A stretch of 64,000 bases of DNA from the IMG/VR virus record IMGVR_UViG_2744054526_000001, positions 16,391 through 80,390 of that record; one strand, given 5' to 3'. Shown here in pieces: positions 1 to 64,000 of this stretch. How positions within the stretch are numbered: position 1 is the stretch's first letter; every line of letters starts with the position of its first letter. The notes beneath the pieces are model-generated. The model saw only the letters and a list, made by a program, of their open reading frames with translations, was not told the DNA's origin and searched no databases. The stretch comes from a virus (lineage: Duplodnaviria; Caudoviricetes). A program made the position numbers and the translations under genes.

Positions 1-1
1 G

Positions 2-298
2 ACTATCAAGCAGGAAACGGCAGAGCGTCTGCTGAAGACAGGACTGGTCAGCTACGAAAGCGACGTTTCCCGCCTGGTTAAAGTCGGCCTGACTCAGGGG
101 CAATTCGACGCCCTGGTGTCGTTCACGTACAACCTCGGAGCCCGGTCACTGTCGACATCGACTCTTCTGCGAAAACTCAACGCCGGAGATTACGCTGGCG
201 CTGCCGATGAGTTCCTGCGCTGGAATAAAGCGGGTGGTAAGGTCCTTAACGGGCTGACTCGTCGGCGGGAGGCAGAGCGGACTCTGTTCCTATCATGA
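2..298 (+). CDS. Endolysin, GH24 lysozyme (5' end outside window)
   Basis: Frame open from base 2: QGQFDALVSFTYNLG...RWNKAGGKVLNGLTRRREAE; precedes Rz. Confidence 0.93.
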   Translation, partial: TIKQETAERLLKTGLVSYESDVSRLVKVGLTQGQFDALVSFTYNLGARSLSTSTLLRKLNAGDYAGAADEFLRWNKAGGKVLNGLTRRREAERTLFLS

Positions 299-768
299 TT
301 GGCGCGCTGGTTAAGCGTTACTGGCTGCAACTGATTGTGGTGTCGGTAATCGGCGTGCTGGCGTTCTTCGTTAACCACTACCGCGACAACGCCATCACCT
401 ATAAAGACCAGCGCGATAAAGCCACTGAGAAACTCAGCCTGGCTCACGCTACCATCAAAGACATGCAGACACGTCAGCGTGATGTCGCTGCACTGGATGC
501 CAAATACACGAAGGAATTGTCCGATGCGAAAAAAACCATTAACGATTTGCGTCGGGATGTCGATTCTGGCGCTAAACGGCTGCGCATCGCTGCAACCTGC
601 CCTGGAGTGTCCAAAGCCACCTCCGCCTCCGGCGTGGATGATGCAGGATCCCCCGAACTTACTCCAGACGCTCGACGGAATTATTTCGATCACCGGGACG
701 GAATCGCAACCGCTGACAAAATGATTCGCGGCATGCAGGACTACATCAAAGAGCAGTGTCTTAAATGA
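295..768 (+). CDS. Rz-like inner-membrane spanin
   Basis: N-terminal TM helix, coiled coil, C-terminal QDYIKEQCLK; follows endolysin. Confidence 0.92.
   Translation: MIGALVKRYWLQLIVVSVIGVLAFFVNHYRDNAITYKDQRDKATEKLSLAHATIKDMQTRQRDVAALDAKYTKELSDAKKTINDLRRDVDSGAKRLRIAATCPGVSKATSASGVDDAGSPELTPDARRNYFDHRDGIATADKMIRGMQDYIKEQCLK
524..724 (+). CDS. Rz1-like outer-membrane spanin lipoprotein embedded in Rz
   Basis: MRKK...LALNGC lipobox and Pro-rich CPKPPPPPAWMM in the +1 frame inside Rz. Confidence 0.88.
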   Translation: MRKKPLTICVGMSILALNGCASLQPALECPKPPPPPAWMMQDPPNLLQTLDGIISITGTESQPLTK

Positions 769-785
769 TTCGTTACCCAAATAAC

Positions 786-812
786 AGAGCCTGACTTCGG
801 TCGGGCTTTTTT
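786..812 (+). terminator. Rho-independent terminator after lysis cassette
   Basis: AGCCTGAC-TTCG-GTCGGGCT followed by a T run. Confidence 0.8.
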
Positions 813-866
813 ATGCCCGCAGTAAACCGCGCACCGCAGCGCATTCAAACCACGTCGAACCATACC

Positions 867-952
867 CTTTGAAATGAGCCTTTGAGGAAGTCAGTTAGTG
901 CTGGCGAGCCTCGACGGGCTGATTTCCTATGCGGCAAAGGTTCATCTCAAAG
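867..952 (+). ncRNA. Candidate structured leader/antisense RNA (c4-like) upstream of rha
   Basis: Outer stem CTTTGAAATGAGCCTTTG/CAAAGGTTCATCTCAAAG enclosing inner stem AGGAAGTCAG/CTGATTTCCT. Confidence 0.5.
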
Positions 953-965
953 AAAGGTACACGCT

Positions 966-1484
966 ATGAATAATCCGTCAGTTATTCCGGCTTTCGATTT
1001 TCGTGAAATGGTCACGACTTTCGATAACAAGATAATCACCACATCACTCAAGGTAGCGGACTACTTTGGTAAGCGACACAAAGACGTTTTGCGCGCCATA
1101 CGTAACCTGAAATGCTCCGAAGACTTCACCCAGCGCAATTTTGCGCCCATTGATTTCATTGATAAAAATGGTGATGTTCAACCTATGTATAACATCACCC
1201 GCGACGGATGCATGATGCTAGTGATGGGATTCACTGGCAAAACAGCTGCCGCAGTGAAGGAGTGTTACATCAATGCCTTCAACTGGATGGCCGAGCAGCT
1301 AAACCGGCGCATGGCGATGGGTGAAGAATTGCAGCATCGCTACGCCATCAAAGAAACGCGCTCAAAGCTGAAAGGCACGATCGGAAGCCGTTTGATGAAC
1401 GAGCGGAAGAAAGAGAAGCGCGTCCTGGAGCTCGAACATGAGCACATCATGCAGGTAACGCAGCCGGAATTACTTATTGGCTGA
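966..1484 (+). CDS. Rha-family phage regulatory protein
   Basis: TTSLKVADYFGKRHKDVLRAIRNL and YNITRDG..LVMGFTG..A...K..YI.AFN motifs; ATG at 966. Confidence 0.92.
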   Translation: MNNPSVIPAFDFREMVTTFDNKIITTSLKVADYFGKRHKDVLRAIRNLKCSEDFTQRNFAPIDFIDKNGDVQPMYNITRDGCMMLVMGFTGKTAAAVKECYINAFNWMAEQLNRRMAMGEELQHRYAIKETRSKLKGTIGSRLMNERKKEKRVLELEHEHIMQVTQPELLIG

Positions 1485-1544
1485 TCGCGGCATTACAGAA
1501 GCCCTTCATTGAGGGGCTTCGATAATGGAGCACTGGAATTATTC

Positions 1545-2165
1545 ATGAACAGACCACACCCACCAGCGCATTTTACGATGCCACCTGACCCGAAGCCGTA
1601 CATCAGCATTATGCCCGCTAATGACGTTGGCGAGTGGCTGAATCAGCACATCCTGAGCGATGAGGGTGACCTCTACAACCCTGATCACCGGCATTTGCTT
1701 GAAGCGGATCTGTGCTTTCTCTGGGCGTCGAACGCTTTCGAGAAGAAAGGGCGTTCCGTGCTGGGGCAGGCGGAAGAAGTGGCAATGCGGGCTGGAGGCT
1801 GGCAGAAAGCGCGGATGGAGCAGCAGATGTATGAATGGTTCGGCAGGGTGCCGCAGTTCATCATCACGCTCGCCGCCGATTACTGTTCGCAATGTTCCGA
1901 TCTGGAGTTCTGCGCGCTGATAGAGCACGAGCTTTATCACATCTGCCACGCGACAGATGAATTTGGCGCGCCGAAGTTCACGCAGGAAGGGCAGCCAAAG
2001 CTGAAGCTGCGCGGCCATGACGTGGAAGAGTTTGTGGGCGTGGTTCGCCGTTACGGTGCGAGCCGGGACGTGCAGGAAATGATTGATGCGGCGAATCAGC
2101 CAGCGGAGGTTGCTCATCTCGATATTGCCAGAGCGTGCGGGACGTGCATGTTAAAGCTGGCGTGA
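1545..2165 (+). CDS. Putative phage metallopeptidase
   Basis: HExxH (EHELYH) and HDVEEF motif; typical position before the small terminase. Confidence 0.8.
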   Translation: MNRPHPPAHFTMPPDPKPYISIMPANDVGEWLNQHILSDEGDLYNPDHRHLLEADLCFLWASNAFEKKGRSVLGQAEEVAMRAGGWQKARMEQQMYEWFGRVPQFIITLAADYCSQCSDLEFCALIEHELYHICHATDEFGAPKFTQEGQPKLKLRGHDVEEFVGVVRRYGASRDVQEMIDAANQPAEVAHLDIARACGTCMLKLA

Positions 2166-2196
2166 ATTCTAGACTGGTATGGACGGATGGTGAAAT

Positions 2197-2670
2197 ATGG
2201 CTGCTTTAAAACCGGAAGTAAAAGCCTTCATCATTCAATCGCTTGCGTGCTTTGATACTCCTTCTCAAGTTGTCGAATCCGTCAAGAAAGAGTTTGGGTT
2301 AACTATTTCTCGCCAGCAAGCCGAAGCACACGACCCAACCAAGGCTAGTAGCAAAGGTTTAGCCAAGAAGTGGATCGAGATGTTCCACGCGACACGCGAA
2401 CGATTCCTGACCGAAACCAGTGACATTCCGATAGCGAACAAATCCTATCGGCTCCGCGTGCTTGACCGCATGGCAACCAAAACCGAGGGGATGAAAAACT
2501 TCTCCCTGACGGCGCAGCTGATTGAACAGGCCGCGAAAGAGGTTGGAGACGCTTACACCAATAAGCTGAAGGTTGAAAGCACTGGCAAGGATGGCGGCCC
2601 GATCAAGACCGAGACGACCAGCCTCACCGCAGATCAGGCCGCAGAGATTTACCGCAAGATGATGGGGTGA
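2197..2670 (+). CDS. Terminase small subunit (DUF2280-like)
   Basis: [25 protein letters not shown] start, C-terminal TGKDGGPI; overlaps terL. Confidence 0.85.
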
Positions 2671-4295
2671 TCATGCCTCTCCCGTTTGAATTCGATTTCA
2701 GAAACCCTGATTACCAGATGGTTTTTGAATGGCGGATGGAGCGCTTACAGCGCATTCGCCAGAACCCTGAAATGCTGCCAGCGCTAAAGCAGTTTTACCG
2801 CACCAACCCGGCACAGTTCATCATCGACTGGGGGATGACTACTGACCCGCGTAACATCGATTATGGCCTGCCGGTCACCATCCCTTTTCTGCTGTTTCCG
2901 AAACAGGAAGAGTGGATTCACTGGATCATTGAGCGGCGCGAACGGCTGGAGAACGGCATCACCGAAAAGAGCCGCGAAATGGGGCTCAGCTGGACGGCGA
3001 TCGGGCTGGCCTGTTCGCTCTGCCTCTTCAACAAAGAAATGGTCATCGGCTTCGGCTCCCGTAAAGAGGAATACGTCGACAGCACCGGAGACCCGAAGGC
3101 GCTGTTCTGGAAGGCGCGCAAGTTCGTGGAAACGCTGCCCGTCGAGTTTCGCGGTTCGTGGGACGAGAAGAAGCACGCGCCGTACATGCGCGTTGAGTTT
3201 CCCGATACTGGCGCGGTCATCAAAGGCGAGGCTGGCGACAATATCGGTCGTGGTGACCGTACCACCCTCTACCTGGTGGATGAGGCTGCATTCCTCCAGC
3301 GTCCTCTGCTGATTGACGCGGCGCTGTCGCAAACCACCCGCTGCCGTATCGACCTGAGCTCGGTTAACGGCATGGCGAACCCGTTCGCGCAGAAGCGTCA
3401 CGGCGGGAAGATACCGGTATTCACATTCCACTGGCGAAACGACCCGCGCAAGGATGAAGAGTGGTATCGCAGGGAATGCGAGAAAATCGACAATCCGGTG
3501 GTGGTGGCGCAGGAACTTGACCTGAACTACAGCGCATCAGCGGAAGGTGTCCTGATCCCGTCCGACTGGGTACAGGCTGCCGTCGACGCGCATATCAAGC
3601 TGGGCATTCAGCCAACGGGCAAACGGCTGGGCGCGATGGACGTCGCCGACGAAGGCCGGGACAAAAACGCCTTTTCGACCCGTCACGGCTTCCTCCTGGA
3701 GAACGTGCGGGAATGGTCCGGCGTGGGCAGCGACATTTACCAGTCTGTTGAGAAGGTCTTCGGCTTTTGTGAACAGGACAACCTCGAAGAGTTTCGCTTC
3801 GACGAGGACGGTCTGGGTGCTGGCGTTCGCGGAGATGCGCGCGCTATCAACGAACTGCGTAACGCTGCGCGCCGACCGTCAATACTCGCCACACCGTTTC
3901 GCGGTAGCGGCGCGGTGTTTGATCCGGACGACGAAGCGGTGCGCGGCGACAACGGACAGGCCGCCCGCCTTAACAAGGACTTCTTCGCTAACGCCAAGGC
4001 TCAGAGCTGGTGGCGTCTGCGCAAACTTTTCCAGAACACCTATCGCGCTGTGGTTGAAAAGATGGCTTACAACCCGGACGAAATCATCTCAATCAGCGGC
4101 ACTATGGCGAACAAAGACAAACTCATCATCGAGCTGTCGCAGCCGACCTACTCCATTAACGGTGTGGGGAAAATCGTTGTTGATAAACAGCCTGACGGCA
4201 CCAAGTCGCCGAACCTCGCCGACTCGGTGATGATCAGCTACGCGCCAATGAATTCAGCCCTGAACATCTGGGAGCTGCTAGGGAGACAGGCCTGA
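2667..4295 (+). CDS. Terminase large subunit
   Basis: Walker A-like KSREMGLSW, Walker B YLVDEAA, nuclease DVADEG and SPNLADS. Confidence 0.92.
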
Positions 4296-5761
4296 TGGCA
4301 CGAAACAAGCAAGCCTCTCAGCGAACGGCGCAGGCCACCGCTGATGGCTACGAGAACTTTGTCGCCCGCGTGGGGATGCAGACGCCTAACCAGCACTCAG
4401 CATCGACCTACCGGGCGAACTTCACCAGCCGCAACCGCATGCTGGTGGAATGGTCCTATCGCGGTTCGTGGGTTATCGGCGAAGCGGTCGACGCTATCCC
4501 GGACGATATGACCCGCAAAGGCATTCGCATCACCTCGGAGATTGACGCCAAAGACCGTGGCACCCTCGAAGCGCAGCTGGATGAGTTGCAGATCTGGGAT
4601 GCGCTGAACGACGTGCTGAAATGGTCGCGTCTCTACGGCGGCGCGGTTGGCTTCATCATGATTGAGGGGCAGGCACCAATGACCCCGCTGCGGCTCGAAA
4701 CCATTGGCGAGGGCAAGTTTAAGGGCATTCTCCCGCTCGACCGCTGGATGATTAACCCGGTGCTGACACGCCGCATTAAAGAGATGGGGCCGGACCTCGG
4801 CAAGCCTGAGTTTTACGACGTGGTGACCACCGCAACGGGCATTCCGGCCTGGCGCATCCATCACAGCCGCCTGATCCGCTTTGATGGCGTCACGCTGCCA
4901 TTCCAGCAGAAGATGACCGAAAACGAATGGGGAATGTCGGTTGTAGAGCGTATCTGGGATCGGCTTACTGCGTTCGACAGCGCCACTGTCGGCGCGGCGC
5001 AACTGGTCTACAAAGCGCATCTGCGTACCTACAGTGTGGAGAAGCTGCGCGAGCTTATCGCGCTTGGTGGCCCCGCGTTCGAAGCGCTGCTGAAGAACTT
5101 CGACCTGATCCGCCAGTTCCAGAGTAATGAAGGCATGACGCTCATGGACTCGCGAGATAAGTTCGAAACCCATCAGTACAGCTTCAGCGGTCTGGATGAC
5201 ATTCTTTCGCAGTTCGCTGAGCAGATCAGCGGTGCCGTTGGTATCCCGCTGGTGCGCCTGTTCGGGCAGTCCCCGAAAGGCTTCTCTACTGGTGACGCAG
5301 ACCTCGCCAACTATTACGACCGGGTGAGCTCATTGCAGGAGCGCCGCTTACGGCTGCCGATGCGCCGGATACTGGACATTATGCACCGCTCGGAACTCGG
5401 TAAGCCGCTGCCGGACGATTTCACGTTTGAGTTTAACCCGCTATGGCAAATGTCTGACGTTGACCGCTCAACGGTGGCCGTAAACACCACAAACGCGATC
5501 AGCACCGCGCTGAGCGACGGATTAATGACGCGTAAGGCGGCGATGACCGACCTGCGCGAAAACTCTGACGTCACTGGCATCGGGGCATCCATTACCGACG
5601 AGGATATCGAGAATGCCGAAGACGAAGCGCCGCCAGGCATCGGCGAACTTGGCAACAAACCGCCAGAGTCGCCAGGCGGAGATCCGATATCGAACGAGCC
5701 TACGGCAGATAGCGCGGGCGGTCGGGGATATCGTAAATGGGCGCTACGATGGTTCAAATGA
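4295..5761 (+). CDS. Portal protein (DUF1073-like)
   Basis: 488 aa after terL; SRLYGG, IHHSRLIRF, GIPLVRLFGQSP motifs. Confidence 0.88.
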   Translation: MARNKQASQRTAQATADGYENFVARVGMQTPNQHSASTYRANFTSRNRMLVEWSYRGSWVIGEAVDAIPDDMTRKGIRITSEIDAKDRGTLEAQLDELQIWDALNDVLKWSRLYGGAVGFIMIEGQAPMTPLRLETIGEGKFKGILPLDRWMINPVLTRRIKEMGPDLGKPEFYDVVTTATGIPAWRIHHSRLIRFDGVTLPFQQKMTENEWGMSVVERIWDRLTAFDSATVGAAQLVYKAHLRTYSVEKLRELIALGGPAFEALLKNFDLIRQFQSNEGMTLMDSRDKFETHQYSFSGLDDILSQFAEQISGAVGIPLVRLFGQSPKGFSTGDADLANYYDRVSSLQERRLRLPMRRILDIMHRSELGKPLPDDFTFEFNPLWQMSDVDRSTVAVNTTNAISTALSDGLMTRKAAMTDLRENSDVTGIGASITDEDIENAEDEAPPGIGELGNKPPESPGGDPISNEPTADSAGGRGYRKWALRWFK

Positions 5762-6386
5762 TAGCGTCACCGAGATAATGGATGCGCTGGAGCGCTACAG
5801 CGAAATCATCACCCCTTGGGCGACGAAGGTTGCTGAGAACTTCACCGCAGACATTGCGCGCCAGAATGAAAAGCAGTGGCGTCAGCACAGCCGGAACATC
5901 AGCGCAGAGCTGCGCAACATGGTTGACCGCGCCCCGGTAGGCCAGGTGATGAAATCCATCGTTGCCGAGCAGATTAAGTACATCAAATCGCTACCTCTTG
6001 AGGCCGCCGATCGGGTGTATGACATTCAGAACAAAGCCATCGAGGCCGTTGTGACTGGTGGCCGCGCTGAGCCATTCGCGAAAGAGATAGCAGCGTCCGG
6101 TGACGTGTCACGCTCACGAGCGAACCTTATCGCCCGTACCGAGCTTGGACGTGCAACCGGCGCGCTCGATCAGGCGCGTGCGCTGTCAATTGGTTCGAAT
6201 GGTTATATCTGGCGTACAGCCGAAGATGGCGACGTCCGGCACTCTCATCGTGAGATGGAGGGCAAGTTTGTCGAATGGGGCCGACCTCCAACGCTTGACG
6301 GCATGACCGGTCATGCTGGCGAGCTCCCGAACTGCCGCTGTTACAAAGAGATCGTCTTCCCCAACCCTCATTCTTATCTCGCCTGA
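5613..6386 (+). CDS. Head morphogenesis protein (SPP1 gp7/Mu gpF family); start uncertain
   Basis: RANLIARTE, WRTAED.DVRHSH, PNCRC motifs. Confidence 0.88.
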   Translation: MPKTKRRQASANLATNRQSRQAEIRYRTSLRQIARAVGDIVNGRYDGSNDSVTEIMDALERYSEIITPWATKVAENFTADIARQNEKQWRQHSRNISAELRNMVDRAPVGQVMKSIVAEQIKYIKSLPLEAADRVYDIQNKAIEAVVTGGRAEPFAKEIAASGDVSRSRANLIARTELGRATGALDQARALSIGSNGYIWRTAEDGDVRHSHREMEGKFVEWGRPPTLDGMTGHAGELPNCRCYKEIVFPNPHSYLA

Positions 6387-6400
6387 ATCGCAGGTAAACC

Positions 6401-7633
6401 ATGAAATATTTTTTCAATACCCGGCTGGGGGAAACCCGCTATCAGCTGGCTGACGGCTCTCTGTTGTGTAAAGACGTGCCGATAGGTCGAACGGGTAAAC
6501 AGCTCTACGGCGCTGCCGATCTGCCAAACCTCAAACCCGACAAGCTCGGCGAGATAGTCGTAACGCGCTCTCCTGAGCAGGTATTCCATCCGGCCACGCT
6601 CGCCTCATTCGAAGGGATGAGCATCACGATCCTGCATCCTGAAGATGAAAACGGGAATGTGCGGCTGGTAAATCCCGAGAACTGGAAAGAGCTTGCTGTC
6701 GGGCACCTCCAGAATGTCCGGCGCGGGACGGGTGAGCAGTCTGATTTGATGCTGGCTGACCTTATCGTCAAAGACGAAAACGCCATTCAGCTTATCGAAG
6801 ATGGCCTGCGTGAAGTGTCGTGCGGCTATGACGCGGAGTACGAGCAGACCGAGCCAGGTAAAGCCGAGCAGGTCGATATTACCGGAAACCATGTGGCTCT
6901 TGTCCCTAAAGGCAGAGCCGGAAATCGTTGTGCAATTGGAGACAGAGACACAATGGCAAATCAAAAGAAAAGCTGGTGGACCCGCATGCGCACGGCCATC
7001 AAAACGGGTGACGCTGACACCATGAACGAACTGCTGGACTCTGCGCCAGCGGCGGTAACGGGTGACGAAGGGGATCTGCCGAGCGGCGTTAACCTCAACA
7101 TTAACCTTTCACCGCAGCAACCATTGCCGGACAAAAAGCCGGAAATGGGCGGAGAGCCAACCGGCGACGGCGAGGACGATATCAAAACCTTGCTCAAAGC
7201 CCTGCTGGCTAAGCTGGAAGGAAATGCGACTTGCGATAACGACAATAAGCCTGATGAAAAAGACAAAAAAGATCCGACCTGCGACGGCGAGGGCGACGAA
7301 GTGGAAACCACGATTACCGGTGACTCTGCCTGGCGTGCCGAGGTTATCGTCCCGGGTATCGATCTGAGCCGTAAGGTGAAACCGACCGCGTTCAAACGTG
7401 ATGTGCTGGCTGCCGCTGACAAAACACTGGTTCGCCAGGTTGTCGGTGATGCGGATATCCGCAAATTGCCCAAGCAATCGGTAGATATGGCGTTTAACGC
7501 CGTGTCTGAGATTGCAAAAGGGCGAAACACCCGCAGCACCACGGGCGATGCACACCGTCCAAATATGGGCATGACCAGCATCGCTTCCCTGAACAAACAA
7601 AACGCCGACTTCTGGTCTAACCGCAAAGGATAA
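6401..7633 (+). CDS. Prohead protease/scaffold (DUF2213-like)
   Basis: EVSCGYDA and NHVALVPKGRAG motifs with acidic scaffold-like C-terminal half. Confidence 0.85.
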   Translation: MKYFFNTRLGETRYQLADGSLLCKDVPIGRTGKQLYGAADLPNLKPDKLGEIVVTRSPEQVFHPATLASFEGMSITILHPEDENGNVRLVNPENWKELAVGHLQNVRRGTGEQSDLMLADLIVKDENAIQLIEDGLREVSCGYDAEYEQTEPGKAEQVDITGNHVALVPKGRAGNRCAIGDRDTMANQKKSWWTRMRTAIKTGDADTMNELLDSAPAAVTGDEGDLPSGVNLNINLSPQQPLPDKKPEMGGEPTGDGEDDIKTLLKALLAKLEGNATCDNDNKPDEKDKKDPTCDGEGDEVETTITGDSAWRAEVIVPGIDLSRKVKPTAFKRDVLAAADKTLVRQVVGDADIRKLPKQSVDMAFNAVSEIAKGRNTRSTTGDAHRPNMGMTSIASLNKQNADFWSNRKG

Positions 7634-7637
7634 TCCA

Positions 7638-8141
7638 ATGACTGCATATCTGTACCGGATGCCTGTTGGCATTGCCGGGGCTATCTCTCGCCCGCAGGAC
7701 TTAACCGTCGAACCGGTGATCCTTAAATCCGCTAACGCCTTCGCTGCCTATGGTCTGGCTGGCAAATACGACGCTGACGGCTTTTTCGTGCCGCTGGCGG
7801 ACGGTGACACCGCCGACAAGGTGAAGGGGATCTACGTTCGTCCGTATCCGACCACATCGCAGCCAGACATGATTCGCCAGGTGGGGACGGATAAGAATTT
7901 CCCGGGCGACGCCATGAAGCGTGGCTACATGACCGTTAACCTCGGATCTGGCTTCGATGCCAGCACCATCAAAAAAGGCGCACCTGTCTATGTGGTTGTT
8001 TCGCTCGACTCAACCATTGACGTGCCGCTGGGCGGTTTCATGTCCACGTCTGTCAGTGGCAAAAACGTGGCGCTGACCAACGCCGAATTCACAGGGGCCG
8101 GTGACGCTAACGGCAATGTAGAAATCTCCTGGAAGATTTAA
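7638..8141 (+). CDS. Head decoration/structural protein
   Basis: 167 aa between protease and major capsid gene. Confidence 0.7.
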   Translation: MTAYLYRMPVGIAGAISRPQDLTVEPVILKSANAFAAYGLAGKYDADGFFVPLADGDTADKVKGIYVRPYPTTSQPDMIRQVGTDKNFPGDAMKRGYMTVNLGSGFDASTIKKGAPVYVVVSLDSTIDVPLGGFMSTSVSGKNVALTNAEFTGAGDANGNVEISWKI

Positions 8142-8152
8142 GGAACAGACGA

Positions 8153-9094
8153 ATGATTACTTTTGATCAGGCAACCGTTGATGGCTCTGGTGCCTTTCTC
8201 ATCGGGGAGCTGGAGCGACTCGACCAGACGTTGAACCTGCCGCTGGTGGGTTACACCTGGACCCGCGATATTCAGCTGCGTGAAGACGTTTCTATCGCAG
8301 ATGACATTTCCAGCTGGACTAACACCAGTTTTGGCGCTGCGGGTACTGGCGCAAATCCGAACGGTAAAAACTGGGTAGGCAAAGACTCCACCGCTATTGC
8401 TGGCGTGAACGTGGATATCAGCAAAGACGGCAATCCACTGAACCTCTGGGGTATGGAACTGGGCTGGACCGTTGTAGAGCTGGCAGCTGCTCAGCAGGTA
8501 GGCCGCCCGATTGATACCCAGAAGTACGACGGGATGCAGCTCAAATGGCAGATGGACAACGACGAGCAGGTTTACATCGGTGATGACGCACTCGGCCTGA
8601 AAGGTCTGGCAAACCTCGTCGGTGTGACGCTGAACAACGCGCCGAAGACCTGGGCGAACTCAACCAACGACGAGATCCTCGATAGCGTGAACAGCATTCT
8701 GTCTAATGCCTGGGCAGCATCCGGTTATTCCATCGTGCCTTCTGATCTGCGCATTCCGCCAGAGCAGTATTCACTGCTGGCGAGCCGTAAGGTTTCCGAA
8801 GCGGGTAACCAGTCACTGCTGACCTATCTGGCTGTGAACACTATCGCTTTCCACCAGAACGGCGTTCCGCTTGAAATCAAAGCGGTCAAATGGCTGAAAG
8901 GGCGTGGGGTTGGCGGTAAAGACCGTATGATCGCCTACACCAACGACAAGAAATACGTGCGCTATCCGCTGGTGCCGTTGCAGAGCGTTCCTGTCCAGTA
9001 TCGCGGTCTGTATCAGATTGCGACCTACTACGGCAAGCTCGGTGCGGTTGAGCCAGTGTACAAAGAAACCCTGTCCTACGTGGACGGTATCTGA
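8153..9094 (+). CDS. Major capsid protein (DUF2184-like)
   Basis: AFLIGELERLD start, GLKGLAN, 313 aa, position in head operon. Confidence 0.88.
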   Translation: MITFDQATVDGSGAFLIGELERLDQTLNLPLVGYTWTRDIQLREDVSIADDISSWTNTSFGAAGTGANPNGKNWVGKDSTAIAGVNVDISKDGNPLNLWGMELGWTVVELAAAQQVGRPIDTQKYDGMQLKWQMDNDEQVYIGDDALGLKGLANLVGVTLNNAPKTWANSTNDEILDSVNSILSNAWAASGYSIVPSDLRIPPEQYSLLASRKVSEAGNQSLLTYLAVNTIAFHQNGVPLEIKAVKWLKGRGVGGKDRMIAYTNDKKYVRYPLVPLQSVPVQYRGLYQIATYYGKLGAVEPVYKETLSYVDGI

Positions 9095-9135
9095 TAACCA
9101 GAACGGCCCCGAAAGGGGCCAGAAGGGAACTGAAA

Positions 9136-9525
9136 ATGGCGAAAGAAAAGCTGGTTACCATCCATGTTCACACCCCGTTTACGCTGACGCTCGGCGATCA
9201 GTCAAAAAGGGAGTTTGGCCGGGGACGGCATAACGTACCGGAAGAGGTCGCGTCGCACTGGTTCACCCAGGCGCACTCCGAGCTTTCCGAAAGCGTGATT
9301 AGCGACACCGATGATCTGCAACCCATTATCGACAGCCTGCAAGCTCAGATTGCCGACAAAGATAAGCAGATTATCGATAAAGATCAGTTGATTGCCGATC
9401 TGCGAGAAGCGCTGCTCAAGCTGCAAGAGCAGAACGACAGCCTGCAAGCGCAGATTGCTGCCGCCCAGACTGGCGGTAATGGGGCGAAAGATGCCAAAGA
9501 ATCAAAGCCTGCCAACAGTAAGTGA
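9136..9525 (+). CDS. Phage structural/hypothetical protein with coiled coil
   Basis: HTPFTLT...[14 protein letters not shown]; internal DSLQAQIA duplication. Confidence 0.7.
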
Positions 9526-9898
9526 TTTTCGCCGCGACTTCCCGCAGTTTGCTGACCCTGCCAAATATCCCGAAGCGCAAATCCAGTTTCGTCTGAATCT
9601 GGCCGATGTGCTGCTGAGCGAAAACGTCACCGGAAAAGAGTTGTTTCCGTACTTTGCCGAGTTGTTCGTGGCTCACTACATGACGCTCTGGGCGGCAGAT
9701 AGCCGGGCGATGCTGGTTGGCGGTCCGGGTGGTTCAACCAATGGTGTGCAGTCCTCCAAATCCGTTGACAAGGTAAGCGTCAGCTATGACACCAGCATGA
9801 CGCTGAATCCTGACGCGGGCTTCTGGAATAACACCCGATATGGCGCTGAATTCTATCAGCTGATCACGATGTTCGGCGCTGGCGGCCGCCAGCTATGA
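9491..9898 (+). CDS. Head-tail connector (DUF4054-like)
   Basis: [21 protein letters not shown] motifs; ATG at 9491. Confidence 0.8.
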
Positions 9899-10443
9899 AA
9901 AGCGGCGTAACCACGCGGGTTGATAATGCTCAGTCCATTCTCGAAGCACTCAAGTCTTTAACCAAAAAGGATGTACTGGTCGGCATTCCTTCGGAAGACA
10001 GCGATCGTGAAGATGTTCCGTTTGGTAATGCCGGGATCGGTTATGTCAATGAATACGGCTCACCGGCGCAAAACATCCCCCCACGCCCGCACCTGATCCC
10101 CGGCGTTAAATCGGTAGAGGAACAGACTGTGCCGCAGCTCAAAGCAGCGGCGCAGGCTGCGCTTGATGGTAATACAGATGGCGCGGAAAGAGCCCTCAAC
10201 CAGGCTGGCATGCTGGCCGCTAATGGTGTCAGGCGTTATATGACCATTACCGGCTTTACGCCGCTTGCTGATAGCACCGTTGAAGCACGCGCGCGTCGCG
10301 GGCGTAAAGGGGCTAAAGCGGAGCTTGCCCGCCGCGCTGCTGGCGAGCCGCCCGGAACCGATCTGGTAAAACCACTAATCGACACCGGGCAGTACCGCAG
10401 AGCCATTACCCACGTTGTGAGGGATAAAGATGCCGACTCTTGA
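9895..10443 (+). CDS. Neck/tail completion protein
   Basis: NEYG..NIPPRP and KPLIDTG motifs. Confidence 0.75.
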
Positions 10444-10819
10444 TGTAACAGATGTGCTTTTTGACCCCGATTTTTGCGACTTCAACCTGTGGGTAACGCG
10501 TCGCGCACAAACGGTGGACGAGGACGGGATCGGCAGCGACAGCGAAGTTAAAACGCAGTTTGCAGGGGTTGTTACCGTTGACCGCTCTCTTGAAAACCGC
10601 CGCATGCAGGCCGGGCAGGTTATCAGCGGGGCGATTCTTATCGTGACGACTGAGCGACTCACGCAGGGGCATACTGGCCGTGATGCCGATATCGTGACGT
10701 ATCAGAACCGTGATTATCGTGTGACGTTCGTCGACCCGTATACCGCTTACGGTGCTGGCTTCGTCCAGGCACATTGTGAACTGTTGCCGTTTGATGGGGG
10801 TAATCCCGTTGAGCAATAA
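10430..10819 (+). CDS. Head-tail adaptor/stopper-like protein
   Basis: 129 aa beta-rich protein in the neck block, overlapping neighbours. Confidence 0.7.
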   Translation: MPTLDVTDVLFDPDFCDFNLWVTRRAQTVDEDGIGSDSEVKTQFAGVVTVDRSLENRRMQAGQVISGAILIVTTERLTQGHTGRDADIVTYQNRDYRVTFVDPYTAYGAGFVQAHCELLPFDGGNPVEQ

Positions 10820-11357
10820 CACCAGCACAGAGCGCGGATGGCTGACACCCACCAGCGGCGATCCGGATTATGACGAAGCGCTCGACAGGCTATTAAGCCA
10901 GTGGGTGCGCAACGTTTCCGGCTTGCCTGCTGGGGTGGTTCGCCCGCGCTGGCAGAAAGACCAGCCGCCACTTCCACCAGTTGAAACGAACTGGTGCGCG
11001 TTCGGCGTTACCGGATGGCCCATTGATAACAGTCCTGCATTCACCAGGCAGACCGACGAGGGCGCTCAGCTCTGGCGGCATGAAACGTTCGAGTGCATGG
11101 CGTCGTTCTATGGCCCGGCGGGTATGTCTTATGCGTCCCGTTTTCGCGATGGCATATCTGTCCCGCAAAATAATGCTGAGCTGAACGCGCTCGGTTTATC
11201 CCTGGGCGACTATACCGGTCTGACCCCTTTCCCCGAGCTTATCAACCAGCAATGGGTTCGCCGCTACGACATGACGGTGCGCCTGCGCCGGAAGGTTGTG
11301 CGCGAGTACGGCATCAAATCGCTGGTGGAAGCGCCAGTCACCTTTTTTGGAGAATAA
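10809..11357 (+). CDS. Tail terminator/neck protein
   Basis: RPRWQ..P and W.RRYD motifs; precedes sheath; TTG start inferred. Confidence 0.7.
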   Translation: MSNNTSTERGWLTPTSGDPDYDEALDRLLSQWVRNVSGLPAGVVRPRWQKDQPPLPPVETNWCAFGVTGWPIDNSPAFTRQTDEGAQLWRHETFECMASFYGPAGMSYASRFRDGISVPQNNAELNALGLSLGDYTGLTPFPELINQQWVRRYDMTVRLRRKVVREYGIKSLVEAPVTFFGE

Positions 11358-11360
11358 ACT

Positions 11361-12521
11361 ATGACGCAGGGCTTACCTGTATCCAACGTTGTAAACGTTG
11401 ATGTGATCATCTCGCCGAAAGCGGCTACTGGTCGTAACTTCGGCGCGCTGCTGATTCTCGGTTCTTCCACTGTCATTCCGGTGCAGGAGCGCGTTCGCCT
11501 TTATGCGTCCGTTGAGGACATTGGCGAGGACTTCGGAGTCGACAGCCCGGAATATGAAGCGGCGCAGGTTTTCTTCAGCCAGTCGCCGAAGCCGACGCAG
11601 GTTTATGTTGGCCGCTGGGCGAAGACTCTGACCTCTTCCGAGGGTGGAAGCGTGGAAACCATTGTGCAAGCTGTTAATGCCTGCCTGCAATATACCAACT
11701 GGTATGGGCTGATTGTCGCTGATGATGTTGCTGATGGCGCTGATGTGCTTGATGCTGACGACGTGATTGAGGTTGCTAAACTCATCGAAGCGTCCAGTTT
11801 GAGCCGCATTTTCGGGGTAACTTCTGCCGACGCCGATATTATCAGCACGACTTCGACGACCGATGTTGCGTCGAAATTAAAGGCTGGCAAGTATGCCCGT
11901 ACCTTTATTCAATATTCCACCAGCAGCTCTTATGCAGCGGTTTCAGCTTTCGGTCGCGCGTTCACGGTGAATTTCAACGGCAGCAACACCACCATTACCC
12001 TGAAATTCAAGCAGGAGCCGGGGATCACCTATGAAACCCTGACCACCAATCAGGCGGCGGCGCTGGATGCCAAAAACTGCAACGTATTTGTGTACTACCA
12101 GAACGATACGGCCATCCTGCAGCAGGGCGTCATGTCCAGCGGTGATTTCTTCGACGAACGCCACGGGCTCGACTGGCTGCAGAACTACGTTCAGACCAAC
12201 TTGTACAACCTGCTCTACACCAGCACAACCAAAGTCCCACAGACCGATGCTGGCGTTACGCGTCTGCTTTCCAATGTTGAGCAGTCGATGGATCAGTCCG
12301 TCACGAACGGGCTGGTGGCTGCTGGCGTATGGAACGGTGGCCCGATTGGGCAGCTGGATTCCGGCGACACGCTGACAAAAGGCTATTACGTCTACGCGCA
12401 GCCGATTTCCGAGCAGGCGCAGGCTGACCGTGAAGCACGTAAGGCACCTGTTATTCAGGTGGCCTGTAAGCTGGCGGGTGCGGTTCATTTCGCTGATGTG
12501 CAGATCAACGTCGTTCGCTAA
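11361..12521 (+). CDS. Tail sheath protein (DUF3383-like)
   Basis: [40 protein letters not shown] motifs. Confidence 0.9.
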
Positions 12522-12532
12522 GGAGAACATGA

Positions 12533-12973
12533 ATGGCTACTTATTCTTTTATGGACGTCACGGCGTCCCTCTCCGGCCCGACCGGCGAGATTGATCTGGG
12601 CTACGGTTCCGCCAGTTCAGAGGAGGGGATCACCGTTGCAATGGGCGGCCCCAAAAATACCATGACCATCGGCGCTGACGGCGAAGTGATGCACAGCCTG
12701 CACGCGGATAAAAGCGGCACGGTAACCGTCAACCTGCTGAAGACCTCACCGACAAACAAAAAGCTGTCGCTGGCGTACAACGCGCAGAGTCAGTCCTCAG
12801 GAACCTGGGGAAACAACGTCATTGTGATCCGAAACAAGGTGAGCGGAGACATCATCACGGCGCGCAGCGTGGCGTTCCAGAAACAGCCGGATAACGCCAA
12901 TGCTAAAGCCGGTAATACGATGCCCTGGGTGTTTGACTGCGGCAAAATCGACCAGGTTCTCGGAGAGTTTTAA
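12533..12973 (+). CDS. Tail tube protein (DUF3277-like)
   Basis: TYSFMDV, IGADGE, LLKTSPTN; follows sheath. Confidence 0.85.
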   Translation: MATYSFMDVTASLSGPTGEIDLGYGSASSEEGITVAMGGPKNTMTIGADGEVMHSLHADKSGTVTVNLLKTSPTNKKLSLAYNAQSQSSGTWGNNVIVIRNKVSGDIITARSVAFQKQPDNANAKAGNTMPWVFDCGKIDQVLGEF

Positions 12974-12976
12974 CAG

Positions 12977-13429
12977 ATGGAATGCTCAATCAAAGGCCAC
13001 GATTACCGCGTGGCAAAACTCAGCGTTTTTGATCAGCTGAAAGTGACCCGCAAACTGCTGCCGGTGCTGGCGGGCATGATGTCAGATTTCGGGAGCATTC
13101 GCTCCCTTCTGCCTGCTGATGGCAAAATCGACACCGTGAAATTCGATCAGCTGAAACCGGTGTTTGAAACCCTGCTCCCACGCATCGCTGAGGAACTGTC
13201 TTCCCTGACTGAAGAAGACACCAACGCGATTATTCATCCGTGCCTGGCCGTGGTATCACGCAAGCACATGGACGGATGGACGCCGGTATTCAACAGCGGT
13301 CAGCTGATGTTCGATGATATCGACCTGCTGACCATGCTGCAGCTGGTGGCGCGGGTGGTCGCCGATTCGCTGGGAAATTTTTTGCCCGTGAGCCCTACCA
13401 GCGCGACGCCGGGCCAGCCTCAGGGTTAA
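12977..13429 (+). CDS. Tail assembly chaperone (short form)
   Basis: Between tube and tape measure; slippery T-TTT-TTG near the 3' end. Confidence 0.85.
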   Translation: MECSIKGHDYRVAKLSVFDQLKVTRKLLPVLAGMMSDFGSIRSLLPADGKIDTVKFDQLKPVFETLLPRIAEELSSLTEEDTNAIIHPCLAVVSRKHMDGWTPVFNSGQLMFDDIDLLTMLQLVARVVADSLGNFLPVSPTSATPGQPQG

Positions 13430-13617
13430 CCCTTAACAGCCTGCCTGACGGGCTTTCTTATCTCCTTGACCCGGTTGACGCCGGGTTAATCCCTTATTAC
13501 GCGCTGAAGGATGGATCGGTTGATCTGTGCGATATCGCGCTGATGAATGACCACCTGGCCGTTAAGGCAGACAACCAGCGCCGTATTGAGAAATGGAGAG
13601 AGGATAATGAACGCTGA
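13378..13617 (+). other. Programmed -1 frameshift site and extension of the tail chaperone
   Basis: T6 run 13378-13383; the -1 frame is open to TGA at 13615-13617 (FAREPYQ...YYALKDGSVDLCDIALMNDHL...DNER). Confidence 0.8.
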
Positions 13618-15691
13618 GACTATTAAAGATTTCCTCGTCTCGCTCGGTTTTGATATCGACGAAGCGGGTGCATCAAAATTCGACTCAGTTCTCGCCGGTA
13701 CGACCGCAAACGCTATCAAAATGGGGCTGGCCGTCGAAGGTGCCGCGCTTACCGTGGTGGCCTTCACGGCTAAGATCGCCTCGGGGCTGGATAATCTCTA
13801 CTGGGCGTCACAGCGCACCGGCGCGACGGTTCAGGGGATTCAGTCTATTGGCTATGCGGTTTCGCAGGTCGGCGGAAATGCTGAAGCGGCAAAAGGCTCA
13901 CTGGAAAGCCTGGCCCGATTTGTGCGAACCAACCCCGGTGCAGAAGGATTCCTGAACCGCCTGGGCGTACAGACCCGTGATGCCAGCGGTAACATGCGCG
14001 ACATGGCCGCCATTTTCACGGGCGTCGGCCAGAAGCTCAGCAACATGCCGTACTATCGGGCGAATCAGTATGCCCAAATGCTCGGCATCGATGAAAATAC
14101 GCTGATGGCAATGCGGCGCGGGATCGGTCAGTTCAGCGCTCAGTATTCTGAAATGACAAAGGCGATTGGCTTCAATGCGGAGCAGGCCGCCGTGTCGTCA
14201 AATCGGTTTATGACCTCACTAAAAGCATTCGGCGAAATGGCCGGAATGGCCCGAGACAAAATCGGCTCTAACCTTGCTGAAGGAATGGCTGGTTCGATCG
14301 ATAATCTTCGCAAACGCATACTCGAAAATTTCCCCAAAATTGAAACCACTATCACAAAGATTGTGAAGGGGATTCTCTGGCTGGGGGATATCGTCGGGCG
14401 CGTGGCGTTTCGAATTGTTGAAGGTGTAGGGGATATTATCGACTGGTGGGGAAAACTGGATAAAGAAACGAAAACCCTGATAGAGGTTATCGGTGGTCTG
14501 GTTGTCGCCATGCGGATACTTAACTCTACTTTCTGGATGTCACCTATAGGGCTGATTACTGGCCTGATCGTGGCGCTAGGTCTTTTGTGGGAAGACTACA
14601 AAACATGGAAAGAAGGTGGTAACAGTCTTATTGACTGGGAAAAATGGCAGCCAGCGATAGACAAAGCGAAGAATGCGATTACCTGGTTCCGCGACAAATT
14701 ACTCGAACTGAAAGACAGCGTGGGGGGATGGCAAAAATCATTCGAAATCCTCGGTACATTCATCGCTGGAGTGTGGGTATCCAAAGTTTTGGGTGCTTTC
14801 GGAAAAATATCAGGCCTGCCGATCCCTCCCTGGCTTAAATTGTGGGCGCTTTACGCCGGTTATCTTGCCTCTGATAAAGAGAATATCAAGGACAGTGCCC
14901 AGTCATCATTGAATTACACGAAGCGAATTATTGGCGACACTCTGGCTGCTGTCGGCATTAAAACCGACATCGGTCATAAAGATGTCAGCGAAGTTCGTGA
15001 GTGGCCAGCGTGGATGGACTGGTTACATGGCGGGCCTGGTAAAGTTATCCGTCAGGCGCAGAGTAATGGCGTTGTGTACGGGGATAATATCCAGTCTGAT
15101 ATCCCCGGCGCAGAGCCAGAACAGTACGGCCAGTCAGTTAAACGACCACAGCCAACAAAGGCGGGATCTCAGTTACTGGGCTGGATGCAGCCGATGCTTT
15201 CCAGCCTGGAGCAGCTCTACCGGCTTCCGGAAGGTTTGCTGCGCAGTGTGGCCATCACGGAATCGGGCGGTAATCAATTCGCCGTTTCTGGCGCTGGCGC
15301 TAAAGGTCTGTTTCAGTTCATGGACGGCACGGCGCGCGATATGGGGCTGCGCGGGAATGATGTTTTCGACCCGGAGAAGGCCGCGAAGGCAGCCGCCAAG
15401 TATCTTTCACAGCTGCTGCAGGCGAACGGCGGTGACCTGAGCAAGGCGCTGGCCTCATACAACTGGGGGATCGGGAACGTGCAGAAGCACGGGATGGCCC
15501 TTATGCCTCAGGAAACGCGTAACTATATCCCCAAAGTAATGAGCAACATGCCCGGGAAGGCAAGCCTCAACCAGCAGACAGTAATAAACGTCCATGGCGT
15601 AAACAGCCCTCAGGAAGCAGCCAATCTGGTTGCCGACAAGCAAGGAGCCGTTAACGCCAGGGCGGTACAGCAATTGAAAGGACCTGCATAA
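13607..15691 (+). CDS. Tape measure protein with C-terminal lytic transglycosylase (SLT) domain
   Basis: ATG 13607 after GAGG; helical body; ESGG..AVS.AGAKGLFQFM, ALASYNWG, ETRNY. Confidence 0.9.
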   Translation: MNAETIKDFLVSLGFDIDEAGASKFDSVLAGTTANAIKMGLAVEGAALTVVAFTAKIASGLDNLYWASQRTGATVQGIQSIGYAVSQVGGNAEAAKGSLESLARFVRTNPGAEGFLNRLGVQTRDASGNMRDMAAIFTGVGQKLSNMPYYRANQYAQMLGIDENTLMAMRRGIGQFSAQYSEMTKAIGFNAEQAAVSSNRFMTSLKAFGEMAGMARDKIGSNLAEGMAGSIDNLRKRILENFPKIETTITKIVKGILWLGDIVGRVAFRIVEGVGDIIDWWGKLDKETKTLIEVIGGLVVAMRILNSTFWMSPIGLITGLIVALGLLWEDYKTWKEGGNSLIDWEKWQPAIDKAKNAITWFRDKLLELKDSVGGWQKSFEILGTFIAGVWVSKVLGAFGKISGLPIPPWLKLWALYAGYLASDKENIKDSAQSSLNYTKRIIGDTLAAVGIKTDIGHKDVSEVREWPAWMDWLHGGPGKVIRQAQSNGVVYGDNIQSDIPGAEPEQYGQSVKRPQPTKAGSQLLGWMQPMLSSLEQLYRLPEGLLRSVAITESGGNQFAVSGAGAKGLFQFMDGTARDMGLRGNDVFDPEKAAKAAAKYLSQLLQANGGDLSKALASYNWGIGNVQKHGMALMPQETRNYIPKVMSNMPGKASLNQQTVINVHGVNSPQEAANLVADKQGAVNARAVQQLKGPA

Positions 15692-16341
15692 TGGACTTTT
15701 TATCTGTTTTGCTGCAACAGCGAACCCGCTCGATAGGGATTATCATCCCTGATGTGGTTATCACTGAAAAACATAGCGATGCTCTGGAGATCACGGAGCA
15801 TCCTGTCGAGCAGCCTACCAATGCTGGAGCCAGTGGTGAGGGGGCAGGCTATATATCAGAGCACGCTTTCAGACGACCATCTGAAGTTGTCATGGAAACC
15901 GGCTTTTCCGGCGGCGGTTCGTTGCTTGATTTCGCCGATACCTCAGCTATTGGTCTTTCGCTTGGGCTGAGCCCGAAAGAGGTGTATCAGGAGCTGCTTA
16001 ATCTGCAGCGAGATCGAATTCCTTTCGACGTGACAACCGGCAAGCGTATTTACAACAACATGTTGATAAAGACGCTGGAGGTTACGACTGATAAGAACAG
16101 CGAGAATGTCCTTTTGGCGACCCTCACTCTGCGGGAAGTGATCATTACCTCTACGCAGACGGTTAATGTGGCCTCGAAAAACAATATGACCGAGGGGGTA
16201 GGTACGTCTGCTGTGCAGAATACGGGAACCAAAACAACGGTTCCACCGAATAATTCCATTCTAAAATCACTGCCACAGATGGCGCAAAAAGGTATTACCA
16301 GCGTGGATGGATATCTGAGTGATTTATTTCTTGGAGGGTGA
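15691..16341 (+). CDS. Baseplate/tail tube initiator protein
   Basis: ITEHPVE and VTTGKRIYNNMLI motifs after TMP. Confidence 0.8.
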   Translation: MDFLSVLLQQRTRSIGIIIPDVVITEKHSDALEITEHPVEQPTNAGASGEGAGYISEHAFRRPSEVVMETGFSGGGSLLDFADTSAIGLSLGLSPKEVYQELLNLQRDRIPFDVTTGKRIYNNMLIKTLEVTTDKNSENVLLATLTLREVIITSTQTVNVASKNNMTEGVGTSAVQNTGTKTTVPPNNSILKSLPQMAQKGITSVDGYLSDLFLGG

Positions 16342-16647
16342 TTGATGAATGCTGTAGAAATCCCGCTGGTGGCCGACAATCAGACGTTTGCCACTACCAT
16401 TAATGGTGCACTTTACCATCTGTCTATCACCTGGCGCGGCGTGTACTGGGTTCTGGATCTTGCCGATGGTAACGGGGCTACCATCATCTCCGGTATGCCG
16501 ATGATTACGGGGGCTGACCTGCTGGCGCAGTATCGGTATATGAATCTTGGGTTCTCGCTGGTGGTGCTCTGCGACGTAGCGGGACAGGAAAACCCAACGC
16601 AATTTGATCTCGGGACGTTCTCACATCTTTACGTCTTTACGGAGTAG
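16342..16647 (+). CDS. Small baseplate protein
   Basis: 101 aa, G.PMITGADLLAQY motif, baseplate block. Confidence 0.75.
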   Translation: MMNAVEIPLVADNQTFATTINGALYHLSITWRGVYWVLDLADGNGATIISGMPMITGADLLAQYRYMNLGFSLVVLCDVAGQENPTQFDLGTFSHLYVFTE

Positions 16648-16649
16648 CA

Positions 16650-17681
16650 ATGTCAAAAAACTGGATGCGTCACTTTGAATTATTGCTTGTTGACGATAAG
16701 GGCGATGGAATAAAAATTTCCGAGCTTAAAGTTACTTTCAATATTCAGAAAATGCCAGCAACCATATTTAATGGGTTCGTTGGTAATTTTAAAGTTTATA
16801 ATCTGTCCCCTACTACTCAGAACCGGATTACGCAGAAGGAATTCTCGCGCATACAGGTTATTGCCGGTTATAAGGGGCTGCCTGATGCAACGGGTAATTA
16901 TCCGGACGAAAATATTGGCATGATATTTAACGGTGATATTCGTTTCACTATCACGGGAAAAGACAATGCTACTGACAGCTGGATCATGCTGCAGTGTATC
17001 GACAGTTGGGAAGGTCATCTGAACGCCAGTGTGAAAACCACGGTGGCGGCAGGGTGGAAGTACAGCGACCTGTTCAGTCTGGGCATGAAATCTTTCGGTC
17101 CTTATGGCATTGAATCCGGCGCAGTTCCGGATATGCCCGAGACAGTTTTCCCTCGAGGGCGAGTTGTGTACCAGAACACAGCAAGGCTGATGAATCACAT
17201 TGCCGGCCAGTGTAAGGCCAACTGGTGGTATGAGAACAATCAGGTCAACATCGTGCCTGAGAATAACTACATTGGCGTTGCTACGGTACTGAATGCCAAT
17301 ACGGGGTTAATCGGCATGCCGCAACAAACAATGGGGGCTGGCGTAAACGTTCGATGCCTGATTAACCCGAATATAAAGATGGGTAGTCTTATCCGCCTGG
17401 ATCAGGCATCTGTTTATCGTGCGTCTCTGAGCAATGACCAGATAGCCCAATCCCCGGCACCATTGGGAGAATCGGAAAGCGACGGCAATCTCTACGTTAA
17501 TGGTCTTCCTGGTATGTCGCAACCTGCCAGCGTTAATACTGATGGTGATTACATTGTGGGCAGCATCGACTATACTGGCGATACTCGCGGGCAGGCGTGG
17601 TATATGGACCTGCTTTGCCTGGCTAAAGGTGGCAAAGAATTGCTTAACTCGAAAGGGATTGATGCGGCGCAATACACATGA
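16650..17681 (+). CDS. Baseplate hub protein
   Basis: VYNLS..T, IAGY, TGLIGMPQQT, CLINPNI motifs. Confidence 0.82.
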   Translation: MSKNWMRHFELLLVDDKGDGIKISELKVTFNIQKMPATIFNGFVGNFKVYNLSPTTQNRITQKEFSRIQVIAGYKGLPDATGNYPDENIGMIFNGDIRFTITGKDNATDSWIMLQCIDSWEGHLNASVKTTVAAGWKYSDLFSLGMKSFGPYGIESGAVPDMPETVFPRGRVVYQNTARLMNHIAGQCKANWWYENNQVNIVPENNYIGVATVLNANTGLIGMPQQTMGAGVNVRCLINPNIKMGSLIRLDQASVYRASLSNDQIAQSPAPLGESESDGNLYVNGLPGMSQPASVNTDGDYIVGSIDYTGDTRGQAWYMDLLCLAKGGKELLNSKGIDAAQYT

Positions 17682-18013
17682 AAAAACTATTATTGGCGTT
17701 TTTGCTCGTCGGTATGTCTTCCGCCTCTTTTGCTGATACTGGATGCGGCCCATTCACGATCAACTGGAAAGCGCAAGATGGACTCGCAAGGGTTAATGGC
17801 CTGAAACCGGAAACCCAGAAAATCACTTTTCTTAAACAAAAGGGTGATTATGACAATGTGAACATCCAATGGATGGTACCGGGGAATGGACGCTGGTTAG
17901 GTATGGATTTTGTAGCCAGAAATGGCAAGCCGATCCTGAACGTCGAAGTTGTGCGTAAGAACATGGACGAGCCGCGAGAATTCTGGACTTATGACTGCCG
18001 GAAGGTGAAGTGA
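17678..18013 (+). CDS. Small secreted/periplasmic protein (possible moron)
   Basis: Sec signal MKKLLLAFLLVGMSSASFA; terminal Cys pair. Confidence 0.75.
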   Translation: MKKLLLAFLLVGMSSASFADTGCGPFTINWKAQDGLARVNGLKPETQKITFLKQKGDYDNVNIQWMVPGNGRWLGMDFVARNGKPILNVEVVRKNMDEPREFWTYDCRKVK

Positions 18014-18041
18014 GTTCGACGTTGTTTAGGCAGCCCTACAA

Positions 18042-18070
18042 TTGGTGTTAAACTGCATAGGTGTTACTAT
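18042..18070 (+). promoter_or_regulatory. Putative sigma70 promoter of the TPR-HEPN moron
   Basis: TTGGTG-17 bp-TACTAT with extended -10 TG. Confidence 0.55.
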
Positions 18071-18103
18071 TGTCCGGTCAAAATATGGAAACTGGCGTCG
18101 ACT

Positions 18104-18904
18104 ATGCAACCAAAAACACAAGAATCTAAGGATATTCAAACAGTTAACAGAGTGGTTATGACTCTGCGACCTTACTTGTGTTTTGAACAGGATATTACCG
18201 TTTTCGTAAAAGAGCGCACTGCGAAGCAGATCGAAGAGATACAGGACCCGGGGCTAAAATGCTCTGCATTATCCGTTTTCTACTTCACCCTGGGAGATAT
18301 CGAACGTGGTAAATCTCATGCGGAAGAAACGTTGAAATATCTACCTACAGATACTGTAGCATGGCGGCACTACACTTTAGGACTGTTCTGGCGTTGCGGT
18401 GCAGTTGAGGCTTTAAATGTGGCTAAGCGCGGATTTGATGCGACCAATAGTCCAATTCTTGCCAGTGACGCATATTACTATTCGTCTTCAGTTGCGGATT
18501 TTTCATACTTTCTCGAAATGCGCGAGTTCCTTTTACGCACAGAAATGTACGAGAAATTCAGGGAACAAGATCAGGAGCCTGATATGTTGCGGAGCCTGGA
18601 GTATGCCAATATAGCCCGTCGGTACAACAAAGAAGATGTGATCAAAAACATCTCAGCTTTGATGTATGAAAAACTGGATTTGGTGCAAAAGCTGGACTCT
18701 GCCGTTCGCCTTCTTGATGTTACTGAGGACGGCGAAGAGCCAGAACTTATTTTTGAAATGTATGTAAATAAGGCTGATGCAGAAACATGCGCAGCCATGA
18801 ATGTTGAGCTTATTTCAGCTCGCGTACGTTCTGGGTTAACCGACTGGAGTGTTGGTGGGGTTTATGTCGCTCATAATAAAGAGGACATGCTGCAATGCCA
18901 GTAA
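18104..18904 (+). CDS. Hypothetical protein with TPR-like helical N-terminus
   Basis: 266 aa; YFTLGDIERGKSHAEETLKYLPTD TPR-like pattern; overlaps next gene. Confidence 0.7.
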   Translation: MQPKTQESKDIQTVNRVVMTLRPYLCFEQDITVFVKERTAKQIEEIQDPGLKCSALSVFYFTLGDIERGKSHAEETLKYLPTDTVAWRHYTLGLFWRCGAVEALNVAKRGFDATNSPILASDAYYYSSSVADFSYFLEMREFLLRTEMYEKFREQDQEPDMLRSLEYANIARRYNKEDVIKNISALMYEKLDLVQKLDSAVRLLDVTEDGEEPELIFEMYVNKADAETCAAMNVELISARVRSGLTDWSVGGVYVAHNKEDMLQCQ

Positions 18905-19275
18905 CGCCAAGGGATTTTCTTGCTGTAGCTTCCGACCTACCAGTTTCTGATGAAATGCTTAATCGAAATGCTGTTAGCAGGGCCTACTATTCAGGCTATT
19001 TGCATGTTAATAAAAAAGTGGTTGCTTTGAATTTGCCGCTTCCTAAAGTTAATGGCGGTGTACACGCCCGTTTGATTAACGGCCTGAACAATGGGGCGTG
19101 CAGTGACTTAAATAACGGAATTAGTCATGACGTGCAGCTTGAAATTGCAGGATTACTTAGCCTGTCAAAGCAACTCAGAACAAAAGCCGATTATAAGCTG
19201 AACATGACCATCAACAACACTGATAAGGCTACCGCGATAGCGAATGCTAAAGCGGTGTTTGCATTACTTCCATAG
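18895..19275 (+). CDS. HEPN-domain protein (putative RNase toxin/effector)
   Basis: RNAVSRAYYS...H...LRTKADY pattern of small HEPN domains. Confidence 0.75.
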   Translation: MPVTPRDFLAVASDLPVSDEMLNRNAVSRAYYSGYLHVNKKVVALNLPLPKVNGGVHARLINGLNNGACSDLNNGISHDVQLEIAGLLSLSKQLRTKADYKLNMTINNTDKATAIANAKAVFALLP

Positions 19276-19294
19276 AAAGAAAATTAACCGTATC

Positions 19295-19320
19295 AAACCC
19301 GCCTCCGAGCGGGTTTTTTT
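19295..19320 (+). terminator. Rho-independent terminator closing the moron
   Basis: AAACCCGC-CTCCGA-GCGGGTTTTTTT. Confidence 0.85.
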
Positions 19321-19335
19321 ATGTCTGGAGAAAAT

Positions 19336-20091
19336 ATGCCAGTTTCACTTTCCTCCCAACTGGGTAGCAAAGAGCAGGCTGATGCAAGCCTCGCAGGTTC
19401 CATCATGTCAGCGTTACGCGTTTCTATGCCTGGAATTGTTCAGTCATTTGATCCAGACACTGTAACGGCAGTTGTCCAACCCGCTATCAAAGGCTACGAG
19501 CCTGATTCAAACGGCGTCAACCAGTCGACGACATTACCGCTGCTGGTGGATGTGCCGGTGATATTTCCGCGCGGCGGAGGATGCACGCTAACGTTCCCGG
19601 TTAAAGCCGGTGATGAATGCCTGGTGATTTTCGCCGATCGCTGCATCGATTTCTGGTGGCAGAACGGCGGGGTGCAGGAGCCTGTCGACGACCGGGTGCA
19701 TGACTTATCGGATGCGTTCTGTATCGTCGGGCCGCAGTCACAGGCGCAGAAAATCAGCGGAATCAGCACCAGCGCCGCGCAACTGCGTACTGATGATGGC
19801 GCTGCGTTTGTGGAAGTGGCCGCAGGCCATAACATCACGGTTAAAACCCCCGGCGCGTTGACGGCGACAGCAGAAGGAGGAACCACGATTACATCACCCA
19901 CCATTACGCTAAACGGCAACGTGACTATAAACGGGAACCTCTCTCAGGGTATGGGCGAAAGCGGCGGTGCCGCGACGATGCTCGGCCCTGTCACGGTGAC
20001 TAACGATGTAAAAGCCGGTGGTAAGAGCCTGATGACGCATACGCACGGCGGAGTACAGACCGGCGGCGGTAACACAGGAGCGCCTAACTGA
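19336..20091 (+). CDS. Baseplate spike (gpV/gp138-like)
   Basis: GDECLVIFADRCID, beta-helix repeats, terminal HTHGGV metal motif. Confidence 0.9.
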   Translation: MPVSLSSQLGSKEQADASLAGSIMSALRVSMPGIVQSFDPDTVTAVVQPAIKGYEPDSNGVNQSTTLPLLVDVPVIFPRGGGCTLTFPVKAGDECLVIFADRCIDFWWQNGGVQEPVDDRVHDLSDAFCIVGPQSQAQKISGISTSAAQLRTDDGAAFVEVAAGHNITVKTPGALTATAEGGTTITSPTITLNGNVTINGNLSQGMGESGGAATMLGPVTVTNDVKAGGKSLMTHTHGGVQTGGGNTGAPN

Positions 20092-20444
20092 TGCGATACA
20101 GACGTGAAGACGCCGACGGTGATTACACCTTTGGCAGCGGCGATGATACCTGGCTGATTAACTCACCTGAGGCCGTGGCGCAGGCTGTAAAAACGCGATT
20201 CGAATTGTGGTATGGGCAATGGTTTCTCGACACCACCGAGGGGGCACCGTGGATTCAGTCGGTACTCGGTAAGCAGAAGCCGGAAACCTATAACCTGGCG
20301 ATCCGTAAGCGCATCCTCGAAACGCGGGGCGTTAAATCCATCCTCTCTTTCAATACGACAGTGAACACTACGACGCGCCGCGTCCAGTTCTTCGCTGAAA
20401 TCGACACCATCTACGGAACAACGACAGTAACCAGCGAGGCATAA
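20091..20444 (+). CDS. Baseplate wedge (gp25/gpW-like)
   Basis: GDYTFG, GQWFLDTTEG, TIYG motifs. Confidence 0.8.
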   Translation: MRYRREDADGDYTFGSGDDTWLINSPEAVAQAVKTRFELWYGQWFLDTTEGAPWIQSVLGKQKPETYNLAIRKRILETRGVKSILSFNTTVNTTTRRVQFFAEIDTIYGTTTVTSEA

Positions 20445-21641
20445 ATGGCCCTCAATTTGGACACACTCGGCTTATCGGCAACGGTAACAGCTGAGGGGAT
20501 CAGTGCGCCTGATTACCAGACGATACTCGATACTCTGACGAGCTATTTCCAGCAGATTTACGGCAGTGATGCTTATCTGGAGCCAGACAGCAAAGACGGC
20601 CAGATGGTGGCTATATATGCTCTGGCTATTCACGATGCCAACAATACAGCTATAGCGGTCTATAACTCCTTTTCTCCGTCAACAGGTATCGGTCGCGCAC
20701 TTTCAAGCAACGTAAAAATCAACGGTATTGTCAGGAAGGGAGCCACCAACTCAACTTCAGATCTTGTTCTGGAAGGTGAGCCCGGAACGCTCATCACTGC
20801 AGGCATGGTGCGAGATGAAAATGGGAAACTATGGGCTCTACCAACAAACATCAATATTCCGCCATCGGAGACCGTGACCGTAACCGCTACGTGTACGACA
20901 CCCGGAGCCGTTGCTGCGCTGGCTGGCACCATCAGGAACATTGCAACCCCTACCCGCGGCTGGCGAACGGCCACCAACCCGGCAGCGGCCACGCTCGGGC
21001 AACCCGGGGAAAACGATCCGCAGCTACGTGTCAGGCAGTCAAGAAGCACAGCATTACCTTCCAAGACGACCATTGATGGGATGGATGGGTCTTTGCTGGA
21101 TATTTCCGGTGTAACACGTGTACGTATTTACGAGAACGACACGGACACCACTGACAGCAATGGTCTGCCACAACACTCGATATGTGCAGTGGTGGAAGGC
21201 GGCGACGCTACTGAAATAGCCACTGTCCTGTCTAAGAAGAAGGACCAGGGGACTTTCACCTTTGGTACTACCGCCGTCGACATCACCGGAAAGTACGGTG
21301 AACCGAAAACAATCAGGTTCAGCAGGCCAACAATCGTCAACATATTTGTTGATATTGAACTGACCACTTACCCGGGCTATACATCGCAGATTGCAGATCA
21401 GATGAAGGTGGAGATTGCAAAGTACATCAACAGTCTTGGTATTGGCGAGAATGTACTCATCAGCCGGATTTATTCACCTGCCAACCTCGGGGTAATGAGT
21501 GGAGGGGCCAGCCGTTATTACGATATCACCTCACTGAAAATTGGTAAGACGGCCAACGGGGTAAGTGCGGCGAACGTGGACATTCTGTTTAACGAAGCCG
21601 CTGCTGGGGAAGTTGCCAACATTAAGGTGACACCGGTATGA
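20445..21641 (+). CDS. Baseplate J-like protein
   Basis: DSKDGQ, END.QLR.RQ, HSI.AVVEGG motifs. Confidence 0.88.
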   Translation: MALNLDTLGLSATVTAEGISAPDYQTILDTLTSYFQQIYGSDAYLEPDSKDGQMVAIYALAIHDANNTAIAVYNSFSPSTGIGRALSSNVKINGIVRKGATNSTSDLVLEGEPGTLITAGMVRDENGKLWALPTNINIPPSETVTVTATCTTPGAVAALAGTIRNIATPTRGWRTATNPAAATLGQPGENDPQLRVRQSRSTALPSKTTIDGMDGSLLDISGVTRVRIYENDTDTTDSNGLPQHSICAVVEGGDATEIATVLSKKKDQGTFTFGTTAVDITGKYGEPKTIRFSRPTIVNIFVDIELTTYPGYTSQIADQMKVEIAKYINSLGIGENVLISRIYSPANLGVMSGGASRYYDITSLKIGKTANGVSAANVDILFNEAAAGEVANIKVTPV

Positions 21642-22294
21642 GCAAATACACGGAAAGAATAACGAATTACCACGCTACTAAGCCTCTTTTTGAACAACAC
21701 GTTGACCTGATAACCCGGCCATTAACCGACATCGTAAAATCACAGGAAAGCTTTATAGCTGCGTTTGACCTCGATCGGGCCGTGGGTGTGCAGCTCGACG
21801 TCGTTGGGGAATGGGTGGGGCGTGGCAGAACAGTGAGCGTACCTATCGCGGACGTCTATTTCTCCTGGGACACTGAAGGGCTTGGATGGGATCAAGGTAG
21901 CTGGCAAGGGCCATTCGACCCTGATACGGGTTTCACCCGTCTGAGTGACGATACGTACCGTGTGGTACTGAAAGCGCAAATCGCGATTAACACCTGGGAT
22001 GGCACGATCGGCCATCTTGAGGACATTCTCGAAACCATCTTTGCCGGTTCCGGAATAGAAATGCAGATCATCGACAACCAGGACATGAGCATCACGATAA
22101 ATGCTATCGCCATTAATGGAATAGCAAACACATCGGCTGAGCTTATTTCCGTTATCAAAGCAGGCGAGCTGAATATCAAAGCCGGTGGCGTGAGAGTTAA
22201 AAACCTCAATGTCATTGATCCCGCTCGTCCTCTATTCGGTTTTGACACACAGAGTATCGCTATAGCCGGTTATGACGCCGGATACTGGAGCTAA
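21638..22294 (+). CDS. Baseplate protein (DUF2612-like, gpI analogue)
   Basis: FDLD.AVGVQLD.VGEWVG, LSDDTYR..LKA.I..N.WDGT. Confidence 0.85.
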   Translation: MSKYTERITNYHATKPLFEQHVDLITRPLTDIVKSQESFIAAFDLDRAVGVQLDVVGEWVGRGRTVSVPIADVYFSWDTEGLGWDQGSWQGPFDPDTGFTRLSDDTYRVVLKAQIAINTWDGTIGHLEDILETIFAGSGIEMQIIDNQDMSITINAIAINGIANTSAELISVIKAGELNIKAGGVRVKNLNVIDPARPLFGFDTQSIAIAGYDAGYWS

Positions 22295-22297
22295 TAA

Positions 22298-23662
22298 ATG
22301 GCAAAAAACGAGTTTAAACCCTTCTCCACTGCGGGCGGGGCTAACGTTATTTCACAGGCTGACTATGAGGTCTTGGCAGCCCTGTCAACCGGATTCACCT
22401 CAGGAGTGGCAAAGGCTAACGAAATTAACAAAGTCCTGCGGCAGGCATCTTTCGTTGCAGCTGCACTCGCTCAGTTTATCAGTGACAAAACCAATAGTAA
22501 TGTACTGGACGATGGCAGTCTGTCTGGGTTTGAAACGAAACTGATTGCAGCCCTTAATGCACTTTCACAGCCGCTGGATGCCACGCTTACAGCGCTCGCC
22601 GGGTTGCAAACTGGCCCTAATAAAGTCCCCTATTTTACGGACGCGGATATTGCGGCACTGACAGACCTGACTGTAGTGGGGAGAAATATTATAGGAAAAG
22701 GGTCTGTCAGCGAGGTAGTGCAATATCTCGGATTACAAAATGCCCTGGTTAAGGGTTCTTATGGGTTAGGGTCACGGGATAGCCAGAGCGCGGCCAGCAA
22801 AGAGCATGTTGGTAGTTTTTTCTACGAGCCCTTTCAGCCTGGCACCCTTTATCCAGATAGTGTTGTTGCCATCGAATCCGCAGGCCCCACAACTCAGGAG
22901 TGGGGGCAGTTTGCGGTTTCCTATGGTGCTGCTATTCGAGTTTTTGCTGCTCACAAATCATATTCAGGTCAGCCTGAAACGACGGAGCTTTACCATGACC
23001 AAAGGAAACCAACGGCCAGTGATGTAGGGGCATATCCTTTAACTGGTGGCATTCTTAACGGCAATATGTCCGCTACGGGCAGCGTAACATCTGGGGCCGG
23101 GAAAGATATTTCATCAGCTCAGGATTTATGGGCAGGAAGAGATATCTATGCTCACCGAAATTTAAGCGTGACCTCCATTGCCTCAGTCGGTTCTGATTTG
23201 ACTGTTGGAGGCAGCGTTGGTGTTACGGGAAACGTCGATGCTGGTGGCTTTGTTCGCTCAGGTGCTGGTAAGGATGTGGTATCACAAAATGATATCTGGG
23301 CATCTCGAAATATTTATGAAAATGGCCAGCGTGTCTATAGCCCAAACAACCCACCGCCTAATAAATTCAGCAAATCGCTGAATACCATTTCATGGGAAAA
23401 AAACCTTGAAACGGGTGTAATTCGACAATGGGGATATGTTGCTGTTAGCGATAATGATTTTGTCAGCGTAAACTTACCGCTAGCGTTTCCTTCTTCCTTC
23501 TTGTGTCTTAACGTTACTCCAAGTGCAGCAGGACGGATTGCGGGTGAGTATGTTCTATCCGCGCATGGGCAAATCACCAGCAACACTACATTTGGTGTTG
23601 GGCTGTCTGCTAATTTTCAGGGTAGTTATACGGGCGTGTATTTCGAGGCAATAGGAGTTTAA
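22298..23662 (+). CDS. Tail fibre protein
   Basis: NKVLRQAS N-terminal module, QPLDATLTALAGL, KPTASDVGA, IRQWG distal module. Confidence 0.9.
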   Translation: MAKNEFKPFSTAGGANVISQADYEVLAALSTGFTSGVAKANEINKVLRQASFVAAALAQFISDKTNSNVLDDGSLSGFETKLIAALNALSQPLDATLTALAGLQTGPNKVPYFTDADIAALTDLTVVGRNIIGKGSVSEVVQYLGLQNALVKGSYGLGSRDSQSAASKEHVGSFFYEPFQPGTLYPDSVVAIESAGPTTQEWGQFAVSYGAAIRVFAAHKSYSGQPETTELYHDQRKPTASDVGAYPLTGGILNGNMSATGSVTSGAGKDISSAQDLWAGRDIYAHRNLSVTSIASVGSDLTVGGSVGVTGNVDAGGFVRSGAGKDVVSQNDIWASRNIYENGQRVYSPNNPPPNKFSKSLNTISWEKNLETGVIRQWGYVAVSDNDFVSVNLPLAFPSSFLCLNVTPSAAGRIAGEYVLSAHGQITSNTTFGVGLSANFQGSYTGVYFEAIGV

Positions 23663-23663
23663 T

Positions 23664-24137
23664 ATGGCGATTTATAATAAAGATACAAAACAGTATTCCA
23701 TTAGTGGTTATAACAATTATGCATGGTCAGCTTCAAAAAATGTTTTCTACCTTATTACTGACTTGATTACATATGTCAGAGCGGGGAACTGGCCTAGTGA
23801 TGCTGTAGAGGTATCAGACGATGTATTTAACGAGTTTGCTGCCTTCCAGAATGAAAACGGGATGATCAGAGGTGTCGGTAGTGATGGTCTTCCTGCATGG
23901 GTGACGCCACCTGAACCTTCAAAGGAACTGCTGATACGAAATGCAGAAGCTAATCGTAATACGCTTACTGCAAAAGCTAGCCTTGAAATTGATATGTTGA
24001 TGGATGCAGAGTCTGATGGAACAATTACCGATGATGAAAGAAAATTACTGGCAAAATGGAAAACTTATCGCCTTTCATTACGTCGACTTGATTTAACAAC
24101 GGCACCGGACATCGACTGGCCTGAAATCCCCGTCTGA
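23664..24137 (+). CDS. Tail fibre assembly chaperone (Tfa-like)
   Basis: WPSDAVEVSD and WKTYR..L.R.D...APDIDWPE motifs. Confidence 0.9.
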   Translation: MAIYNKDTKQYSISGYNNYAWSASKNVFYLITDLITYVRAGNWPSDAVEVSDDVFNEFAAFQNENGMIRGVGSDGLPAWVTPPEPSKELLIRNAEANRNTLTAKASLEIDMLMDAESDGTITDDERKLLAKWKTYRLSLRRLDLTTAPDIDWPEIPV

Positions 24138-24153
24138 TTAAGAATTCTTTGAT

Positions 24154-24182
24154 TGCAGGGGGAATTACTATAACCCCCTGCA
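24154..24182. terminator. Hairpin between convergent tfa and acyltransferase genes
   Basis: TGCAGGGGG...CCCCCTGCA inverted repeat. Confidence 0.55.
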
Positions 24183-24190
24183 TTTATTAC

Positions 24191-25282
24191 TTAACCAGAC
24201 ACCGCATGCTTTGCATTCTTTTTAAAAAAAGGTTTCTCGATATAATTATATGAAGCATATGCAAGAATGATTGAAATAAAGCAATACAAACCAAATTTCA
24301 ACCACCCGTTAGGAAATCCTATTTCAGTAAGGCGCTTGTCTAATCCTGAATTCATTAATGTGTGTATCAGGTAAAGAGAGTAAGAAATGTCACCTAAGAA
24401 TAGAGCGAATTTCGGAGTTTTGTTTTTAAAAAGATCTTCATTTATAGTTAAAGCTACAAAAAGGAATAGCATATACAAACCTCCCGATAATGGGCCGTGA
24501 GTAATGCTCTGTGAAAAATGGACACTGCTTATAGAACTTATCAACAATAAAATTCCAATTATTCTTCTGGCGAGTGCTGGGAAAATAATTATATGACTAT
24601 ATGCCTTTTGAAAAATAACACCATAAAGAAATAAAATAATTATGGGATTTGTTGCCAGATTAATGAATTTGTTATCTGACTCAATACCAATGTCACTTAA
24701 AGTTGGTGAGAAGCCAATCATTGCAGGAACGGCAAATACCATTGCTATAATGATTAAGGCTAAAGCAAAAGTTCTGTTTTTAATAAAAATAGATAATGAA
24801 ACAAGTAAGTAAAAATAAATTTCGTATATCAGTGACCATCTGATTCCGTACATACTTTCATTGTTTAGATAAAGCGGCCCGTTCTGAGATGTAACTGGTG
24901 TTAATGTGAATGCGCTAATCAAATTTTCTACTTTTTCTGAATAATGGAACGTACTCATTGCCCCACCAGTTATGAATGCAATAAATAACCAAAAATAATA
25001 TGCAGGCAGCACACGTTTCAGACGATGCTTAACAAATACAAAGCAACCATTAATGTCATAGTTTACCTTGCTAGTAGACATCGCTATGACGAATCCGCTA
25101 ATAATAAAAAATATATCTACACCAAGGTAACCATATTTCATTAAACTCTTACCTAGCCCATCATACGCAGAATCTAAAATCCAGCTAAAATGAAAAAGCA
25201 TTACTGTAACTGCTGCCAGACCGCGCATTGTATGCAGTGAATCGAGTCTGTTGTTTAGATTCCCCGCCAAACTATCTTTCAT
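24191..25282 (-). CDS. Acyltransferase-3 family membrane protein (Oac/OafA-like O-acetyltransferase)
   Basis: MRGLAA..V..FH, GVDIFFIISGF, R..RV.P, WSL.YE, GDISYSLYL.H, YIEKP; AT-rich and opposite strand. Confidence 0.9.
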   Translation of the reverse strand: MKDSLAGNLNNRLDSLHTMRGLAAVTVMLFHFSWILDSAYDGLGKSLMKYGYLGVDIFFIISGFVIAMSTSKVNYDINGCFVFVKHRLKRVLPAYYFWLFIAFITGGAMSTFHYSEKVENLISAFTLTPVTSQNGPLYLNNESMYGIRWSLIYEIYFYLLVSLSIFIKNRTFALALIIIAMVFAVPAMIGFSPTLSDIGIESDNKFINLATNPIIILFLYGVIFQKAYSHIIIFPALARRIIGILLLISSISSVHFSQSITHGPLSGGLYMLFLFVALTINEDLFKNKTPKFALFLGDISYSLYLIHTLMNSGLDKRLTEIGFPNGWLKFGLYCFISIILAYASYNYIEKPFFKKNAKHAVSG

Positions 25283-25432
25283 ATAATTTCTCTTGCTGAT
25301 TTGTTTGTTCTGGCTGAATTAGTGGAGCGTAAATATTTTAGATGCCGCAGTCCCGAGTATGCAAGAAATGACTGCGGCTGGCTGCCAAGTATTCATCGCG
25401 AGAAATCGAAGGGAGTGTTACCCGAGTAATAC

Positions 25433-25699
25433 TTAAAGTCCAACCTGGCGAACTGTCGGGAACTCGGAAACCAGCCACATATCGGCCTCTTCAAACATCT
25501 CCTCCAGCATGCGGTTCAGCTTTTCCCGATCGCTTTTACTGGCATCGCTATTCAAGCCATTCGCCTGCATCGGCTTCACCCTCACTTCGGCAGCAGGGAA
25601 AATCTGGTGCACTCGCTTCGTCAGCTCTGCCAGGATAATCTCTCTGGCTCCTGCCAGCCCTTCAACGTTACGTTTGTCATAAACCAGTTCGACGATCAT
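25433..25699 (-). CDS. DinI/MsgA-family protein
   Basis: MIVELVYDKRNVEGL...LEEMFEEADMWL; LexA box upstream. Confidence 0.88.
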   Translation of the reverse strand: MIVELVYDKRNVEGLAGAREIILAELTKRVHQIFPAAEVRVKPMQANGLNSDASKSDREKLNRMLEEMFEEADMWLVSEFPTVRQVGL

Positions 25700-25715
25700 G
25701 TCGCACCTCATTATA

Positions 25716-25731
25716 CTGTTTGAATGTACAG
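25716..25731. promoter_or_regulatory. LexA (SOS) box
   Basis: CTGT-TTGAATGT-ACAG just upstream of the dinI-like gene. Confidence 0.85.
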
Positions 25732-25906
25732 TATTAAAGGCGTAAAACCCTTTTCGGTCAAGGGGTGCTTACATCAAAGGCATGTGCCATTTTTGTGTCA
25801 CATATGGTAAGGCTGCATTCATCACCATGCATCATGTGCCGTTAAGTTATCTTTTGTGAATGCGGAAATGTGTATGTAAAACAGTTAGTTAAATGTGATT
25901 CTACTA

Positions 25907-25952
25907 ATTCGTAATGCGAAGGTCGTAGGTTCGACTCCTATTATCGGCACCA
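25907..25952 (+). repeat. att core: 3' 46 bp of tRNA-Thr(CGT), prophage attR
   Basis: ATTCGTAATGCGAAGGTCGTAGGTTCGACTCCTATTATCGGCACCA, the thrW core used by P22-type integrases; 5' half of the tRNA absent. Confidence 0.95.
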
Positions 25953-26009
25953 TCAAAATCAATTAGTTACGTTAAAAACTCTCTTTGCTTATATTATAAT
26001 TTTTTCGCG

Positions 26010-26052
26010 TGTAACTGTATGTGTAAGTGATTTTCATCGACCTACATCAACA
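26010..26052 (+). repeat. Integrase arm-type site, left copy
   Basis: TGTAAC-N5-GTGTAAGT-N15-ACATCAACA, same spacing as 51934-51976. Confidence 0.7.
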
Positions 26053-26277
26053 GTTGATATATGCAATTTCAGGTTGGCTCATTCCTGTCGATTTTTCACA
26101 TTGATGATAGGATGTTCATTAGTAGTGATATCAGAACGATTTTTTTGAAAAATACGTATTGTGAAGCTTTGGTTCTTAGCCTGTTTAGGTATGCCTGATT
26201 TTAAGATAGCCCTTCCCTGTACACTTCCATCTGTGGTGTAATCCCTTGTGATTTTAAGGTTTCTTTCGAGAGATAGC

Positions 26278-26937
26278 ATGGAATTATTCGAAAATTATTT
26301 GTCAACGTTACCTAAAAAAAAGCGATTGAGTGAAGTCAAGTTGACTATCCTGAAGAGATTATGGGGCTCGGATGATATTGATTTTCCTAAACCTTGGGTC
26401 TCATCAATAGAACTACTGGAACTGACAGGGCAAAAGTACTTCGATAGACGAACAAGAGAATTGCGAGATGAACTAGGCTGTGATCTCGAAAGCTCGTACA
26501 TTGCGGAGTTCTCGGGGCATGCTTGGCGGCTAAAATCAAATATGATTGCCCCACCAATGGAAAGGGAATACCTGACAGAATCACAACGATCTGGTTTATT
26601 TTCTAACCACAGCAACACATGTGCAACATGTGGTAAAACTGTTGCTGCTGGGGTCAGGGGGCTACAAGCGGATCACAAAATACCTTTGTCACGTGGTGGT
26701 GGAAATGAGTTAACCAATTGGCAAGCTCTTTGCCACAATTGCAACGTAGGTAAGAGAAGAGCATGTGAGGGATGCACTGATGATTGTTACACATGCTCAT
26801 GGGCATTCCCTGAAAAGTTCGGGATAACAACAATGCTCCATCTGCCAGAAGCTGCTTTAAGAAAAGCTCAGCAGCTAGCCGATGCAGATGGGATTTCATT
26901 AGACGAAATCGTTGCCTACGCAATACGCAAGCTCTGA
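26278..26937 (+). CDS. HNH endonuclease, putative restriction enzyme
   Basis: CATCG...DHKIPLSRGG.N...N.QALCHNCN; convergent with and overlapping the MTase. Confidence 0.85.
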   Translation: MELFENYLSTLPKKKRLSEVKLTILKRLWGSDDIDFPKPWVSSIELLELTGQKYFDRRTRELRDELGCDLESSYIAEFSGHAWRLKSNMIAPPMEREYLTESQRSGLFSNHSNTCATCGKTVAAGVRGLQADHKIPLSRGGGNELTNWQALCHNCNVGKRRACEGCTDDCYTCSWAFPEKFGITTMLHLPEAALRKAQQLADADGISLDEIVAYAIRKL

Positions 26938-27986
26938 ATATCATTTGACTCGAGTGGTAACGCCAACTGTTGTTTTTTCATGATGTCAACAGCTTCGAGT
27001 GCTTTACGGATTTGCCTTCCTGTTGCCTCGGCAACAGGGGGGGGGAAAGCGTTACCGACTTGACGATAAGCAGCTGTTTTTTTACCAGAGAATTTCCACC
27101 AGTCGGGGAAACCTTGGATTCGTGCAGCCATTCTTACAGTCAAACGAGGCATATTTTCAAAACCAGTCCGAATTTTTCCGTCTCTTCCAACATACCCGAT
27201 AAACCCCTTTTCAGGGCCATTATCCGCTATGGAATGTCCATTGACTCCAAGCGCTTGCCAGGATCTTTTGGCTCTTGTCGGGCCAAGATCTGGCCCACCA
27301 TGCTTATGGGAGCCGCCAACAAGTGTAGGAGCTATATTATCTGCTGCCTTTCTCCAGGCTTCAGCTCCTTCCCAACCTCCCATTGACATTAAGTCAAAGA
27401 GGGCATCACCCACAGTCGGCGGTATCAACGTTTCACTCGGCCAATGAAAATGAGCTGCATATTCACCACGCAATGCCACTAAAAGAACACGTGGGCGAAG
27501 CTGAGGAACTCCGTAATCAGAGGCATGATGAAGTTTCCAAAAGGTTTTATAGCCCATTGCAGAGAAAGCATGATCTAGTTCTTGCCGGTATTGCTTAAAC
27601 TTTGGGTCTAGTAAACCAGAAACATTTTCAATCATTACTGCTTTTGGCTTAATGGTGTTCACAATTTTGAGCGCCGTCGGAAACAAATCACGTTCATCAT
27701 CTTTGCCAAGTTGCTTCCCTGCTTTTGAGAATGGTGGGCAAGGAACTCCCCCTGCAACCAAATCAACATCAGAAAAACTATATGCAGTGTGTTCAGCAAA
27801 ATGCTTAACGCAACCTTCTACGATATCTCCCCAACCCAAAGAATGGAGCTCATTGTTGAGGCGAAGAGTTTCGCAGGCAGCTGGATCAATCTCGACTAGT
27901 GCGCGGTGAGCGAAGCCAGCGTTATGTAACCCTAAGGCTTGACCTCCTGCTCCTGCGCAAATCTCTACAGATGTATATTGTAACAT
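26916..27986 (-). CDS. C5-cytosine DNA methyltransferase (M.NgoMIV/M.NaeI-like)
   Basis: CAGAGG, GGVPCPPFS, ENV, QLRPRV, APTLVGGS.KHGGPDLGPTR, RQVGNA motifs. Confidence 0.93.
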   Translation of the reverse strand: MLQYTSVEICAGAGGQALGLHNAGFAHRALVEIDPAACETLRLNNELHSLGWGDIVEGCVKHFAEHTAYSFSDVDLVAGGVPCPPFSKAGKQLGKDDERDLFPTALKIVNTIKPKAVMIENVSGLLDPKFKQYRQELDHAFSAMGYKTFWKLHHASDYGVPQLRPRVLLVALRGEYAAHFHWPSETLIPPTVGDALFDLMSMGGWEGAEAWRKAADNIAPTLVGGSHKHGGPDLGPTRAKRSWQALGVNGHSIADNGPEKGFIGYVGRDGKIRTGFENMPRLTVRMAARIQGFPDWWKFSGKKTAAYRQVGNAFPPPVAEATGRQIRKALEAVDIMKKQQLALPLESNDIQSLRIA

Positions 27987-27996
27987 GCCATTAAAC

Positions 27997-28012
27997 CTGT
28001 ATATAAAAACAG
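27997..28012. promoter_or_regulatory. LexA (SOS) box upstream of the methyltransferase
   Basis: CTGT-ATATAAAA-ACAG, 10 bp from the start codon. Confidence 0.75.
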
Positions 28013-28385
28013 TTGTATATTTATCTGATCAGAGACCATTACGCAACTAATTGTACAAAACAAGCAGTACTACCGCCATTAAGCCGGTCAGCTTAGTTAC
28101 TTGATTACTGTATGACAAGGCAATCTACTACTTTGTTATGGAACCCTCAATTTATCAAATGAGTAGCATTTAATAGTGTTAGGGGCATCATCTTGATCAG
28201 AGCTTGTTGTCTAGTGCTGGCTGAGACAAACTGTCTCAGTTGATCACGAAAGGTCTTACTATCTGTTTACATGATATTTTGTCCGTAAGATGTATTGCGT
28301 CCACTGTAAGTAGCAGACGCATTATGCAAGGAGTAAATAAAGGAGAAATATTGGTGATGAAGATTGGGAATGCTGCTCGTAGAAT

Positions 28386-28727
28386 TCAGCGTTCTAGGTC
28401 ACTTCGGCTTTGTCGTAACAAGCCAGTTGCCTGTCGAGCTCGCAGAATATCAACGGCCCGAAGATAAGGTGATTGTTCTTGCCAACTAAACCCTCTGCGA
28501 TCGATACGAACCAGCTCGTACTTATCCACCAGAAAGTTAACGGCATCAGCCATCGTGATACCGGCATCAATGTGTTCCTGAATCACAGTTTCATCACTGA
28601 ACGGGGTGTCGTTCAGTGTCAGGCCATAGTGCTGTTCAAGCAGGCGTGTCAGTAACATTTTCCAGACAGCCACGGGCAACAGACAGGGCTTCGCCGCCCG
28701 CGAAATTGTAGCAGGTAGAGTTTTCAT
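28386..28727 (-). CDS. cbtA: CbtA/YkfI-family type IV toxin
   Basis: [15 protein letters not shown]...[16 protein letters not shown]. Confidence 0.92.
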
Positions 28728-28747
28728 GCTTGCTCTCGTGAAATTAG

Positions 28748-29065
28748 TTAGCGTTGAGTGGGATAAACAGCGATGTATACGTAGCCGCAACTACCAAGAG
28801 TATCGGCTTCGCAGGTAAAATCGTTGTGGTACAGGATGACGCAGTAGGCATGACGGGGATTCAGTTCACCAGTGGTCAGCATCGACTCTATCAGGCTGAT
28901 AAAATGTGGAAATACCACATCCAGCTTAAGACATTCGGCGTCACTAAACTTACCGGTGATACTGGCCCGGTCAGCCAGATAGTGCAGCCGGTTGCCATCC
29001 TGCACCAGACGTGCTCCCAGGCGCGGCGTGATATCCCGCTGCAGGCCCCATGTAGTGTTGCTCAT
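28748..29065 (-). CDS. cbeA: CbeA/YafW-family antitoxin
   Basis: [27 protein letters not shown]...[15 protein letters not shown]. Confidence 0.92.
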
Positions 29066-29082
29066 TTATAACCTCTTTATTG

Positions 29083-29304
29083 TCAGTTCAGGGTGATACT
29101 CATCAGACAGGTATAAGGTCCGTTGCGGTCCTGGCGGCGTTCGGCGTATACCGCCAGCACGCCGGGAATGTCAGGAACTACCTTACCGGTGTAATGACAG
29201 ACGCTACCGTGCCACTGGTATCTGCCGGTGCAGTATCGAAAAATGCGGGAGGCCGGATGTTGACGGTAAATTGTCATCGCCCGGCGTTTACTGATAATTT
29301 TCAT
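29083..29304 (-). CDS. DUF987-family (YkfH/YeeT-like) protein
   Basis: MKIISKRRAMTIYRQHP...CLMSITLN. Confidence 0.85.
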   Translation of the reverse strand: MKIISKRRAMTIYRQHPASRIFRYCTGRYQWHGSVCHYTGKVVPDIPGVLAVYAERRQDRNGPYTCLMSITLN

Positions 29305-29312
29305 GTCATACC

Positions 29313-29789
29313 TCAAAGCAAACCATGTTCAGCGAATGAATAGATTTTCCTGCCACCGACAATCAGATGGTCAGGGATGCGGATGTCAACCAACTGAAGT
29401 ACCTGAACCAGTCGCTGCGTAAGGGCTTTGTCCGCCTGGCTGGGCGTCGTCTCGCCGGAAGGATGGTTATGCGCCAGTATTACCGCCGCCGCGTTGAAAT
29501 ACAGGGCGCGCTTGACCACCTCCCGGGGATGGACCTCGGTGCGGTTAATCGTGCCGCTAAAGAGCGTCTCATGGGCAATAAGCTGATTCTGGTTGTCCAG
29601 ATACAACACCCGGAACTCTTCCCGCTCAAGCGCGGCCATATGCAGTCGCAGCCATTCACGTACGGCGTGGGTGGAGGTGAAGGCTACCCCGGGCTCATGC
29701 AGATGCCGGTCCAGAATCCTGAGGGCGCGCTGGATGAGACGCCGGTCCTGTGGCGTTATCTCGCCGGGTAAAAAGGAAAGCTGTTTCAT
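29313..29789 (-). CDS. RadC-like JAB domain protein (YkfG/YeeS-like)
   Basis: EVHPREV, HNHPSG...PSQAD. Confidence 0.92.
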   Translation of the reverse strand: MKQLSFLPGEITPQDRRLIQRALRILDRHLHEPGVAFTSTHAVREWLRLHMAALEREEFRVLYLDNQNQLIAHETLFSGTINRTEVHPREVVKRALYFNAAAVILAHNHPSGETTPSQADKALTQRLVQVLQLVDIRIPDHLIVGGRKIYSFAEHGLL

Positions 29790-29804
29790 TCGTTGTACCT
29801 CCGG

Positions 29805-30263
29805 TCAGTCGATGATGCGCAGAATGGCGTAAGCTTCAGGATGCTGCAGGGCATAGTCCCGCAGGCGATAATAGTGTGCGTTCATTGCGTCACATTCTGT
29901 ACGACAGGCGTGATGGCTGTATTCAATCAGGCAGATAGCAATACCTGCGGCTTCTGCGCTCATTTCCGCACCATTGCCGTTCATGCCGTTGAGCAGATGC
30001 CATTTATCGTCACTGTCAGCATCAGGAGCCATAAACGCGCCGCCATTGCTGAGCGTGTAAAAGGACCAGATACCACCGCTGTACTCATCACAGAAGCGGT
30101 CCATCCAGGCGAAAATGCGGGGTTCCAGCGTTATCCATCGTGGGATAGAGCCAAAGTACTGCGGCCAGAAATCGAGACGCTGTTCGTCAGGTACTGGTGT
30201 TGCAGTAAGGGCAAATTGAGGTTCATTAGCGGGTACCAATTCGCATTGAGTTTGTGTCGTCAT
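29805..30263 (-). CDS. KlcA/ArdB-family antirestriction protein (YafX-like)
   Basis: Y.GGIW.FY.LSNGGAFMAP, YYRLRDYA..HPE. Confidence 0.9.
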   Translation of the reverse strand: MTTQTQCELVPANEPQFALTATPVPDEQRLDFWPQYFGSIPRWITLEPRIFAWMDRFCDEYSGGIWSFYTLSNGGAFMAPDADSDDKWHLLNGMNGNGAEMSAEAAGIAICLIEYSHHACRTECDAMNAHYYRLRDYALQHPEAYAILRIID

Positions 30264-30348
30264 GGATACTCTCCGTCAATAAAAACGCCAGCAACGATGG
30301 TTGGCGTATGGGAAATAAAGGATATACAGGGATGATGAATGGGTGTGG

Positions 30349-30585
30349 TCAGGAGGAGGATGCTCTGAGCATGCCTGACTTGCGGATATAACGGTTAAGC
30401 CCTTCACCGGCATCCGGTTCAAAGCACCACGCCCGCCAGATCATTCGACCTTCAGAGTCACGAACCACCAGGCGGAAGTGTGTGCCCTGGTCGTCTTCAA
30501 TGCTGATGTTGCGATACCTGCGGGTAATCGCTTCGGCCTGCTGTCGGGTAAAAGGTCCCGGTGGCAGCATGTGAGATTCAGGCAT
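30349..30585 (-). CDS. DUF905-family (YkfF-like) protein
   Basis: GPFTR.QAEA...IEDDQG.HFRLVVR...WRAW.FEP.AG. Confidence 0.88.
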
Positions 30586-30662
30586 TCGATGTACCTTAAA
30601 AGCAAAAACCCCTGACGCTGCCGCGTCAGGGGTTGTGGGTGTATGCAGGTGTGGGGTGATAA

Positions 30663-31073
30663 TCAGTAACCGGTTTGTACCTTATACAGCCGCAGGGTTT
30701 TGCTACCCCGGACAATTTTCACATACAGGGCATTATCTTTCGTGCTGCGCACAAATCCGGCCTGCACATCGCCCTTACAGTCACCACCATCGTAAGGAAT
30801 ATTGACACCGGTCTGGCGCACCAGGTCGATAACCCCGAAGCTAAGGTCTTCACAGGCCGGGCCCGGCAGGTCCTGAATCAGGGCAAATTTATGGTCGTCG
30901 CTGACACCGGTCAGTGAACACATGGAAGTATTGATGTCGTTTCCCTGGCACCAGTACTCCTGGCCTGGATTGTCTTTATCCATCAGGTTTGCCGGAAGCT
31001 GAGCGGCACTGGCACTGAAGGTGGCGAGCAACAGAATGAGGGCGGATATGGCTGAAGTGATAATACTTAACAT
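30663..31073 (-). CDS. Secreted hypothetical protein
   Basis: Sec signal ending ASA; four Cys in the mature part. Confidence 0.7.
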
Positions 31074-31162
31074 GGCATTCTTCCTGAATTAATGGGTGCC
31101 AGATGACACCCGATATATTTGCAGGGCATCTGGTGTGATTTAAAACGTCTTTAATCAGATGC

Positions 31163-31729
31163 TCAGCAGTTACCGGTACGGCGGCACAGTTCTTTCAGGC
31201 TTTGCTGAGAGGCCCACTGTTGCAGTTGGCGATCCTTTTCTGTCTGCCTGGCCTTAATGGCAGCCAGTTGTTGTTTATTTGTGCAGCTTTCAGGCAGCAC
31301 CATCAATACACGGGGCTCCGCCTTTTTATTAACCATCTCAAGCTGCACCTGTGTATCGACGATACTGAAGTAACACCCTTTACCGTTATCCTCACCCTGG
31401 TACACCACATCAAGATCAGAAGCATATCCGCTAGCCGTTTTCAGGTTCAGATAACGGACGGTTTTTGTTTTTTTGTCAGCTAGATACAGAGGGGTGTTAT
31501 AGGCCTGGCGCAGCAAAAATGTATTCGTCCACGGATAATAACCAATGATGTCAGCCTTCAACCCAAGCGCATTGAGCATTTTCACATCATCATAGCCATC
31601 CGCAGAGGTCCAGCCGCTTTTCTTCATGTCGTACCAGTTGGTGAGACGACCGGTGACATCGTAGGCATGTGCGCTGGTCGTGAGCAGCAGGAGCCCTGTA
31701 ACAGCCAGAGTAGTGAGTCTTCTTTTCAT
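31163..31729 (-). CDS. Secreted hypothetical protein
   Basis: Sec signal MKRR...SAHA; four Cys. Confidence 0.72.
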   Translation of the reverse strand: MKRRLTTLAVTGLLLLTTSAHAYDVTGRLTNWYDMKKSGWTSADGYDDVKMLNALGLKADIIGYYPWTNTFLLRQAYNTPLYLADKKTKTVRYLNLKTASGYASDLDVVYQGEDNGKGCYFSIVDTQVQLEMVNKKAEPRVLMVLPESCTNKQQLAAIKARQTEKDRQLQQWASQQSLKELCRRTGNC

Positions 31730-31780
31730 CGTGATATCCTTTTATTGCATCATATAGGCATGTTGTTGTCTGAGCAGGAT

Positions 31781-32317
31781 TCAGGCCATAACGGTCAGAA
31801 CCAGCATTGCCAGCCATACCCAGAAGTAAGCCGGTTTCTGACCGAGGGTTTTCGCCCGTCGCCACAGATAGAACGGTACCAGCCACGCCAGTTTGCCGAA
31901 CGTGATGGTGTCCACTCCGGCCTTACGCAGACGTCGCTCATCGAGATACCCCAATGCGATATTGAGCAGCAGCGTGATAAACCAGTACTGTCCGCCCGAG
32001 ACAGCATCATATGCCTCGTCAAAGGACATACCGTTCAACCCTGCCGTCCACAGCTCAAGCGCATAACCAATGAAGGGAGCAAATGCCAGCGTCCATACCA
32101 CTCCGCCGGGAATGCGGTGCCCCGGCAGTGCGGGCGGGATGGTGCTTTGCTGCAGTACTGTAGCAAGCGGGGTGGCGGAGACCGGTTGCCAATCCGTCAT
32201 ACCCTGTCGCCACACCAGCGTGGCAGCGGTGAGTTCACCGCGCGCAATCAGGTCAGTGATGTCATCTTCGGTCACATTGTCGTGACGTATGCCATTTTTC
32301 TCGTAATGCCAGGTCAT
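31781..32317 (-). CDS. GYF_2 (DUF4339)-like domain membrane protein
   Basis: W.Y...G...L...G.L...TLVWRQGM.DW.P followed by several TM helices. Confidence 0.8.
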   Translation of the reverse strand: MTWHYEKNGIRHDNVTEDDITDLIARGELTAATLVWRQGMTDWQPVSATPLATVLQQSTIPPALPGHRIPGGVVWTLAFAPFIGYALELWTAGLNGMSFDEAYDAVSGGQYWFITLLLNIALGYLDERRLRKAGVDTITFGKLAWLVPFYLWRRAKTLGQKPAYFWVWLAMLVLTVMA

Positions 32318-32342
32318 TGTTTTTCCTTCTTAACAGAGGTCA

Positions 32343-33053
32343 TTAAATCAGTGTGTTGCCCTGCTCCTCCTCAGAGGCTCCAGAAGACAGGACTTCGCGA
32401 ATACAACTGAAGTGCGGAAGAGCCCGGATAAAGCCCGCCTGTGTGGTTAACTGGCTGAGACGTTTTCGCGGGGTAAAAGTGGTGTTCAGGACTGTCACCG
32501 CATGGATGGTCGCCAGAGGGTGCACGGTGATATACCCGTTAAGTTCACCGGTGAGGTACCAGCAGCCGTCGAGTGATATCAGGCGGTACGGGGCCAGCCC
32601 GTCACAGCGCTCTCCCTCGGCCAGCAGCAGGACCCGCTGGCAGGCAGTAATGGCACTGACAAGACGGTAGAAGACCAGTGAGCTGGCCGGTGACACTGAC
32701 TGTGGCGGCTGCCATACCAGACACGGCATCCCTCCTGCAGTGAGCAGCATGCCCGCCAGACGCCGGTCCAGCCCCGGAAAAATATCGGCCAGTCCAGCCC
32801 GGTGAGCAAAGGTCAGCGCATCCAGTTCACCCTGTACGCCTCCACCGGTGCTGCGCAGGCGGCATTGCCCCCGTAGATACTCCAGGTCCAGATACATCAG
32901 CCGTTCGCGAAAATCCCGTCGCAGGGTACGGACTGACACACCAAACTCAGCAGCCAGTCGGGCCATGTTCAGCGTCTCACCGGCAACCAGGCGGCTGATT
33001 ATCAGTGACAGCCTGACAGCCAGTCGGTCATGACGGCGCTCTGCCTGTGTCAT
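32343..33053 (-). CDS. HTH-WYL transcriptional regulator (YfjR-like)
   Basis: LAAEFGVSVRTLRRDF HTH; PYRL...GCWYL. Confidence 0.85.
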   Translation of the reverse strand: MTQAERRHDRLAVRLSLIISRLVAGETLNMARLAAEFGVSVRTLRRDFRERLMYLDLEYLRGQCRLRSTGGGVQGELDALTFAHRAGLADIFPGLDRRLAGMLLTAGGMPCLVWQPPQSVSPASSLVFYRLVSAITACQRVLLLAEGERCDGLAPYRLISLDGCWYLTGELNGYITVHPLATIHAVTVLNTTFTPRKRLSQLTTQAGFIRALPHFSCIREVLSSGASEEEQGNTLI

Positions 33054-33261
33054 CTTAAATCTCCGTAATAATTAACTGACTGAATATGAAATGATTCTAA
33101 AGAGGGGGGCGGACAGGGTATGGACATGGAATGAACTATTTTTTATCTGCCACCGAAGGCAGGCCCGACGCGGCATTCCGTAGAATACGGTGATAAAACA
33201 CCCAACCCAATGGAGGTAAAACGGACAGGGAGTGTCCCTTCCCAACATGCTGATAACAAGC

Positions 33262-34086
33262 TCAGGACTGAAGCCCATTCAGCATCGCTTCCGCCATCAC
33301 CCAGAGAGCCCGGTTGAGCTTCACATCTCCGTCAATACCACGCACGGCGCGGGTATGCGTTCGCCCACCTTTCGCACTCCGGCCACTGAGCCCGCCCTTA
33401 ATCAGGTTCTCCTGAATACGCTGGTATGTGGTCCACAGGTCGTTGCTCTCATCCTGCCAGCGGCGTGGGGAGAGTATCTGAGGTGCTGTCACCGGCTGGT
33501 GGTCCTCACCGAAACGGTACGTCAGTGCAGCCTGTGCCAGAGCCTGTTGTGCAGGTGGCGGCAGCATCAGCGACTGCATGGCATCCCGCTTCTCTTCCAC
33601 ACGGTCAAAAATCCCCAGCACCTCATACGCTCCCTCAATCACCTGGCTTACGACATCTCCTTTGTGCGGCACCCGCACCTCGCCAAACGACTCGCCGCAG
33701 ACGAGCCCGTTCTGGCATACCGCGCGGAATAATCCCGGCAGCATCTGATACGAGCTGGTGCCGTCATGAGAGTTCAGCAGAATGATTTCCGGGACTTGCT
33801 TGCCGGTAATCTGCCCTTCTCGGCGCAGGCGCAGCATGTGCTTTGTGTGATCGCGGCGACCTGGGTCACGCACTCTGGTCTGACAGGCAAAGAAGGGCTG
33901 AAAGCCTTCGCGCTGCAGGCTGTCGAGGAGAGAAATCGTGGGTATATATGTGTATCGTTCACTGCGGGATTCGTGTTTGTCCTCGCTGAAAACGCTGGGC
34001 ACCACAAGAAACAGTTCTTCGCGGGTTAACGGACGGTCGCGACGGATAAGATTTACTGCGCCAAAGCGCGAAGCCAGACGGGTCAT
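33262..34086 (-). CDS. DUF932-family (YafZ/YfjQ-like) protein
   Basis: MTRLASRFG, HESRSERY.YIPT, NSHDGTSSY, VCQNGL. Confidence 0.92.
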   Translation of the reverse strand: MTRLASRFGAVNLIRRDRPLTREELFLVVPSVFSEDKHESRSERYTYIPTISLLDSLQREGFQPFFACQTRVRDPGRRDHTKHMLRLRREGQITGKQVPEIILLNSHDGTSSYQMLPGLFRAVCQNGLVCGESFGEVRVPHKGDVVSQVIEGAYEVLGIFDRVEEKRDAMQSLMLPPPAQQALAQAALTYRFGEDHQPVTAPQILSPRRWQDESNDLWTTYQRIQENLIKGGLSGRSAKGGRTHTRAVRGIDGDVKLNRALWVMAEAMLNGLQS

Positions 34087-34184
34087 AAGCAGACTCCTCA
34101 TGATGGAAAATAAATACAAAAAGCCCTGCCGCAAAGTCGCGGCAGGGCTCAGGAAACTACGGGTTAGATTAGAAGGGTTAATTT

Positions 34185-35048
34185 TCAGAAGAAGAAATTC
34201 CAGACTGCACGAGCGACTGATACCACGATGTCGCGTACAGACTGGATGACTGTCCGAACCGGGGCCGGTATCAGGGGCATGGAACTTACTGTGTCCAGTA
34301 CCGAGCCGACCGTTTCACCAAAATCGTCACGGGCTTTTTTATTAACGGTATCGGTACGAAGTGGAGCACTAAGCTGTACCGCTACCGGACTACTGGCCTC
34401 CCGCGGCAGGCAACGAATCATCCGTTCAGCCATCACCCGCAGTCCCCACTGCAAACGTACCGACACCGCACAGACAGGGTTTACAGGTTGGAACAACTCA
34501 TGCAATAGACAGATTTTGCGGCTGATATTTTGTTTCTGTTCTGTTGACAGCTTTTCACCACCGCAGGTGGGGTCAACCTTGTCGGACTGACTGATAACAA
34601 AGAGCACCTTTTGCCGGTATGCCCCGCCAATCACCTGATGATAAAAATGCTCATCCACCGCCAGTGCCCGGTCATCGGCCTTGATCAACCACAGCACCAG
34701 GTCGAGCCGGGGAAGCTGTTGACAATACAGCGCGGCATACTCGTTATCGCGAACGCTACTTTCGCCCACACCGGGCAGATCCACGATGGTCATATAGCGC
34801 TTTCCCAGCTGCAGGCGAAAGCGCAAAGGTTCACGTGTGCAGGCGGCCACGTCGCTGACCGGTGAAACGTCCCCGGCAAACAGCGCATTGCACAGACTGC
34901 TCTTGCCTGCGCCGGTTTTCCCCATAATGCCTATTGTAGGCTCGTAGTGGGTTAACTGATTTATCTGCTGCAGAATGCGTTCAGAGACCCACTGGGGCAG
35001 GCCGGAAAGCGTTTGCTGCAGTGACTGCAGACCGTCAAATTGTTTCAT
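34185..35048 (-). CDS. YkfA/YeeP-like GTPase
   Basis: GKTGAGKSS, DLPGVGE, SQSDK. Confidence 0.92.
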   Translation of the reverse strand: MKQFDGLQSLQQTLSGLPQWVSERILQQINQLTHYEPTIGIMGKTGAGKSSLCNALFAGDVSPVSDVAACTREPLRFRLQLGKRYMTIVDLPGVGESSVRDNEYAALYCQQLPRLDLVLWLIKADDRALAVDEHFYHQVIGGAYRQKVLFVISQSDKVDPTCGGEKLSTEQKQNISRKICLLHELFQPVNPVCAVSVRLQWGLRVMAERMIRCLPREASSPVAVQLSAPLRTDTVNKKARDDFGETVGSVLDTVSSMPLIPAPVRTVIQSVRDIVVSVARAVWNFFF

Positions 35049-35543
35049 TACTGCTCCTCTGAAAAAGAATACAAAAACGGCAGAACCATAAGGTTCTGCC
35101 GTTAAGGGGTATGTTCAGGGAGGTGATATCTGTCTGAAGTTTTTTATAATGCTGGTATGCGTTTCCATTCGTTGGACTCACGGCACTAGCGAACCGTCTG
35201 AAGCAACGAGGGATCTGTTATGAGCGATGTACAGCTATTCGAACCCTGATAATTACACTTTGAAGTGATTCAGGGTATCCCCAAAAGTTTAAATCATTAA
35301 ACCCGACAACGTAGATACCTGCATAACTTCTATCACACCTCACAGAAAGGTAGCACTGACAACTGGTACTCCACTCAATTTATATATCATCAAGAAGTTA
35401 TCAGCGTTGTAAGCCACCAAGAACCATAAAAAACGTTTAATTCTTACTGCAAGATGAAATCAAGCTCACTATAAAACCCTTGCTAATTCGGTTAGCATAT
35501 CCCTAATTTTTTTAGGGCAGAAAATGCAATAAGGAAAATCTGA

Positions 35544-37451
35544 ATGCTCAGAAGGTTCCGGTTAGAGCGGAAGTCTGACTATGAAAAGCTGGTAATTGCT
35601 CAGCGTCTGGCGGACATGCTTGAGAAATTCTTAAGTGGAAGGCTGGCACCTCTGTCGATTGGTGCTGAACAAGGTGGCATTGAGGAGTGGGACGATGTGG
35701 TAATCATGCACACCGCAGACCACTATGAGCATTTACAGATTAAGCGTCAGTCGACTGACTTTTGTACCAAAGATCCTGATAAAGCTGTACAACTCGCTAA
35801 AAAACCCAGAAAGGGTTCCTCGCCCATCTCCCCGACCAATTCCGTTTTAGACTCGGCATTTTCCAGTCTTGCCAGAATCGCGAAAGCGGGAAAACTTGAT
35901 GAATCTCCTAACCGTGAGTTTAGACTCACCCTCGTGGGTCTGCATCTACAAATAAAAGATAGTTTTTCAGTCAATCATTTAGAAGAAGTCTGTGATCTTT
36001 GTCGTCAAAATGGACTCAGTATAGAGGAATTAGCTAAGCGTCAGGATGGTCCAACCACGAGGGCTTATTTATGGCTAACAACCTGGTGTGGATTCGAAGA
36101 CTGGAGTCAGATACGAAATGTACTTCGCCGGGTTAAAATCAATTGTATCGGTAACGATGCGACATTAAAAGATCGGACAATTCACTCGCTTGGTCGTTAC
36201 TTCAGCGATCCGAATCGTACACTGGACCGTTTAATTACCTATATCGCGGCAGAAACATCTGACGTAGCAGCCTTGGGATGCCATGACGTCGTCCAGGAAC
36301 TGCGAAGTGAACTGCGCCCTGATGTTGAAACCTGGGTGCAGTATCAGTTAAGCGACGGTTCTACTATGGCTGGTAAAACTTGGTCATTAGCCGGAACGCT
36401 TGATCTTGCCGGTTCAACAGAAAGGTCCGCAAAAGGGGTCGTTGAGCACATGTGGAGTCGTGAGCCCGGCAACCGCAAACTCAGAGTTTATGCCAATTAC
36501 TCCCCCCCTGCAGGCGATAATCTGACTCTTCTTTCTGCCATTGTGCGTATGGCTTTGCATTTACCCCAAGGCAGTCAGGGGCTGATGTTAGGTGAACCAG
36601 CGTGGCGTAGTAGCATTGGTCATGAAATTGGACACACACTTGGCTGTGCAGAACATGACTTCAGCGACCTACCTTGGCTTGAAAATGCCGAACGCCTATC
36701 CTGTGCACAGGATTATGAATTTAAGACAGTAAATGCTGCTCGAGGAGAAGCTGAAGCGCTTGCTAAAGCTATGGACGACGTGCTGTGGCAACGCCTTCTT
36801 CAAGGGGTTTCAGAAAAGCTTGGCTCAATCTCAGATTCGGCGCTAGCAGATGCGATGGAGACGGTTTGGCAGTCATGGCTGAGCGGGTTCGCAGCTGCAC
36901 CAGAAAAACGCCGAAAATTCATGGAGCAGCTTCTCTATCCGAAAACGGAGAAAAAAAATGAAAGACATGCGCTTCGCCTGGGCCTTCGTACTTTAAATCT
37001 TCTTGTTACCGCTGTTGAAACCTTATTACTGGTTGCTGTGGGTTTGCCTGAGGACAGTAATAACTGGGAATCTTTTCAGGAAGGTGGCCCAGTATTGAGC
37101 ATTGCTCTTAAGTACTGGTCTGGTCCTGCGGGTGGTTTTTCGGGAGTACGTGAGCTTTCTGACGATCCGTTAATAGACGTTATTGGCCCTAATCCGGATC
37201 CCATCGTTATCTTATCGGGTGTGAGTACATCCCCATCAGAATTATTGAATATAGGTATGGCTGACGACGCAGAGACTGCGACCAGTATGGCCGCGGAGCG
37301 TCAACCTCACCTGCTCGTCACGCGGTCTGGTATGTTTCGTCATTTACATAACGGAACACTTGACTCCGTACGCCAACATTTCACTAAGCAGTGGCAAGAT
37401 CGAAAGCTCGCTCGTGAATCGGCCATTGAGAAGAATGCGAAGGGATCCTGA
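35544..37451 (+). CDS. Lamassu/ABC-3C effector (LmuA-like) with N-terminal PD-(D/E)xK nuclease
   Basis: EWDDVV...HLQIKRQ Cap4-like nuclease motif; first gene of an operon with an SMC ATPase. Confidence 0.7.
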   Translation: MLRRFRLERKSDYEKLVIAQRLADMLEKFLSGRLAPLSIGAEQGGIEEWDDVVIMHTADHYEHLQIKRQSTDFCTKDPDKAVQLAKKPRKGSSPISPTNSVLDSAFSSLARIAKAGKLDESPNREFRLTLVGLHLQIKDSFSVNHLEEVCDLCRQNGLSIEELAKRQDGPTTRAYLWLTTWCGFEDWSQIRNVLRRVKINCIGNDATLKDRTIHSLGRYFSDPNRTLDRLITYIAAETSDVAALGCHDVVQELRSELRPDVETWVQYQLSDGSTMAGKTWSLAGTLDLAGSTERSAKGVVEHMWSREPGNRKLRVYANYSPPAGDNLTLLSAIVRMALHLPQGSQGLMLGEPAWRSSIGHEIGHTLGCAEHDFSDLPWLENAERLSCAQDYEFKTVNAARGEAEALAKAMDDVLWQRLLQGVSEKLGSISDSALADAMETVWQSWLSGFAAAPEKRRKFMEQLLYPKTEKKNERHALRLGLRTLNLLVTAVETLLLVAVGLPEDSNNWESFQEGGPVLSIALKYWSGPAGGFSGVRELSDDPLIDVIGPNPDPIVILSGVSTSPSELLNIGMADDAETATSMAAERQPHLLVTRSGMFRHLHNGTLDSVRQHFTKQWQDRKLARESAIEKNAKGS

Positions 37452-37452
37452 A

Positions 37453-38052
37453 ATGCCGACAATCCAAGAACTCGTTACTGCTATAACCAAGCGTGCTAAG
37501 GGCCGCTATGAAGTTCATTTTCCAGATGTGGACGAAATGGTTTCACCCTCAATTGATATCGGCATGACTGCAATACAACTCAGACGCATTAATCGGGAGA
37601 ATGCTGGATGGCGAACAGTGCTGATCACAGCATTTCCTAGTAACGTGGATAATATCCAGAGTGCTTTCCGATGGGCCGCTGATATCCGAGACATACTTGC
37701 AGAGCCTCAGACAGCAGACCTTTACATGTTTATGCTCATCGATGGAGTTGAGTCAGAAGATGCTGCCCGTTTTGAAACGGACGATCGATTTTGCAGGAAG
37801 GTGGTGCTCAGAAAGCAGGAAGATATTGACTCCTTCCTTGATCGAAGTTTTCTGGCGTCTTTAACACCTGCGAGAGGTGGGAATGATATCAGCGATCCTC
37901 TGCTAGCGTCTCTGAACTCGATGGGGCAAGCACACTCTTGGGTAGAACCTCATCTCGAAACATGGCGTGAATTGTTGCTCTCTGAGAAATCTGGCGATGA
38001 AATTGTTAATGCGCTGAGGGATATGATGTTTGGAGAGAAGGACTTTCAATGA
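37453..38052 (+). CDS. ABC-3C middle component (LmuC-like)
   Basis: 199 aa, DLY.F...ETDDRFCRK.V motif; coupled to both neighbours. Confidence 0.7.
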   Translation: MPTIQELVTAITKRAKGRYEVHFPDVDEMVSPSIDIGMTAIQLRRINRENAGWRTVLITAFPSNVDNIQSAFRWAADIRDILAEPQTADLYMFMLIDGVESEDAARFETDDRFCRKVVLRKQEDIDSFLDRSFLASLTPARGGNDISDPLLASLNSMGQAHSWVEPHLETWRELLLSEKSGDEIVNALRDMMFGEKDFQ

Positions 38053-41033
38053 AACAACTTAAATCTATCACGCTCTCAAATGTCCGCCGATACGGTACCG
38101 ACACCAAAATTGAGCTCAGTGGCGGTGCAACCATTTTACTGGCCCCTAACGGTACGGGGAAAACGGCCTTCTTCGAAGCGATCGAATTTAGTCTCACGGG
38201 TAATATTTCTCGTCTAGGCGAGAATCTTTCACCCATTATCAGGGACAGCCAGACTGTCGCTAAGGTGGTCTTGGATTTTGGGGATGTACAAGCCTCTGCG
38301 CAGGTGAGCAACGAAGGTGACGTCGAAAGGACTGGTGATTTAAGCTCTCTTTTTCCGGATACGAATTCGGAGGACATCCCCTTTTTATTAAGACTTACCC
38401 ACTTACTGGATCAGCGCGAGGGCCAATGGCTGGTCAAAGCGGATGCAAAAGTTGCGGGCGCTCAACTGGCTCGCTTGCCAATCGGTAAAGATGGAACCCT
38501 AGTTAGTAATGCTCTTGGCGGCATTCGCCGCGTTCTCACTGAAAAGCTGAAGCAAGCAAAGGGAGCCCTTGAGGCGCTCGAAGCTGAGTTTGGGGAGTGG
38601 CAAAGTCTGATTCTTGATCGGGACCAGGCGGCATCACAATCTCAGGGGGCCCTGCGCAGTAAAGAAAACATCGCAGAATCAATCTCAGACATAGCTCGCA
38701 ATACTCAGAGTGCAGAACAATTGCCAGTAGGTTTACTGGTTCCGCCAGTGGGTATCAGCAATCTGGAAACAATGCACGAGGCATTAGAGCAAACAGTACA
38801 AGCAAAGCTGAACCGACTTCGCGAACAGATTACTGCGCTTATGGAAGTGGATGGACTAATTGGCCGGTTCGTTTCTGAGCAAGCGCGTTCTGAGCAGCTT
38901 GGCAATGCGCTTATAACTGCTAAAGAGGAACTGACACAAAAACAACAGGAACGAGCCCAGCTAGTTGATAAAAAAGATAAACTCCAGAAGGAACTTGTCA
39001 CAGCTGAAGCAGAACGTGATGTAATTATACAGCAGCTTAACCGGCTCAATAGTGAGGCGCGAACCAAAGAGGCCTTCGAGCAATGTAAGCTTGACTTGGC
39101 GTCAGCTGACAAAGCGTTGGCCGACGCCCAGTCTCTGGCATCAACCTTGCGTCACATACATGAGGGGAACGAACAGCTACGTATTGAACATGAACTTATA
39201 AATAAACAGCGTAAGTCTCTGCAGCTTGTAGATAGTGAAGTACTCACTGCTCATCAACTTATCAAGCGCTGGGAAGACATTCTTCAACACATTGCGACAA
39301 TTACCGACTTGGTTAGCAATGAGGAAATTCAGGAGCGTGTACTTCAGGAGCATCTTCATACCGCGAATTCGTTAAAGGTATCAGCTGAAACAGATGAGCT
39401 TTCAGCGAAGCAGTTCCATGAGATGCTCACGTCTACTGCTGACTCTATAAGGCAATCCGTAGCCACCATTGCCGCACATTTACCAGAGGATCGCGGGGAC
39501 TGCCCTTTATGTGGAGTGGAACATGGCGCTGCCGTTCTTCATAAACGCATTACTAGATCATTAGAGGCTATAGACCCCAAAGTCATCGAAGCAGAACAGC
39601 GCGTTAAAACAGCATCCGATCACTTGCGGAAATGCATAGAAACAGTGACGCATACCGAAACAGAATTGAAAGCGTGCCAGAGTAAAATTGTTGAATTGCG
39701 AGGCGATATCGTTCGCTCAGTAGCAGAGATCAATCAACTCAAAACAAACATCCTTCTTGACGGAGATACGGTACAACTAGCGAAAGCATCTATCCAACGT
39801 CGCGAAGAATCAAATGCTTCAGCGAAACAGCAGATTGACGAAAAACAGCTTAACCTTGCCCCCTTACCGACACCTGAAATATTGGAAGCGTCTAAAAACG
39901 CATACCAATTGTCGACTCGCGAACTGGATACTGCGCGGCATAATCGGGCCGGAGCCTTGGCTAGCCTTGAACAAACAACCGCTGCATTAGCTGCAATAAC
40001 AGCAGGGGCACTCCCTTCAAAAACGTTGGCTGATTTATCCACTGAACAAAACAAAAATACGATTCAACTAGCTGAATTAAAATCAAAAATTGAGGCTGGG
40101 CAATCTGCATTGGATAGACAGAATATCCCTTTAGCTGAAGTTAATAATAAGATAAATGGCCTCGAAAAGCAGATCACTGACGCTCATGCTCAGCTAGCCT
40201 CAATTCGGTATTCATGGAGACAACTGTCCTTTCCCGGCGATCCCGCTCTCGAAGTGGCGAGCAGTAAAGAGATTCAACTGCAGTCATCCGTTGCTGACCT
40301 GTCCCGACATTCAGAACAGTTACAAACACTCAAAATTGAGATTGGCACTTGGAACAAGCTGGAACAGACTCGTTTGGCACAAGGGCTTATAGATCGTCGC
40401 CGAGGAACATCATCTGAGCAGGAATTCGCTACAAGTCTTAGCCAGCGAATTGATAACGAGAGAACAAATCAGATGCAGTTGCTGCAATTATCTGAAGCGA
40501 TGGAGACGCTCAATCGATGCCTATCTACTGAGATCTCGAATGTACAAAAACATGTGCTCTCTGTCGTTCCAAGGTGGCAGGCTTTGCTCAAACGCGTAGT
40601 CAGAGAACAGCGCTTTACTGGCACCAGTTTGGGTTTTCGCAGTATCTACAGAAAGGAACATGCTGAAGTATCTGTTCCGTTACATGGGGAGTCAGTACCG
40701 GTTCCGGCGATAGCAAGCGAAGCTCAGCTTACTGATCTACAGCTTACCTTCTTGCTCTCCATGGCATTGGAACACCAGTGGTCCTCATGGCGCTGCCTGC
40801 TTCTGGATGACCCAACACAGCATCATGACTTGGTCCACGCAGCGTCCGTATTCGATTTACTGCGTGATTACATAGTTGATCATGGCTTCCAGGTTGTAAT
40901 TGCAACACATGATGCCCTTCAGGCGCGTTATTTCATGCGCAAACTGCAAAATGATGGCATTGATGCACGCTTGTGGTCACTCGTTCCTACACCTGAAGGG
41001 GTGACGGCATCTGAGATGCGGATAACCAGGTAA
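38049..41033 (+). CDS. SMC/Rad50-like ABC ATPase (LmuB-like)
   Basis: Walker A APNGTGKT, long coiled coils, CPLCG zinc hook, SEAQ signature, LLLDDP, ATHD. Confidence 0.88.
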   Translation: MKQLKSITLSNVRRYGTDTKIELSGGATILLAPNGTGKTAFFEAIEFSLTGNISRLGENLSPIIRDSQTVAKVVLDFGDVQASAQVSNEGDVERTGDLSSLFPDTNSEDIPFLLRLTHLLDQREGQWLVKADAKVAGAQLARLPIGKDGTLVSNALGGIRRVLTEKLKQAKGALEALEAEFGEWQSLILDRDQAASQSQGALRSKENIAESISDIARNTQSAEQLPVGLLVPPVGISNLETMHEALEQTVQAKLNRLREQITALMEVDGLIGRFVSEQARSEQLGNALITAKEELTQKQQERAQLVDKKDKLQKELVTAEAERDVIIQQLNRLNSEARTKEAFEQCKLDLASADKALADAQSLASTLRHIHEGNEQLRIEHELINKQRKSLQLVDSEVLTAHQLIKRWEDILQHIATITDLVSNEEIQERVLQEHLHTANSLKVSAETDELSAKQFHEMLTSTADSIRQSVATIAAHLPEDRGDCPLCGVEHGAAVLHKRITRSLEAIDPKVIEAEQRVKTASDHLRKCIETVTHTETELKACQSKIVELRGDIVRSVAEINQLKTNILLDGDTVQLAKASIQRREESNASAKQQIDEKQLNLAPLPTPEILEASKNAYQLSTRELDTARHNRAGALASLEQTTAALAAITAGALPSKTLADLSTEQNKNTIQLAELKSKIEAGQSALDRQNIPLAEVNNKINGLEKQITDAHAQLASIRYSWRQLSFPGDPALEVASSKEIQLQSSVADLSRHSEQLQTLKIEIGTWNKLEQTRLAQGLIDRRRGTSSEQEFATSLSQRIDNERTNQMQLLQLSEAMETLNRCLSTEISNVQKHVLSVVPRWQALLKRVVREQRFTGTSLGFRSIYRKEHAEVSVPLHGESVPVPAIASEAQLTDLQLTFLLSMALEHQWSSWRCLLLDDPTQHHDLVHAASVFDLLRDYIVDHGFQVVIATHDALQARYFMRKLQNDGIDARLWSLVPTPEGVTASEMRITR

Positions 41034-41121
41034 CCTAACAGCGCTGGGCCAGGTGATAAAGCAGGGCTGTTAGGATCTCAACCTGAGAAAACTCGAGGGC
41101 TGTTCATTTTAGGAGGAAAGG

Positions 41122-42054
41122 ATGGAATCTGCTCGTGACAAACGCACCGGAGAAAAAGTGGATGCTGAAGAGCTCTGGTTGTTGGATATCGTTGATACCA
41201 GTGGTTATGTTTGCTGGGGATGCGGAATCGAAATGTATCCTTCCGCCTGGCAAAAAGGCAGTAAGAAAAGACCGTCGTTTAATAAAATGCCAGGAAAAGA
41301 ACACATCAACTGCGATGCTGATGCTGAGAGCACTGTTGTTAAGCAGGGCCAGAAGAAAAGCGTCCGCCATCTCTTGGACAGTGCACCGGGTTTGATGCCT
41401 GCAGGGTTAAAGTTGATTGAAAAACGCCCGGTTGTTGATCCTGACACAACGGGTGGTGAAAACAATTCGAGCACAACGCGTTCTGCATCATCAACATCCA
41501 GTAAAGGCAATCCCCCAACACGGCAATCGCGTCGTCCGGTTAATGCTATTCGTCAGATTTGTAGAGCGTTTATTCGTTTCCCGTATGATCGAGGTATGTC
41601 ACTACATATACCGGATATTGATGCCGATACTTACATGACTGTCTTTAAAAAACTTAAAGATCCGATTCAGCCCTATCCGGAACTGCGAGTTTTCTACTCA
41701 CAGTTGTTGTGGCAGAAATTTGAGCAAGATGAGAATCGGATTGTCATTCCGCTTTCGGGAGAATGGGTTAAAGATGAATCCGGAAAGCTCAAGCCTTCTC
41801 GAAGTTATAAACTCCATGTGGAATGGAGCGGCTGGTCCCAAGCTAAACGCACAGCACTTCGTAACGAGTTGGAGGCCGCCCAGGAAGAAGCGAAAGATGC
41901 GGGGAAGAAAAAGCTAAAAGACAGGGCTCAGATTTTCTTCATCGGTGAGCAAAGTACTGAGGACCATGAGGTCTTCTATGTAGCCGATTACAGGTTGATT
42001 TGTGCGATCATTGGGCATATCACTTATCCGAGAATTGAAAATATAATCAGGTAG
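41122..42054 (+). CDS. Hypothetical protein with N-terminal Zn ribbon
   Basis: 310 aa with AGGAGG RBS; CWGC...H..C; Ser/Thr-rich linker. Confidence 0.75.
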   Translation: MESARDKRTGEKVDAEELWLLDIVDTSGYVCWGCGIEMYPSAWQKGSKKRPSFNKMPGKEHINCDADAESTVVKQGQKKSVRHLLDSAPGLMPAGLKLIEKRPVVDPDTTGGENNSSTTRSASSTSSKGNPPTRQSRRPVNAIRQICRAFIRFPYDRGMSLHIPDIDADTYMTVFKKLKDPIQPYPELRVFYSQLLWQKFEQDENRIVIPLSGEWVKDESGKLKPSRSYKLHVEWSGWSQAKRTALRNELEAAQEEAKDAGKKKLKDRAQIFFIGEQSTEDHEVFYVADYRLICAIIGHITYPRIENIIR

Positions 42055-42158
42055 TTGAGTTGCAATTTTTAACAAGTTGATAACCGAGGCGACATCTTTA
42101 ATAAACCTTGCCCTGGGATTTGAATCTTCCATCAGCCAAGAGAAAAAAGGATAAATAG

Positions 42159-43943
42159 ATGTGGTCAGATAAGGAATCATCAGAGGATTACCTAAATTTT
42201 GGTGAAGTATCCCAGTTAGCTGTAGACGTGCTTACTACCGAAAACATGTTACCAGTATCAATCGGCATTTTTGGGAATTGGGGGGCAGGCAAATCTTCAC
42301 TTTTGAAATTGATAGAGCAAAAACTTGAGCAAGATAAAAAAGATTGGATTGTAATTAACTTTGACTCCTGGCTCTATCAGGGCTATGACGATGCGCGAGC
42401 AGCTCTACTTGAAGTCATCGCTACAGCATTGACAAAAGCTGCTGATGGAAATACGCCTCTCATCTCAAAAGCGAAGAGACTTCTGAGCCGAGTTGATGGG
42501 TTTAGAGCAATGGGGCTTCTGGCGGAAGGAGCTGCTTTATTTGCTGGAGTCCCTACTGGCGGTTTACTTTCTAGGGGAATTGGCGCGTTTAGGAATGTTA
42601 CCGACGGTATCCAAAGCCAGGAAGAATATGAGGCTTTGGGCAATCTGGCTAAAGAAGGCAAAGAGAAGGCTGGTGGTTTGATTAAACCTGAGGCTAAAAA
42701 AAGCCCTCCTCAGCAGATTGATGCATTTCGTAAGGAATATGGAGAAATTTTAGAAGAGCTTGGTAAGCCACTCATTGTGGTAATTGATAACCTCGACCGC
42801 TGCCTACCGGCTAATGCTATCCATACACTTGAAGCAATCAGGTTATTCCTTTTCTTAACTAATACAGCCTTTATCATTGCAGCAGATGAGGACATGATTC
42901 GTTCTTCAGTAGCTGATTACTTCAAGGGAGCATCACAGCGGCATCAAATAGACTATCTTGATAAGCTCATCCAAGTTCCTATTCGGGTGCCAAAAGCTGG
43001 GGTTCGTGAGATTCGTTCATATCTGTTCATGCTTTATGCCATTGAACATGGCTTAAAAGGCGAAAAACTTACTACGCTCCGTGACGGCCTAGAAAAGGCA
43101 TTACAGCAATCTTGGAAAGATGAACCTATTACACGCCAGGACGCTCTGAAAATGACTGGTGAGTCTGAGGATAGTAACCTCGCTTTGGCATTTGCTCGTG
43201 CGGACCGTATTGCTCCTGTGTTAGCCAATTCGCCAATTATCCATGGCAATCCTAGAATCGTTAAGCGCTTGTTGAATGTTGTCAAAATGCGATCTCAAAT
43301 TGCCAAGCGGCGAGCAATGCCTTTGGATGAAGCAATCATCACTAAGTTAGTAATCTTTGAGCGATGTGTTGGAGTAGATGGTACCGCTGACTTATATCAT
43401 CTAGTGGATATTGAACAAGGTATACCACAGTTGCTTAAACAGCTTGAGGAAGCTGACGGTCAAATACCTACTGAAGCGCCAAAGACATGGACTGATAATC
43501 CAACAACTAAAGCTTTCATTGCTCAATGGGCTCAGCTTGAACCGCGCCTTGGTGGAATCGATTTGAGAGCCGCCATATATCTGTCCAGAGAAACTATGCC
43601 AATAGGTGCATATGTGGTTGGTTTATCGTCGTATGGGCGGGAAGCACTGAATGCACTCATTGAAATGAAAAATACCAGTTCTCCCGCAGCAGAAGCTCTT
43701 TTGGAAACGCTTCCTCGTGAGGAACAAGTGCCTGTAATGGAAGGTTTAATTAGCCAGTTAAGGCAAGCATCGGATTGGACTCGTAGACCTAAGGGGTTTT
43801 CTGGTGCATGCCTTTTGGCTCGCCACTCGGCAGATGCTGCCAGTATATTAATTCGTTACTTGCAGGAATTGCAGCAGGGAACGAAGCCACCTGTATGGAT
43901 GGCTGCAGCATTGAAAGATGAGCAATGGAATAAGGACGCTTAA
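42159..43943 (+). CDS. qatA: QatA KAP-family P-loop NTPase
   Basis: MWSDKES..DYLNF, GNWGAGKSS, VIDNLDRC, YLDKLIQVP, NPRIVKR. Confidence 0.9.
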   Translation: MWSDKESSEDYLNFGEVSQLAVDVLTTENMLPVSIGIFGNWGAGKSSLLKLIEQKLEQDKKDWIVINFDSWLYQGYDDARAALLEVIATALTKAADGNTPLISKAKRLLSRVDGFRAMGLLAEGAALFAGVPTGGLLSRGIGAFRNVTDGIQSQEEYEALGNLAKEGKEKAGGLIKPEAKKSPPQQIDAFRKEYGEILEELGKPLIVVIDNLDRCLPANAIHTLEAIRLFLFLTNTAFIIAADEDMIRSSVADYFKGASQRHQIDYLDKLIQVPIRVPKAGVREIRSYLFMLYAIEHGLKGEKLTTLRDGLEKALQQSWKDEPITRQDALKMTGESEDSNLALAFARADRIAPVLANSPIIHGNPRIVKRLLNVVKMRSQIAKRRAMPLDEAIITKLVIFERCVGVDGTADLYHLVDIEQGIPQLLKQLEEADGQIPTEAPKTWTDNPTTKAFIAQWAQLEPRLGGIDLRAAIYLSRETMPIGAYVVGLSSYGREALNALIEMKNTSSPAAEALLETLPREEQVPVMEGLISQLRQASDWTRRPKGFSGACLLARHSADAASILIRYLQELQQGTKPPVWMAAALKDEQWNKDA

Positions 43944-44695
43944 TGGGAACTTCACAATCAAGTATAGGCCCGGGTGGTGGTTCTCCACTGGTTCCACCAT
44001 GGGCTGATGATCAGCCACAGCAACCCTTAACCCCGCCACAAGAACGAAGGTTTGCGCCTTTTAGGGAGTCTTTGGGAAATGCAGTTTCAAACGGCAATAG
44101 AGCAGACTTTAGAAAAGCAATAGGGCATTACGCGCGAAAAGCGTCTGGAGGGAGCAGTAGTGCAGCTCGACGACTAGGGAGTGTCACACAGGCTGGGGGC
44201 GGATTGTTTGGGGCTCTGGCGGGAGTGCAAGCGGCTCCAGGAGAACCAAGCATTGATTTGGGAAGCTTGGCTGGCCTTCCATGTGAAATAGCAATATCGG
44301 CTATTGCTCAAGCTTTAACATCACAGGATGGTGATTCAGAAAAGATTTGTGCTGCCATGAATCATGCCTTAGTGGAAGCTCTCGATGGTGTGGCAATTTT
44401 CGATCCTCAAAAAATAACTGATAGTGTGATCGTTGACACAATGATTTGTTATTTAGCTGAAAGCATTTTTCTGCAAATGGTCATGGATTCTAACAAGGCA
44501 TGGAATAAAGCGGACACTCCTTCAAAGGCCATTCATGCAGAAATTGAACTTCGAGAATTGATCAAAGTTGTTGTTGATAAGCATATGGCTCCAAAACTTG
44601 TCGGTAACATTAGGACTTTTACGAAAAACCAAATGGTTAAAATCGAGCGTCAGGTAATTACTGAGGCTTGGCAAGAATGGGAGGCCTATCAATGA
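43943..44695 (+). CDS. qatB: QatB
   Basis: MGTSQSS.GPGG..PLVPPWAD N-terminus; position between qatA and qatC. Confidence 0.88.
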   Translation: MGTSQSSIGPGGGSPLVPPWADDQPQQPLTPPQERRFAPFRESLGNAVSNGNRADFRKAIGHYARKASGGSSSAARRLGSVTQAGGGLFGALAGVQAAPGEPSIDLGSLAGLPCEIAISAIAQALTSQDGDSEKICAAMNHALVEALDGVAIFDPQKITDSVIVDTMICYLAESIFLQMVMDSNKAWNKADTPSKAIHAEIELRELIKVVVDKHMAPKLVGNIRTFTKNQMVKIERQVITEAWQEWEAYQ

Positions 44696-45996
44696 CACAC
44701 TTAGTTTTTCATCATGATCATCGTCTCTTACCGCCAGCAAGTGAGAACTTGTTGCCCGTACAGCTTTATGGATTAAGTGGGCAGGGGCGGGGTGATATAT
44801 CCATTATTGGGAATCCTGCGATTGAGCGAATTAAGCGCTTGGGAGTCAAAATTCCAGCTCAGGTCATGGATTTTTTGAGCATCGCACTAGCGGTTACAGC
44901 GGCTGATACCTTCGTTCAGCGTGAAAGCTCTGAGGATGGTTGGACTCGTCAATTCTCGCTACGACTTCCCCTTCATGAGCCATCTCGATGGATTGCTCTA
45001 AAGAAGGAACTTGAAAGCGCTTTGCATTTCCTTAGCGGAGACATCTGGGATTTCGAGTTTTGCACTGGTGGTTATGCACCGCCAGAACCCTATAGTCAAC
45101 ATTCAAGATTTCACCTAATCAAGCTCAAAGAACTTGATTGTGTCTGCTTGTTTTCGGGAGGATTAGATTCGGCTATTGGCGCAATAGATCTTCTGACAAT
45201 GGGGCGCGCTCCGCTTTTAGTTAGTCATGCTTATAAAGGAGATAAGTCACGCCAAGATCAAATCGCTGAAAGATTAAATGGTCGATATTCACGGTTTGAA
45301 ATTAATGCTGATCCGCATCACTATCAAGGTGTGACTGACATTACGATGCGAACGCGGAGCCTCAATTTTCTTGCTTTTGCGGCAGTGGGCGCTTGTGCTA
45401 TTCAAGAAGTATCTCAACAAAAAAAGGTCGATATTTTTGTGCCCGAAAACGGGTTTATCTCGTTAAATGCACCACTAACCCCACGCCGGATCGGTACGTT
45501 GAGCACACGAACAACACATCCATATTTTATTGCCAGCATCCAACAGCTGTTTGATGCGGTCGGAATTCCTTGCCAAATAATCAACCCATATCAGTTCAAA
45601 ACAAAAGGGCAAATGGCTTATCAATGTTTGAACAAGCCACTATTGACTGAAATTGTAGAAAGTACAGTATCTTGCAGTCATTGGAAACGCACTAATCAGC
45701 AGTGCGGGGTATGTGTACCGTGCATCATTCGACGGGCATCGCTTCATGCAGGGGGAATTAATAGAGACGCTGGTTACACTTTCCAGTCCCTGGCTAAAGT
45801 AATGAATGAAATTGATCGTAGGGATGACCTTATCGCTCTAAGGATTGCAATCGCCCAGAAATCCACTTTGAAAATAGGAGCATGGGTCGCCAAGAGCGGT
45901 CCCTTGCCTGTGGCCGCTTTCAGTAATTTTAAGCAAGTGTTTATGGAAGGGCTAAATGAGGTCGAAAACTACTTATTGAGTGAGGGCATTGTGTGA
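44692..45996 (+). CDS. qatC: QatC QueC-like protein
   Basis: SGGLDS PP-loop, RTRS, PENG, STRTTHP, SC.H...CG.C.PCIIRR. Confidence 0.92.
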   Translation: MTHLVFHHDHRLLPPASENLLPVQLYGLSGQGRGDISIIGNPAIERIKRLGVKIPAQVMDFLSIALAVTAADTFVQRESSEDGWTRQFSLRLPLHEPSRWIALKKELESALHFLSGDIWDFEFCTGGYAPPEPYSQHSRFHLIKLKELDCVCLFSGGLDSAIGAIDLLTMGRAPLLVSHAYKGDKSRQDQIAERLNGRYSRFEINADPHHYQGVTDITMRTRSLNFLAFAAVGACAIQEVSQQKKVDIFVPENGFISLNAPLTPRRIGTLSTRTTHPYFIASIQQLFDAVGIPCQIINPYQFKTKGQMAYQCLNKPLLTEIVESTVSCSHWKRTNQQCGVCVPCIIRRASLHAGGINRDAGYTFQSLAKVMNEIDRRDDLIALRIAIAQKSTLKIGAWVAKSGPLPVAAFSNFKQVFMEGLNEVENYLLSEGIV

Positions 45997-46718
45997 GTAT
46001 CGACATGCACTGTCATCTTGACTTATATCCTCAGCCAGAACAAGTGGCTGAGGAGTGCAGACGTCGAGGGACTTATATACTGTCGGTTACAACGACACCG
46101 AGAGCATGGCATGGGACTTCTTTACTGGCTAAAGGAAGCCAACGAATCCGAACTGCTCTTGGGCTTCATCCCCAAATTGCGCATCAAAGATCTCATGAGT
46201 TAGAGCTGTTTGATTCGTTACTTTCGGAGACCAGGTATGTTGGCGAAATAGGGCTTGATGGAGGTAAGGGGTTTAAAGAACATTGGGACGTCCAGCTGAA
46301 GGTATTTCGACACATACTTAATAGTGTGCATCGTGCCGGAGGTAAGATTATGACTATTCACAGTCGGGGATGTGCATCAGATACTATTGATGAGATTGAA
46401 AATATTGATGGTATAGCGATATTACATTGGTTTACTGGGACTCCAAAGCAGCTAGAAAGAGCAATTGATTTAGGGTGTTGGTTCTCCGTAGGACCCGCTA
46501 TGCTCGAAACAATTAAGGGGAAAGCGTTAGTTTTGAAAATTCCTAAATCACGCATTCTTACAGAAACCGATGGGCCATTTGGTAAGTTTCATAATGTTCC
46601 ACTAATGCCATGGGATAGTGAGATAGCCGAGACTCAGTTAGCCGCATTATGGGGGGTGAGCCTGAAGGATGTTAAAGCTCAGCTTGCTGATAATTTAAGA
46701 AGACTGTGTAGTTATTAA
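45993..46718 (+). CDS. qatD: QatD TatD-family nuclease
   Basis: DMHCHLD, LGLHP, GEIGLD, IHSR, LHW, ETDGP. Confidence 0.92.
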   Translation: MSIDMHCHLDLYPQPEQVAEECRRRGTYILSVTTTPRAWHGTSLLAKGSQRIRTALGLHPQIAHQRSHELELFDSLLSETRYVGEIGLDGGKGFKEHWDVQLKVFRHILNSVHRAGGKIMTIHSRGCASDTIDEIENIDGIAILHWFTGTPKQLERAIDLGCWFSVGPAMLETIKGKALVLKIPKSRILTETDGPFGKFHNVPLMPWDSEIAETQLAALWGVSLKDVKAQLADNLRRLCSY

Positions 46719-46785
46719 GTGCTTAGATAAACTCACATCTTCTCAAAAATTTTTGGTTTTGGCTGTGCACAGATAATTCCGACGT

Positions 46786-47020
46786 TCAAGCGTCCCTTAA
46801 AATGCTTGTTGAAGTCAGGGTTGTTGGTGTCCAGCACGAAGTGGCAACCATCTGGAAAATGCACCTGACCTTAATGCTCTTCGAGTTCCAGCCTTGGGTG
46901 CTGTGCCATGCCCCGATAATCATATCTCCTATGTTGTCTTCATGATTGTAAACACCGTGATGGTAGTAGGCATCTTTGTTGAATAACAAGCAAATGTGGT
47001 AATGGTATTTATCGCTTCCT
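46786..47020 (-). pseudogene. Fragment of a second YagK/inovirus-Gp2-like HUH gene
   Basis: Minus strand reads GSDKYHYHICLLFNKDAY...IIGAW, paralleling HYHLMLLFNADVY...IQKAW of the intact neighbour; no N-terminus. Confidence 0.65.
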
Positions 47021-47025
47021 AGAAA

Positions 47026-47061
47026 CTGCTACAACCTGCTACATGTAGCAGGTTGTAGCAG
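47026..47061. repeat. Perfect 36-bp palindrome
   Basis: CTGCTACAACCTGCTACA|TGTAGCAGGTTGTAGCAG with no spacer. Confidence 0.95.
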
Positions 47062-47152
47062 GGTACCGAGGCAAACTATAAAAATTTCACTGAGAAATGT
47101 GTCAATTATGTTAATTGACAGAATGAGGATAAATACCTCAGCTAGAGAGCTA

Positions 47153-47851
47153 TCAACTGGCTAATCCGCTTAACCGCGGACATTGGCTTGTACCAAAGTT
47201 GCGGTAACCGCAGTGGACATCCTTAGTTCTGGTTTTGGCCAAGTACGCCAGTCGAATCAGGAAATCCCAGTAGACTGAGTTACGATCCAAAGCATCGAAT
47301 CTGCTAAACCTGTAAACAGCATTAGGTGGGAATTCAGCTAATGTCGCGTACTCTTCGTGAGCAAGCCCTATAGCACTGCACCAAGCTTTCTGTATTCGGG
47401 TTGCCATATTTTTAGCATTGAGTTCTTGGTAATTGCCCAAGTATCCATACACATCCGCATTAAATAACAGCATCAGGTGGTAATGGGGATGCTCACTTGT
47501 GTCACGTTCTCTACACCACCCATAAGATGGAAATGTCGGGTCACCCGGTCTCTTGGACCGGTTATGATCTACCCGTAGCTGACTTTTCAGTGACTCGAAG
47601 AAGCGAGTGATTGCCTGCGTATCATCGCGCTGGAAGCAGAGGGGTAGATCAGGCTCTCCCAGTACATGGGACTGGGCAAATCTCAGATCAGAACGAATAC
47701 CTAGTATTCGGTTATTCTGCACTAGTGCGCCGTAGACCATGTTAAGTAGTGGGATGAGAATATCGCGGTCGATAGGTGATCTATACTTTTTGGAGGCTAT
47801 TTCTACCAAGTCATCAATTTCTTCGTTGGTAAGTGTATATTGTGATTCCAT
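47153..47851 (-). CDS. YagK/YfjJ-like (inovirus Gp2 family) HUH endonuclease-like protein
   Basis: R.DLRF, Y.W.RE, HPHYH, RLAYLAK..TK, RNFG.SQ. Confidence 0.85.
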   Translation of the reverse strand: MESQYTLTNEEIDDLVEIASKKYRSPIDRDILIPLLNMVYGALVQNNRILGIRSDLRFAQSHVLGEPDLPLCFQRDDTQAITRFFESLKSQLRVDHNRSKRPGDPTFPSYGWCRERDTSEHPHYHLMLLFNADVYGYLGNYQELNAKNMATRIQKAWCSAIGLAHEEYATLAEFPPNAVYRFSRFDALDRNSVYWDFLIRLAYLAKTRTKDVHCGYRNFGTSQCPRLSGLAS

Positions 47852-48114
47852 AATAATCCTTAAGTATGTAAATAATAATCTTTGGCTAATGGGTAGCCCT
47901 CACGCTACCCATGTGATGTTGGATATAACTCCTGTAGGGGAGTTATTATTACTATTGATAAGTACTGATTAGGTATAGAACCTTAATTAAGGTATATTAC
48001 ATATACCACCTTAAAATCATGAGTTGCCCTCCCTAGTCATTTAAGTTGAGGCCGCAGGATTATTGAGCTTTAGAACAAAAAAATATTATCCAGAAAAACT
48101 TAGCTACTCTGAAG

Positions 48115-49629
48115 TTATTCGTTCTTTGGTAGTTTATTAAAAGCAACAGATCCAGATGAAATTAAAGGTATGTTTGATGCTTTAGCCATATCAAAAGGAT
48201 GCACGTCTGAACCAATATATTTTACATAGTCAACGCCGTCCATTTTAAATAACTGCACTATGCCATCTTTCTCAAGTTCCTTTAAAACGGGTATCAGACG
48301 CTCTATGTTTCTAAGAGAGTATGGACCATCTCTACGAATAGTGTGCCTCCTAAAATCGTAAGATTTATTACTGATAACATGTTCCTCAAGCCAAAATAGC
48401 AACTTTTCTTTCTCGCTAGGTTTTCTGGTAGAATCTACTTTTAAAATTAAGTGGGTAATACACCATTCACTTATTTTAGCTGCTGACAGAAAAGTATCCC
48501 TAGTAATTATTGGTGAGTCGGGTGTAATAAACATTTGCATTACTGCTGCGATTCGCGTAGCTTGTTCCATTATTCTGGAACCAAAATCATCATAGTGATG
48601 CAACTCACCTCCTGATTGCATAAGTTCCCTGATTCGCTTATTTTGTGTTTCCCATAATGCTTTCGCCTCTTCAGATAAAGTAATACAGATACGTTCTTCA
48701 TTGTTTTCTCTACGCTGTATGCCGTCTTGCAAGTGCTTAACAAGAATAGAGAAAAAACCATCAAGCCCTGGTTCATCAGACCATGAACATACATCAGGGA
48801 TATCGCATGGTTCAGGTACTTGCTCCAGATCAATTAATAATAAACGGGCTAAGAACCCTGAGTTTCTTAATTTTTTTCCTTGCTTGCTTAGGAAATCGTT
48901 AAATATTGCAGGTTGCAGTAACAGCAATATGGTCAGCCGGACATCATCAACATCGTAGCTGTCACGAGATGCTCTGCTGTCTGAAATTCTCCCTTCTCCC
49001 CAAAGAGAGTTGAGAACTGATATATCGCGAAAAAGGCTACTGTCAAACACCCCTCCGGCTTCATCAGAACCGAGCATCAAGGACGGAGATCCCAGAGCTA
49101 ATGTCTTTTTAAGTCCCTCGCTTGTTGAATCATTTTTAGTAAGATACTTTCTAACCGGTGCTACCGGTCCACTTTTCTGACATTCCTCCAGTGCTTCGCG
49201 TGTTTCAGCTACATCAACCTTCTGGCGAACAGCTTTGCTAAATTGCTTTTTAAGTTCTTTTAATTCCGTATCCCAAGATACTTTTTTCAGTTCATAAATT
49301 TTTTCCTTTTCCAGAAAGATATTCTTCATTCCCTTTTCCATTTGATGGATTGTTTCCATCAGTGCTTTGAATACCGTTGACTTCCTGCTACCTGACCGTG
49401 CTAATAAAAGGAGATAAAGTGATGTAAATGTTCTCCCATTTTTAAGCTGAACATCAAATTTATCCTGACAGGAAAATGCCATTACCCCAAGTAATACTAT
49501 TAAAATAAGCTCAATGGGAGCTCCTGTTTTGTAATGTATGTAACTTATCAATCGCTGTGCAAAAGTGGGCAGCGTATGAAACTCCAGACAAAGTTCTTTA
49601 TTTTGCTTAGATTTTTTTTCCTTAGACAT
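48115..49629 (-). CDS. YfjI/DUF3987-like P-loop protein
   Basis: ARSGSRKST, SDEAG, SGFLAR motifs; C-terminal wHTH-like region. Confidence 0.85.
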   Translation of the reverse strand: MSKEKKSKQNKELCLEFHTLPTFAQRLISYIHYKTGAPIELILIVLLGVMAFSCQDKFDVQLKNGRTFTSLYLLLLARSGSRKSTVFKALMETIHQMEKGMKNIFLEKEKIYELKKVSWDTELKELKKQFSKAVRQKVDVAETREALEECQKSGPVAPVRKYLTKNDSTSEGLKKTLALGSPSLMLGSDEAGGVFDSSLFRDISVLNSLWGEGRISDSRASRDSYDVDDVRLTILLLLQPAIFNDFLSKQGKKLRNSGFLARLLLIDLEQVPEPCDIPDVCSWSDEPGLDGFFSILVKHLQDGIQRRENNEERICITLSEEAKALWETQNKRIRELMQSGGELHHYDDFGSRIMEQATRIAAVMQMFITPDSPIITRDTFLSAAKISEWCITHLILKVDSTRKPSEKEKLLFWLEEHVISNKSYDFRRHTIRRDGPYSLRNIERLIPVLKELEKDGIVQLFKMDGVDYVKYIGSDVHPFDMAKASNIPLISSGSVAFNKLPKNE

Positions 49630-49780
49630 GCATTGTATAGCTCCTCTTTTTTAGAAAAATTATACTGTTTTTGAAGCAGTCCACTTATCTATAGAAGTGG
49701 ACCGCCATCCTACCAATGAAAAGCCAAGTTGATGGACTAAGAAATATTTCCAGAATCATTTTTAATGATGAATAAATATC

Positions 49781-50020
49781 TCACAAACATTTAACGTTGG
49801 CTGTTTTTAACGTTTTTAGATAATTTTTAACATCATCTTCAAACCAATAATTTCTATTGTTAATTTTGATTGGTCTGACTAGACCGAAGGGAAGGCGATC
49901 TTCATGCAACCACATTCTTATCGTTTGAGGTTTGCGCTTTAGAAAATCAGCTAACTCAGTAGTAGATACCAAGGAAATATTATCTAGATCTAATGAGTGT
50001 AACATTTTAGATTGATTCAT
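49781..50020 (-). CDS. Small HTH protein (excisionase/AlpA-like)
   Basis: STTELADFL..KPQTIR.W...P.KI...YW...DV. Confidence 0.75.
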   Translation of the reverse strand: MNQSKMLHSLDLDNISLVSTTELADFLKRKPQTIRMWLHEDRLPFGLVRPIKINNRNYWFEDDVKNYLKTLKTANVKCL

Positions 50021-50463
50021 GCTGCCACCTCTGTAAAAGAGTTGTTGGCAAATGAATTAAAGAGGAAATTTATATGACAAAAACAAGAAGGGAATATGGA
50101 ACCAAAAGCCTCAGCAGGTTCGGGATCACTTCCATCGCTAGAACTAGAAGACAAAGAATTTTTAACTGATTTGGTGGTGCTGCGACGTGACCTTGCAGCC
50201 GAGCCTGTATGAGGCACACTCCGAAAAATTACATTCTGAAATGCAATGCTAAGTGACTTAATTCTTACGTGTTTCCGTTTCATAGCAAGGTTCATTGCAT
50301 GAAGAGCAACTTTCTTGTAATGATTTTTAAACCATTGAGCGAGTGGTCCTGCATCTGCTGATGGGGCATGGTAATAGATTTCAAAAGCCGCATTATTTAA
50401 TCCCAGCATGTTCGCCAGAATCTCTTGGTCATTGTCTAAAGCGCTGGTCTTTGAATCAAACAT
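50017..50463 (-). CDS. Hypothetical protein (yagN position)
   Basis: 148 aa with SSSSSDGSDPEP low-complexity tail, GGAG RBS. Confidence 0.6.
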   Translation of the reverse strand: MFDSKTSALDNDQEILANMLGLNNAAFEIYYHAPSADAGPLAQWFKNHYKKVALHAMNLAMKRKHVRIKSLSIAFQNVIFRSVPHTGSAARSRRSTTKSVKNSLSSSSSDGSDPEPAEAFGSIFPSCFCHINFLFNSFANNSFTEVAA

Positions 50464-50570
50464 TCTGATACATCTCCTTTATGGTTGAGGTTTATGAGTC
50501 GATTTTCATCTAAGTTTGTATTCCTGTCAATATATCCACACTCCGTTTAACTTATTGATAATATTGAATA

Positions 50571-51896
50571 TCAACGCAACTCAACATTCTTTTTTTTACT
50601 GGTTTTGGTTTGTTCTAAGATCCAAGTCTCAATTTTTTCATGCCATTTGCGCAACAGATCTAAGGGACGACGGCGGTAGTGTTTTTCCGCCAGTGCACTT
50701 GGTTTGTGTCCCATAATTTGAGCAACAATACCTGTTGGCACTTCAACCCATTCTGCCAGGGTTCCAAAACTACGGCGTAAGCCGTGAAGGCTGATATGTG
50801 GCAACTCAGCTCGAGCTAACGCTCTGTTGTGTGCTGAACGCGGTTCAATAATTTTGCCACTTTTGCTGTTACTTCTGAAAACCCAACACTCCTTATTTAC
50901 GTCAGAATTTGGGAATTGCACTAGTGCACTTAACAGCTCAGAAACATAAGGAGTGAGAGGGATGATACGTTCGCCTTCGATCTTGTCTTTAATCCTCATG
51001 CTTGACCATTTGAAATCTACGTCAGACCACCGAAGTGACGCAATTTCTTCACGCCGTGCACCGGTGAGCAAAAGTACCTGGAGATAGGCCGATGCAATGG
51101 GATTATTGAGGCTACGTACGGCACTGAACCAGCTTTTTAACTGTTCTTTTTGTAAGCAATCTCCCGCTTTACTCGCTGATACTGGAACCATTTTTCTCAC
51201 GTTATGATCTTGTGCAAGATCGCCATGGATTATTCCCTGATATTTTTTCTGGTAATTAGCCCATTTGATAAATGCACGCAACAGACGGTAGGCATGAGCA
51301 GTGACGGTAGGCCGATTTTGTCTCTCTGTACTTAGCCATACGGCAATGTTCTCTGGTGTTAGTTCCGATAACGGTAGGTCGAGTAAGCTAGCCAATGGTC
51401 CAGACGAGGTTGGGCCCCGGCCTCTTTTTTTACTTTCGCCTCCACGGCTGGACAAGTTCACGTGATCGGCAATATAACGTGCAGAGTAAGGACGTTTAGT
51501 TTTTGCGCTGATTCCGGTTCTCAATTCTTGAAGATAATCTTCCCAAGCGCTTGAGAAGGTTACCTTCGTTTTACGAGATTCAGCCTGCTGTGATTCCGCT
51601 TCAGCAATTTTTTCTGCTTTAGCTATACGCGGATCTATCCCAGTATCGATTAATGTTTGCAGCCGCCTGGCTTCGGCCCTGGCATCATCAATCCTCCAAT
51701 CGTTAATGTTGCCAATGGTCATGCGAAGGGTTTTTCCCGCATATACGCTTTGGAACACAAAAGCTTTTGTTCCGCGAGTTGCCCGGCATGCCAGAGTTGG
51801 TACATCCGCATCCCAAAGAAATGCTTGGTTTTTACCTTCAGTTAAAGCAAATTTTCGAATGCGCTCGAAGGTGAGTTTTTGTCTCGGAAGTGCCAT
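50571..51896 (-). CDS. Tyrosine integrase (IntF-like)
   Basis: Arm-binding N-terminal domain, TGARREE, HGLRRSF, MGH, HY; ATG 51896. Confidence 0.93.
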   Translation of the reverse strand: MALPRQKLTFERIRKFALTEGKNQAFLWDADVPTLACRATRGTKAFVFQSVYAGKTLRMTIGNINDWRIDDARAEARRLQTLIDTGIDPRIAKAEKIAEAESQQAESRKTKVTFSSAWEDYLQELRTGISAKTKRPYSARYIADHVNLSSRGGESKKRGRGPTSSGPLASLLDLPLSELTPENIAVWLSTERQNRPTVTAHAYRLLRAFIKWANYQKKYQGIIHGDLAQDHNVRKMVPVSASKAGDCLQKEQLKSWFSAVRSLNNPIASAYLQVLLLTGARREEIASLRWSDVDFKWSSMRIKDKIEGERIIPLTPYVSELLSALVQFPNSDVNKECWVFRSNSKSGKIIEPRSAHNRALARAELPHISLHGLRRSFGTLAEWVEVPTGIVAQIMGHKPSALAEKHYRRRPLDLLRKWHEKIETWILEQTKTSKKKNVELR

Positions 51897-51933
51897 TTTT
51901 GGTCTCCAGATGAGAAAGGTTACATCACCATAA

Positions 51934-51976
51934 TGTAACGGCTGGTGTAAGTAAATTGGGGAAATACACATCAACA
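51934..51976 (+). repeat. Integrase arm-type site, right copy
   Basis: TGTAAC-N5-GTGTAAGT-N15-ACATCAACA matching 26010-26052. Confidence 0.7.
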
Positions 51977-52078
51977 CCTGTCAATTTTTATCAACAGGTG
52001 TTTTTTATAAGTTAATGTTTTATAATGAAATAATTGTTTTAAGAGTAGGTTTTTAAAGGGGTAAAAGTATAATAACTT

Positions 52079-52127
52079 CGCATTCGTAATGCGAAGGTCG
52101 TAGGTTCGACTCCTATTATCGGCACCA
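52079..52127 (+). repeat. att core: 3' 49 bp of tRNA-Thr(CGT)
   Basis: CGCATTCGTAATGCGAAGG...ATCGGCACCA; direct repeat of 25907-25952. Confidence 0.95.
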
Positions 52128-52240
52128 TTCAAACATCTTCTAACGTCTACTAAAGTTCACTCAAACCCCTTATACTCTGCATTGTGTCGCTCCTGATAGT
52201 ATTTTTACGTCTACCGACATACCCCAAAATCTACATGCTT

Positions 52241-52262
52241 CTGGGGGTACATTCGGGGGTAT
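52241..52262 (+). repeat. Arm-type repeats of the P4-like integrase
   Basis: Two GGGGGTA direct repeats upstream of int. Confidence 0.6.
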
Positions 52263-52292
52263 GTGCTGTTAGGTCTTGTGGAGATACCCCCA

Positions 52293-53507
52293 ATGAAGCT
52301 CAACGCCCGCCAGGTTGATACCGCTAAACCAAAAGATAAACCCTATAAACTTGCTGATGGTGGTGGGCTTTATCTTCTGGTTAACCCAAATGGTGCACGA
52401 TACTGGCGGCTTAAGTATCGTGTAGCAGGCAAAGAAAAGCTGCTGGCTCTGGGGGTATATCCAGACGTTACCCTCGCAGATGCGCGGGCTAAACGTGATG
52501 AGGCAAAAAGGGGGATCGCCGGGGGCATCGACCCTAGCGAAGCAAAGCGGGAAGAAAAGATATCCCGAGAGTTAAATGTCAGGAATACATTTCAGGAAAT
52601 AGCCTGCGAATGGCATTCCAGCAAGCTCTATAAATGGTCTGAGGGGTACGCCTCGGACATTATGGAAGCATTCAATAAGGATGTTTTTCCGTACATTGGT
52701 AAAAAACCGATCTCGGAAATCAAACCGCTAGAATTGCTTAATGTGCTTCGCCGAATGGAGGGGAGAGGGGCAACGGAGAAGGCTAAGAAGGTTAGGCAGC
52801 GCTGCGGTGAAGTTTTTCGCTATGCCATTGTTACTGGCCGGGCTGAATACAATCCAGCGCCAGATCTCACCAGCGCTATGCAGGGGCATGAATCCAGCCA
52901 CTATCCTTTCCTGAATGCGCCTGAGCTTCCCGCATTTTTTGAGGCGCTATCACGTTACTCAGGTAGTGAGCTGGTGGTATTGGCCGCGCGTTTGCTGATC
53001 ATCACTGGTTTAAGAACAGGTGAACTCCGAGGAGCTACATGGCAGGAAATCGACGTTGATGCTGCTGTTTGGGAGATTCCGGCGGAACGAATGAAGATGC
53101 GCCGCCCACACATAGTGCCATTGTCATTACAGGCGCAAGCCATAATCATGCGTATCCGGGAAATGACAGGCCGCTATCCCTATATATTCCCTGGGCGTAA
53201 TGATCCGCGTAAAACCATGAGTGAAGCCAGCATTAACCAGGTTTTTAAACGCATCGGGTATGCCGGGAGAGTAACAGGCCACGGTTTCCGCCACACCATG
53301 AGTACCATTCTCCACGAACAGGGCTATAACACCGCATGGATTGAAACGCAGCTCGCCCACGTCGATAAAAACTCTATTCGAGGCACATACAACCACGCTC
53401 AATATCTCGATGGCCGCCGGGAAATGCTTCAATGGTATGCCGACTATATGGATGCGCTGGAACACCATGAAAACGTGGTTCATGGGCGTTTTGGTAAATC
53501 CTCATGA
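52293..53507 (+). CDS. P4-like tyrosine integrase
   Basis: KLADGGGLYLLV, TGLRTGELR, HGFRH, QLAH, YNHA.YL..R. Confidence 0.95.
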   Translation: MKLNARQVDTAKPKDKPYKLADGGGLYLLVNPNGARYWRLKYRVAGKEKLLALGVYPDVTLADARAKRDEAKRGIAGGIDPSEAKREEKISRELNVRNTFQEIACEWHSSKLYKWSEGYASDIMEAFNKDVFPYIGKKPISEIKPLELLNVLRRMEGRGATEKAKKVRQRCGEVFRYAIVTGRAEYNPAPDLTSAMQGHESSHYPFLNAPELPAFFEALSRYSGSELVVLAARLLIITGLRTGELRGATWQEIDVDAAVWEIPAERMKMRRPHIVPLSLQAQAIIMRIREMTGRYPYIFPGRNDPRKTMSEASINQVFKRIGYAGRVTGHGFRHTMSTILHEQGYNTAWIETQLAHVDKNSIRGTYNHAQYLDGRREMLQWYADYMDALEHHENVVHGRFGKSS

Positions 53508-53566
53508 CTGGATGAATAGACAGTGATAGCTGATGCGGGTAGACTTCAGTAGACGAACAAAGAATA

Positions 53567-53622
53567 GGCTATGTCTAGGCTGATCCCCGAAAACCCGTAC
53601 ACCTCTGCGGGCTGACATAGCC
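53567..53622 (+). ncRNA. Candidate structured RNA between int and the next gene (int-alpA-like motif)
   Basis: GGCTATGTC/GACATAGCC outer stem, inner CCCGTA/TGCGGG hairpin, GCTGATCCCCGAAAA internal loop. Confidence 0.45.
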
Positions 53623-53651
53623 CCCAAAATCAGAGGGCGCGAGGTGGCGTT

Positions 53652-53972
53652 ATGTTAGATATCGCTGAAGTGCTCAAAGCACGAGAAAATGAGTTTATCA
53701 GTTTAAGAGAATTGATTACTCGTATCAGACTACAGCAACCACATGTCAGTGAATCCGATATCGCAAGTTTTCTTTACATTGAAAATAGTGATAGAGCGCT
53801 CCCTGAGTGGGTGAAGCAAGGTATTGCAAGCACGATTGAAGGAACCGATGGTGGATACCAGGATTCAGAATTGGTAACTCTCCTGAAAGTTATTCATGAG
53901 GAAGGGCATATGCCTGAGGTGACTCCGCCATCTGAGCCTCCTATGGACTTCGATGATGATATTCCATTCTAG
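53652..53972 (+). CDS. Hypothetical protein with SSB-like C-terminal tail
   Basis: 106 aa, GAGG RBS, ends SEPPMDFDDDIPF. Confidence 0.8.
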   Translation: MLDIAEVLKARENEFISLRELITRIRLQQPHVSESDIASFLYIENSDRALPEWVKQGIASTIEGTDGGYQDSELVTLLKVIHEEGHMPEVTPPSEPPMDFDDDIPF

Positions 53973-53989
53973 ATCTGGAGGTTAATGTT

Positions 53990-54448
53990 ATGGCGGGATG
54001 GGGACAGCCGGTGAAAGACCATTGGTCAGCACCAGCATTTGATACTTATGGCTTTAGGCGCTCCGAGTTGAAGCAGTTAGCGGATAAGCTTGGAATTGAC
54101 CTTTCAACTCCTCTTGAGGAGGTTAAGCCCACACCACTGAATGGTGTTGAGCAAAAACCACTTAGTGAAGCTGATGTTGAGATCCTGAAAATGGAAATTG
54201 ACACACTTAAAAAGCAGGTTAGAAAGCTCGAAAATGAACGCCCTATTTTAATTAACAGGTATCGGGAAGATGACCCTCTATACCTTGCGATTAAAATTCG
54301 GAACCAAGAATGGGCAAAGTACGATCCTGAGAATGATAGGCAAACAAGAGGCAACCAAACAGCGATTGTGAAAGACCTGGAGGATAAGGGTTTTTCGAAT
54401 GTCCAGGCCAAAGCAATCGAAATGGTCGCCTGCCCAATTAAACGTTAA
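53990..54448 (+). CDS. Hypothetical protein, possible repressor
   Basis: 152 aa, GGAGG RBS, central coiled coil, C-terminal HTH-like helices; directly upstream of the operator array. Confidence 0.7.
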   Translation: MAGWGQPVKDHWSAPAFDTYGFRRSELKQLADKLGIDLSTPLEEVKPTPLNGVEQKPLSEADVEILKMEIDTLKKQVRKLENERPILINRYREDDPLYLAIKIRNQEWAKYDPENDRQTRGNQTAIVKDLEDKGFSNVQAKAIEMVACPIKR

Positions 54449-54457
54449 GCAATTAAC

Positions 54458-54629
54458 ACCCTCAGGGATTATGCTGCATGATGCTTACCCTCAGGGTGAA
54501 AATGAAATTTTATCCGTACCCTCATGGCAGCACCTGGCTTACCCTGAGGGTACGATTACAAATAGATTCGCCGATTACCCTTAGCCCTTAGGGTTTATAA
54601 CTAAGAAAAATCCCTCATGCCTGAGGGTA
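54458..54629. promoter_or_regulatory. Array of CCCTNAGGG-type palindromic operators upstream of alpA
   Basis: Copies at 54458, 54487, 54518 (degenerate), 54541, 54577-54594 and 54612-54627. Confidence 0.75.
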
Positions 54630-54696
54630 TGATTTTTTTAGCTTTTTTCATGCCATCATTAATCTCGTAAACCGCAATGGACGTTACGAGGTAAAT

Positions 54697-54894
54697 ATGT
54701 CTCAGTCATTAATTAGATTTGCCGAGGTACAAAAGCGTACTGGCTATAGTAAGGCGTGGTTATACCGTCTTATGAGCGAGAAACGCTTTCCCGCAGCAAT
54801 TAAAATTGGTTCCCGCTCTATCGCTTTTATTGAAAGTGAAATTGACGAGTGGATTAATCAGCGCATCGCTGAGTCGCGTGGCGAGGTGGCGTAA
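54697..54894 (+). CDS. alpA: AlpA-family regulator
   Basis: LIRF.EV..RTG.S..WLY......FP..IKIG.RS..F.ESEI.EWI. Confidence 0.93.
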   Translation: MSQSLIRFAEVQKRTGYSKAWLYRLMSEKRFPAAIKIGSRSIAFIESEIDEWINQRIAESRGEVA

Positions 54895-55328
54895 TGGAAA
54901 AGAAAAACCGCCCCGTACAGCAGGCGGCTAACTCAGATATTCGCACGTCTGATATTACGCCGACCACCAGCCCGGTACAAGTACCTAAGCGTACCCCAAA
55001 GAAACACCGCGCCCGCGTCTATATGCTGCGCACTGGCGTAGAGGGATGGACAGAAAATGATATTCTGCGCTACTGCCGTCTTTCATCCGGGCGTAATTAT
55101 GCGTCTGAACTGGAGCGCCAGCTTGATATTCAACTAGAGCGTATCGACGAGAAAAACCCGGATGGTATCGGCGCACACCTGCGCTACCGCTTTTCCTGCC
55201 GTGGCGACGTTCTCAAGGTGATCCAACTTGTGAACCATAACGCCACCATTAATGAACATCACGGGTTATCTCAGCAGGATATTGCCGACATTCTGAACCT
55301 CTACCCGGACGCATTTAACGCCGCATAA
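54894..55328 (+). CDS. Hypothetical winged-helix-like protein
   Basis: 144 aa coupled to alpA; SSGRNYASELER. Confidence 0.7.
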   Translation: MEKKNRPVQQAANSDIRTSDITPTTSPVQVPKRTPKKHRARVYMLRTGVEGWTENDILRYCRLSSGRNYASELERQLDIQLERIDEKNPDGIGAHLRYRFSCRGDVLKVIQLVNHNATINEHHGLSQQDIADILNLYPDAFNAA

Positions 55329-55341
55329 CGGAGCCGAAAAC

Positions 55342-56184
55342 ATGACTATCGAAAAAAGCCGATTCAATTCGGAGGCCGCCCCACAATCCAATGCTTGCCA
55401 GGGCGAACATAGCAATAATGACTTTGCCGCGATTGTTCCCGTTATTTCCGGTCAAATTGGCGGGCGTGAGGCCAGTATTGTTAGCGCTAAGGCACTGCAT
55501 AAAGCGCTCGGAGTAGGTAACGACTTTTCAACCTGGATCAAACTACGCATTGATGAATATGGCTTTAGCCTGAGTGCTGATTACGTAGTTTTTGATTCCT
55601 CAGATTTCAGGAATCAAAGTTCAAATTTTGAACAGGGTAGCCCCGGATGGGTGACAAAGCGTGGCGGCGACCGTCGCAGTAAAGATTATGGCCTTTCTCT
55701 GGGAATGGCTAAAGAACTGGCAATGGTTGAGCGAAACGAACAAGGTCGCGCCGTTCGCCGTTACTTTATTCAGTGTGAAGAAGCCCTACAGCGCAGCGTG
55801 CCAGAGATTGCCGCTCAGTATCGCCGCCAGCTCAAAGCCCGTATCGGTGCCGCCAGCCTGTTTAAACCGATGTGCGTAGCACTGGAAAGCGCCCGCGCAG
55901 AACAGGGTAAACAGACGCAGGCTCGCCACTACAGCAACGAGAGTAATATGATCGCCCGCATTGTTTTGGGTGGCATGACGGCGAAGCAGTGGGCGCAGGC
56001 GAATAGCATTACTGGCGAACCACGCGACAGCATGAACGCCGGGCAACTGGAACACCTCACCTACCTGGAGAGTACCAACATTACGCTGATTGATATGGGT
56101 ATGGGATATGACCAGCGTAAAGCCGAGCTAATCCGCCTTTCTCAGCGCTGGTTAGCTAAACATCTGGGGGCTAATCATGCTTAA
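55342..56184 (+). CDS. AntA/AntB-family antirepressor
   Basis: VSA..LH..L....DFSTWIK.RI..YGF, MAKELAMVER...GR..RRYFI.CE. Confidence 0.9.
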   Translation: MTIEKSRFNSEAAPQSNACQGEHSNNDFAAIVPVISGQIGGREASIVSAKALHKALGVGNDFSTWIKLRIDEYGFSLSADYVVFDSSDFRNQSSNFEQGSPGWVTKRGGDRRSKDYGLSLGMAKELAMVERNEQGRAVRRYFIQCEEALQRSVPEIAAQYRRQLKARIGAASLFKPMCVALESARAEQGKQTQARHYSNESNMIARIVLGGMTAKQWAQANSITGEPRDSMNAGQLEHLTYLESTNITLIDMGMGYDQRKAELIRLSQRWLAKHLGANHA

Positions 56185-57001
56185 TGCCGCCGTCCAGAAT
56201 AAAGTCTTTCCCCTGGCTGGCCTGATGTGTACCTTGCGCGGGATCGCGCACACGCACGAGGGTAAAGCTGGCATAACAGTGCCAGCTAATGCCAGCTCCT
56301 CATTTTCTCGTCGTGGTGACGAGGAGAGTTTCGAGACCAGTACGCGCACGGGACTTTTTGCACCAGTACGCGCACGCGAGGAAGGTTTTTCTGACATCAC
56401 TACGCCAGGGGGAAATCATTCTACTGGCGTGAGTTTTCGGAGAAGTACGCGCGTGCGCGAAGGTGAGTTTCTGGAGTCCATAAAAAAGGGCTTGCCGACT
56501 ATCGCCAACCCGGTTTATGGTTATAGCGCACCAGCAGAATCTGGTGCCGGGATTGGTCTCCCGGTAAATCGAATGGCGACACACGACGCGCCTAGCGTCT
56601 TTTTTTGTGCCGTTAGCTCAGTACACCTCTTTTTCAGCGGTACGGGTATTATCCGTGTCGCTCGCAAAATTATGGTGGGCTGCGTGGGGGCTTCTTCGGA
56701 AGCGCCGGTGACCATTCGAGCCGGTAAGACCAACTCTGCGCAGTCCACCACCAGCAAGATTGGTCTCTTCGGTGGTGGGTTAATCCCAAATCGAATGGAG
56801 GCTGCCGCTATGCTGGCTACTACCCCTACCCAAAATCCGCAATTCATCTGGTTAATCGCAGCCGTTCGCCGCGACATGCCGACAATTACCGCCAAAATCC
56901 ATCATATCGCTGCTGAATCTGAGCGCGAAGCCCGCCGCACGCTGTCGCGGGATCACGTCTGTTTCTTTGCAGGCCGTATCCGTCAGGAGGTGGCAGCATG
57001 A
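56177..57001 (+). CDS. Ash-family ORF with C-terminal Icd-like host division inhibitor (internal ATG 56810)
   Basis: MLATTPTQNP...AESEREARR.L......FAGRI; spans the C4-like RNA. Confidence 0.8.
   Translation: MLNAAVQNKVFPLAGLMCTLRGIAHTHEGKAGITVPANASSSFSRRGDEESFETSTRTGLFAPVRAREEGFSDITTPGGNHSTGVSFRRSTRVREGEFLESIKKGLPTIANPVYGYSAPAESGAGIGLPVNRMATHDAPSVFFCAVSSVHLFFSGTGIIRVARKIMVGCVGASSEAPVTIRAGKTNSAQSTTSKIGLFGGGLIPNRMEAAAMLATTPTQNPQFIWLIAAVRRDMPTITAKIHHIAAESEREARRTLSRDHVCFFAGRIRQEVAA
56673..56750 (+). ncRNA. C4/CI-like antisense immunity RNA
   Basis: TGGTGGGCTGCG/CGCAGTCCACCA closing stem, CTTCGG hairpin, CCGG hairpin, AGACCAA bulge complementary to TTGGTCT upstream (56553) and downstream (56760). 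Confidence 0.8.
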
Positions 57002-57261
57002 ACATTAACGCCTTATACCGCCATCCGTCCGAGCTTGAAGCCGAAGCGATGTTATCCCGCGAGCAGGCTTACCCGGATGATTTTACGCTGGCAGACCGAA
57101 CAGCAGAACGTATGACCCGCGCCCGTAATGGGCTGGCTCACGTTATGACCGATTTAGCCACTCAACTAAACGATGAACAGGCCGCTATCGTGTATTGCTG
57201 GTTGAGTAAAGTCCTGACGATTGTCGATATAGCCAGAATTGATGCGGAGGGCAGCGCATGA
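56998..57261 (+). CDS. Hypothetical satellite protein
   Basis: 87 aa, ATGA overlap with the ash/icd ORF. Confidence 0.7.
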   Translation: MNINALYRHPSELEAEAMLSREQAYPDDFTLADRTAERMTRARNGLAHVMTDLATQLNDEQAAIVYCWLSKVLTIVDIARIDAEGSA

Positions 57262-57884
57262 GCAACGCACCGACCATTAAATCGGGAAATGCCGACTTAT
57301 TACACGCCGAAGCCACACCGCACGGCGTCAATATCATGACCCGCAATGATGCCGGGGGATATGAGCAGGTTGCTCTTATCAGCTACGAGAGCGCCGTGAA
57401 CGGCCTTGACGCCGGAGAGTACGACGACAAGCCAGATATCGGATACGCCATTCATTTTGCCGTTGCTGATGGCGGGGCGCGTGGCTGGTTCGACTTCACC
57501 GCGCAGCATAACGTCACCATGTGGCGATGGCTGGTTGCTGCGACGTTCATTTCTGAGATGAAGCGCGAAAACGGCACAACAACCATCACGGAGGATGACG
57601 GCAAATCGTCGCTGGTGACGTTTTATTCAAATGGCACGGAGGGGATTGTGGTTTACCCGTTCGCGGAACGTCTGGCGATGGCTAACAATATGGAGGGCGC
57701 AATGATTGAGCGCTACGGCATTGAGCAGGGAACAGCGAACGCCATTGTTTTTTATCAGGCCATGATCGACACGGAGCGCGGCGAGTTGACCCCGTTCGGG
57801 CGTCAGACGCTGGCAGAGCTACACGATGGATTCATTGCCGATCTGAATGAAAACGGCTTGCCTGAAATGCCAGCGGCGCACTGA
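57258..57884 (+). CDS. Hypothetical satellite protein
   Basis: 208 aa, ATGA overlap, precedes the primase. Confidence 0.7.
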   Translation: MSNAPTIKSGNADLLHAEATPHGVNIMTRNDAGGYEQVALISYESAVNGLDAGEYDDKPDIGYAIHFAVADGGARGWFDFTAQHNVTMWRWLVAATFISEMKRENGTTTITEDDGKSSLVTFYSNGTEGIVVYPFAERLAMANNMEGAMIERYGIEQGTANAIVFYQAMIDTERGELTPFGRQTLAELHDGFIADLNENGLPEMPAAH

Positions 57885-57898
57885 GGGAGGTAACACGA

Positions 57899-60664
57899 AT
57901 GCGTAATATCGACCTTATCCGCGAAGTGACCAGCGCCGCAGCAGGGCGCTGGCCTTATGTACTGGCTGGCCTGTCTATCGACGTGCCTGATTCATCGCGC
58001 CGCCATTCCCCATGCCCTGCATGTGGTGGAAAAGACCGTTTCAGATTCGACGACAACGGGCGCGGTAGCTTTATCTGCAACCAATGCGGCGCTGGCGACG
58101 GGCTGGACTTAATCAAACGGGTGAACAACTGCGACACCACAGAGGCGGCGCACCTTGCCGCCGATGTGCTGGGTATTGATTACCGGGCCGCAGAATCAGC
58201 ACCAGACGCTGCCAGCCAGAGACAGACGCAGTTAGCCGCAGACCGCCAGCAGCGTGAGCAGGAGCGCCAGAAACAGGCAGCAGAGGACGCAGAGCAGCGA
58301 AGGGCTACGTTTGCCCGTCTGTATACCGGAATGCGCCTGAGATCCATACAGGGAGAATCTGAGTACCTGCAATCAAAAGGGCTGACCGGGTTTAAATACC
58401 CGCTTATGCCCGATGGTTCGTTATTGCTGGAGCTGGTGGACGAGTCCGGCGCAGTGGCAGCAGCGCAGACCATTACACCGCATGGAGAAAAGCGACTCCT
58501 GACAGGTTCAGCAAAGCGCGGGGCATATCACGCCGTAAACGCGCCAGAATCGCCGCAGAGCGTTTTAATTGCCGAAGGGCTGGCGACGGCCCTTTCAGTT
58601 CACCTGATGCGCCCGGACGCGCTGGCAGTGGCAGCAATTGACGCGGGCAACCTGCTACCCGTTGCCGAAGTGATGCGCCGTAAACACCCGAAGGCGCAAA
58701 TTATTATCGCCGCAGACAACGACCACCACCAAAACGGAGAAGCCAATACAGGCAGGGAGGCCGCAGAGAAAGCCGCCTTATCCGTGGCTGGCTGGGTATC
58801 AATGCCACCGACAGACTACAAAGCCGACTGGAACGACCACCACCAGAAAAACGGGCTGGAAGTCGCTACGGCTGCGTTTAACGATTCGATGTACCAGATT
58901 CAAGGGGAAGCCGTGAAACCACGATTGCAGGCCATTGAGGGCGGTAAAACTGACCATCCAGAGAAAGACCCACTAAAACCCCACATTGAGAGCCGCAAAG
59001 ATGGCGTTTTCTGGGTAACGCCGAAGGTGGACAAGGAAAGCGGGGAGATCATCAACGCTGAAAGCTGGTTATGTTCACCGTTGGAGGTTATCGGCACGGG
59101 ACGCGACGACAAAGATCAGTATCTTATTATCTCATGGCTGGCATTCGGTGCAGGCATACCGACAACAGCGGCTATCCCGCTGGCTGATATTGGCGAGCGT
59201 GAAGGCTGGCGCACCCTGAAAGCTGGTGGCGTCAACGTCACAACGAAAAACAGCTTACGGGCGATTCTTGCCGACTGGTTACAGCGAAGCGGCTCGCGTG
59301 AATTGTGGCGCGTTGCTCATGCTACAGGCTGGCAGTGCGGGGCATACATCATGCCGGACGGGGAAATTATCGGCACACCTGGGCGCCCTGTTTTGTTCAG
59401 CGGGCGCAGTTCAGCCGCTGCCGGGTATACCGTAGCAGGAACGCCGGAAAGCTGGCGTAACAGTGTTGCGCGGCTGGCATACGGTAATTACGCGATGATG
59501 ACAGGCATCGCCGCAGCACTGGCAGCGCCATTAATCGGGGTGGCAGATCGTGACGGATTCGGGATTCATTTTTATGAGCAATCGAGCGCCGGGAAAACAA
59601 CCACGCAGAACGTGGCGAGCAGTCTTTACGGCAACCCTGATGCCTTGCGCCTGACGTGGTACGGGACGGCGCTGGGGCTGATAAACGAGGCCGCCGCCCA
59701 CAATGACGGGCTGATGCCACTGGATGAAGTCGGACAGGGCGCAGACCCGATAAGCGTTTCACAGTCTGCCTATGCTCTTTTTAACGGCGTGGGGAAATTG
59801 CAGGGAGCAAAGGAAGGCGGCAACCGGGATCTAAAGCGCTGGCGTACCGTGGCAATCAGTACCGGGGAAATGGATTTAGAAACGTTTATCGCCACCGCAG
59901 GACGCAAGACAAAAGCGGGGCAACTGGTGCGCTTGCTGAATATCCCGTTAAGTAAGGCGGTGCGCTTTCATGAACACCAGACAGGGAAAGAACACGCCGA
60001 CGCGCTGAAAGATGCTTATCAGCACCATCATGGCGCTGCCGGGAGGGAGTGGATCAGATGGCTTTCAGACCACCAGCAACAGGCGATTGATGCCGTTCGT
60101 GAGTGTGAGGCCCGCTGGCGCAGTCTAATCCCTGCCGACTATGGGGAACAGGTTCACCGTGTAGGGGCAAGATTTGCCATTCTGGAGGCCGCTTTACTGA
60201 TGGGTGGCGTGGTTACTGGCTGGGATGCTCAAACGTGTCGGGATGCGATACAGCAAAGCTACAACGCATGGCTGAAAGAGTTCGGCACGGGGAACAAAGA
60301 GCACCAGCAGATCATCGAGCAGACGGAGGCGTTTTTAAATGCCTATGGGCTGAGTCGATTCGCGCCGCTGCCTTACGACCCCGCCAGCCTGCCGATTCAT
60401 AATCTGGCTGGATACAGGCAGCGCGGAAATCATGACGATTCACCGATAACGTTTTACACGTTCCCCGACACTTTCGATAAGGATATTGCTAAGGGGTTTA
60501 ACAGGCAGCAGGTGGCCCGCGTCCTGAAAGAATCGGGGATGCTTACCCCTTCGGCAGACGGAAAAAAATTTCAGAGGAAAAGCCCGCGCATTCAGGGGAG
60601 GCAGATTAACGTTTACGTTTTGCAATTCCTGCCGGATGGGGAGGAAAGCCAGCCAGAGCAATAA
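57899..60664 (+). CDS. Primase-helicase (Zn ribbon, TOPRIM, DUF927-like helicase)
   Basis: CPACGGKDRF...CNQCGAGDG, AEGLATA, AADND, DWND, SSAGKTT, LDEVGQ. Confidence 0.92.
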   Translation: MRNIDLIREVTSAAAGRWPYVLAGLSIDVPDSSRRHSPCPACGGKDRFRFDDNGRGSFICNQCGAGDGLDLIKRVNNCDTTEAAHLAADVLGIDYRAAESAPDAASQRQTQLAADRQQREQERQKQAAEDAEQRRATFARLYTGMRLRSIQGESEYLQSKGLTGFKYPLMPDGSLLLELVDESGAVAAAQTITPHGEKRLLTGSAKRGAYHAVNAPESPQSVLIAEGLATALSVHLMRPDALAVAAIDAGNLLPVAEVMRRKHPKAQIIIAADNDHHQNGEANTGREAAEKAALSVAGWVSMPPTDYKADWNDHHQKNGLEVATAAFNDSMYQIQGEAVKPRLQAIEGGKTDHPEKDPLKPHIESRKDGVFWVTPKVDKESGEIINAESWLCSPLEVIGTGRDDKDQYLIISWLAFGAGIPTTAAIPLADIGEREGWRTLKAGGVNVTTKNSLRAILADWLQRSGSRELWRVAHATGWQCGAYIMPDGEIIGTPGRPVLFSGRSSAAAGYTVAGTPESWRNSVARLAYGNYAMMTGIAAALAAPLIGVADRDGFGIHFYEQSSAGKTTTQNVASSLYGNPDALRLTWYGTALGLINEAAAHNDGLMPLDEVGQGADPISVSQSAYALFNGVGKLQGAKEGGNRDLKRWRTVAISTGEMDLETFIATAGRKTKAGQLVRLLNIPLSKAVRFHEHQTGKEHADALKDAYQHHHGAAGREWIRWLSDHQQQAIDAVRECEARWRSLIPADYGEQVHRVGARFAILEAALLMGGVVTGWDAQTCRDAIQQSYNAWLKEFGTGNKEHQQIIEQTEAFLNAYGLSRFAPLPYDPASLPIHNLAGYRQRGNHDDSPITFYTFPDTFDKDIAKGFNRQQVARVLKESGMLTPSADGKKFQRKSPRIQGRQINVYVLQFLPDGEESQPEQ

Positions 60665-60691
60665 TCTTTTTCACGTGCGAGGTTTTTTGTG

Positions 60692-60947
60692 GTAGTTCAG
60701 GTGGTTCAGGTGGTTCAGTAAGTAATTATTATTGATTTATAATGTTTTTTTGTAAGAAAGTGAACCACCACTGAACCACCAAACGGGTATTTTGAACCAC
60801 CAGAGAGAAACGGATTATTTTCACTGGCTGGAAGTGAACCACCAAGCAGGGCGACTGAACCACCAGATAAATTAAAAAGGTGGTTCAGCAAAACCCAGAG
60901 CTGGCGCGACCTAGAGGGATACTGAACCACTGAACCACCTGAACCAC
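60692..60947. repeat. Putative replication origin with TGAACCAC iterons
   Basis: 8 forward copies (60761, 60772, 60793, 60835, 60856, 60923, 60931, 60940), 3 reverse (60701, 60710, 60880), 1 degenerate; AT-rich gap 60721-60760. Confidence 0.85.
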
Positions 60948-61052
60948 CAACTTTTTTGTTTATATACAAAAAAATCTGGCGAAGGTGTCCCACAATAAGA
61001 CGGAGCCGGGTAATCTTCATTAGCAAAACTAATAATTCGAGGTATTCGCAAA

Positions 61053-61514
61053 ATGACAGCACAGATATCAGCCTACGGGCGTTTAGTCGCAGACCCGCAG
61101 ACCCGCACCACAGCAAACGGTACAAGCATGGCGATGGGACGGTTGGCGGTGGCACTGCCCTGCCATGCAGCAGAGGGCGGAGAGGTTACTTTCTGGCTGG
61201 GCGTGGTGGCATTCGGCAAACAGGCCGACGCACTGGCAGGACACGTTAAAGGCGATTTAGTCAGTGTTGCCGGAGCGATGCAGGTCAATCAGTGGGCGGG
61301 CAAGGATGGCGGTACACAGCAAGGCTATCAGGTAGTAGCCGACAGCGTGATCAGCGCCAGAACGGTACGCCCCGGCGGGAAGCGGGCCGAATCAGTCAAA
61401 GCAAGCGGAGCCAGCAGAGGCCACGCAACACAATCCGCGCCGGGATGGGAGTTATATAACACCCCTGATGATTTTGACCAGCGCCCGCCGTTTGATGATG
61501 AAGATCCATTCTGA
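61053..61514 (+). CDS. ssb: Single-stranded DNA-binding protein
   Basis: GRLVADP, VVAFG..A, KGD.V.V.G OB fold; acidic FDDEDPF tail. Confidence 0.9.
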   Translation: MTAQISAYGRLVADPQTRTTANGTSMAMGRLAVALPCHAAEGGEVTFWLGVVAFGKQADALAGHVKGDLVSVAGAMQVNQWAGKDGGTQQGYQVVADSVISARTVRPGGKRAESVKASGASRGHATQSAPGWELYNTPDDFDQRPPFDDEDPF

Positions 61515-61525
61515 GGGATATAAGC

Positions 61526-61837
61526 ATGGTAAACGACAGCAAAGCCGGGGCTTTGGAGGCAAAGGGGCTGTATCGCAGGGCAGCTACACGCTGGCAGGAA
61601 GTCATGATGCTTTGTGCTAAGGACGATGATCGGGAATGGGTAAAGCAGCGCCGTGATATGTGTCTGACGAACGTGAAGCGCCCGCCAGTGAAAACCGATG
61701 ATTACGGCGATCTGCATAAAGCAGTCACTGAGACACAACACCGCATGGGGATAGCGCAACCGAACGGTAACGCCTTCCGGTTAAATGGCGGTAAGAAGCA
61801 ACGACAGACCACCAGCGGGAGCGACAGTTCGCAGTAA
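61526..61837 (+). CDS. PerC-family transcriptional activator
   Basis: A..LE.KGLYRRAA.RW.EV. Confidence 0.88.
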   Translation: MVNDSKAGALEAKGLYRRAATRWQEVMMLCAKDDDREWVKQRRDMCLTNVKRPPVKTDDYGDLHKAVTETQHRMGIAQPNGNAFRLNGGKKQRQTTSGSDSSQ

Positions 61838-62458
61838 GGTTCGCACCAGAACGGCTGTAAATTCTGGACTGTTCTTGACAGATTTTAAACCCTAGTAGCG
61901 CTAAACCCGCGCCAGTCGTGGGCTGGAAGCCAGAACGTGATTTAGGTTGTCAAAAATATTCTGGTTCGCGCCATTGGTTCGCAGTACGCAGTCAGGTACG
62001 CAGCAAAACTGCGCATTCAGCGTGCGTACCATCTGACGAATTCTAACGGCGGCATTGCGAATGCGTCGTAAATTGCGCAGGGAGTGGTTGAGAAACTTTA
62101 TTTCCTGCCAGTGTTCACAGGTGCGTAAAATTGCGTGATACGAAACCGATTCGCAGTTGCGTACCAGCCTGTAAGCCGCATTATCGCTGGGTTTCTACAG
62201 TCGAAAGCAGTACGCAAAGTGAAAAATCCTCCAAATACGAAACCCGAATATTGCGCAGTAAATTGCGAATTGCGCAGTTCACAAAAAATCTGCGCAAAAC
62301 GAAACGGATACCAATGCGCAAACCATCCTGAAACCCGCTCCATTACTGGATTTATAGATATACAGTGCGCAAAATAGTGCACAATTCGCAGTCAAATACG
62401 CATATTATTTCGTATTCATTTTTGCGCACCGTTCGTAGTTAATGCGCAGTAATTCGCA
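61828..62458. repeat. Non-coding array of about 28 TDCGHA hexamers
   Basis: TGCGCA/TTCGCA/TACGCA/TGCGAA/TGCGTA/TACGAA/TTCGTA counted by eye. Confidence 0.85.
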
Positions 62459-62470
62459 GGAGGCCAGCCA

Positions 62471-63082
62471 GTGAGAGACAGAACGCGCAGCTATACCACC
62501 GACCTGCCCCGTATAGGCTTGCCATTCCTTGCGAACATGCGTAGCAGGCTGGCGGACGCTGAACAGGGTACGCAGCTTTATACCCAGACCGAAAGCGGAA
62601 CGTTGTATACCTTCCGGCAAGCCGACAGCTACGCCATGACAATCAACGGCGTGACGCGGGCGATTCGCACCACAACCACACAGGCCGGGTATGGCGTGCG
62701 GGAATGGTACGTTTGCCCCCATTGCGTGAAACGGGTAGCGAAGCTGTATATCGGCAAGAAAGACATTGGCTGCCGGGCGTGCTGGAAACTTCACTATAAA
62801 AGCCAGAGCGCCGACAAACTGGACAGGATGCGCATGAAGATACGCCAACAGCGATACGCGATATGGGGCAACAATGACCTTACCAACAACCTGTTTAATG
62901 ATATTCGCATGTTCCCAAAACCAAAGGGGATGCGCTGGGCTACGTTTGACAGGAAGCGGGCAGAGTTGTCAGCAATGGAGGTGGCTTACTGGCAGGCATT
63001 CAGTCCGGTAGTAGATAGAATCACGGGCGTGATTGAGCGTAAGGCGGGGAAAGCGGCGCGAGCTATAGGGCTGGAGTTGTAG
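62471..63082 (+). CDS. Basic Zn-finger hypothetical protein
   Basis: AGGAGG RBS, GTG start; WYVCPHC..R..KLY....CRAC..L.Y.SQ and PKPKGM motifs. Confidence 0.8.
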   Translation: MRDRTRSYTTDLPRIGLPFLANMRSRLADAEQGTQLYTQTESGTLYTFRQADSYAMTINGVTRAIRTTTTQAGYGVREWYVCPHCVKRVAKLYIGKKDIGCRACWKLHYKSQSADKLDRMRMKIRQQRYAIWGNNDLTNNLFNDIRMFPKPKGMRWATFDRKRAELSAMEVAYWQAFSPVVDRITGVIERKAGKAARAIGLEL

Positions 63083-63151
63083 CGATATTCTGGTTTTCTG
63101 ACATAATTATGTAAAATCAGCCAGTTACCCACCATAGCAGGAGCTGCCATA

Positions 63152-63337
63152 GTGACACCACAGGAGATAGCAGCACTGACAGCCGCTAAACTGGAGCATG
63201 AAGGCCGCCAGCTTACCCCGGCAGAGGTTCGGGAAATGGAGCGCATTATTGAAGCTGATACAGCCCGGCGCAAACGGTTCGGGGAGATGATGCGATCACC
63301 CGCCTACCAGTGGAGGAAGCCAGCGCCGCGCAGGTAG
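63152..63337 (+). CDS. Small hypothetical protein
   Basis: 61 aa, AGGAG RBS, GTG start. Confidence 0.55.
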   Translation: MTPQEIAALTAAKLEHEGRQLTPAEVREMERIIEADTARRKRFGEMMRSPAYQWRKPAPRR

Positions 63338-63457
63338 ATACGGGATTATTCCGCATGTAACTTATGCGTATTAAGCAAATTTCCTTTATTCACCTTTACA
63401 GAATTGTGAGTGCGTCAGTATCGTTATCCTTCCGATTCGCATTTATTCAGGATTTGC

Positions 63458-64000
63458 ATGTACCAGCTAAAGATAACCATCCGAGACAGCAAACCACCTA
63501 TATGGCGGCGTGTGCTGGTTCCAGAGCAAATCCCCTTTAGTGAACTTCACGCGGTGATCCAGTTGGCTTTTGGCTGGAATGACGAACATCTGTATATGTT
63601 CGAGAAAGGGCGTAAAGGTGATCCCGGTAGCGAGTATCGCGTATGGGGTGAGGATGAAAGCATGGGTAATGCGGCAATCACACCACTATGGGCAGCGCTC
63701 CAGAATGATGGTGACAAGCTGGTTTACACGTATGACTTTGGCGACTGGTGGGATTGCGTCATTGTGCTGGAGAAGCAAACACACGATACGAGTAATCAGC
63801 CCATTAGCTGCCTGCGTGGGAAAGGCACCACCCCGGCGGAAAACTCAGGCGGCTTGCATGGTTACAATGAATTGCTATTACAGGCCAGAGAGTCTGATAA
63901 TCCTGAGCAGGCCGAGATCCACAATTTCCTGATGCTGGATATTGAACGCCGGGTTTACGACCTGAGCCGCATCAACGACAGATTGCAGGCTATTAACTGA
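63458..64000 (+). CDS. pRiA4b ORF-3-family protein
   Basis: YQLKI.....PPIWRR..VP, LH..IQ.AFGW...HLY.F, Y.YDFGD.W, P.E..GG..GY. Confidence 0.9.
   Translation: MYQLKITIRDSKPPIWRRVLVPEQIPFSELHAVIQLAFGWNDEHLYMFEKGRKGDPGSEYRVWGEDESMGNAAITPLWAALQNDGDKLVYTYDFGDWWDCVIVLEKQTHDTSNQPISCLRGKGTTPAENSGGLHGYNELLLQARESDNPEQAEIHNFLMLDIERRVYDLSRINDRLQAIN

What the first reader, a model, noticed from the sequence alone, without database searches (positions are those of the whole stretch)
53652..53972. Non-SSB satellite protein ending in a near-exact host SSB C-terminal peptide
Seen: the 106-aa product has no OB-fold motifs but ends PPSEPPMDFDDDIPF, while the element's real SSB ends differently (FDDEDPF). Known: enterobacterial SSB ends PSNEPPMDFDDDIPF, the docking peptide for ExoI, RecQ, PriA, RecO and Pol III chi, also bound by lambda Red-beta; SaPI2 is de-repressed by several unrelated phage recombinases. 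Inference: a molecular-mimic bait that senses helper-phage recombination or replication proteins to switch on the satellite, or a decoy that blocks phage replication.
Basis: partly seen in the sequence, partly recalled or inferred. Interest (0 to 1): 0.8.

Follow-up and report, generated by a model that had tools for sequence, protein, structure and literature searches.

The report
Satellite regulator subunit mimicking SSB's tail
A small protein of a phage satellite is not a DNA-binding SSB yet ends in an exact, strongly conserved copy of the host SSB docking peptide, and it looks like the detached front half of the regulator next to the satellite's master switch alpA, so it may show how such satellites sense their helper phage.

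Summary
ORF 53652-53972 (+) encodes 106 aa ending EPPMDFDDDIPF, the last 12 residues of enterobacterial SSB. It has no OB fold. The tail is selected: 49 of 53 aligned homologues end IPF (the other 4 are truncated or frame-shifted), while N-domains fall to 39% identity and tail codons differ only synonymously. In 61 related genomes, 30 of 31 inspected DFDDDIPF-stop genes were SSBs; the other was this gene.

New here: ORF106 always sits directly before ORF152 in the integrase-alpA slot of an EcCIMP1-like PICI. Natural 248-aa E. coli proteins are ORF106 N-domain plus ORF152 in one chain, without the tail. The ORF152-type C-terminal module travels with an array of CCCTNAGGG palindromes in front of alpA. 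The operon has a conserved LexA-like box and the int-alpA RNA motif as leader.

Best reading (about 0.45): ORF106 is the free N-terminal module of a split alpA regulator, and its tail docks on proteins built to bind host SSB, most likely as a helper-phage input. Binding, DNA contacts and sign of regulation are untested. Decoy, adaptor and tether readings remain open.

The scan noted the same kind of tail protein in another genome. My four paper searches on this found no description.

The parts
52079..52127 (+). 3' 49 nt of tRNA-Thr (att copy; core TCCTATTATC at 52111-52120) in front of the element's integrase
   Evidence: Identical to the 3' part of the annotated tRNA-Thr of L006 and the tRNA of L002. 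No whole tRNA was found in the window. The core was reported for EcCIMP1 (PMC11773190, section read).
52263..53507 (+). Tyrosine integrase of the satellite
   Evidence: Pfam Arm-DNA-bind_3, Phage_int_M, Phage_integrase. Kept upstream of the ORF106 gene in related loci.
53508..53523 (+). LexA-like box CTGGATGAATAGACAG, overlapping the -35 of a promoter-like site (53517-53545)
   Evidence: A CTG[TG]N8ACAG site lies 126-157 nt upstream of the slot gene in 22 of 24 loci. The arms are kept while the inner 8 nt vary. Binding by LexA was not tested.
53568..53636 (+). int-alpA RNA motif (RF02996), here the 5' leader of the ORF106-ORF152 operon
   Evidence: 45.8 bits against a gathering score of 35.8. 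It ends 15-17 nt before the slot gene's start in 4 of 4 genome loci, in 9 of 11 split loci and in 7 of 11 other loci.
53652..53972 (+). ORF106: helical N-domain (about residues 1-88), short Pro-rich linker, SSB-type tail
53934..53969 (+). Codons for EPPMDFDDDIPF, the SSB C-terminal peptide mimic
   Evidence: There are 7 synonymous and 0 amino-acid differences from the ssb gene of the Kluyvera genome that carries the identical ORF.
53990..54448 (+). ORF152: partner gene with a GFRR motif region, a leucine-zipper-like coiled coil (about residues 55-90) and a conserved C-terminal domain ending VACPIKR
   Evidence: It is fused to an ORF106-like N-domain in P0053 and P0108.
54459..54627 (.). Array of CCCTNAGGG palindromes (exact at 54459, 54488, 54542, 54585; near copies at 54519 and 54612-54627) between ORF152 and alpA
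   Evidence: All 4 exact matches in 64 kb lie here, against 0.71 expected. The same array lies between the ORF152-type gene and alpA in 40 of 41 loci.
54697..54894 (+). alpA (Phage_AlpA / HTH_17), the master activator of Gram-negative PICIs
   Evidence: Pfam at 3.8e-18. The role of AlpA is as described for EcCIMP1 (PMC11773190).
57899..60664 (+). Primase-helicase (Zn ribbon, Toprim, DUF927) of the satellite
61053..61514 (+). The satellite's own SSB, ending PPFDDEDPF

Best explanation
ORF106 is the free-standing N-terminal module of a two-part regulator (ORF106 plus ORF152). The pair occupies the integrase-alpA slot of an EcCIMP1-like phage-inducible chromosomal island integrated at tRNA-Thr.

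Shown here:
(1) It carries an exact copy of the host SSB C-terminal peptide on a flexible linker of variable length. That peptide is under strong purifying selection.
(2) It always travels with ORF152, and in some E. coli elements the two are one polypeptide without the tail.
(3) The conserved coiled-coil plus C-terminal module of ORF152 travels with an array of CCCTNAGGG palindromes directly upstream of alpA.
(4) The operon carries a conserved LexA-like box and the int-alpA RNA motif as its leader.

Inferred:
- An ORF152 dimer binds the palindromes and sets alpA transcription.
- ORF106 associates with ORF152 as its input module.
- The tail plugs into the SSB-tail pocket of another protein.

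The reading I favour is that the tail is a bait for helper-phage proteins that must dock on host SSB, such as single-strand annealing recombinases and replication proteins. The phage's presence would then be converted into a change of ORF152 activity at the alpA promoter. A phage could hardly escape this, because it cannot give up binding SSB. Splitting the regulator would be what gives the N-module the free C-terminal Phe that such a peptide needs.
For: Tail identity and selection:
- The last 12 aa equal SSB.
- 49 of 53 family rows end IPF, and 31 of 53 end exactly DFDDDIPF.
- The tail is kept at 12 of 12 or 11 of 12 residues in members whose N-domain is only 39-41% identical (P0145, P0138).
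- Only synonymous differences occur in the last 8 codons among four loci and in the last 12 codons against the host ssb.
- The linker before the tail varies from 7 to 23 residues.
- DFDDDIPF-stop is otherwise an SSB-only ending in the 31 places inspected.

Partnership with ORF152:
- The order int-ORF106-ORF152-alpA holds in 15 of the 16 distinct loci with a separate ORF106 gene. The gap is 17-30 nt and contains an RBS.
- The natural fusions P0053 and P0108 join an N-domain 61% identical to ORF106 to a region 60% identical to ORF152 residues 12-152.
- None of the 7 fused clusters has the tail.

Regulator reading:
- The palindrome array lies only between the ORF152-type gene and alpA in 40 of 41 loci, whatever the N-terminal part.
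- It is absent where a different 239-aa gene fills the slot (L006).
- ORF152 has a leucine-zipper-like coiled coil.
- Both domains give weak winged-helix-like fold matches, Z 4-6.

Biology from papers:
- AlpA is the helper-induced master regulator of this PICI type, and no sensor is known (PMC11773190).
- RecT-type recombinases recognise the last 7 residues of host SSB (bioRxiv 10.1101/2020.04.14.041095, abstract).
- The SaPI2 repressor Stl2 is de-repressed by, and inhibits, unrelated phage recombinases (PMC11846896 passages; PMC5779228 listing).
Against:
- Host cells always contain many SSB-tail binders, so a bait would be partly occupied without any phage. Nothing here shows how that is avoided.
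- The LexA-like box suggests the operon is switched on by DNA damage. That fits an SOS-induced activator or antirepressor better than a standing repressor, so the sign of regulation is open.
- Which part binds DNA is unknown. No HTH family is detected, and the fold matches are below the level the tool calls meaningful.
- Some family branches alter critical tail positions within hosts whose SSB is unchanged: E. coli P0054 cluster DDSDDIPY, and Salmonella P0056, P0140 and P0142 DFEDDIQF beside DFEDDIPF in P0141 and P0143. This fits a private partner better than strict SSB mimicry.
- Fused forms work without any tail, so the tail is not essential to the regulator as such.
- A 128-aa tail-less relative exists in a rearranged locus (L093).
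- The similarity of ORF106 to the more distant fused N-domains (P0128-P0133) covers only 25 residues, at hhalign probability 65%.
Confidence: 0.45

Rival explanations
1. Decoy. ORF106 is made, perhaps after SOS induction, to compete with SSB for its partner proteins. That would dampen host exonucleases, helicases or restart proteins to protect the excised satellite, or starve the helper phage's SSB-dependent recombination and replication (interference or immunity).
For: An exact 12-residue copy of the host tail on a flexible linker is what a competitor needs. A LexA-like box suggests timed expression. The satellite's own SSB carries a different tail, FDDEDPF, so it might be spared. Stl2 of SaPI2 shows that a satellite protein can both sense and inhibit phage recombinases (PMC11846896).
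Against: A simple decoy need not be homologous to, and always paired with, the N-terminal module of a regulator. A monomeric decoy would have to outcompete thousands of tetrameric SSB tails. Fused relatives lack the tail entirely. No PADLOC model matches.
Confidence: 0.2
2. Adaptor. The ORF106 N-domain sits on DNA or on DNA-bound ORF152, and the tail recruits a host SSB partner (for example PriA, primase or Pol III chi) to the satellite. This would help its replication or remodel the alpA region.
For: The N-domain gives only winged-helix-type structural neighbours (Z 4.2-5.4 over residues 1-63). SSB tails are recruitment handles, with primase and chi competing for the tail (PMC3632105, abstract start in the listing). 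The element encodes its own primase-helicase and SSB.
Against: The gene lies in the regulatory slot beside alpA, about 4 kb from the primase gene. The fold matches are weak. No iteron-like repeats other than the alpA-proximal palindromes were looked for or seen. Fused forms lack the tail.
Confidence: 0.12
3. Tether. The tail is the non-covalent link that holds ORF106 on ORF152 and replaces the peptide bond of the fused forms. Host SSB tails, exposed when SSB coats single-stranded DNA, would then compete and release ORF106. The pair would act as a sensor of single-stranded DNA load.
For: In the family members seen, every intact stand-alone N-half inside an int-ORF152-alpA locus carries the tail, and no fused form does. 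Tail variants (IQF, IPY) occur in branches with divergent ORF152 partners, although the host SSB is unchanged. ORF152 has an invariant G-F-x-R motif near its N-terminus.
Against: A private tether would be expected to drift, yet 12 of 12 residues equal host SSB in members with 39% identical N-domains. No SSB-tail pocket is recognisable in ORF152. The split-only distribution is also explained by the need for a free C-terminus.
Confidence: 0.12
4. Relic. The tail is a leftover of an old recombination with an ssb gene and has no present function.
For: Mobile elements in this family carry ssb genes, so donor sequence was at hand.
Against: Only synonymous changes occur in the tail codons while the rest of the protein diverges to 39% identity. 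The terminal IPF is kept in 49 of the 49 aligned rows that are neither truncated nor frame-shifted.
Confidence: 0.03

Closest known systems
C-terminal tip of bacterial SSB (SSB-Ct, ...DFDDDIPF), the docking peptide of the SSB interactome
   Same: Identical last 12 residues, placed at the very C-terminus behind a flexible Pro-rich linker. The conservation pattern is the same: terminal IPF strictest, acidic run looser.
   Different: The body is a helical domain of about 88 aa, not an OB fold. There is no sign of ssDNA binding or of the tetramer that gives SSB four tails.
Stl2, master repressor of the staphylococcal satellite SaPI2 (PMC5779228; PMC11846896)
   Same: A satellite-encoded regulator next to the switch. 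It is proposed to read the helper through conserved phage DNA-metabolism proteins, and it gives induction and possibly interference in one protein.
   Different: No sequence or fold relation. Stl2 binds recombinases by mimicking their ring or filament architecture, not through an SSB peptide. Stl2's DNA binding and de-repression are shown by experiment, while here both are inferred. The host is Gram-negative, the target gene is alpA, and the regulator is split in two.
EcCIMP1 and related Gram-negative PICIs (PMC11773190)
   Same: Same element type: tRNA-Thr site with core TCCTATTATC, then int, a slot gene, alpA, an antirepressor, a primase and an ANR/PerC-like gene.
   Different: The EcCIMP1 slot gene (EcCIMP1_002) is described as a very small protein mis-annotated as UvrB-like, not an ORF106/ORF152 pair. 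No regulator of alpA was identified there.
Prophage DUF669 proteins with a DDDIPF end (PMC13687109)
   Same: Mobile-element proteins said to copy the bacterial SSB C-terminal motif, perhaps to reach host partners (passage read).
   Different: In that paper they are treated as SSB-like, replication-associated proteins. ORF106 is not SSB-like and sits in a regulatory operon.
Acidic, Phe-ending tails of phage T7 gp2.5 and gp4 (recalled, not looked up here)
   Same: A precedent that a non-SSB protein (the gp4 helicase-primase) can carry an SSB-like acidic tail that competes for the same pocket.
   Different: Those tails serve the phage's own polymerase. They are not copies of the host SSB tip and they are not on regulators.
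LexA-controlled antirepressors of temperate phages (186 Tum, Gifsy antirepressors; recalled)
   Same: A small operon with an SOS box beside a genetic switch.
   Different: No sequence relation was tested. Here the operon product includes a probable DNA-binding module with its own operators.

Membership tests
SSB (PF00436, OB-fold single-stranded DNA-binding protein) | OB-fold ssDNA-binding domain | tested here: not met
   No PF00436 hit even at E up to 5. The NCBIfam and PHROG hits cover only the tail residues. The model is all-helical.
SSB (PF00436, OB-fold single-stranded DNA-binding protein) | Acidic C-terminal tip ending IPF behind a disordered linker | tested here: met
   EPPMDFDDDIPF is identical to the host and PDB SSB ends. 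The linker varies from 7 to 23 aa.
Functional SSB-Ct docking peptide | Terminal Phe with free carboxylate, preceded by Ile-Pro and an acidic run, conserved under selection | tested here: met
   The stop codon follows Phe directly. IPF is present in 49 of 53 rows, and the other 4 are truncated or frame-shifted. Only synonymous codon changes occur.
Functional SSB-Ct docking peptide | Binds the SSB-tail pockets of partner proteins (ExoI, chi, PriA, RecQ, annealing proteins) | not testable with these tools
This needs binding assays.
Satellite master regulator of the Stl/Rpr kind | Encoded next to, and controlling, the satellite's switch gene through operators in the intergenic region | tested here: inconclusive
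   Position and operator-like array are met. Binding and the direction of control were not tested.
Satellite master regulator of the Stl/Rpr kind | Recognisable DNA-binding domain | tested here: inconclusive
   No Pfam HTH. Only weak winged-helix-like neighbours, Z 4-6.
Satellite master regulator of the Stl/Rpr kind | Inactivated by direct binding of a helper-phage protein | not testable with these tools
   Needs genetics or biochemistry.
Gram-negative PICI (EcCIMP1-like) | tRNA-site integrase, alpA just downstream, primase/replication gene, no capsid or lysis genes in the part seen | tested here: met
   The right end of the element lies beyond the window, so completeness and packaging genes are not known.
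SOS (LexA) regulon member | LexA box overlapping the promoter | tested here: inconclusive
   A conserved CTG[TG]N8ACAG site is present in 22 of 24 loci. The window's copy has one mismatch to the recalled core, and single sites of this quality are not rarer than chance in the window. LexA binding was not tested.

The most novel reading that the evidence does not exclude
The tail is a universal helper-phage sensor. By displaying a perfect copy of the host SSB tip on a detachable regulator subunit, the satellite would catch any phage protein that has to dock on host SSB, such as Red-beta/RecT/Erf-type annealing proteins or replication factors. Capture would switch ORF152 at the CCCTNAGGG operators and so fire alpA. 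With the SOS box, this would make an AND gate: DNA damage plus phage present. It would be the first inducer-sensing mechanism known for Gram-negative PICIs, and the first use of SSB-tail mimicry as a sensor that a phage cannot mutate away from.
Probability: 0.3. Interest if true: 0.9.

Novelty: new variant of a known kind. Interest (0 to 1): 0.72.

Why it matters
How Gram-negative phage-inducible islands detect their helper phage is an open question. AlpA is known as the master activator, but no sensor or repressor has been identified (PMC11773190, read). This locus offers a concrete candidate that is easy to test. It consists of a two-gene module with visible operators, an SOS-type box, and one subunit that carries the best-characterised protein-docking peptide of bacterial DNA metabolism.

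If the tail is a bait, it would show a new way for a parasite of phages to read a function the phage cannot change.

If it is a decoy, it would be a natural protein inhibitor of the SSB interactome, which is being pursued as an antibacterial target (PMC5872125, abstract start seen).

Either way it shows that the SSB tip can be moved onto an unrelated scaffold and kept there by selection.

Tried and rejected
- Sequence families: Pfam, PADLOC, PHROGs and NCBIfam give no family for ORF106 or ORF152.

- Exhaustive HMMER search of 1.84 billion representatives: 15 hits at E<=1e-3. P0047, P0053, P0054, P0055, P0056 and P0059 are family members. P0064 and P0065 are short fragments that look like family members (sequences seen). 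The long multi-stretch hits P0057, P0058, P0060-P0063 and P0066 were not examined and are probably compositional.

- Structure searches: Foldseek against PDB gave nothing at E<=0.001 for either model. VIA-align wide gave only Z 4-6 winged-helix-like neighbours, below the level the tool considers meaningful. The ESM Atlas returned only unnamed clusters.

- Alignments and comparisons:
  - A joint alignment of fused, ORF106 and ORF152 families (A5) was misaligned and was not used.
  - By eye the N-terminus of the 262-aa class looked like ORF106, but BLASTP shows no similarity. I dropped that idea.
  - A DNA alignment of the split and fused junctions did not show which form is ancestral.

- E. coli complete genomes: megablast and blastn found no ORF106/ORF152 DNA, only the flanking integrase end, leader and alpA.

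- Prevalence: the A1 profile hit 2 of 401 Enterobacterales species genomes, one of them the carrier itself. The pattern scan of species genomes gave 4 loci. The family is therefore sporadic in those searched.

- RNA evidence:
  - One metatranscriptome (X5) has contigs at 99% or more identity over 53755-53939, 54037-54390 and 55095-55303.
  - Contigs cannot show strand, ends or level, and DNA carry-over is possible, so I draw no conclusion on expression.
  - The absence of cover over int and alpA in X5 is not evidence of silence.
  - The other runs are probably DNA.

- No paper found: four full-text searches gave no paper describing a non-SSB satellite or phage regulator with an SSB tail. The searches were 'SSB C-terminal'+mimic+phage, DDDIPF+phage, SSB-Ct/satellite/PICI/prophage/decoy, and 'SSB C-terminal tail'/phage-encoded/hijack/'host SSB'. 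Subscription journals are not covered.
Full report
**1. The observation**

The + strand ORF 53652..53972 starts with ATG five bases after a GAGG. It encodes 106 residues and ends ...MPEVTPPSEPPMDFDDDIPF followed by TAG. A six-frame scan for acidic ends finishing in PF-stop finds only two in the whole window: this one and the 153-aa ORF 61053..61514, which ends PPFDDEDPF. That second ORF is a real SSB (PF00436 at 55.6 bits; TIGR00621 and phrog_44).

ORF106 itself matches no Pfam, PADLOC or NCBIfam family. The only weak hits are to the last residues of SSB models. A profile of the family against all PDB sequences aligns only its last 12-20 positions with SSB chains, and there the letters EPPMDFDDDIPF are identical. 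AlphaFold2 with the 53-row family alignment gives five helices between residues 4 and 84 and a disordered tail (mean pLDDT 65.7). So the description 'not an SSB but with the SSB end' is correct.

**2. Is the tail meaningful?**

The word-indexed search found 52 homologues of 58-186 aa. Where named, they come from Salmonella, Klebsiella, Yersinia, Providencia, Kosakonia, Pluralibacter, Enterobacter, Citrobacter, Pectobacterium, Dickeya and Cronobacter. The exhaustive search added more distant members.

- In the 53-row alignment, 49 rows end IPF and 31 end exactly DFDDDIPF. The four exceptions are a partial record, two short truncated forms and one frame-shifted contig.
- Variation sits in the acidic run (for example DFDDIPF, DFDADIPF, DFDDLIPF). 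The stretch between the last helix and the final eight residues varies from 7 to 23 residues. This layout resembles SSB's own linker plus tip.
- Members from Cedecea (P0145) and Pantoea agglomerans (P0138) have N-domains only 39% and 41% identical to the window's. They still keep 12 of 12 and 11 of 12 tail residues.
- At the DNA level, the last eight codons in four loci differ at synonymous sites only.
- Against the chromosomal ssb of the Kluyvera genome that carries an identical ORF106, the last 12 codons show 7 synonymous and no amino-acid differences. This is selection on the peptide, not a recent copy of the host gene.

The chromosomal SSBs of all four genomes that hold relatives end NEPPMDFDDDIPF.

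As a specificity control, I searched a degenerate DNA pattern for DFDDDIPF-stop in 61 genomes of the same family. It hit 45 places in 43 genomes. Of the 31 places I could inspect, 30 are SSB genes (two with assembly frameshifts) and one is ORF106. The other 14 places were not inspected.

Against strict mimicry, two branches change critical positions although their hosts' SSB does not. An E. coli cluster ends DDSDDIPY. A Salmonella cluster has both DFEDDIPF and DFEDDIQF.

**3. What the gene belongs to**

The window comes from an 80-kb record classed as a provirus. The local order is as follows.

| Coordinates | Feature |
|---|---|
| 52079-52127 | Last 49 nt of tRNA-Thr |
| 52263-53507 | Integrase |
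| 53652-53972 | ORF106 |
| 53990-54448 | ORF152 |
| 54697-54894 | alpA |
| 54894-55328 | 144-aa ORF |
| 55342-56184 | AntA-type gene |
| 56528-56755 | isrK and C4 RNAs |
| 56998-57261, 57258-57884 | Two small ORFs |
| 57899-60664 | Zn-ribbon/Toprim/DUF927 primase-helicase |
| 61053-61514 | SSB |
| 61526-61837 | ANR-like gene |

This is the make-up of EcCIMP1. That PICI was shown by experiment to sit at tRNA-Thr with the same core TCCTATTATC. [quoted passage not shown] In that paper the gene between int and alpA is a different, very small protein, and no regulator of alpA was identified.

**4. ORF106 is half of a split protein**

ORF152 follows ORF106 after 17-30 nt with its own RBS in every locus with a separate ORF106 gene except one degraded locus, L005.

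The exhaustive search returned a 248-aa E. coli protein, P0053. Its residues 1-93 match ORF106 residues 1-88, at 61% identity by BLASTP. Its residues 107-248 are 60% identical to ORF152 residues 12-152, at E 1e-62. P0108 is a second such cluster.

Five more fused clusters of 243-257 aa (P0128-P0133) share the ORF152 part almost letter for letter. Their N-terminal domains are much more divergent. The similarity to ORF106 is limited to the first 25 residues (hhalign probability 65%). A third class of about 262 aa (L056-L061) shares only the coiled coil and the C-terminal domain (46% over 105 aa, E 3e-23). It has an unrelated front part.

None of the fused forms carries the SSB tail. They all end VACPIKR. 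So there is a family of modular proteins in the int-alpA slot. The back part is constant (a leucine-zipper-like coiled coil plus a domain of about 60 aa). The front part is variable. ORF106 is one such front part that has become a separate polypeptide and has the SSB tip at its new C-terminus.

**5. The constant module travels with operator-like repeats in front of alpA**

All four exact matches in the 64-kb window lie at 54459-54593, against 0.71 expected by chance. Near copies lie at 54519 and 54612-54627.

I scanned 41 related loci; two pairs of them overlap on the same contig. In 40 of them, exact copies (one to five per locus) lie between the end of the ORF152-type gene and the start of alpA, whether the protein is split or fused. 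There is one stray copy elsewhere. The remaining locus, L005, has neither ORF152 nor alpA. The 262-aa class has such sites directly after its gene in five of six loci. In an E. coli element where a different 239-aa protein fills the slot, there is none, and other repeats take their place.

The last palindrome abuts a conserved TATGA(T/A) that could be the alpA -10. This is inference.

The model of the natural fusion gives a confident coiled coil and a four-helix C-terminal domain with block pLDDT of 69-88. The structural neighbours of that domain, and of ORF106 residues 1-63, are almost all winged-helix domains, but only at Z 4-6. The tool itself rates that level as possibly just a common arrangement.

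I therefore treat 'ORF152 is a dimeric DNA-binding regulator of alpA' as well supported by anatomy but not shown.

**6. Upstream signals**

The Rfam int-alpA motif (RF02996) lies at 53568-53636. It ends 15-17 nt before the start codon of the slot gene in 4 of 4 genome loci, 9 of 11 split viral loci and 7 of 11 other loci. Here it behaves as a 5' leader.

Upstream of it, a site CTG[TG]N8ACAG sits 126-157 nt before the start codon in 22 of 24 loci. The inner eight bases differ between lineages and the arms are kept. Some lineages carry textbook-looking boxes. The window's copy, 53508-53523, overlaps the -35 of a promoter-like site. The LexA core motif is recalled, and LexA binding is untested. 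If it is real, the operon is SOS-inducible, which fits the moment when resident helper prophages are induced.

**7. Mechanism**

The shown facts are these:
- a selected copy of the SSB docking peptide on a flexible linker;
- the peptide sits on the detachable front module of a probable alpA regulator;
- the operon has an SOS-type box.

From the papers read:
- RecT-type recombinases recognise the last seven residues of host SSB, and depend on that for function (bioRxiv 10.1101/2020.04.14.041095, abstract).
- A staphylococcal satellite repressor, Stl2, is both de-repressed by unrelated phage recombinases and inhibits them (PMC11846896, passages; PMC5779228, listing only).

I therefore think it most likely (about 0.45 for the whole chain, about 0.3 for the specific helper-phage bait) that ORF106 couples proteins that bind the SSB tip to ORF152's action at the alpA promoter. 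Splitting the protein may simply be what allows a C-terminal peptide on an N-terminal module.

The rivals are a competitive decoy of the SSB interactome, an adaptor that recruits a host SSB partner, and a tether to ORF152 that host SSB tails could compete with. None is excluded. The IQF and IPY variants and the tail-free fused forms speak somewhat for the tether reading. The 12 of 12 identity across deep divergence speaks for true mimicry. A functionless relic is very unlikely.

**8. What could not be done**

So neither the ORF106-ORF152 contact nor the genomic context of the most distant members (P0054, P0055, P0059) could be examined directly. For P0056, adjacent NCBI locus tags show that it neighbours the 144-aa ORF152 homologue P0121.
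- RNA evidence is limited to metatranscriptome contigs over parts of ORF106, ORF152 and the 144-aa ORF. These cannot show strand or level.

**9. Novelty**

The four full-text searches found SSB-tail mimicry discussed only for SSB-like prophage DUF669 proteins (PMC13687109). They found nothing on a regulator or satellite protein with this tail. The scan's own notes show that another first-stage reader saw the same kind of protein in another genome, and that earlier follow-ups proposed the fused 248-aa slot genes as alpA regulators. I re-tested the palindrome and fusion claims here.

I rate it a new variant of known kinds (satellite switch regulators; mimicry of a host hub peptide). Interest is 0.72, because it turns the open question of helper sensing in Gram-negative PICIs into a handful of simple experiments.

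Noticed in passing
window 53568-53636; L002-L005, L019-L061: The Rfam int-alpA RNA motif ends a fixed 15-17 nt before the start codon of whatever gene fills the int-alpA slot (split, fused or 262-aa class). It looks like a cis-acting 5' leader rather than a free small RNA.
   Followed up: partly
window 53508-53523 and the same position in 22 of 24 loci: A conserved LexA-like box CTG[TG]N8ACAG overlaps the -35 of the slot operon's promoter-like site. The inner bases vary and the arms are kept, which suggests SOS control of the operon.
   Followed up: partly
window 54658-54696: An inverted repeat (ATTAATCTCGTAA / TTACGAGGTAAAT) covers the GAGG just before the alpA start. The last 45 nt or so before alpA are conserved even in the E. 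coli element with a different slot gene. This may be translational control of alpA.
   Followed up: no
window 56528-56755 (inside ORF 56177-57001): isrK and C4 antisense RNA motifs (68 and 73 bits) lie inside a 274-aa ORF, which is therefore probably not a gene. This is a P1/P4-type RNA immunity region in the satellite. The same pair occurs in related loci.
   Followed up: no
window 52079-52127 and 47153-51977: Only the 3' 49 nt of tRNA-Thr precede the satellite. To the left lies a second island with a minus-strand integrase (50571-51977), an HTH gene, a DUF3987 protein and a YagK/YfjJ gene. Two elements therefore sit in tandem at one tRNA site.
   Followed up: partly
window 35544-46718: A cluster of defence-like genes: ABC-3C CTD2 protein, an SMC-like AAA_23 protein of 994 aa, a KAP-family NTPase, and a QueC-like protein followed by a TatD-type DNase.
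   Followed up: no
window 2667-23662: Phage late genes (portal PF06381, DUF2213, a tape-measure-like protein with an SLT domain, a tail-fibre C-terminal domain). A prophage lies about 30 kb from the satellite. Whether it is a helper is unknown.
   Followed up: no
window 61053-61514; L014: The satellites' own SSBs end PPFDDEDPF (window, Kluyvera) or PPFDDDF (Pantoea). They lack the Ile-Pro of the host tip, while the non-SSB ORF106 carries the perfect host tip.
   Followed up: partly
L056-L061 (for example L059 2966-3754): The 262-aa slot regulators have an internal motif H(L/M)(D/E)(D/G)IP(F/W) near residue 50, reminiscent of the SSB tip but not at a C-terminus. Its meaning is unknown.
   Followed up: no
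window 53990-54010: ORF152 begins MAGWGQP. Host SSB linkers read GGWGQPQQPQ. This five-residue match next to the SSB-like tail may be chance.
   Followed up: no
L093 2531-2917 (minus strand): A 128-aa relative of the ORF106 N-domain without the SSB tail. It sits in a rearranged locus beside a HigB/HigA-like pair and has no ORF152 or alpA next to it.
   Followed up: partly

Follow-up and report, generated by a model that had tools for sequence, protein, structure and literature searches.

A hexamer array between perC and p203

What could a stretch of about 630 bp, crowded with copies of one short word and lying between two genes of a phage satellite, be for? The array (61828..62458, + strand) sits in a Gram-negative PICI satellite, downstream of the genes for a primase-helicase with Zn_Ribbon_Prim, Toprim_3 and DUF927 domains (57899..60664, +), for ssb and for a PerC-family protein (61526..61837, +), and it adjoins p203, which encodes a 203-aa zinc-ribbon protein (62471..63082, +). 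A sequence-only reading of this DNA had counted about 28 matches to the degenerate palindrome TDCGHA in some 630 bp, and we found all 28 where it had placed them, including the last seven at 62385, 62397, 62409, 62423, 62432, 62443 and 62453. When 61821-62475 was shuffled 2000 times with its dinucleotides preserved, matches averaged 2.93 (sd 1.62) and never exceeded 10, compared with the 28 observed, and the enrichment proposed earlier is thus real. Across the window, by which we mean the whole 64-kb stretch analysed, TDCGHA is not enriched overall (136 matches vs 156.9 ± 12.4 expected; on average 1.3 per 630 bp), and no second cluster of it was found anywhere in the 80-kb record.

The degenerate palindrome masks the real word, which is the oriented hexamer T[T/A/G]CGCA. 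This word accounts for 24 of the 28 matches, as 10 TWCGCA on the + strand, 9 palindromic TGCGCA and 5 copies on the - strand. The remaining four (two TACGAA and two TTCGTA) are set apart from it, and three of these sit in an 8-mer, TTTCGTAT. The array is non-coding save for its first hexamer (61828), which falls inside the final perC codons (stop at 61835-61837). Its longest frames span 66-94 aa and are broken in relatives by 1-nt indels, which is why we regard the stretch as non-coding and which bears out the earlier impression that it holds no credible ORF. At the other end, the TTCGCA at 62453 is followed by GGAGG at 62459-62463 and a GTG start at 62471, so the array does run into the ribosome-binding site of the next gene.

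Several further features are laid out between these ends. A direct-repeat pair, CTGGAC-N4-CTTGAC (61864..61879, +), heads a conserved leader module (about 61860-61975) that includes the first AAACCCGCGCCA motif (61903..61914, +; family D13). The module is also present in relatives L001-L004, L006-L008, L011 and L014; in L004 both direct-repeat units are altered together (TTAGTAC twice), and in L002 and L004 the module is duplicated and flanks a 125-aa ORF on both sides, which lies inside the array and has a weak TerS-like motif (E 6.6e-4 and 2.6e-3). A distal hexamer cluster follows (TTCGCA, TACGCA, TACGCA, TGCGCA, TGCGTA; 61978..62028, +), in which GGTACGCA...TGCGCA...TGCGTACC forms a 36-bp near-palindrome and which is retained in L001, L002, L004, L006-L008, L011 and L014. 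The TTTCGTAT-type 8-mers lie at 62138..62146 (-; ATACGAAAC read on +), 62235-62243 (-) and 62408-62415 (+), and L013, whose array is of another kind, contains ACGAAACC as well.

Further along, a ACGAAACGGAT block (62299..62309, +) is largely invariant among seven aligned relatives. The two AAACCCGCNCCA copies that had been claimed at 61903 and 62331 are both present, and the second AAACCCGCTCCA motif (62331..62342, +) is followed by TTACTGGATTT; L013 shows a similar CCGYY..TTACTGGATTT. The array ends in a proximal phased cluster of eight matches (62366..62458, +), the last seven 9-14 bp apart and reaching up to the ribosome-binding site, and this is the best-conserved part of the array among E. 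coli relatives. Within the cluster lies a -10-like CATATTATTTCGTATTCATTT block (62401..62421, +), which is retained even where hexamers are lost.

Conservation across satellites and a possible role of p203

The array occupies the distal 'late' end in three satellite lineages. In the source lineage we found 14 loci with 1-22 contiguous core words, and in a second lineage 16 words (L040 and L064) or 9 words (L051 and L065); in the third (L190) the array follows scaffold and major-head genes, without p203. In the alignment of relatives' arrays the hexamer columns are invariant, with 1-nt indels between them. In every lineage the array reaches the next gene, at its ribosome-binding site or its start codon; in L006 and L008 most words are gone and the downstream gene is kept. 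Conservation in related satellites had been named as a check on the array, and it held: relatives with three different replicases keep it, as do the two other lineages.

One explanation for this arrangement is that p203 binds its own upstream DNA, either the hexamers or TTTCGTAT/ACGAAAC, and builds a nucleoprotein complex that serves autoregulation, episome maintenance or the handing of the island to the helper terminase as an adaptor. We consider this improbable. The pairing of array and p203 does persist where the protein has diverged to 37% identity, in the other PICI lineage represented by L040 and L051, whose p203 homologue is likewise preceded by a TDCGCA array and which also retains TTTCGTATT. 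In L013 and L016 the p203 domain carries a fused N-terminal extension and is preceded by a TerS-like gene and another kind of repeat array, and a related island exists as a 19-kb circular record. The protein itself carries a conserved four-cysteine zinc ribbon (C82/C85/C101/C104) and a long C-terminal helix, predicted in an MSA-based AF2 model with a pLDDT of 94.9 (the single-sequence fold is poor, pLDDT 35). Against such a role stand the array of L190, which has no p203, and that of L004, which is kept although its p203 gene is internally deleted. Eight more distant homologue loci (25-75% identity) have only 0-3 words in the 900 bp upstream, and the homologue on a Psychrobacter plasmid has no array. 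The island proteins scanned include no partition NTPase, and neither by fold nor by sequence does p203 match a DNA-binding family: no family was found for it in Pfam, PHROG, NCBIfam or PADLOC, Foldseek gave 0 PDB matches at E<=0.001, its profile matched nothing under E 0.28 among PDB sequences, and its Atlas neighbours are unnamed.

The array lies apart from the replication origin

Dense short repeats in an intergenic region of a PICI are a feature that the array has in common with a PICI origin. In an origin-like region at 60690..60950, separate from the array, GGTGGTTCA/TGAACCACC iterons of either orientation surround an AT-rich core, and this region fits the published PICI ori layout, immediately 3' of pri-rep (PMC6092414). 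The array starts 1.16 kb further on, past ssb and perC, and is built from another word. We therefore rejected the array as the PICI/P4-type replication origin. The array word also does not follow the replicase, being the same with DUF5906, P4-family and DUF927 primases.

A second replication element, such as a crr-like enhancer or an alternative origin for the island replicase, could still be imagined, since the array has iteron-like repeats and AT-rich patches within 1.2 kb of the replication module, and P4 has two iteron regions. It is extremely improbable, given that the array is unchanged across islands with three unrelated replicases and that the island has a complete origin, built on another iteron, just downstream of the primase gene, the position described for PICIs (PMC6092414).

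The earlier suggestion of a protein-wrapping cis site had included a centromere-like site, and this branch is not supported. A Pfam scan of 16 island proteins yielded no ParA, ParM or ParB family, so that the partition NTPase and adaptor genes which adjoin a plasmid centromere of the parC/parS type are absent from this set. The branch that proposed a packaging signal or decoy gained genuine though indirect backing, as the hexamer, its flanks and its preferred spacings are shared with a cluster in phage terS genes, described next.

The same word clusters inside phage terS genes

In IMG/VR, an unbiased pattern scan found 80 loci where three hexamers stand close together: 44 within the genes of one TerS family, 2 beside p203 and 34 elsewhere. 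Among the pattern matches, L036, L043, L060, L086, L104 and L038 were set aside as coding tandem repeats or chance. The TerS family with the word is Pfam Terminase_2, the next gene encodes a Terminase_6N TerL, and the cluster falls directly after the N-terminal helix-turn-helix of TerS in temperate phages. All four phages that we reached solely by protein homology have a cluster, at about nt 100-260 of terS (6, 3, 5 and 5 words). The terS of Aeromonas phage phiARM81mr has 7 words, and in Klebsiella phage 5 LV-2017 the cluster is the sole one in 47 kb, with 6 words in 120 bp (Poisson P about 4e-8 per window of that scan). The terS words form two groups, at nt 100-200 and 350-400.

Judging by these sequences, the terS cluster is held as DNA, by codon choice, rather than as protein code. 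We place the signal at the DNA level because of three observations: Ala-Gln/Asn/Glu pairs are spelt as the hexamer in 14 of 19 cases in the linker vs 4 of 23 elsewhere in terS; all three reading frames are used (170, 35 and 25 words); and word density is 33.6 per kb in the linker vs 1.4 outside (40 genes, 36 of them found by the pattern itself). The word also evidently covaries with the helix-turn-helix across the TerS proteins compared. The N-terminal domain occurs in TerS of Stx-converting phages as well, and in 933W, where the domain is 53% identical, four (C/T)GATCAT at 12-bp steps replace the word; BcepMigl TerS lacks the helix-turn-helix domain, and its gene has no word. Island arrays and terS clusters have common flanks (A at -2 in 67% and 71%, R at +1) and common spacings (7 and about 12 bp).

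A putative terminase-recognition site and its alternatives

These parallels suggest that the array may be a cis-acting, pac-type terminase-recognition site, a multiplied mimic of the pac site of a helper phage and possibly a sink for its small terminase; we rate the chances of this proposal as even. The island, which has no packaging genes of its own, would carry a multiplied copy of the terS word cluster of a headful temperate phage. In phages of this family, 5-10 T(G)CGCA hexamers lie behind the N-terminal helix-turn-helix of TerS, and this cluster would be the phage's own pac site. Each helix-turn-helix domain of the helper TerS ring would read one hexamer, roughly one per helical turn, with the DNA wrapping round the ring; TerL would then be recruited, cleave the DNA close by and package island concatemers into heads. 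Having at least 20 sites, the island should outcompete the phage's own site, and the array would therefore also be expected to drain TerS from the helper.

A bolder extension, about which we are rather doubtful, is that the array, besides signalling packaging, acts as a weapon of interference that needs no protein. Offering three to five times as many TerS words as a phage pac, it would absorb the small terminase of the helper, so that heads take up island DNA and phage packaging starves. 'Minimal' PICI classes, which have no terminase, capsid or Rpp-type genes, would spread in this way, and the word would change with the helper, being TDCGCA in this island and AAGTGTCAAC in the L013 type.

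The main alternative is an operator array, in which a regulator encoded by the island, helper or host covers both the 5' leader of the p203 operon and a promoter near 62390-62430, with the upstream words serving cooperative binding or as a roadblock to perC read-through. On balance we think this unlikely, although two features that count against the pac proposal fit an operator equally well: the array always adjoins the next gene, stopping at its ribosome-binding site or start codon in every lineage, and it contains the -10-like block, conserved even without the words. RNA-library contigs from two studies start at 62394 and 62430, a weak hint only, as is the depth of 20.8 on a downstream contig vs 3.4 upstream in one run, since the RNA runs consist of contigs only and their depth differences and uncovered stretches carry no evidential weight. 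In L064 the C-terminus encoded by the upstream gene weakly resembles a Q antiterminator (phrog_127, E 1.7e-5). Our scan detected no sigma-70 consensus promoter or terminator within the array, and no candidate regulator tracks it, PerC being absent from L001-L003, L011 and L012. AlpA autoregulates according to published work, and yet no cluster of hexamers precedes alpA. Moreover, at least 20 sites over 600 bp go far beyond what an operator needs, and an operator leaves unexplained why the same word forms a sole cluster in phage terS. The SPP1 pac site overlaps promoters too (PMC4737164), and operator and packaging roles could therefore coexist.

The loss of most words from L006 and L008, where the gene persists, counts against the pac proposal, and so does the orientation of the words: oriented words in the arrays number 77 on the + strand vs 25 on the - strand, and terS clusters are nearly all palindromic (211 of 230 words). 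This strand bias would suit a decoy of the sponge-RNA type, in which an RNA-binding protein is captured by the UNCGCA(G) repeats of a long untranslated transcript. RNA-library contigs cover parts of the array (X15 has one that spans 62015-63054), and the + strand folds with a z-score of -3.0. Such a decoy is nonetheless very unlikely, as palindromes make up almost half of the words and one in four oriented words is reversed, the contigs are strandless and may be DNA carry-over, and the link to terS is at the DNA level. There is no Rfam match to the array; with a permissive E-value, 60600-63500 gave only chance-level matches, none near the gathering score. The - strand also folds better than shuffles (z -2.0), an excess that is expected because the words are palindromic. 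The folding z-scores of the two strands are not discriminating.

Returning to the putative pac-type site, we searched hosts for the corresponding TerS. It was found neither in G001, G003, G703, G515, G213, W01, W02 and W03 nor in the 80-kb record (G000), in a search in which the positive control G480 matched twice and L004 and L018 were left out. By the pattern scan, terS clusters occur in 3 of 401 genomes (G480, G762 and G505), and because this base rate is low the absence from the eight array-bearing genomes or chromosomes is weak evidence. Nor is such a cluster present in the prophage next to the island. Searches of 50,697 phage records with the array (blastn) and with p203 (tblastn) gave no match, and a lambda-type cosN 12-mer gave 5 matches at <=2 mismatches vs 4.6 expected, none of them in the array.

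Many enterobacterial PICIs have no recognisable packaging module, and for EcCIMP1-type PICIs without terminase or capsid genes the packaging route is stated as unknown in one report (PMC11773190). If the pac proposal is true, a DNA-only, amplified pac mimic would account for how such islands get packaged. It would also provide a readable recognition code, consisting of word and helix-turn-helix, for a widespread terminase family, and the helper range of satellites would then be predictable from sequence. Our literature search found no work that joins TGCGCA with a pac site; the EcCIMP1 related-element tables and the supplementary Fillol-Salom cos figures, which were outside that search, could describe this region.

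Comparison with known pac sites and satellites

The terS clusters resemble in layout the pac site of P1, where hexamers lie in two groups inside the gene of the small packaging subunit, right after its N-terminal DNA-binding region. In the P1 record, pac cleavage is annotated at about nt 276-285 of pacA, between four and three TGATCA-type words, and the TGCGCA-type terS clusters have a similar two-group layout. The N-terminus of PacA gives a weak, in-register pairwise alignment with the TerS domain (24% over 38 aa, E 0.019). The island array differs from P1 pac in lying outside any terminase gene. Neither the island nor the record as a whole yielded a terS, and the array is intergenic between perC and p203, which is not the location of a P1-type pac. 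The P1 and 933W words carry GATC, the Dam sequence of a P1-type pac, and T[T/A/G]CGCA contains none, so no Dam control would be possible. The array has 24-28 words in 630 bp compared with 7 over about 160 bp in P1.

TerS of SPP1/SF6 belongs to the same Pfam family, Terminase_2. Its ring places helix-turn-helix motifs about one DNA turn apart, which makes a wrapping model possible (PMC4737164). Unlike SF6, the TGCGCA-type TerS has an extra N-terminal helix-turn-helix and a covarying word. In SF6/SPP1 the isolated TerS domain bound the pac repeats without clear specificity and showed little preference for them (PMC4737164), and what is read out at a pac site is therefore not necessarily its repeats.

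Mimicry of helper pac or cos sites by satellites is established (PMC11417361; PMC6092414). The PLE pac mimic and the phage cos carried by SaPIs and EcCICFT073 are similar to our proposal in that satellites without a full packaging module carry the recognition sequence of the helper. Those mimics are single short sites, 14 bp in PLE (PMC11417361), and EcCICFT073 has cosN, no repeated R sequences, and a need for the Rpp protein (PMC9026076). Unlike these single-site mimics, the array has about 3-5 times as many words as the cluster of the phage itself, and its match to the TerS family is at the level of the motif.

An island close to this one in backbone is EcCIMP1, the PICI of E. coli MP1, whose helper is Kapi1. 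It has the same tRNA-Thr att core, TCCTATTATC, and the same backbone of int, AlpA, AntA, Ash and DUF927-primase genes, with the same 61-aa/PRiA4_ORF3 end module. Kapi1, its proven helper, has a TerS of another kind, without the cluster. EcCIMP1 has neither array nor p203, with at most 3 words per 300 bp, and carries ejection-protein genes in their place.

A non-coding hexamer array lies within a Gram-negative PICI

The array occupies window positions 61828-62458, between perC and the gene for p203, a 203-aa zinc-ribbon protein (62471-63082, + strand). A sequence-only reading had placed about 28 TDCGHA hexamers in this interval, and we confirmed 28 T(G/T/A)CG(C/A/T)A matches where that reading put them, against 2.93 ± 1.62 (maximum 10) in 2000 dinucleotide-preserving shuffles of 61821-62475. 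Across the whole window the hexamer was not enriched (136 matches, 156.9 ± 12.4 expected), and no second cluster was found anywhere in the 80-kb record from which the window comes. Once strand is taken into account, T[T/A/G]CGCA (hereafter the word) accounts for 24 of the 28, comprising 10 TWCGCA on the + strand, nine palindromic TGCGCA and five on the - strand; three of the remaining four are part of the 8-mer TTTCGTAT, in both orientations. Common to all relatives are the direct (7-bp step), inverted and roughly one-turn arrangements of the hexamers, a leader module consisting of a direct-repeat pair (AAACCCGCGCCAG..GGCTGGAAGCC) plus AAAATATTCTGG, and a block, CATATTATTTCGTATTCATTT, near the next gene. 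The earlier view that the array contains no credible ORF also held, as the longest frames span 66-94 aa and single-base indels separate the relatives, among which the hexamer columns and a ACGAAACGGAT block are nonetheless invariant. Judged by its sequence, the stretch is non-coding.

The ~12 kb around the array is a Gram-negative phage-inducible chromosomal island (PICI). Its integrase gene (52263-53507) is followed by genes for AlpA, an AntA-type antirepressor, an Ash-family protein and a phrog_1515 protein, then by a Zn-ribbon/Toprim/DUF927 primase-helicase gene (57899-60664), and finally by SSB, PerC, the array, p203, a 61-aa protein and a PRiA4_ORF3 protein. At the left end lies a 3' tRNA-Thr fragment containing the core TCCTATTATC, which PMC11773190 gives as the att core of EcCIMP1. 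No terminase, capsid or Rpp-like gene was found in the island, and matches there to a lambda-type cosN were not above chance. A second integrase gene (468 aa, - strand; 50571-52130) ends beside the tRNA-Thr 3' fragment that opens the island, and ARAGORN detected no complete tRNA between 45000 and 64000, an arrangement suggestive of two tandem elements sharing a single tRNA site. The island end beyond the p203 and 61-aa genes is a cargo hotspot (compared loci L011, L012, L013 and L015), holding PRiA4_ORF3 in the window, an Abi_2 protein in L013 and L015-L017, and other large ORFs in L011 and L012.

Directly 3' of the primase-helicase gene, at 60690-60950, an AT-rich core is flanked by approximately 12 GGTGGTTCA/TGAACCACC iterons of either orientation. 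PMC6092414 describes such an arrangement, iterons around an AT-rich core 3' of the primase gene, for PICI origins, and this segment thus appears to be a classical PICI origin. The array starts 1.16 kb beyond it. Because this separate origin uses another word, and because the array is independent of replicase type, we rejected the array as the replication origin; that it serves as a second one is poorly supported and carries a negligible probability.

The array is conserved in satellites and paired with p203

Conservation in related satellites was confirmed, with the array in the same place in E. coli relatives carrying a DUF5906, P4-family or DUF927 replicase. Among 14 loci, contiguous core words number 1 to 22 per locus, and their summed orientations are 80 palindromic, 77 + and 25 -. 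In two loci (L006 and L008) the middle and proximal words are gone, but the leader and a -10-like block persist. By megablast, 43 of 5426 complete E. coli genomes had parts of the array, and no genome covered 80% of it. The halves of the leader direct repeat vary in concert (CTGGAC/CTTGAC in most loci, window 61864-61879; TTAGTAC twice in L004, 5103-5122), a pattern that a paired binding site of changing specificity would be expected to show. In L002 (6215-6592) and L004 (5482-5859), the array is interrupted by a 125-aa ORF with a leader-module copy on each side, which resembles a cassette that either arrived with its own leader or duplicated it; the ORF has a glycine-rich GAPLGNTNAVKHG motif and resembles small terminase (TerS) only weakly (NCBIfam E 6.6e-4; PHROGs E 2.6e-3).

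Scanning 401 Enterobacteriaceae genomes for three close words, we obtained matches in 39, compared with 11 for the reversed pattern, and seven of the 30 loci listed had at least six words, in distinct contexts. The arrays at L040, L051 and L053 immediately precede genes for p203 homologues (37%, 37% and 51% identity). L040 and L051 represent another PICI lineage, ordered primase, AlpA-like, ejection/DNA-transfer protein (phrog_770), 264-aa zinc-finger protein, array and p203 homologue. At L040 1600-1700 a 32-bp unit holding three hexamers is perfectly triplicated, indicating that arrays grow by tandem duplication. A third satellite type, L190, carries the array without p203 (integrase, AlpA-like, primase, scaffold, major head protein, array, small gene, tail-assembly gene), and no array was found at eight more distant p203 homologues. 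The pairing is therefore old and not obligatory. A role of the array as a site for p203 itself would be consistent with this old pairing; L190, L004 and the distant homologues are at odds with it, and we consider it improbable. The p203 family is large and unnamed (2740 cluster representatives at E<=1e-3), with a conserved four-cysteine ribbon; the predicted structure is confident (pLDDT 94.9) and combines a beta sheet and a zinc ribbon with a long helix at the C terminus, and at E<=0.001 nothing in the PDB matches its fold. Homologues also occur on small Psychrobacter and Paracoccus plasmids.

The same word clusters within phage small-terminase genes

At two loci from the 401-genome scan (L061 and L062) the words fall within a coding gene, whose product is a Terminase_2 small terminase (E 1.1e-22); the gene for a Terminase_6N large terminase comes next. 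Homologues of this TerS belong to temperate Klebsiella, Escherichia and Yersinia phages, and all four phages taken by protein homology alone have a cluster at terS nt ~100-260 (6, 3, 5 and 5 words), directly after the N-terminal helix-turn-helix (M.KPDWGELQQRF..GISPKDWCEAQGLNYATARRYIKK); an Aeromonas phage terS has seven words. Among the 80 loci listed from an unbiased triple-word scan of IMG/VR, 44 were in this Terminase_2-type TerS family, two were beside p203, and 34 were elsewhere, mostly three-word chance matches in GC-rich contigs or coding tandem repeats. In the complete 47-kb Klebsiella phage 5 LV-2017 the terS cluster (6 words in 120 bp) is the sole one, with no cluster of more than two words outside terS.

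The terS words occur in all three reading frames (170/35/25), and in the four homology-ascertained phages Ala-Gln/Asn/Glu pairs are spelt as the hexamer at 14 of 19 positions in the linker versus 4 of 23 in the rest of the gene, indicating that what is preserved is the DNA word and not the protein code. Flanks and spacing agree as well: in island arrays and in terS clusters alike, an A stands at -2 and a purine at +1, and steps of 7 and ~12 bp are preferred. In the terS of Stx phage 933W (L193, 1640-1690), the helix-turn-helix is followed immediately by four (C/T)GATCAT words at intervals of 12 bp, which encode IDHEIDHKTDHEIDH; they are a GATC-bearing, P1-like variant. Since 933W TerS combines this other word with a domain 53% identical to the TGCGCA-type helix-turn-helix, and BcepMigl TerS has neither the domain nor a word in its gene, the word follows the domain.

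The array as a candidate mimic of a phage packaging site

The sequence data establish the array, its retention in three satellite lineages and the match of its word to a DNA-level signal in terS. The best-supported reading, at roughly even odds, is that the array copies the TGCGCA-type pac cluster in amplified form. A helper phage of this family would then supply the small terminase that the array recruits, island concatemers would be cut and packaged, and the at least 20 sites could also starve the phage's own site. TerS binding to the array and cutting there are what we infer. Packaging-site mimicry by satellites is known; a large repeat array in an element without a terminase gene would be new, and we found no description of this array in the literature searched.

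Known systems offer parallels. In the P1 record, pac cleavage is annotated at nt ~276-285 of pacA, beside an IHF site, and downstream of the PacA N-terminus the gene has four TGATCA-type words before the cleavage point and three after; TGCGCA-type terS words likewise form two groups, at nt 100-200 and 350-400. The PacA N-terminus aligns weakly and in register with the TGCGCA-type TerS domain (24% over 38 aa, E 0.019 in a single comparison). According to PMC4737164, helix-turn-helix motifs in the TerS ring lie about one DNA turn apart, and the isolated SF6 TerS domain has little sequence preference. Among satellites, PLE has a mimic of the pac site of ICP1 (PMC11417361), and cos is present in some SaPIs and in EcCICFT073 (PMC6092414); EcCICFT073 needs Rpp as well, and its cos lacks repeated R sequences (PMC9026076). 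EcCIMP1 shares its backbone and end module with the window island but has neither array nor p203; its proven helper, Kapi1, has a different TerS whose gene lacks a word cluster, a negative consistent with the pac-mimic reading.

Other results do not help this reading. TGCGCA-type TerS was not found in the record or in the eight array-bearing genomes or chromosomes searched, while control genome G480 matched; this says little, because the pattern scan detected such terS clusters in only 3 of 401 genomes. The prophage adjoining the island has no hexamer cluster. Two features do not favour a pac mimic: most words are lost in some relatives, and the array always adjoins the next gene. The latter position would suit an operator array for the p203 operon, as would the -10-like block and, weakly, RNA-library contigs (contigs only) starting at 62394 and 62430; such an operator leaves the copy number of the words and the terS link unexplained, and we regard it as somewhat unlikely, though operator and packaging roles could be combined, as at SPP1 pac. 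An RNA sponge is poorly supported and very improbable.

Elements with reduced or different arrays

A 19-kb circular Klebsiella 'plasmid' record (L018; CP031370.2) has the gene content of an island of the window's kind, including integrase, PRiA4_ORF3, the 61-aa gene, a p203 homologue (48% identity), PerC and antirepressor, with the array down to ~8 words; such islands are therefore on record as episomes. A different repeat array, AAGTGTCAAC x5, follows the element's own TerS-like gene (phrog_57 match, E 1.2e-8) at L013 5190-5420, and also in L016 and L017. It has ACGAAACC and CCG..TTACTGGATTT in common with the window array, and in this type of element a 100-aa N-terminal extension is fused onto the p203 domain, giving a protein of 321 aa.
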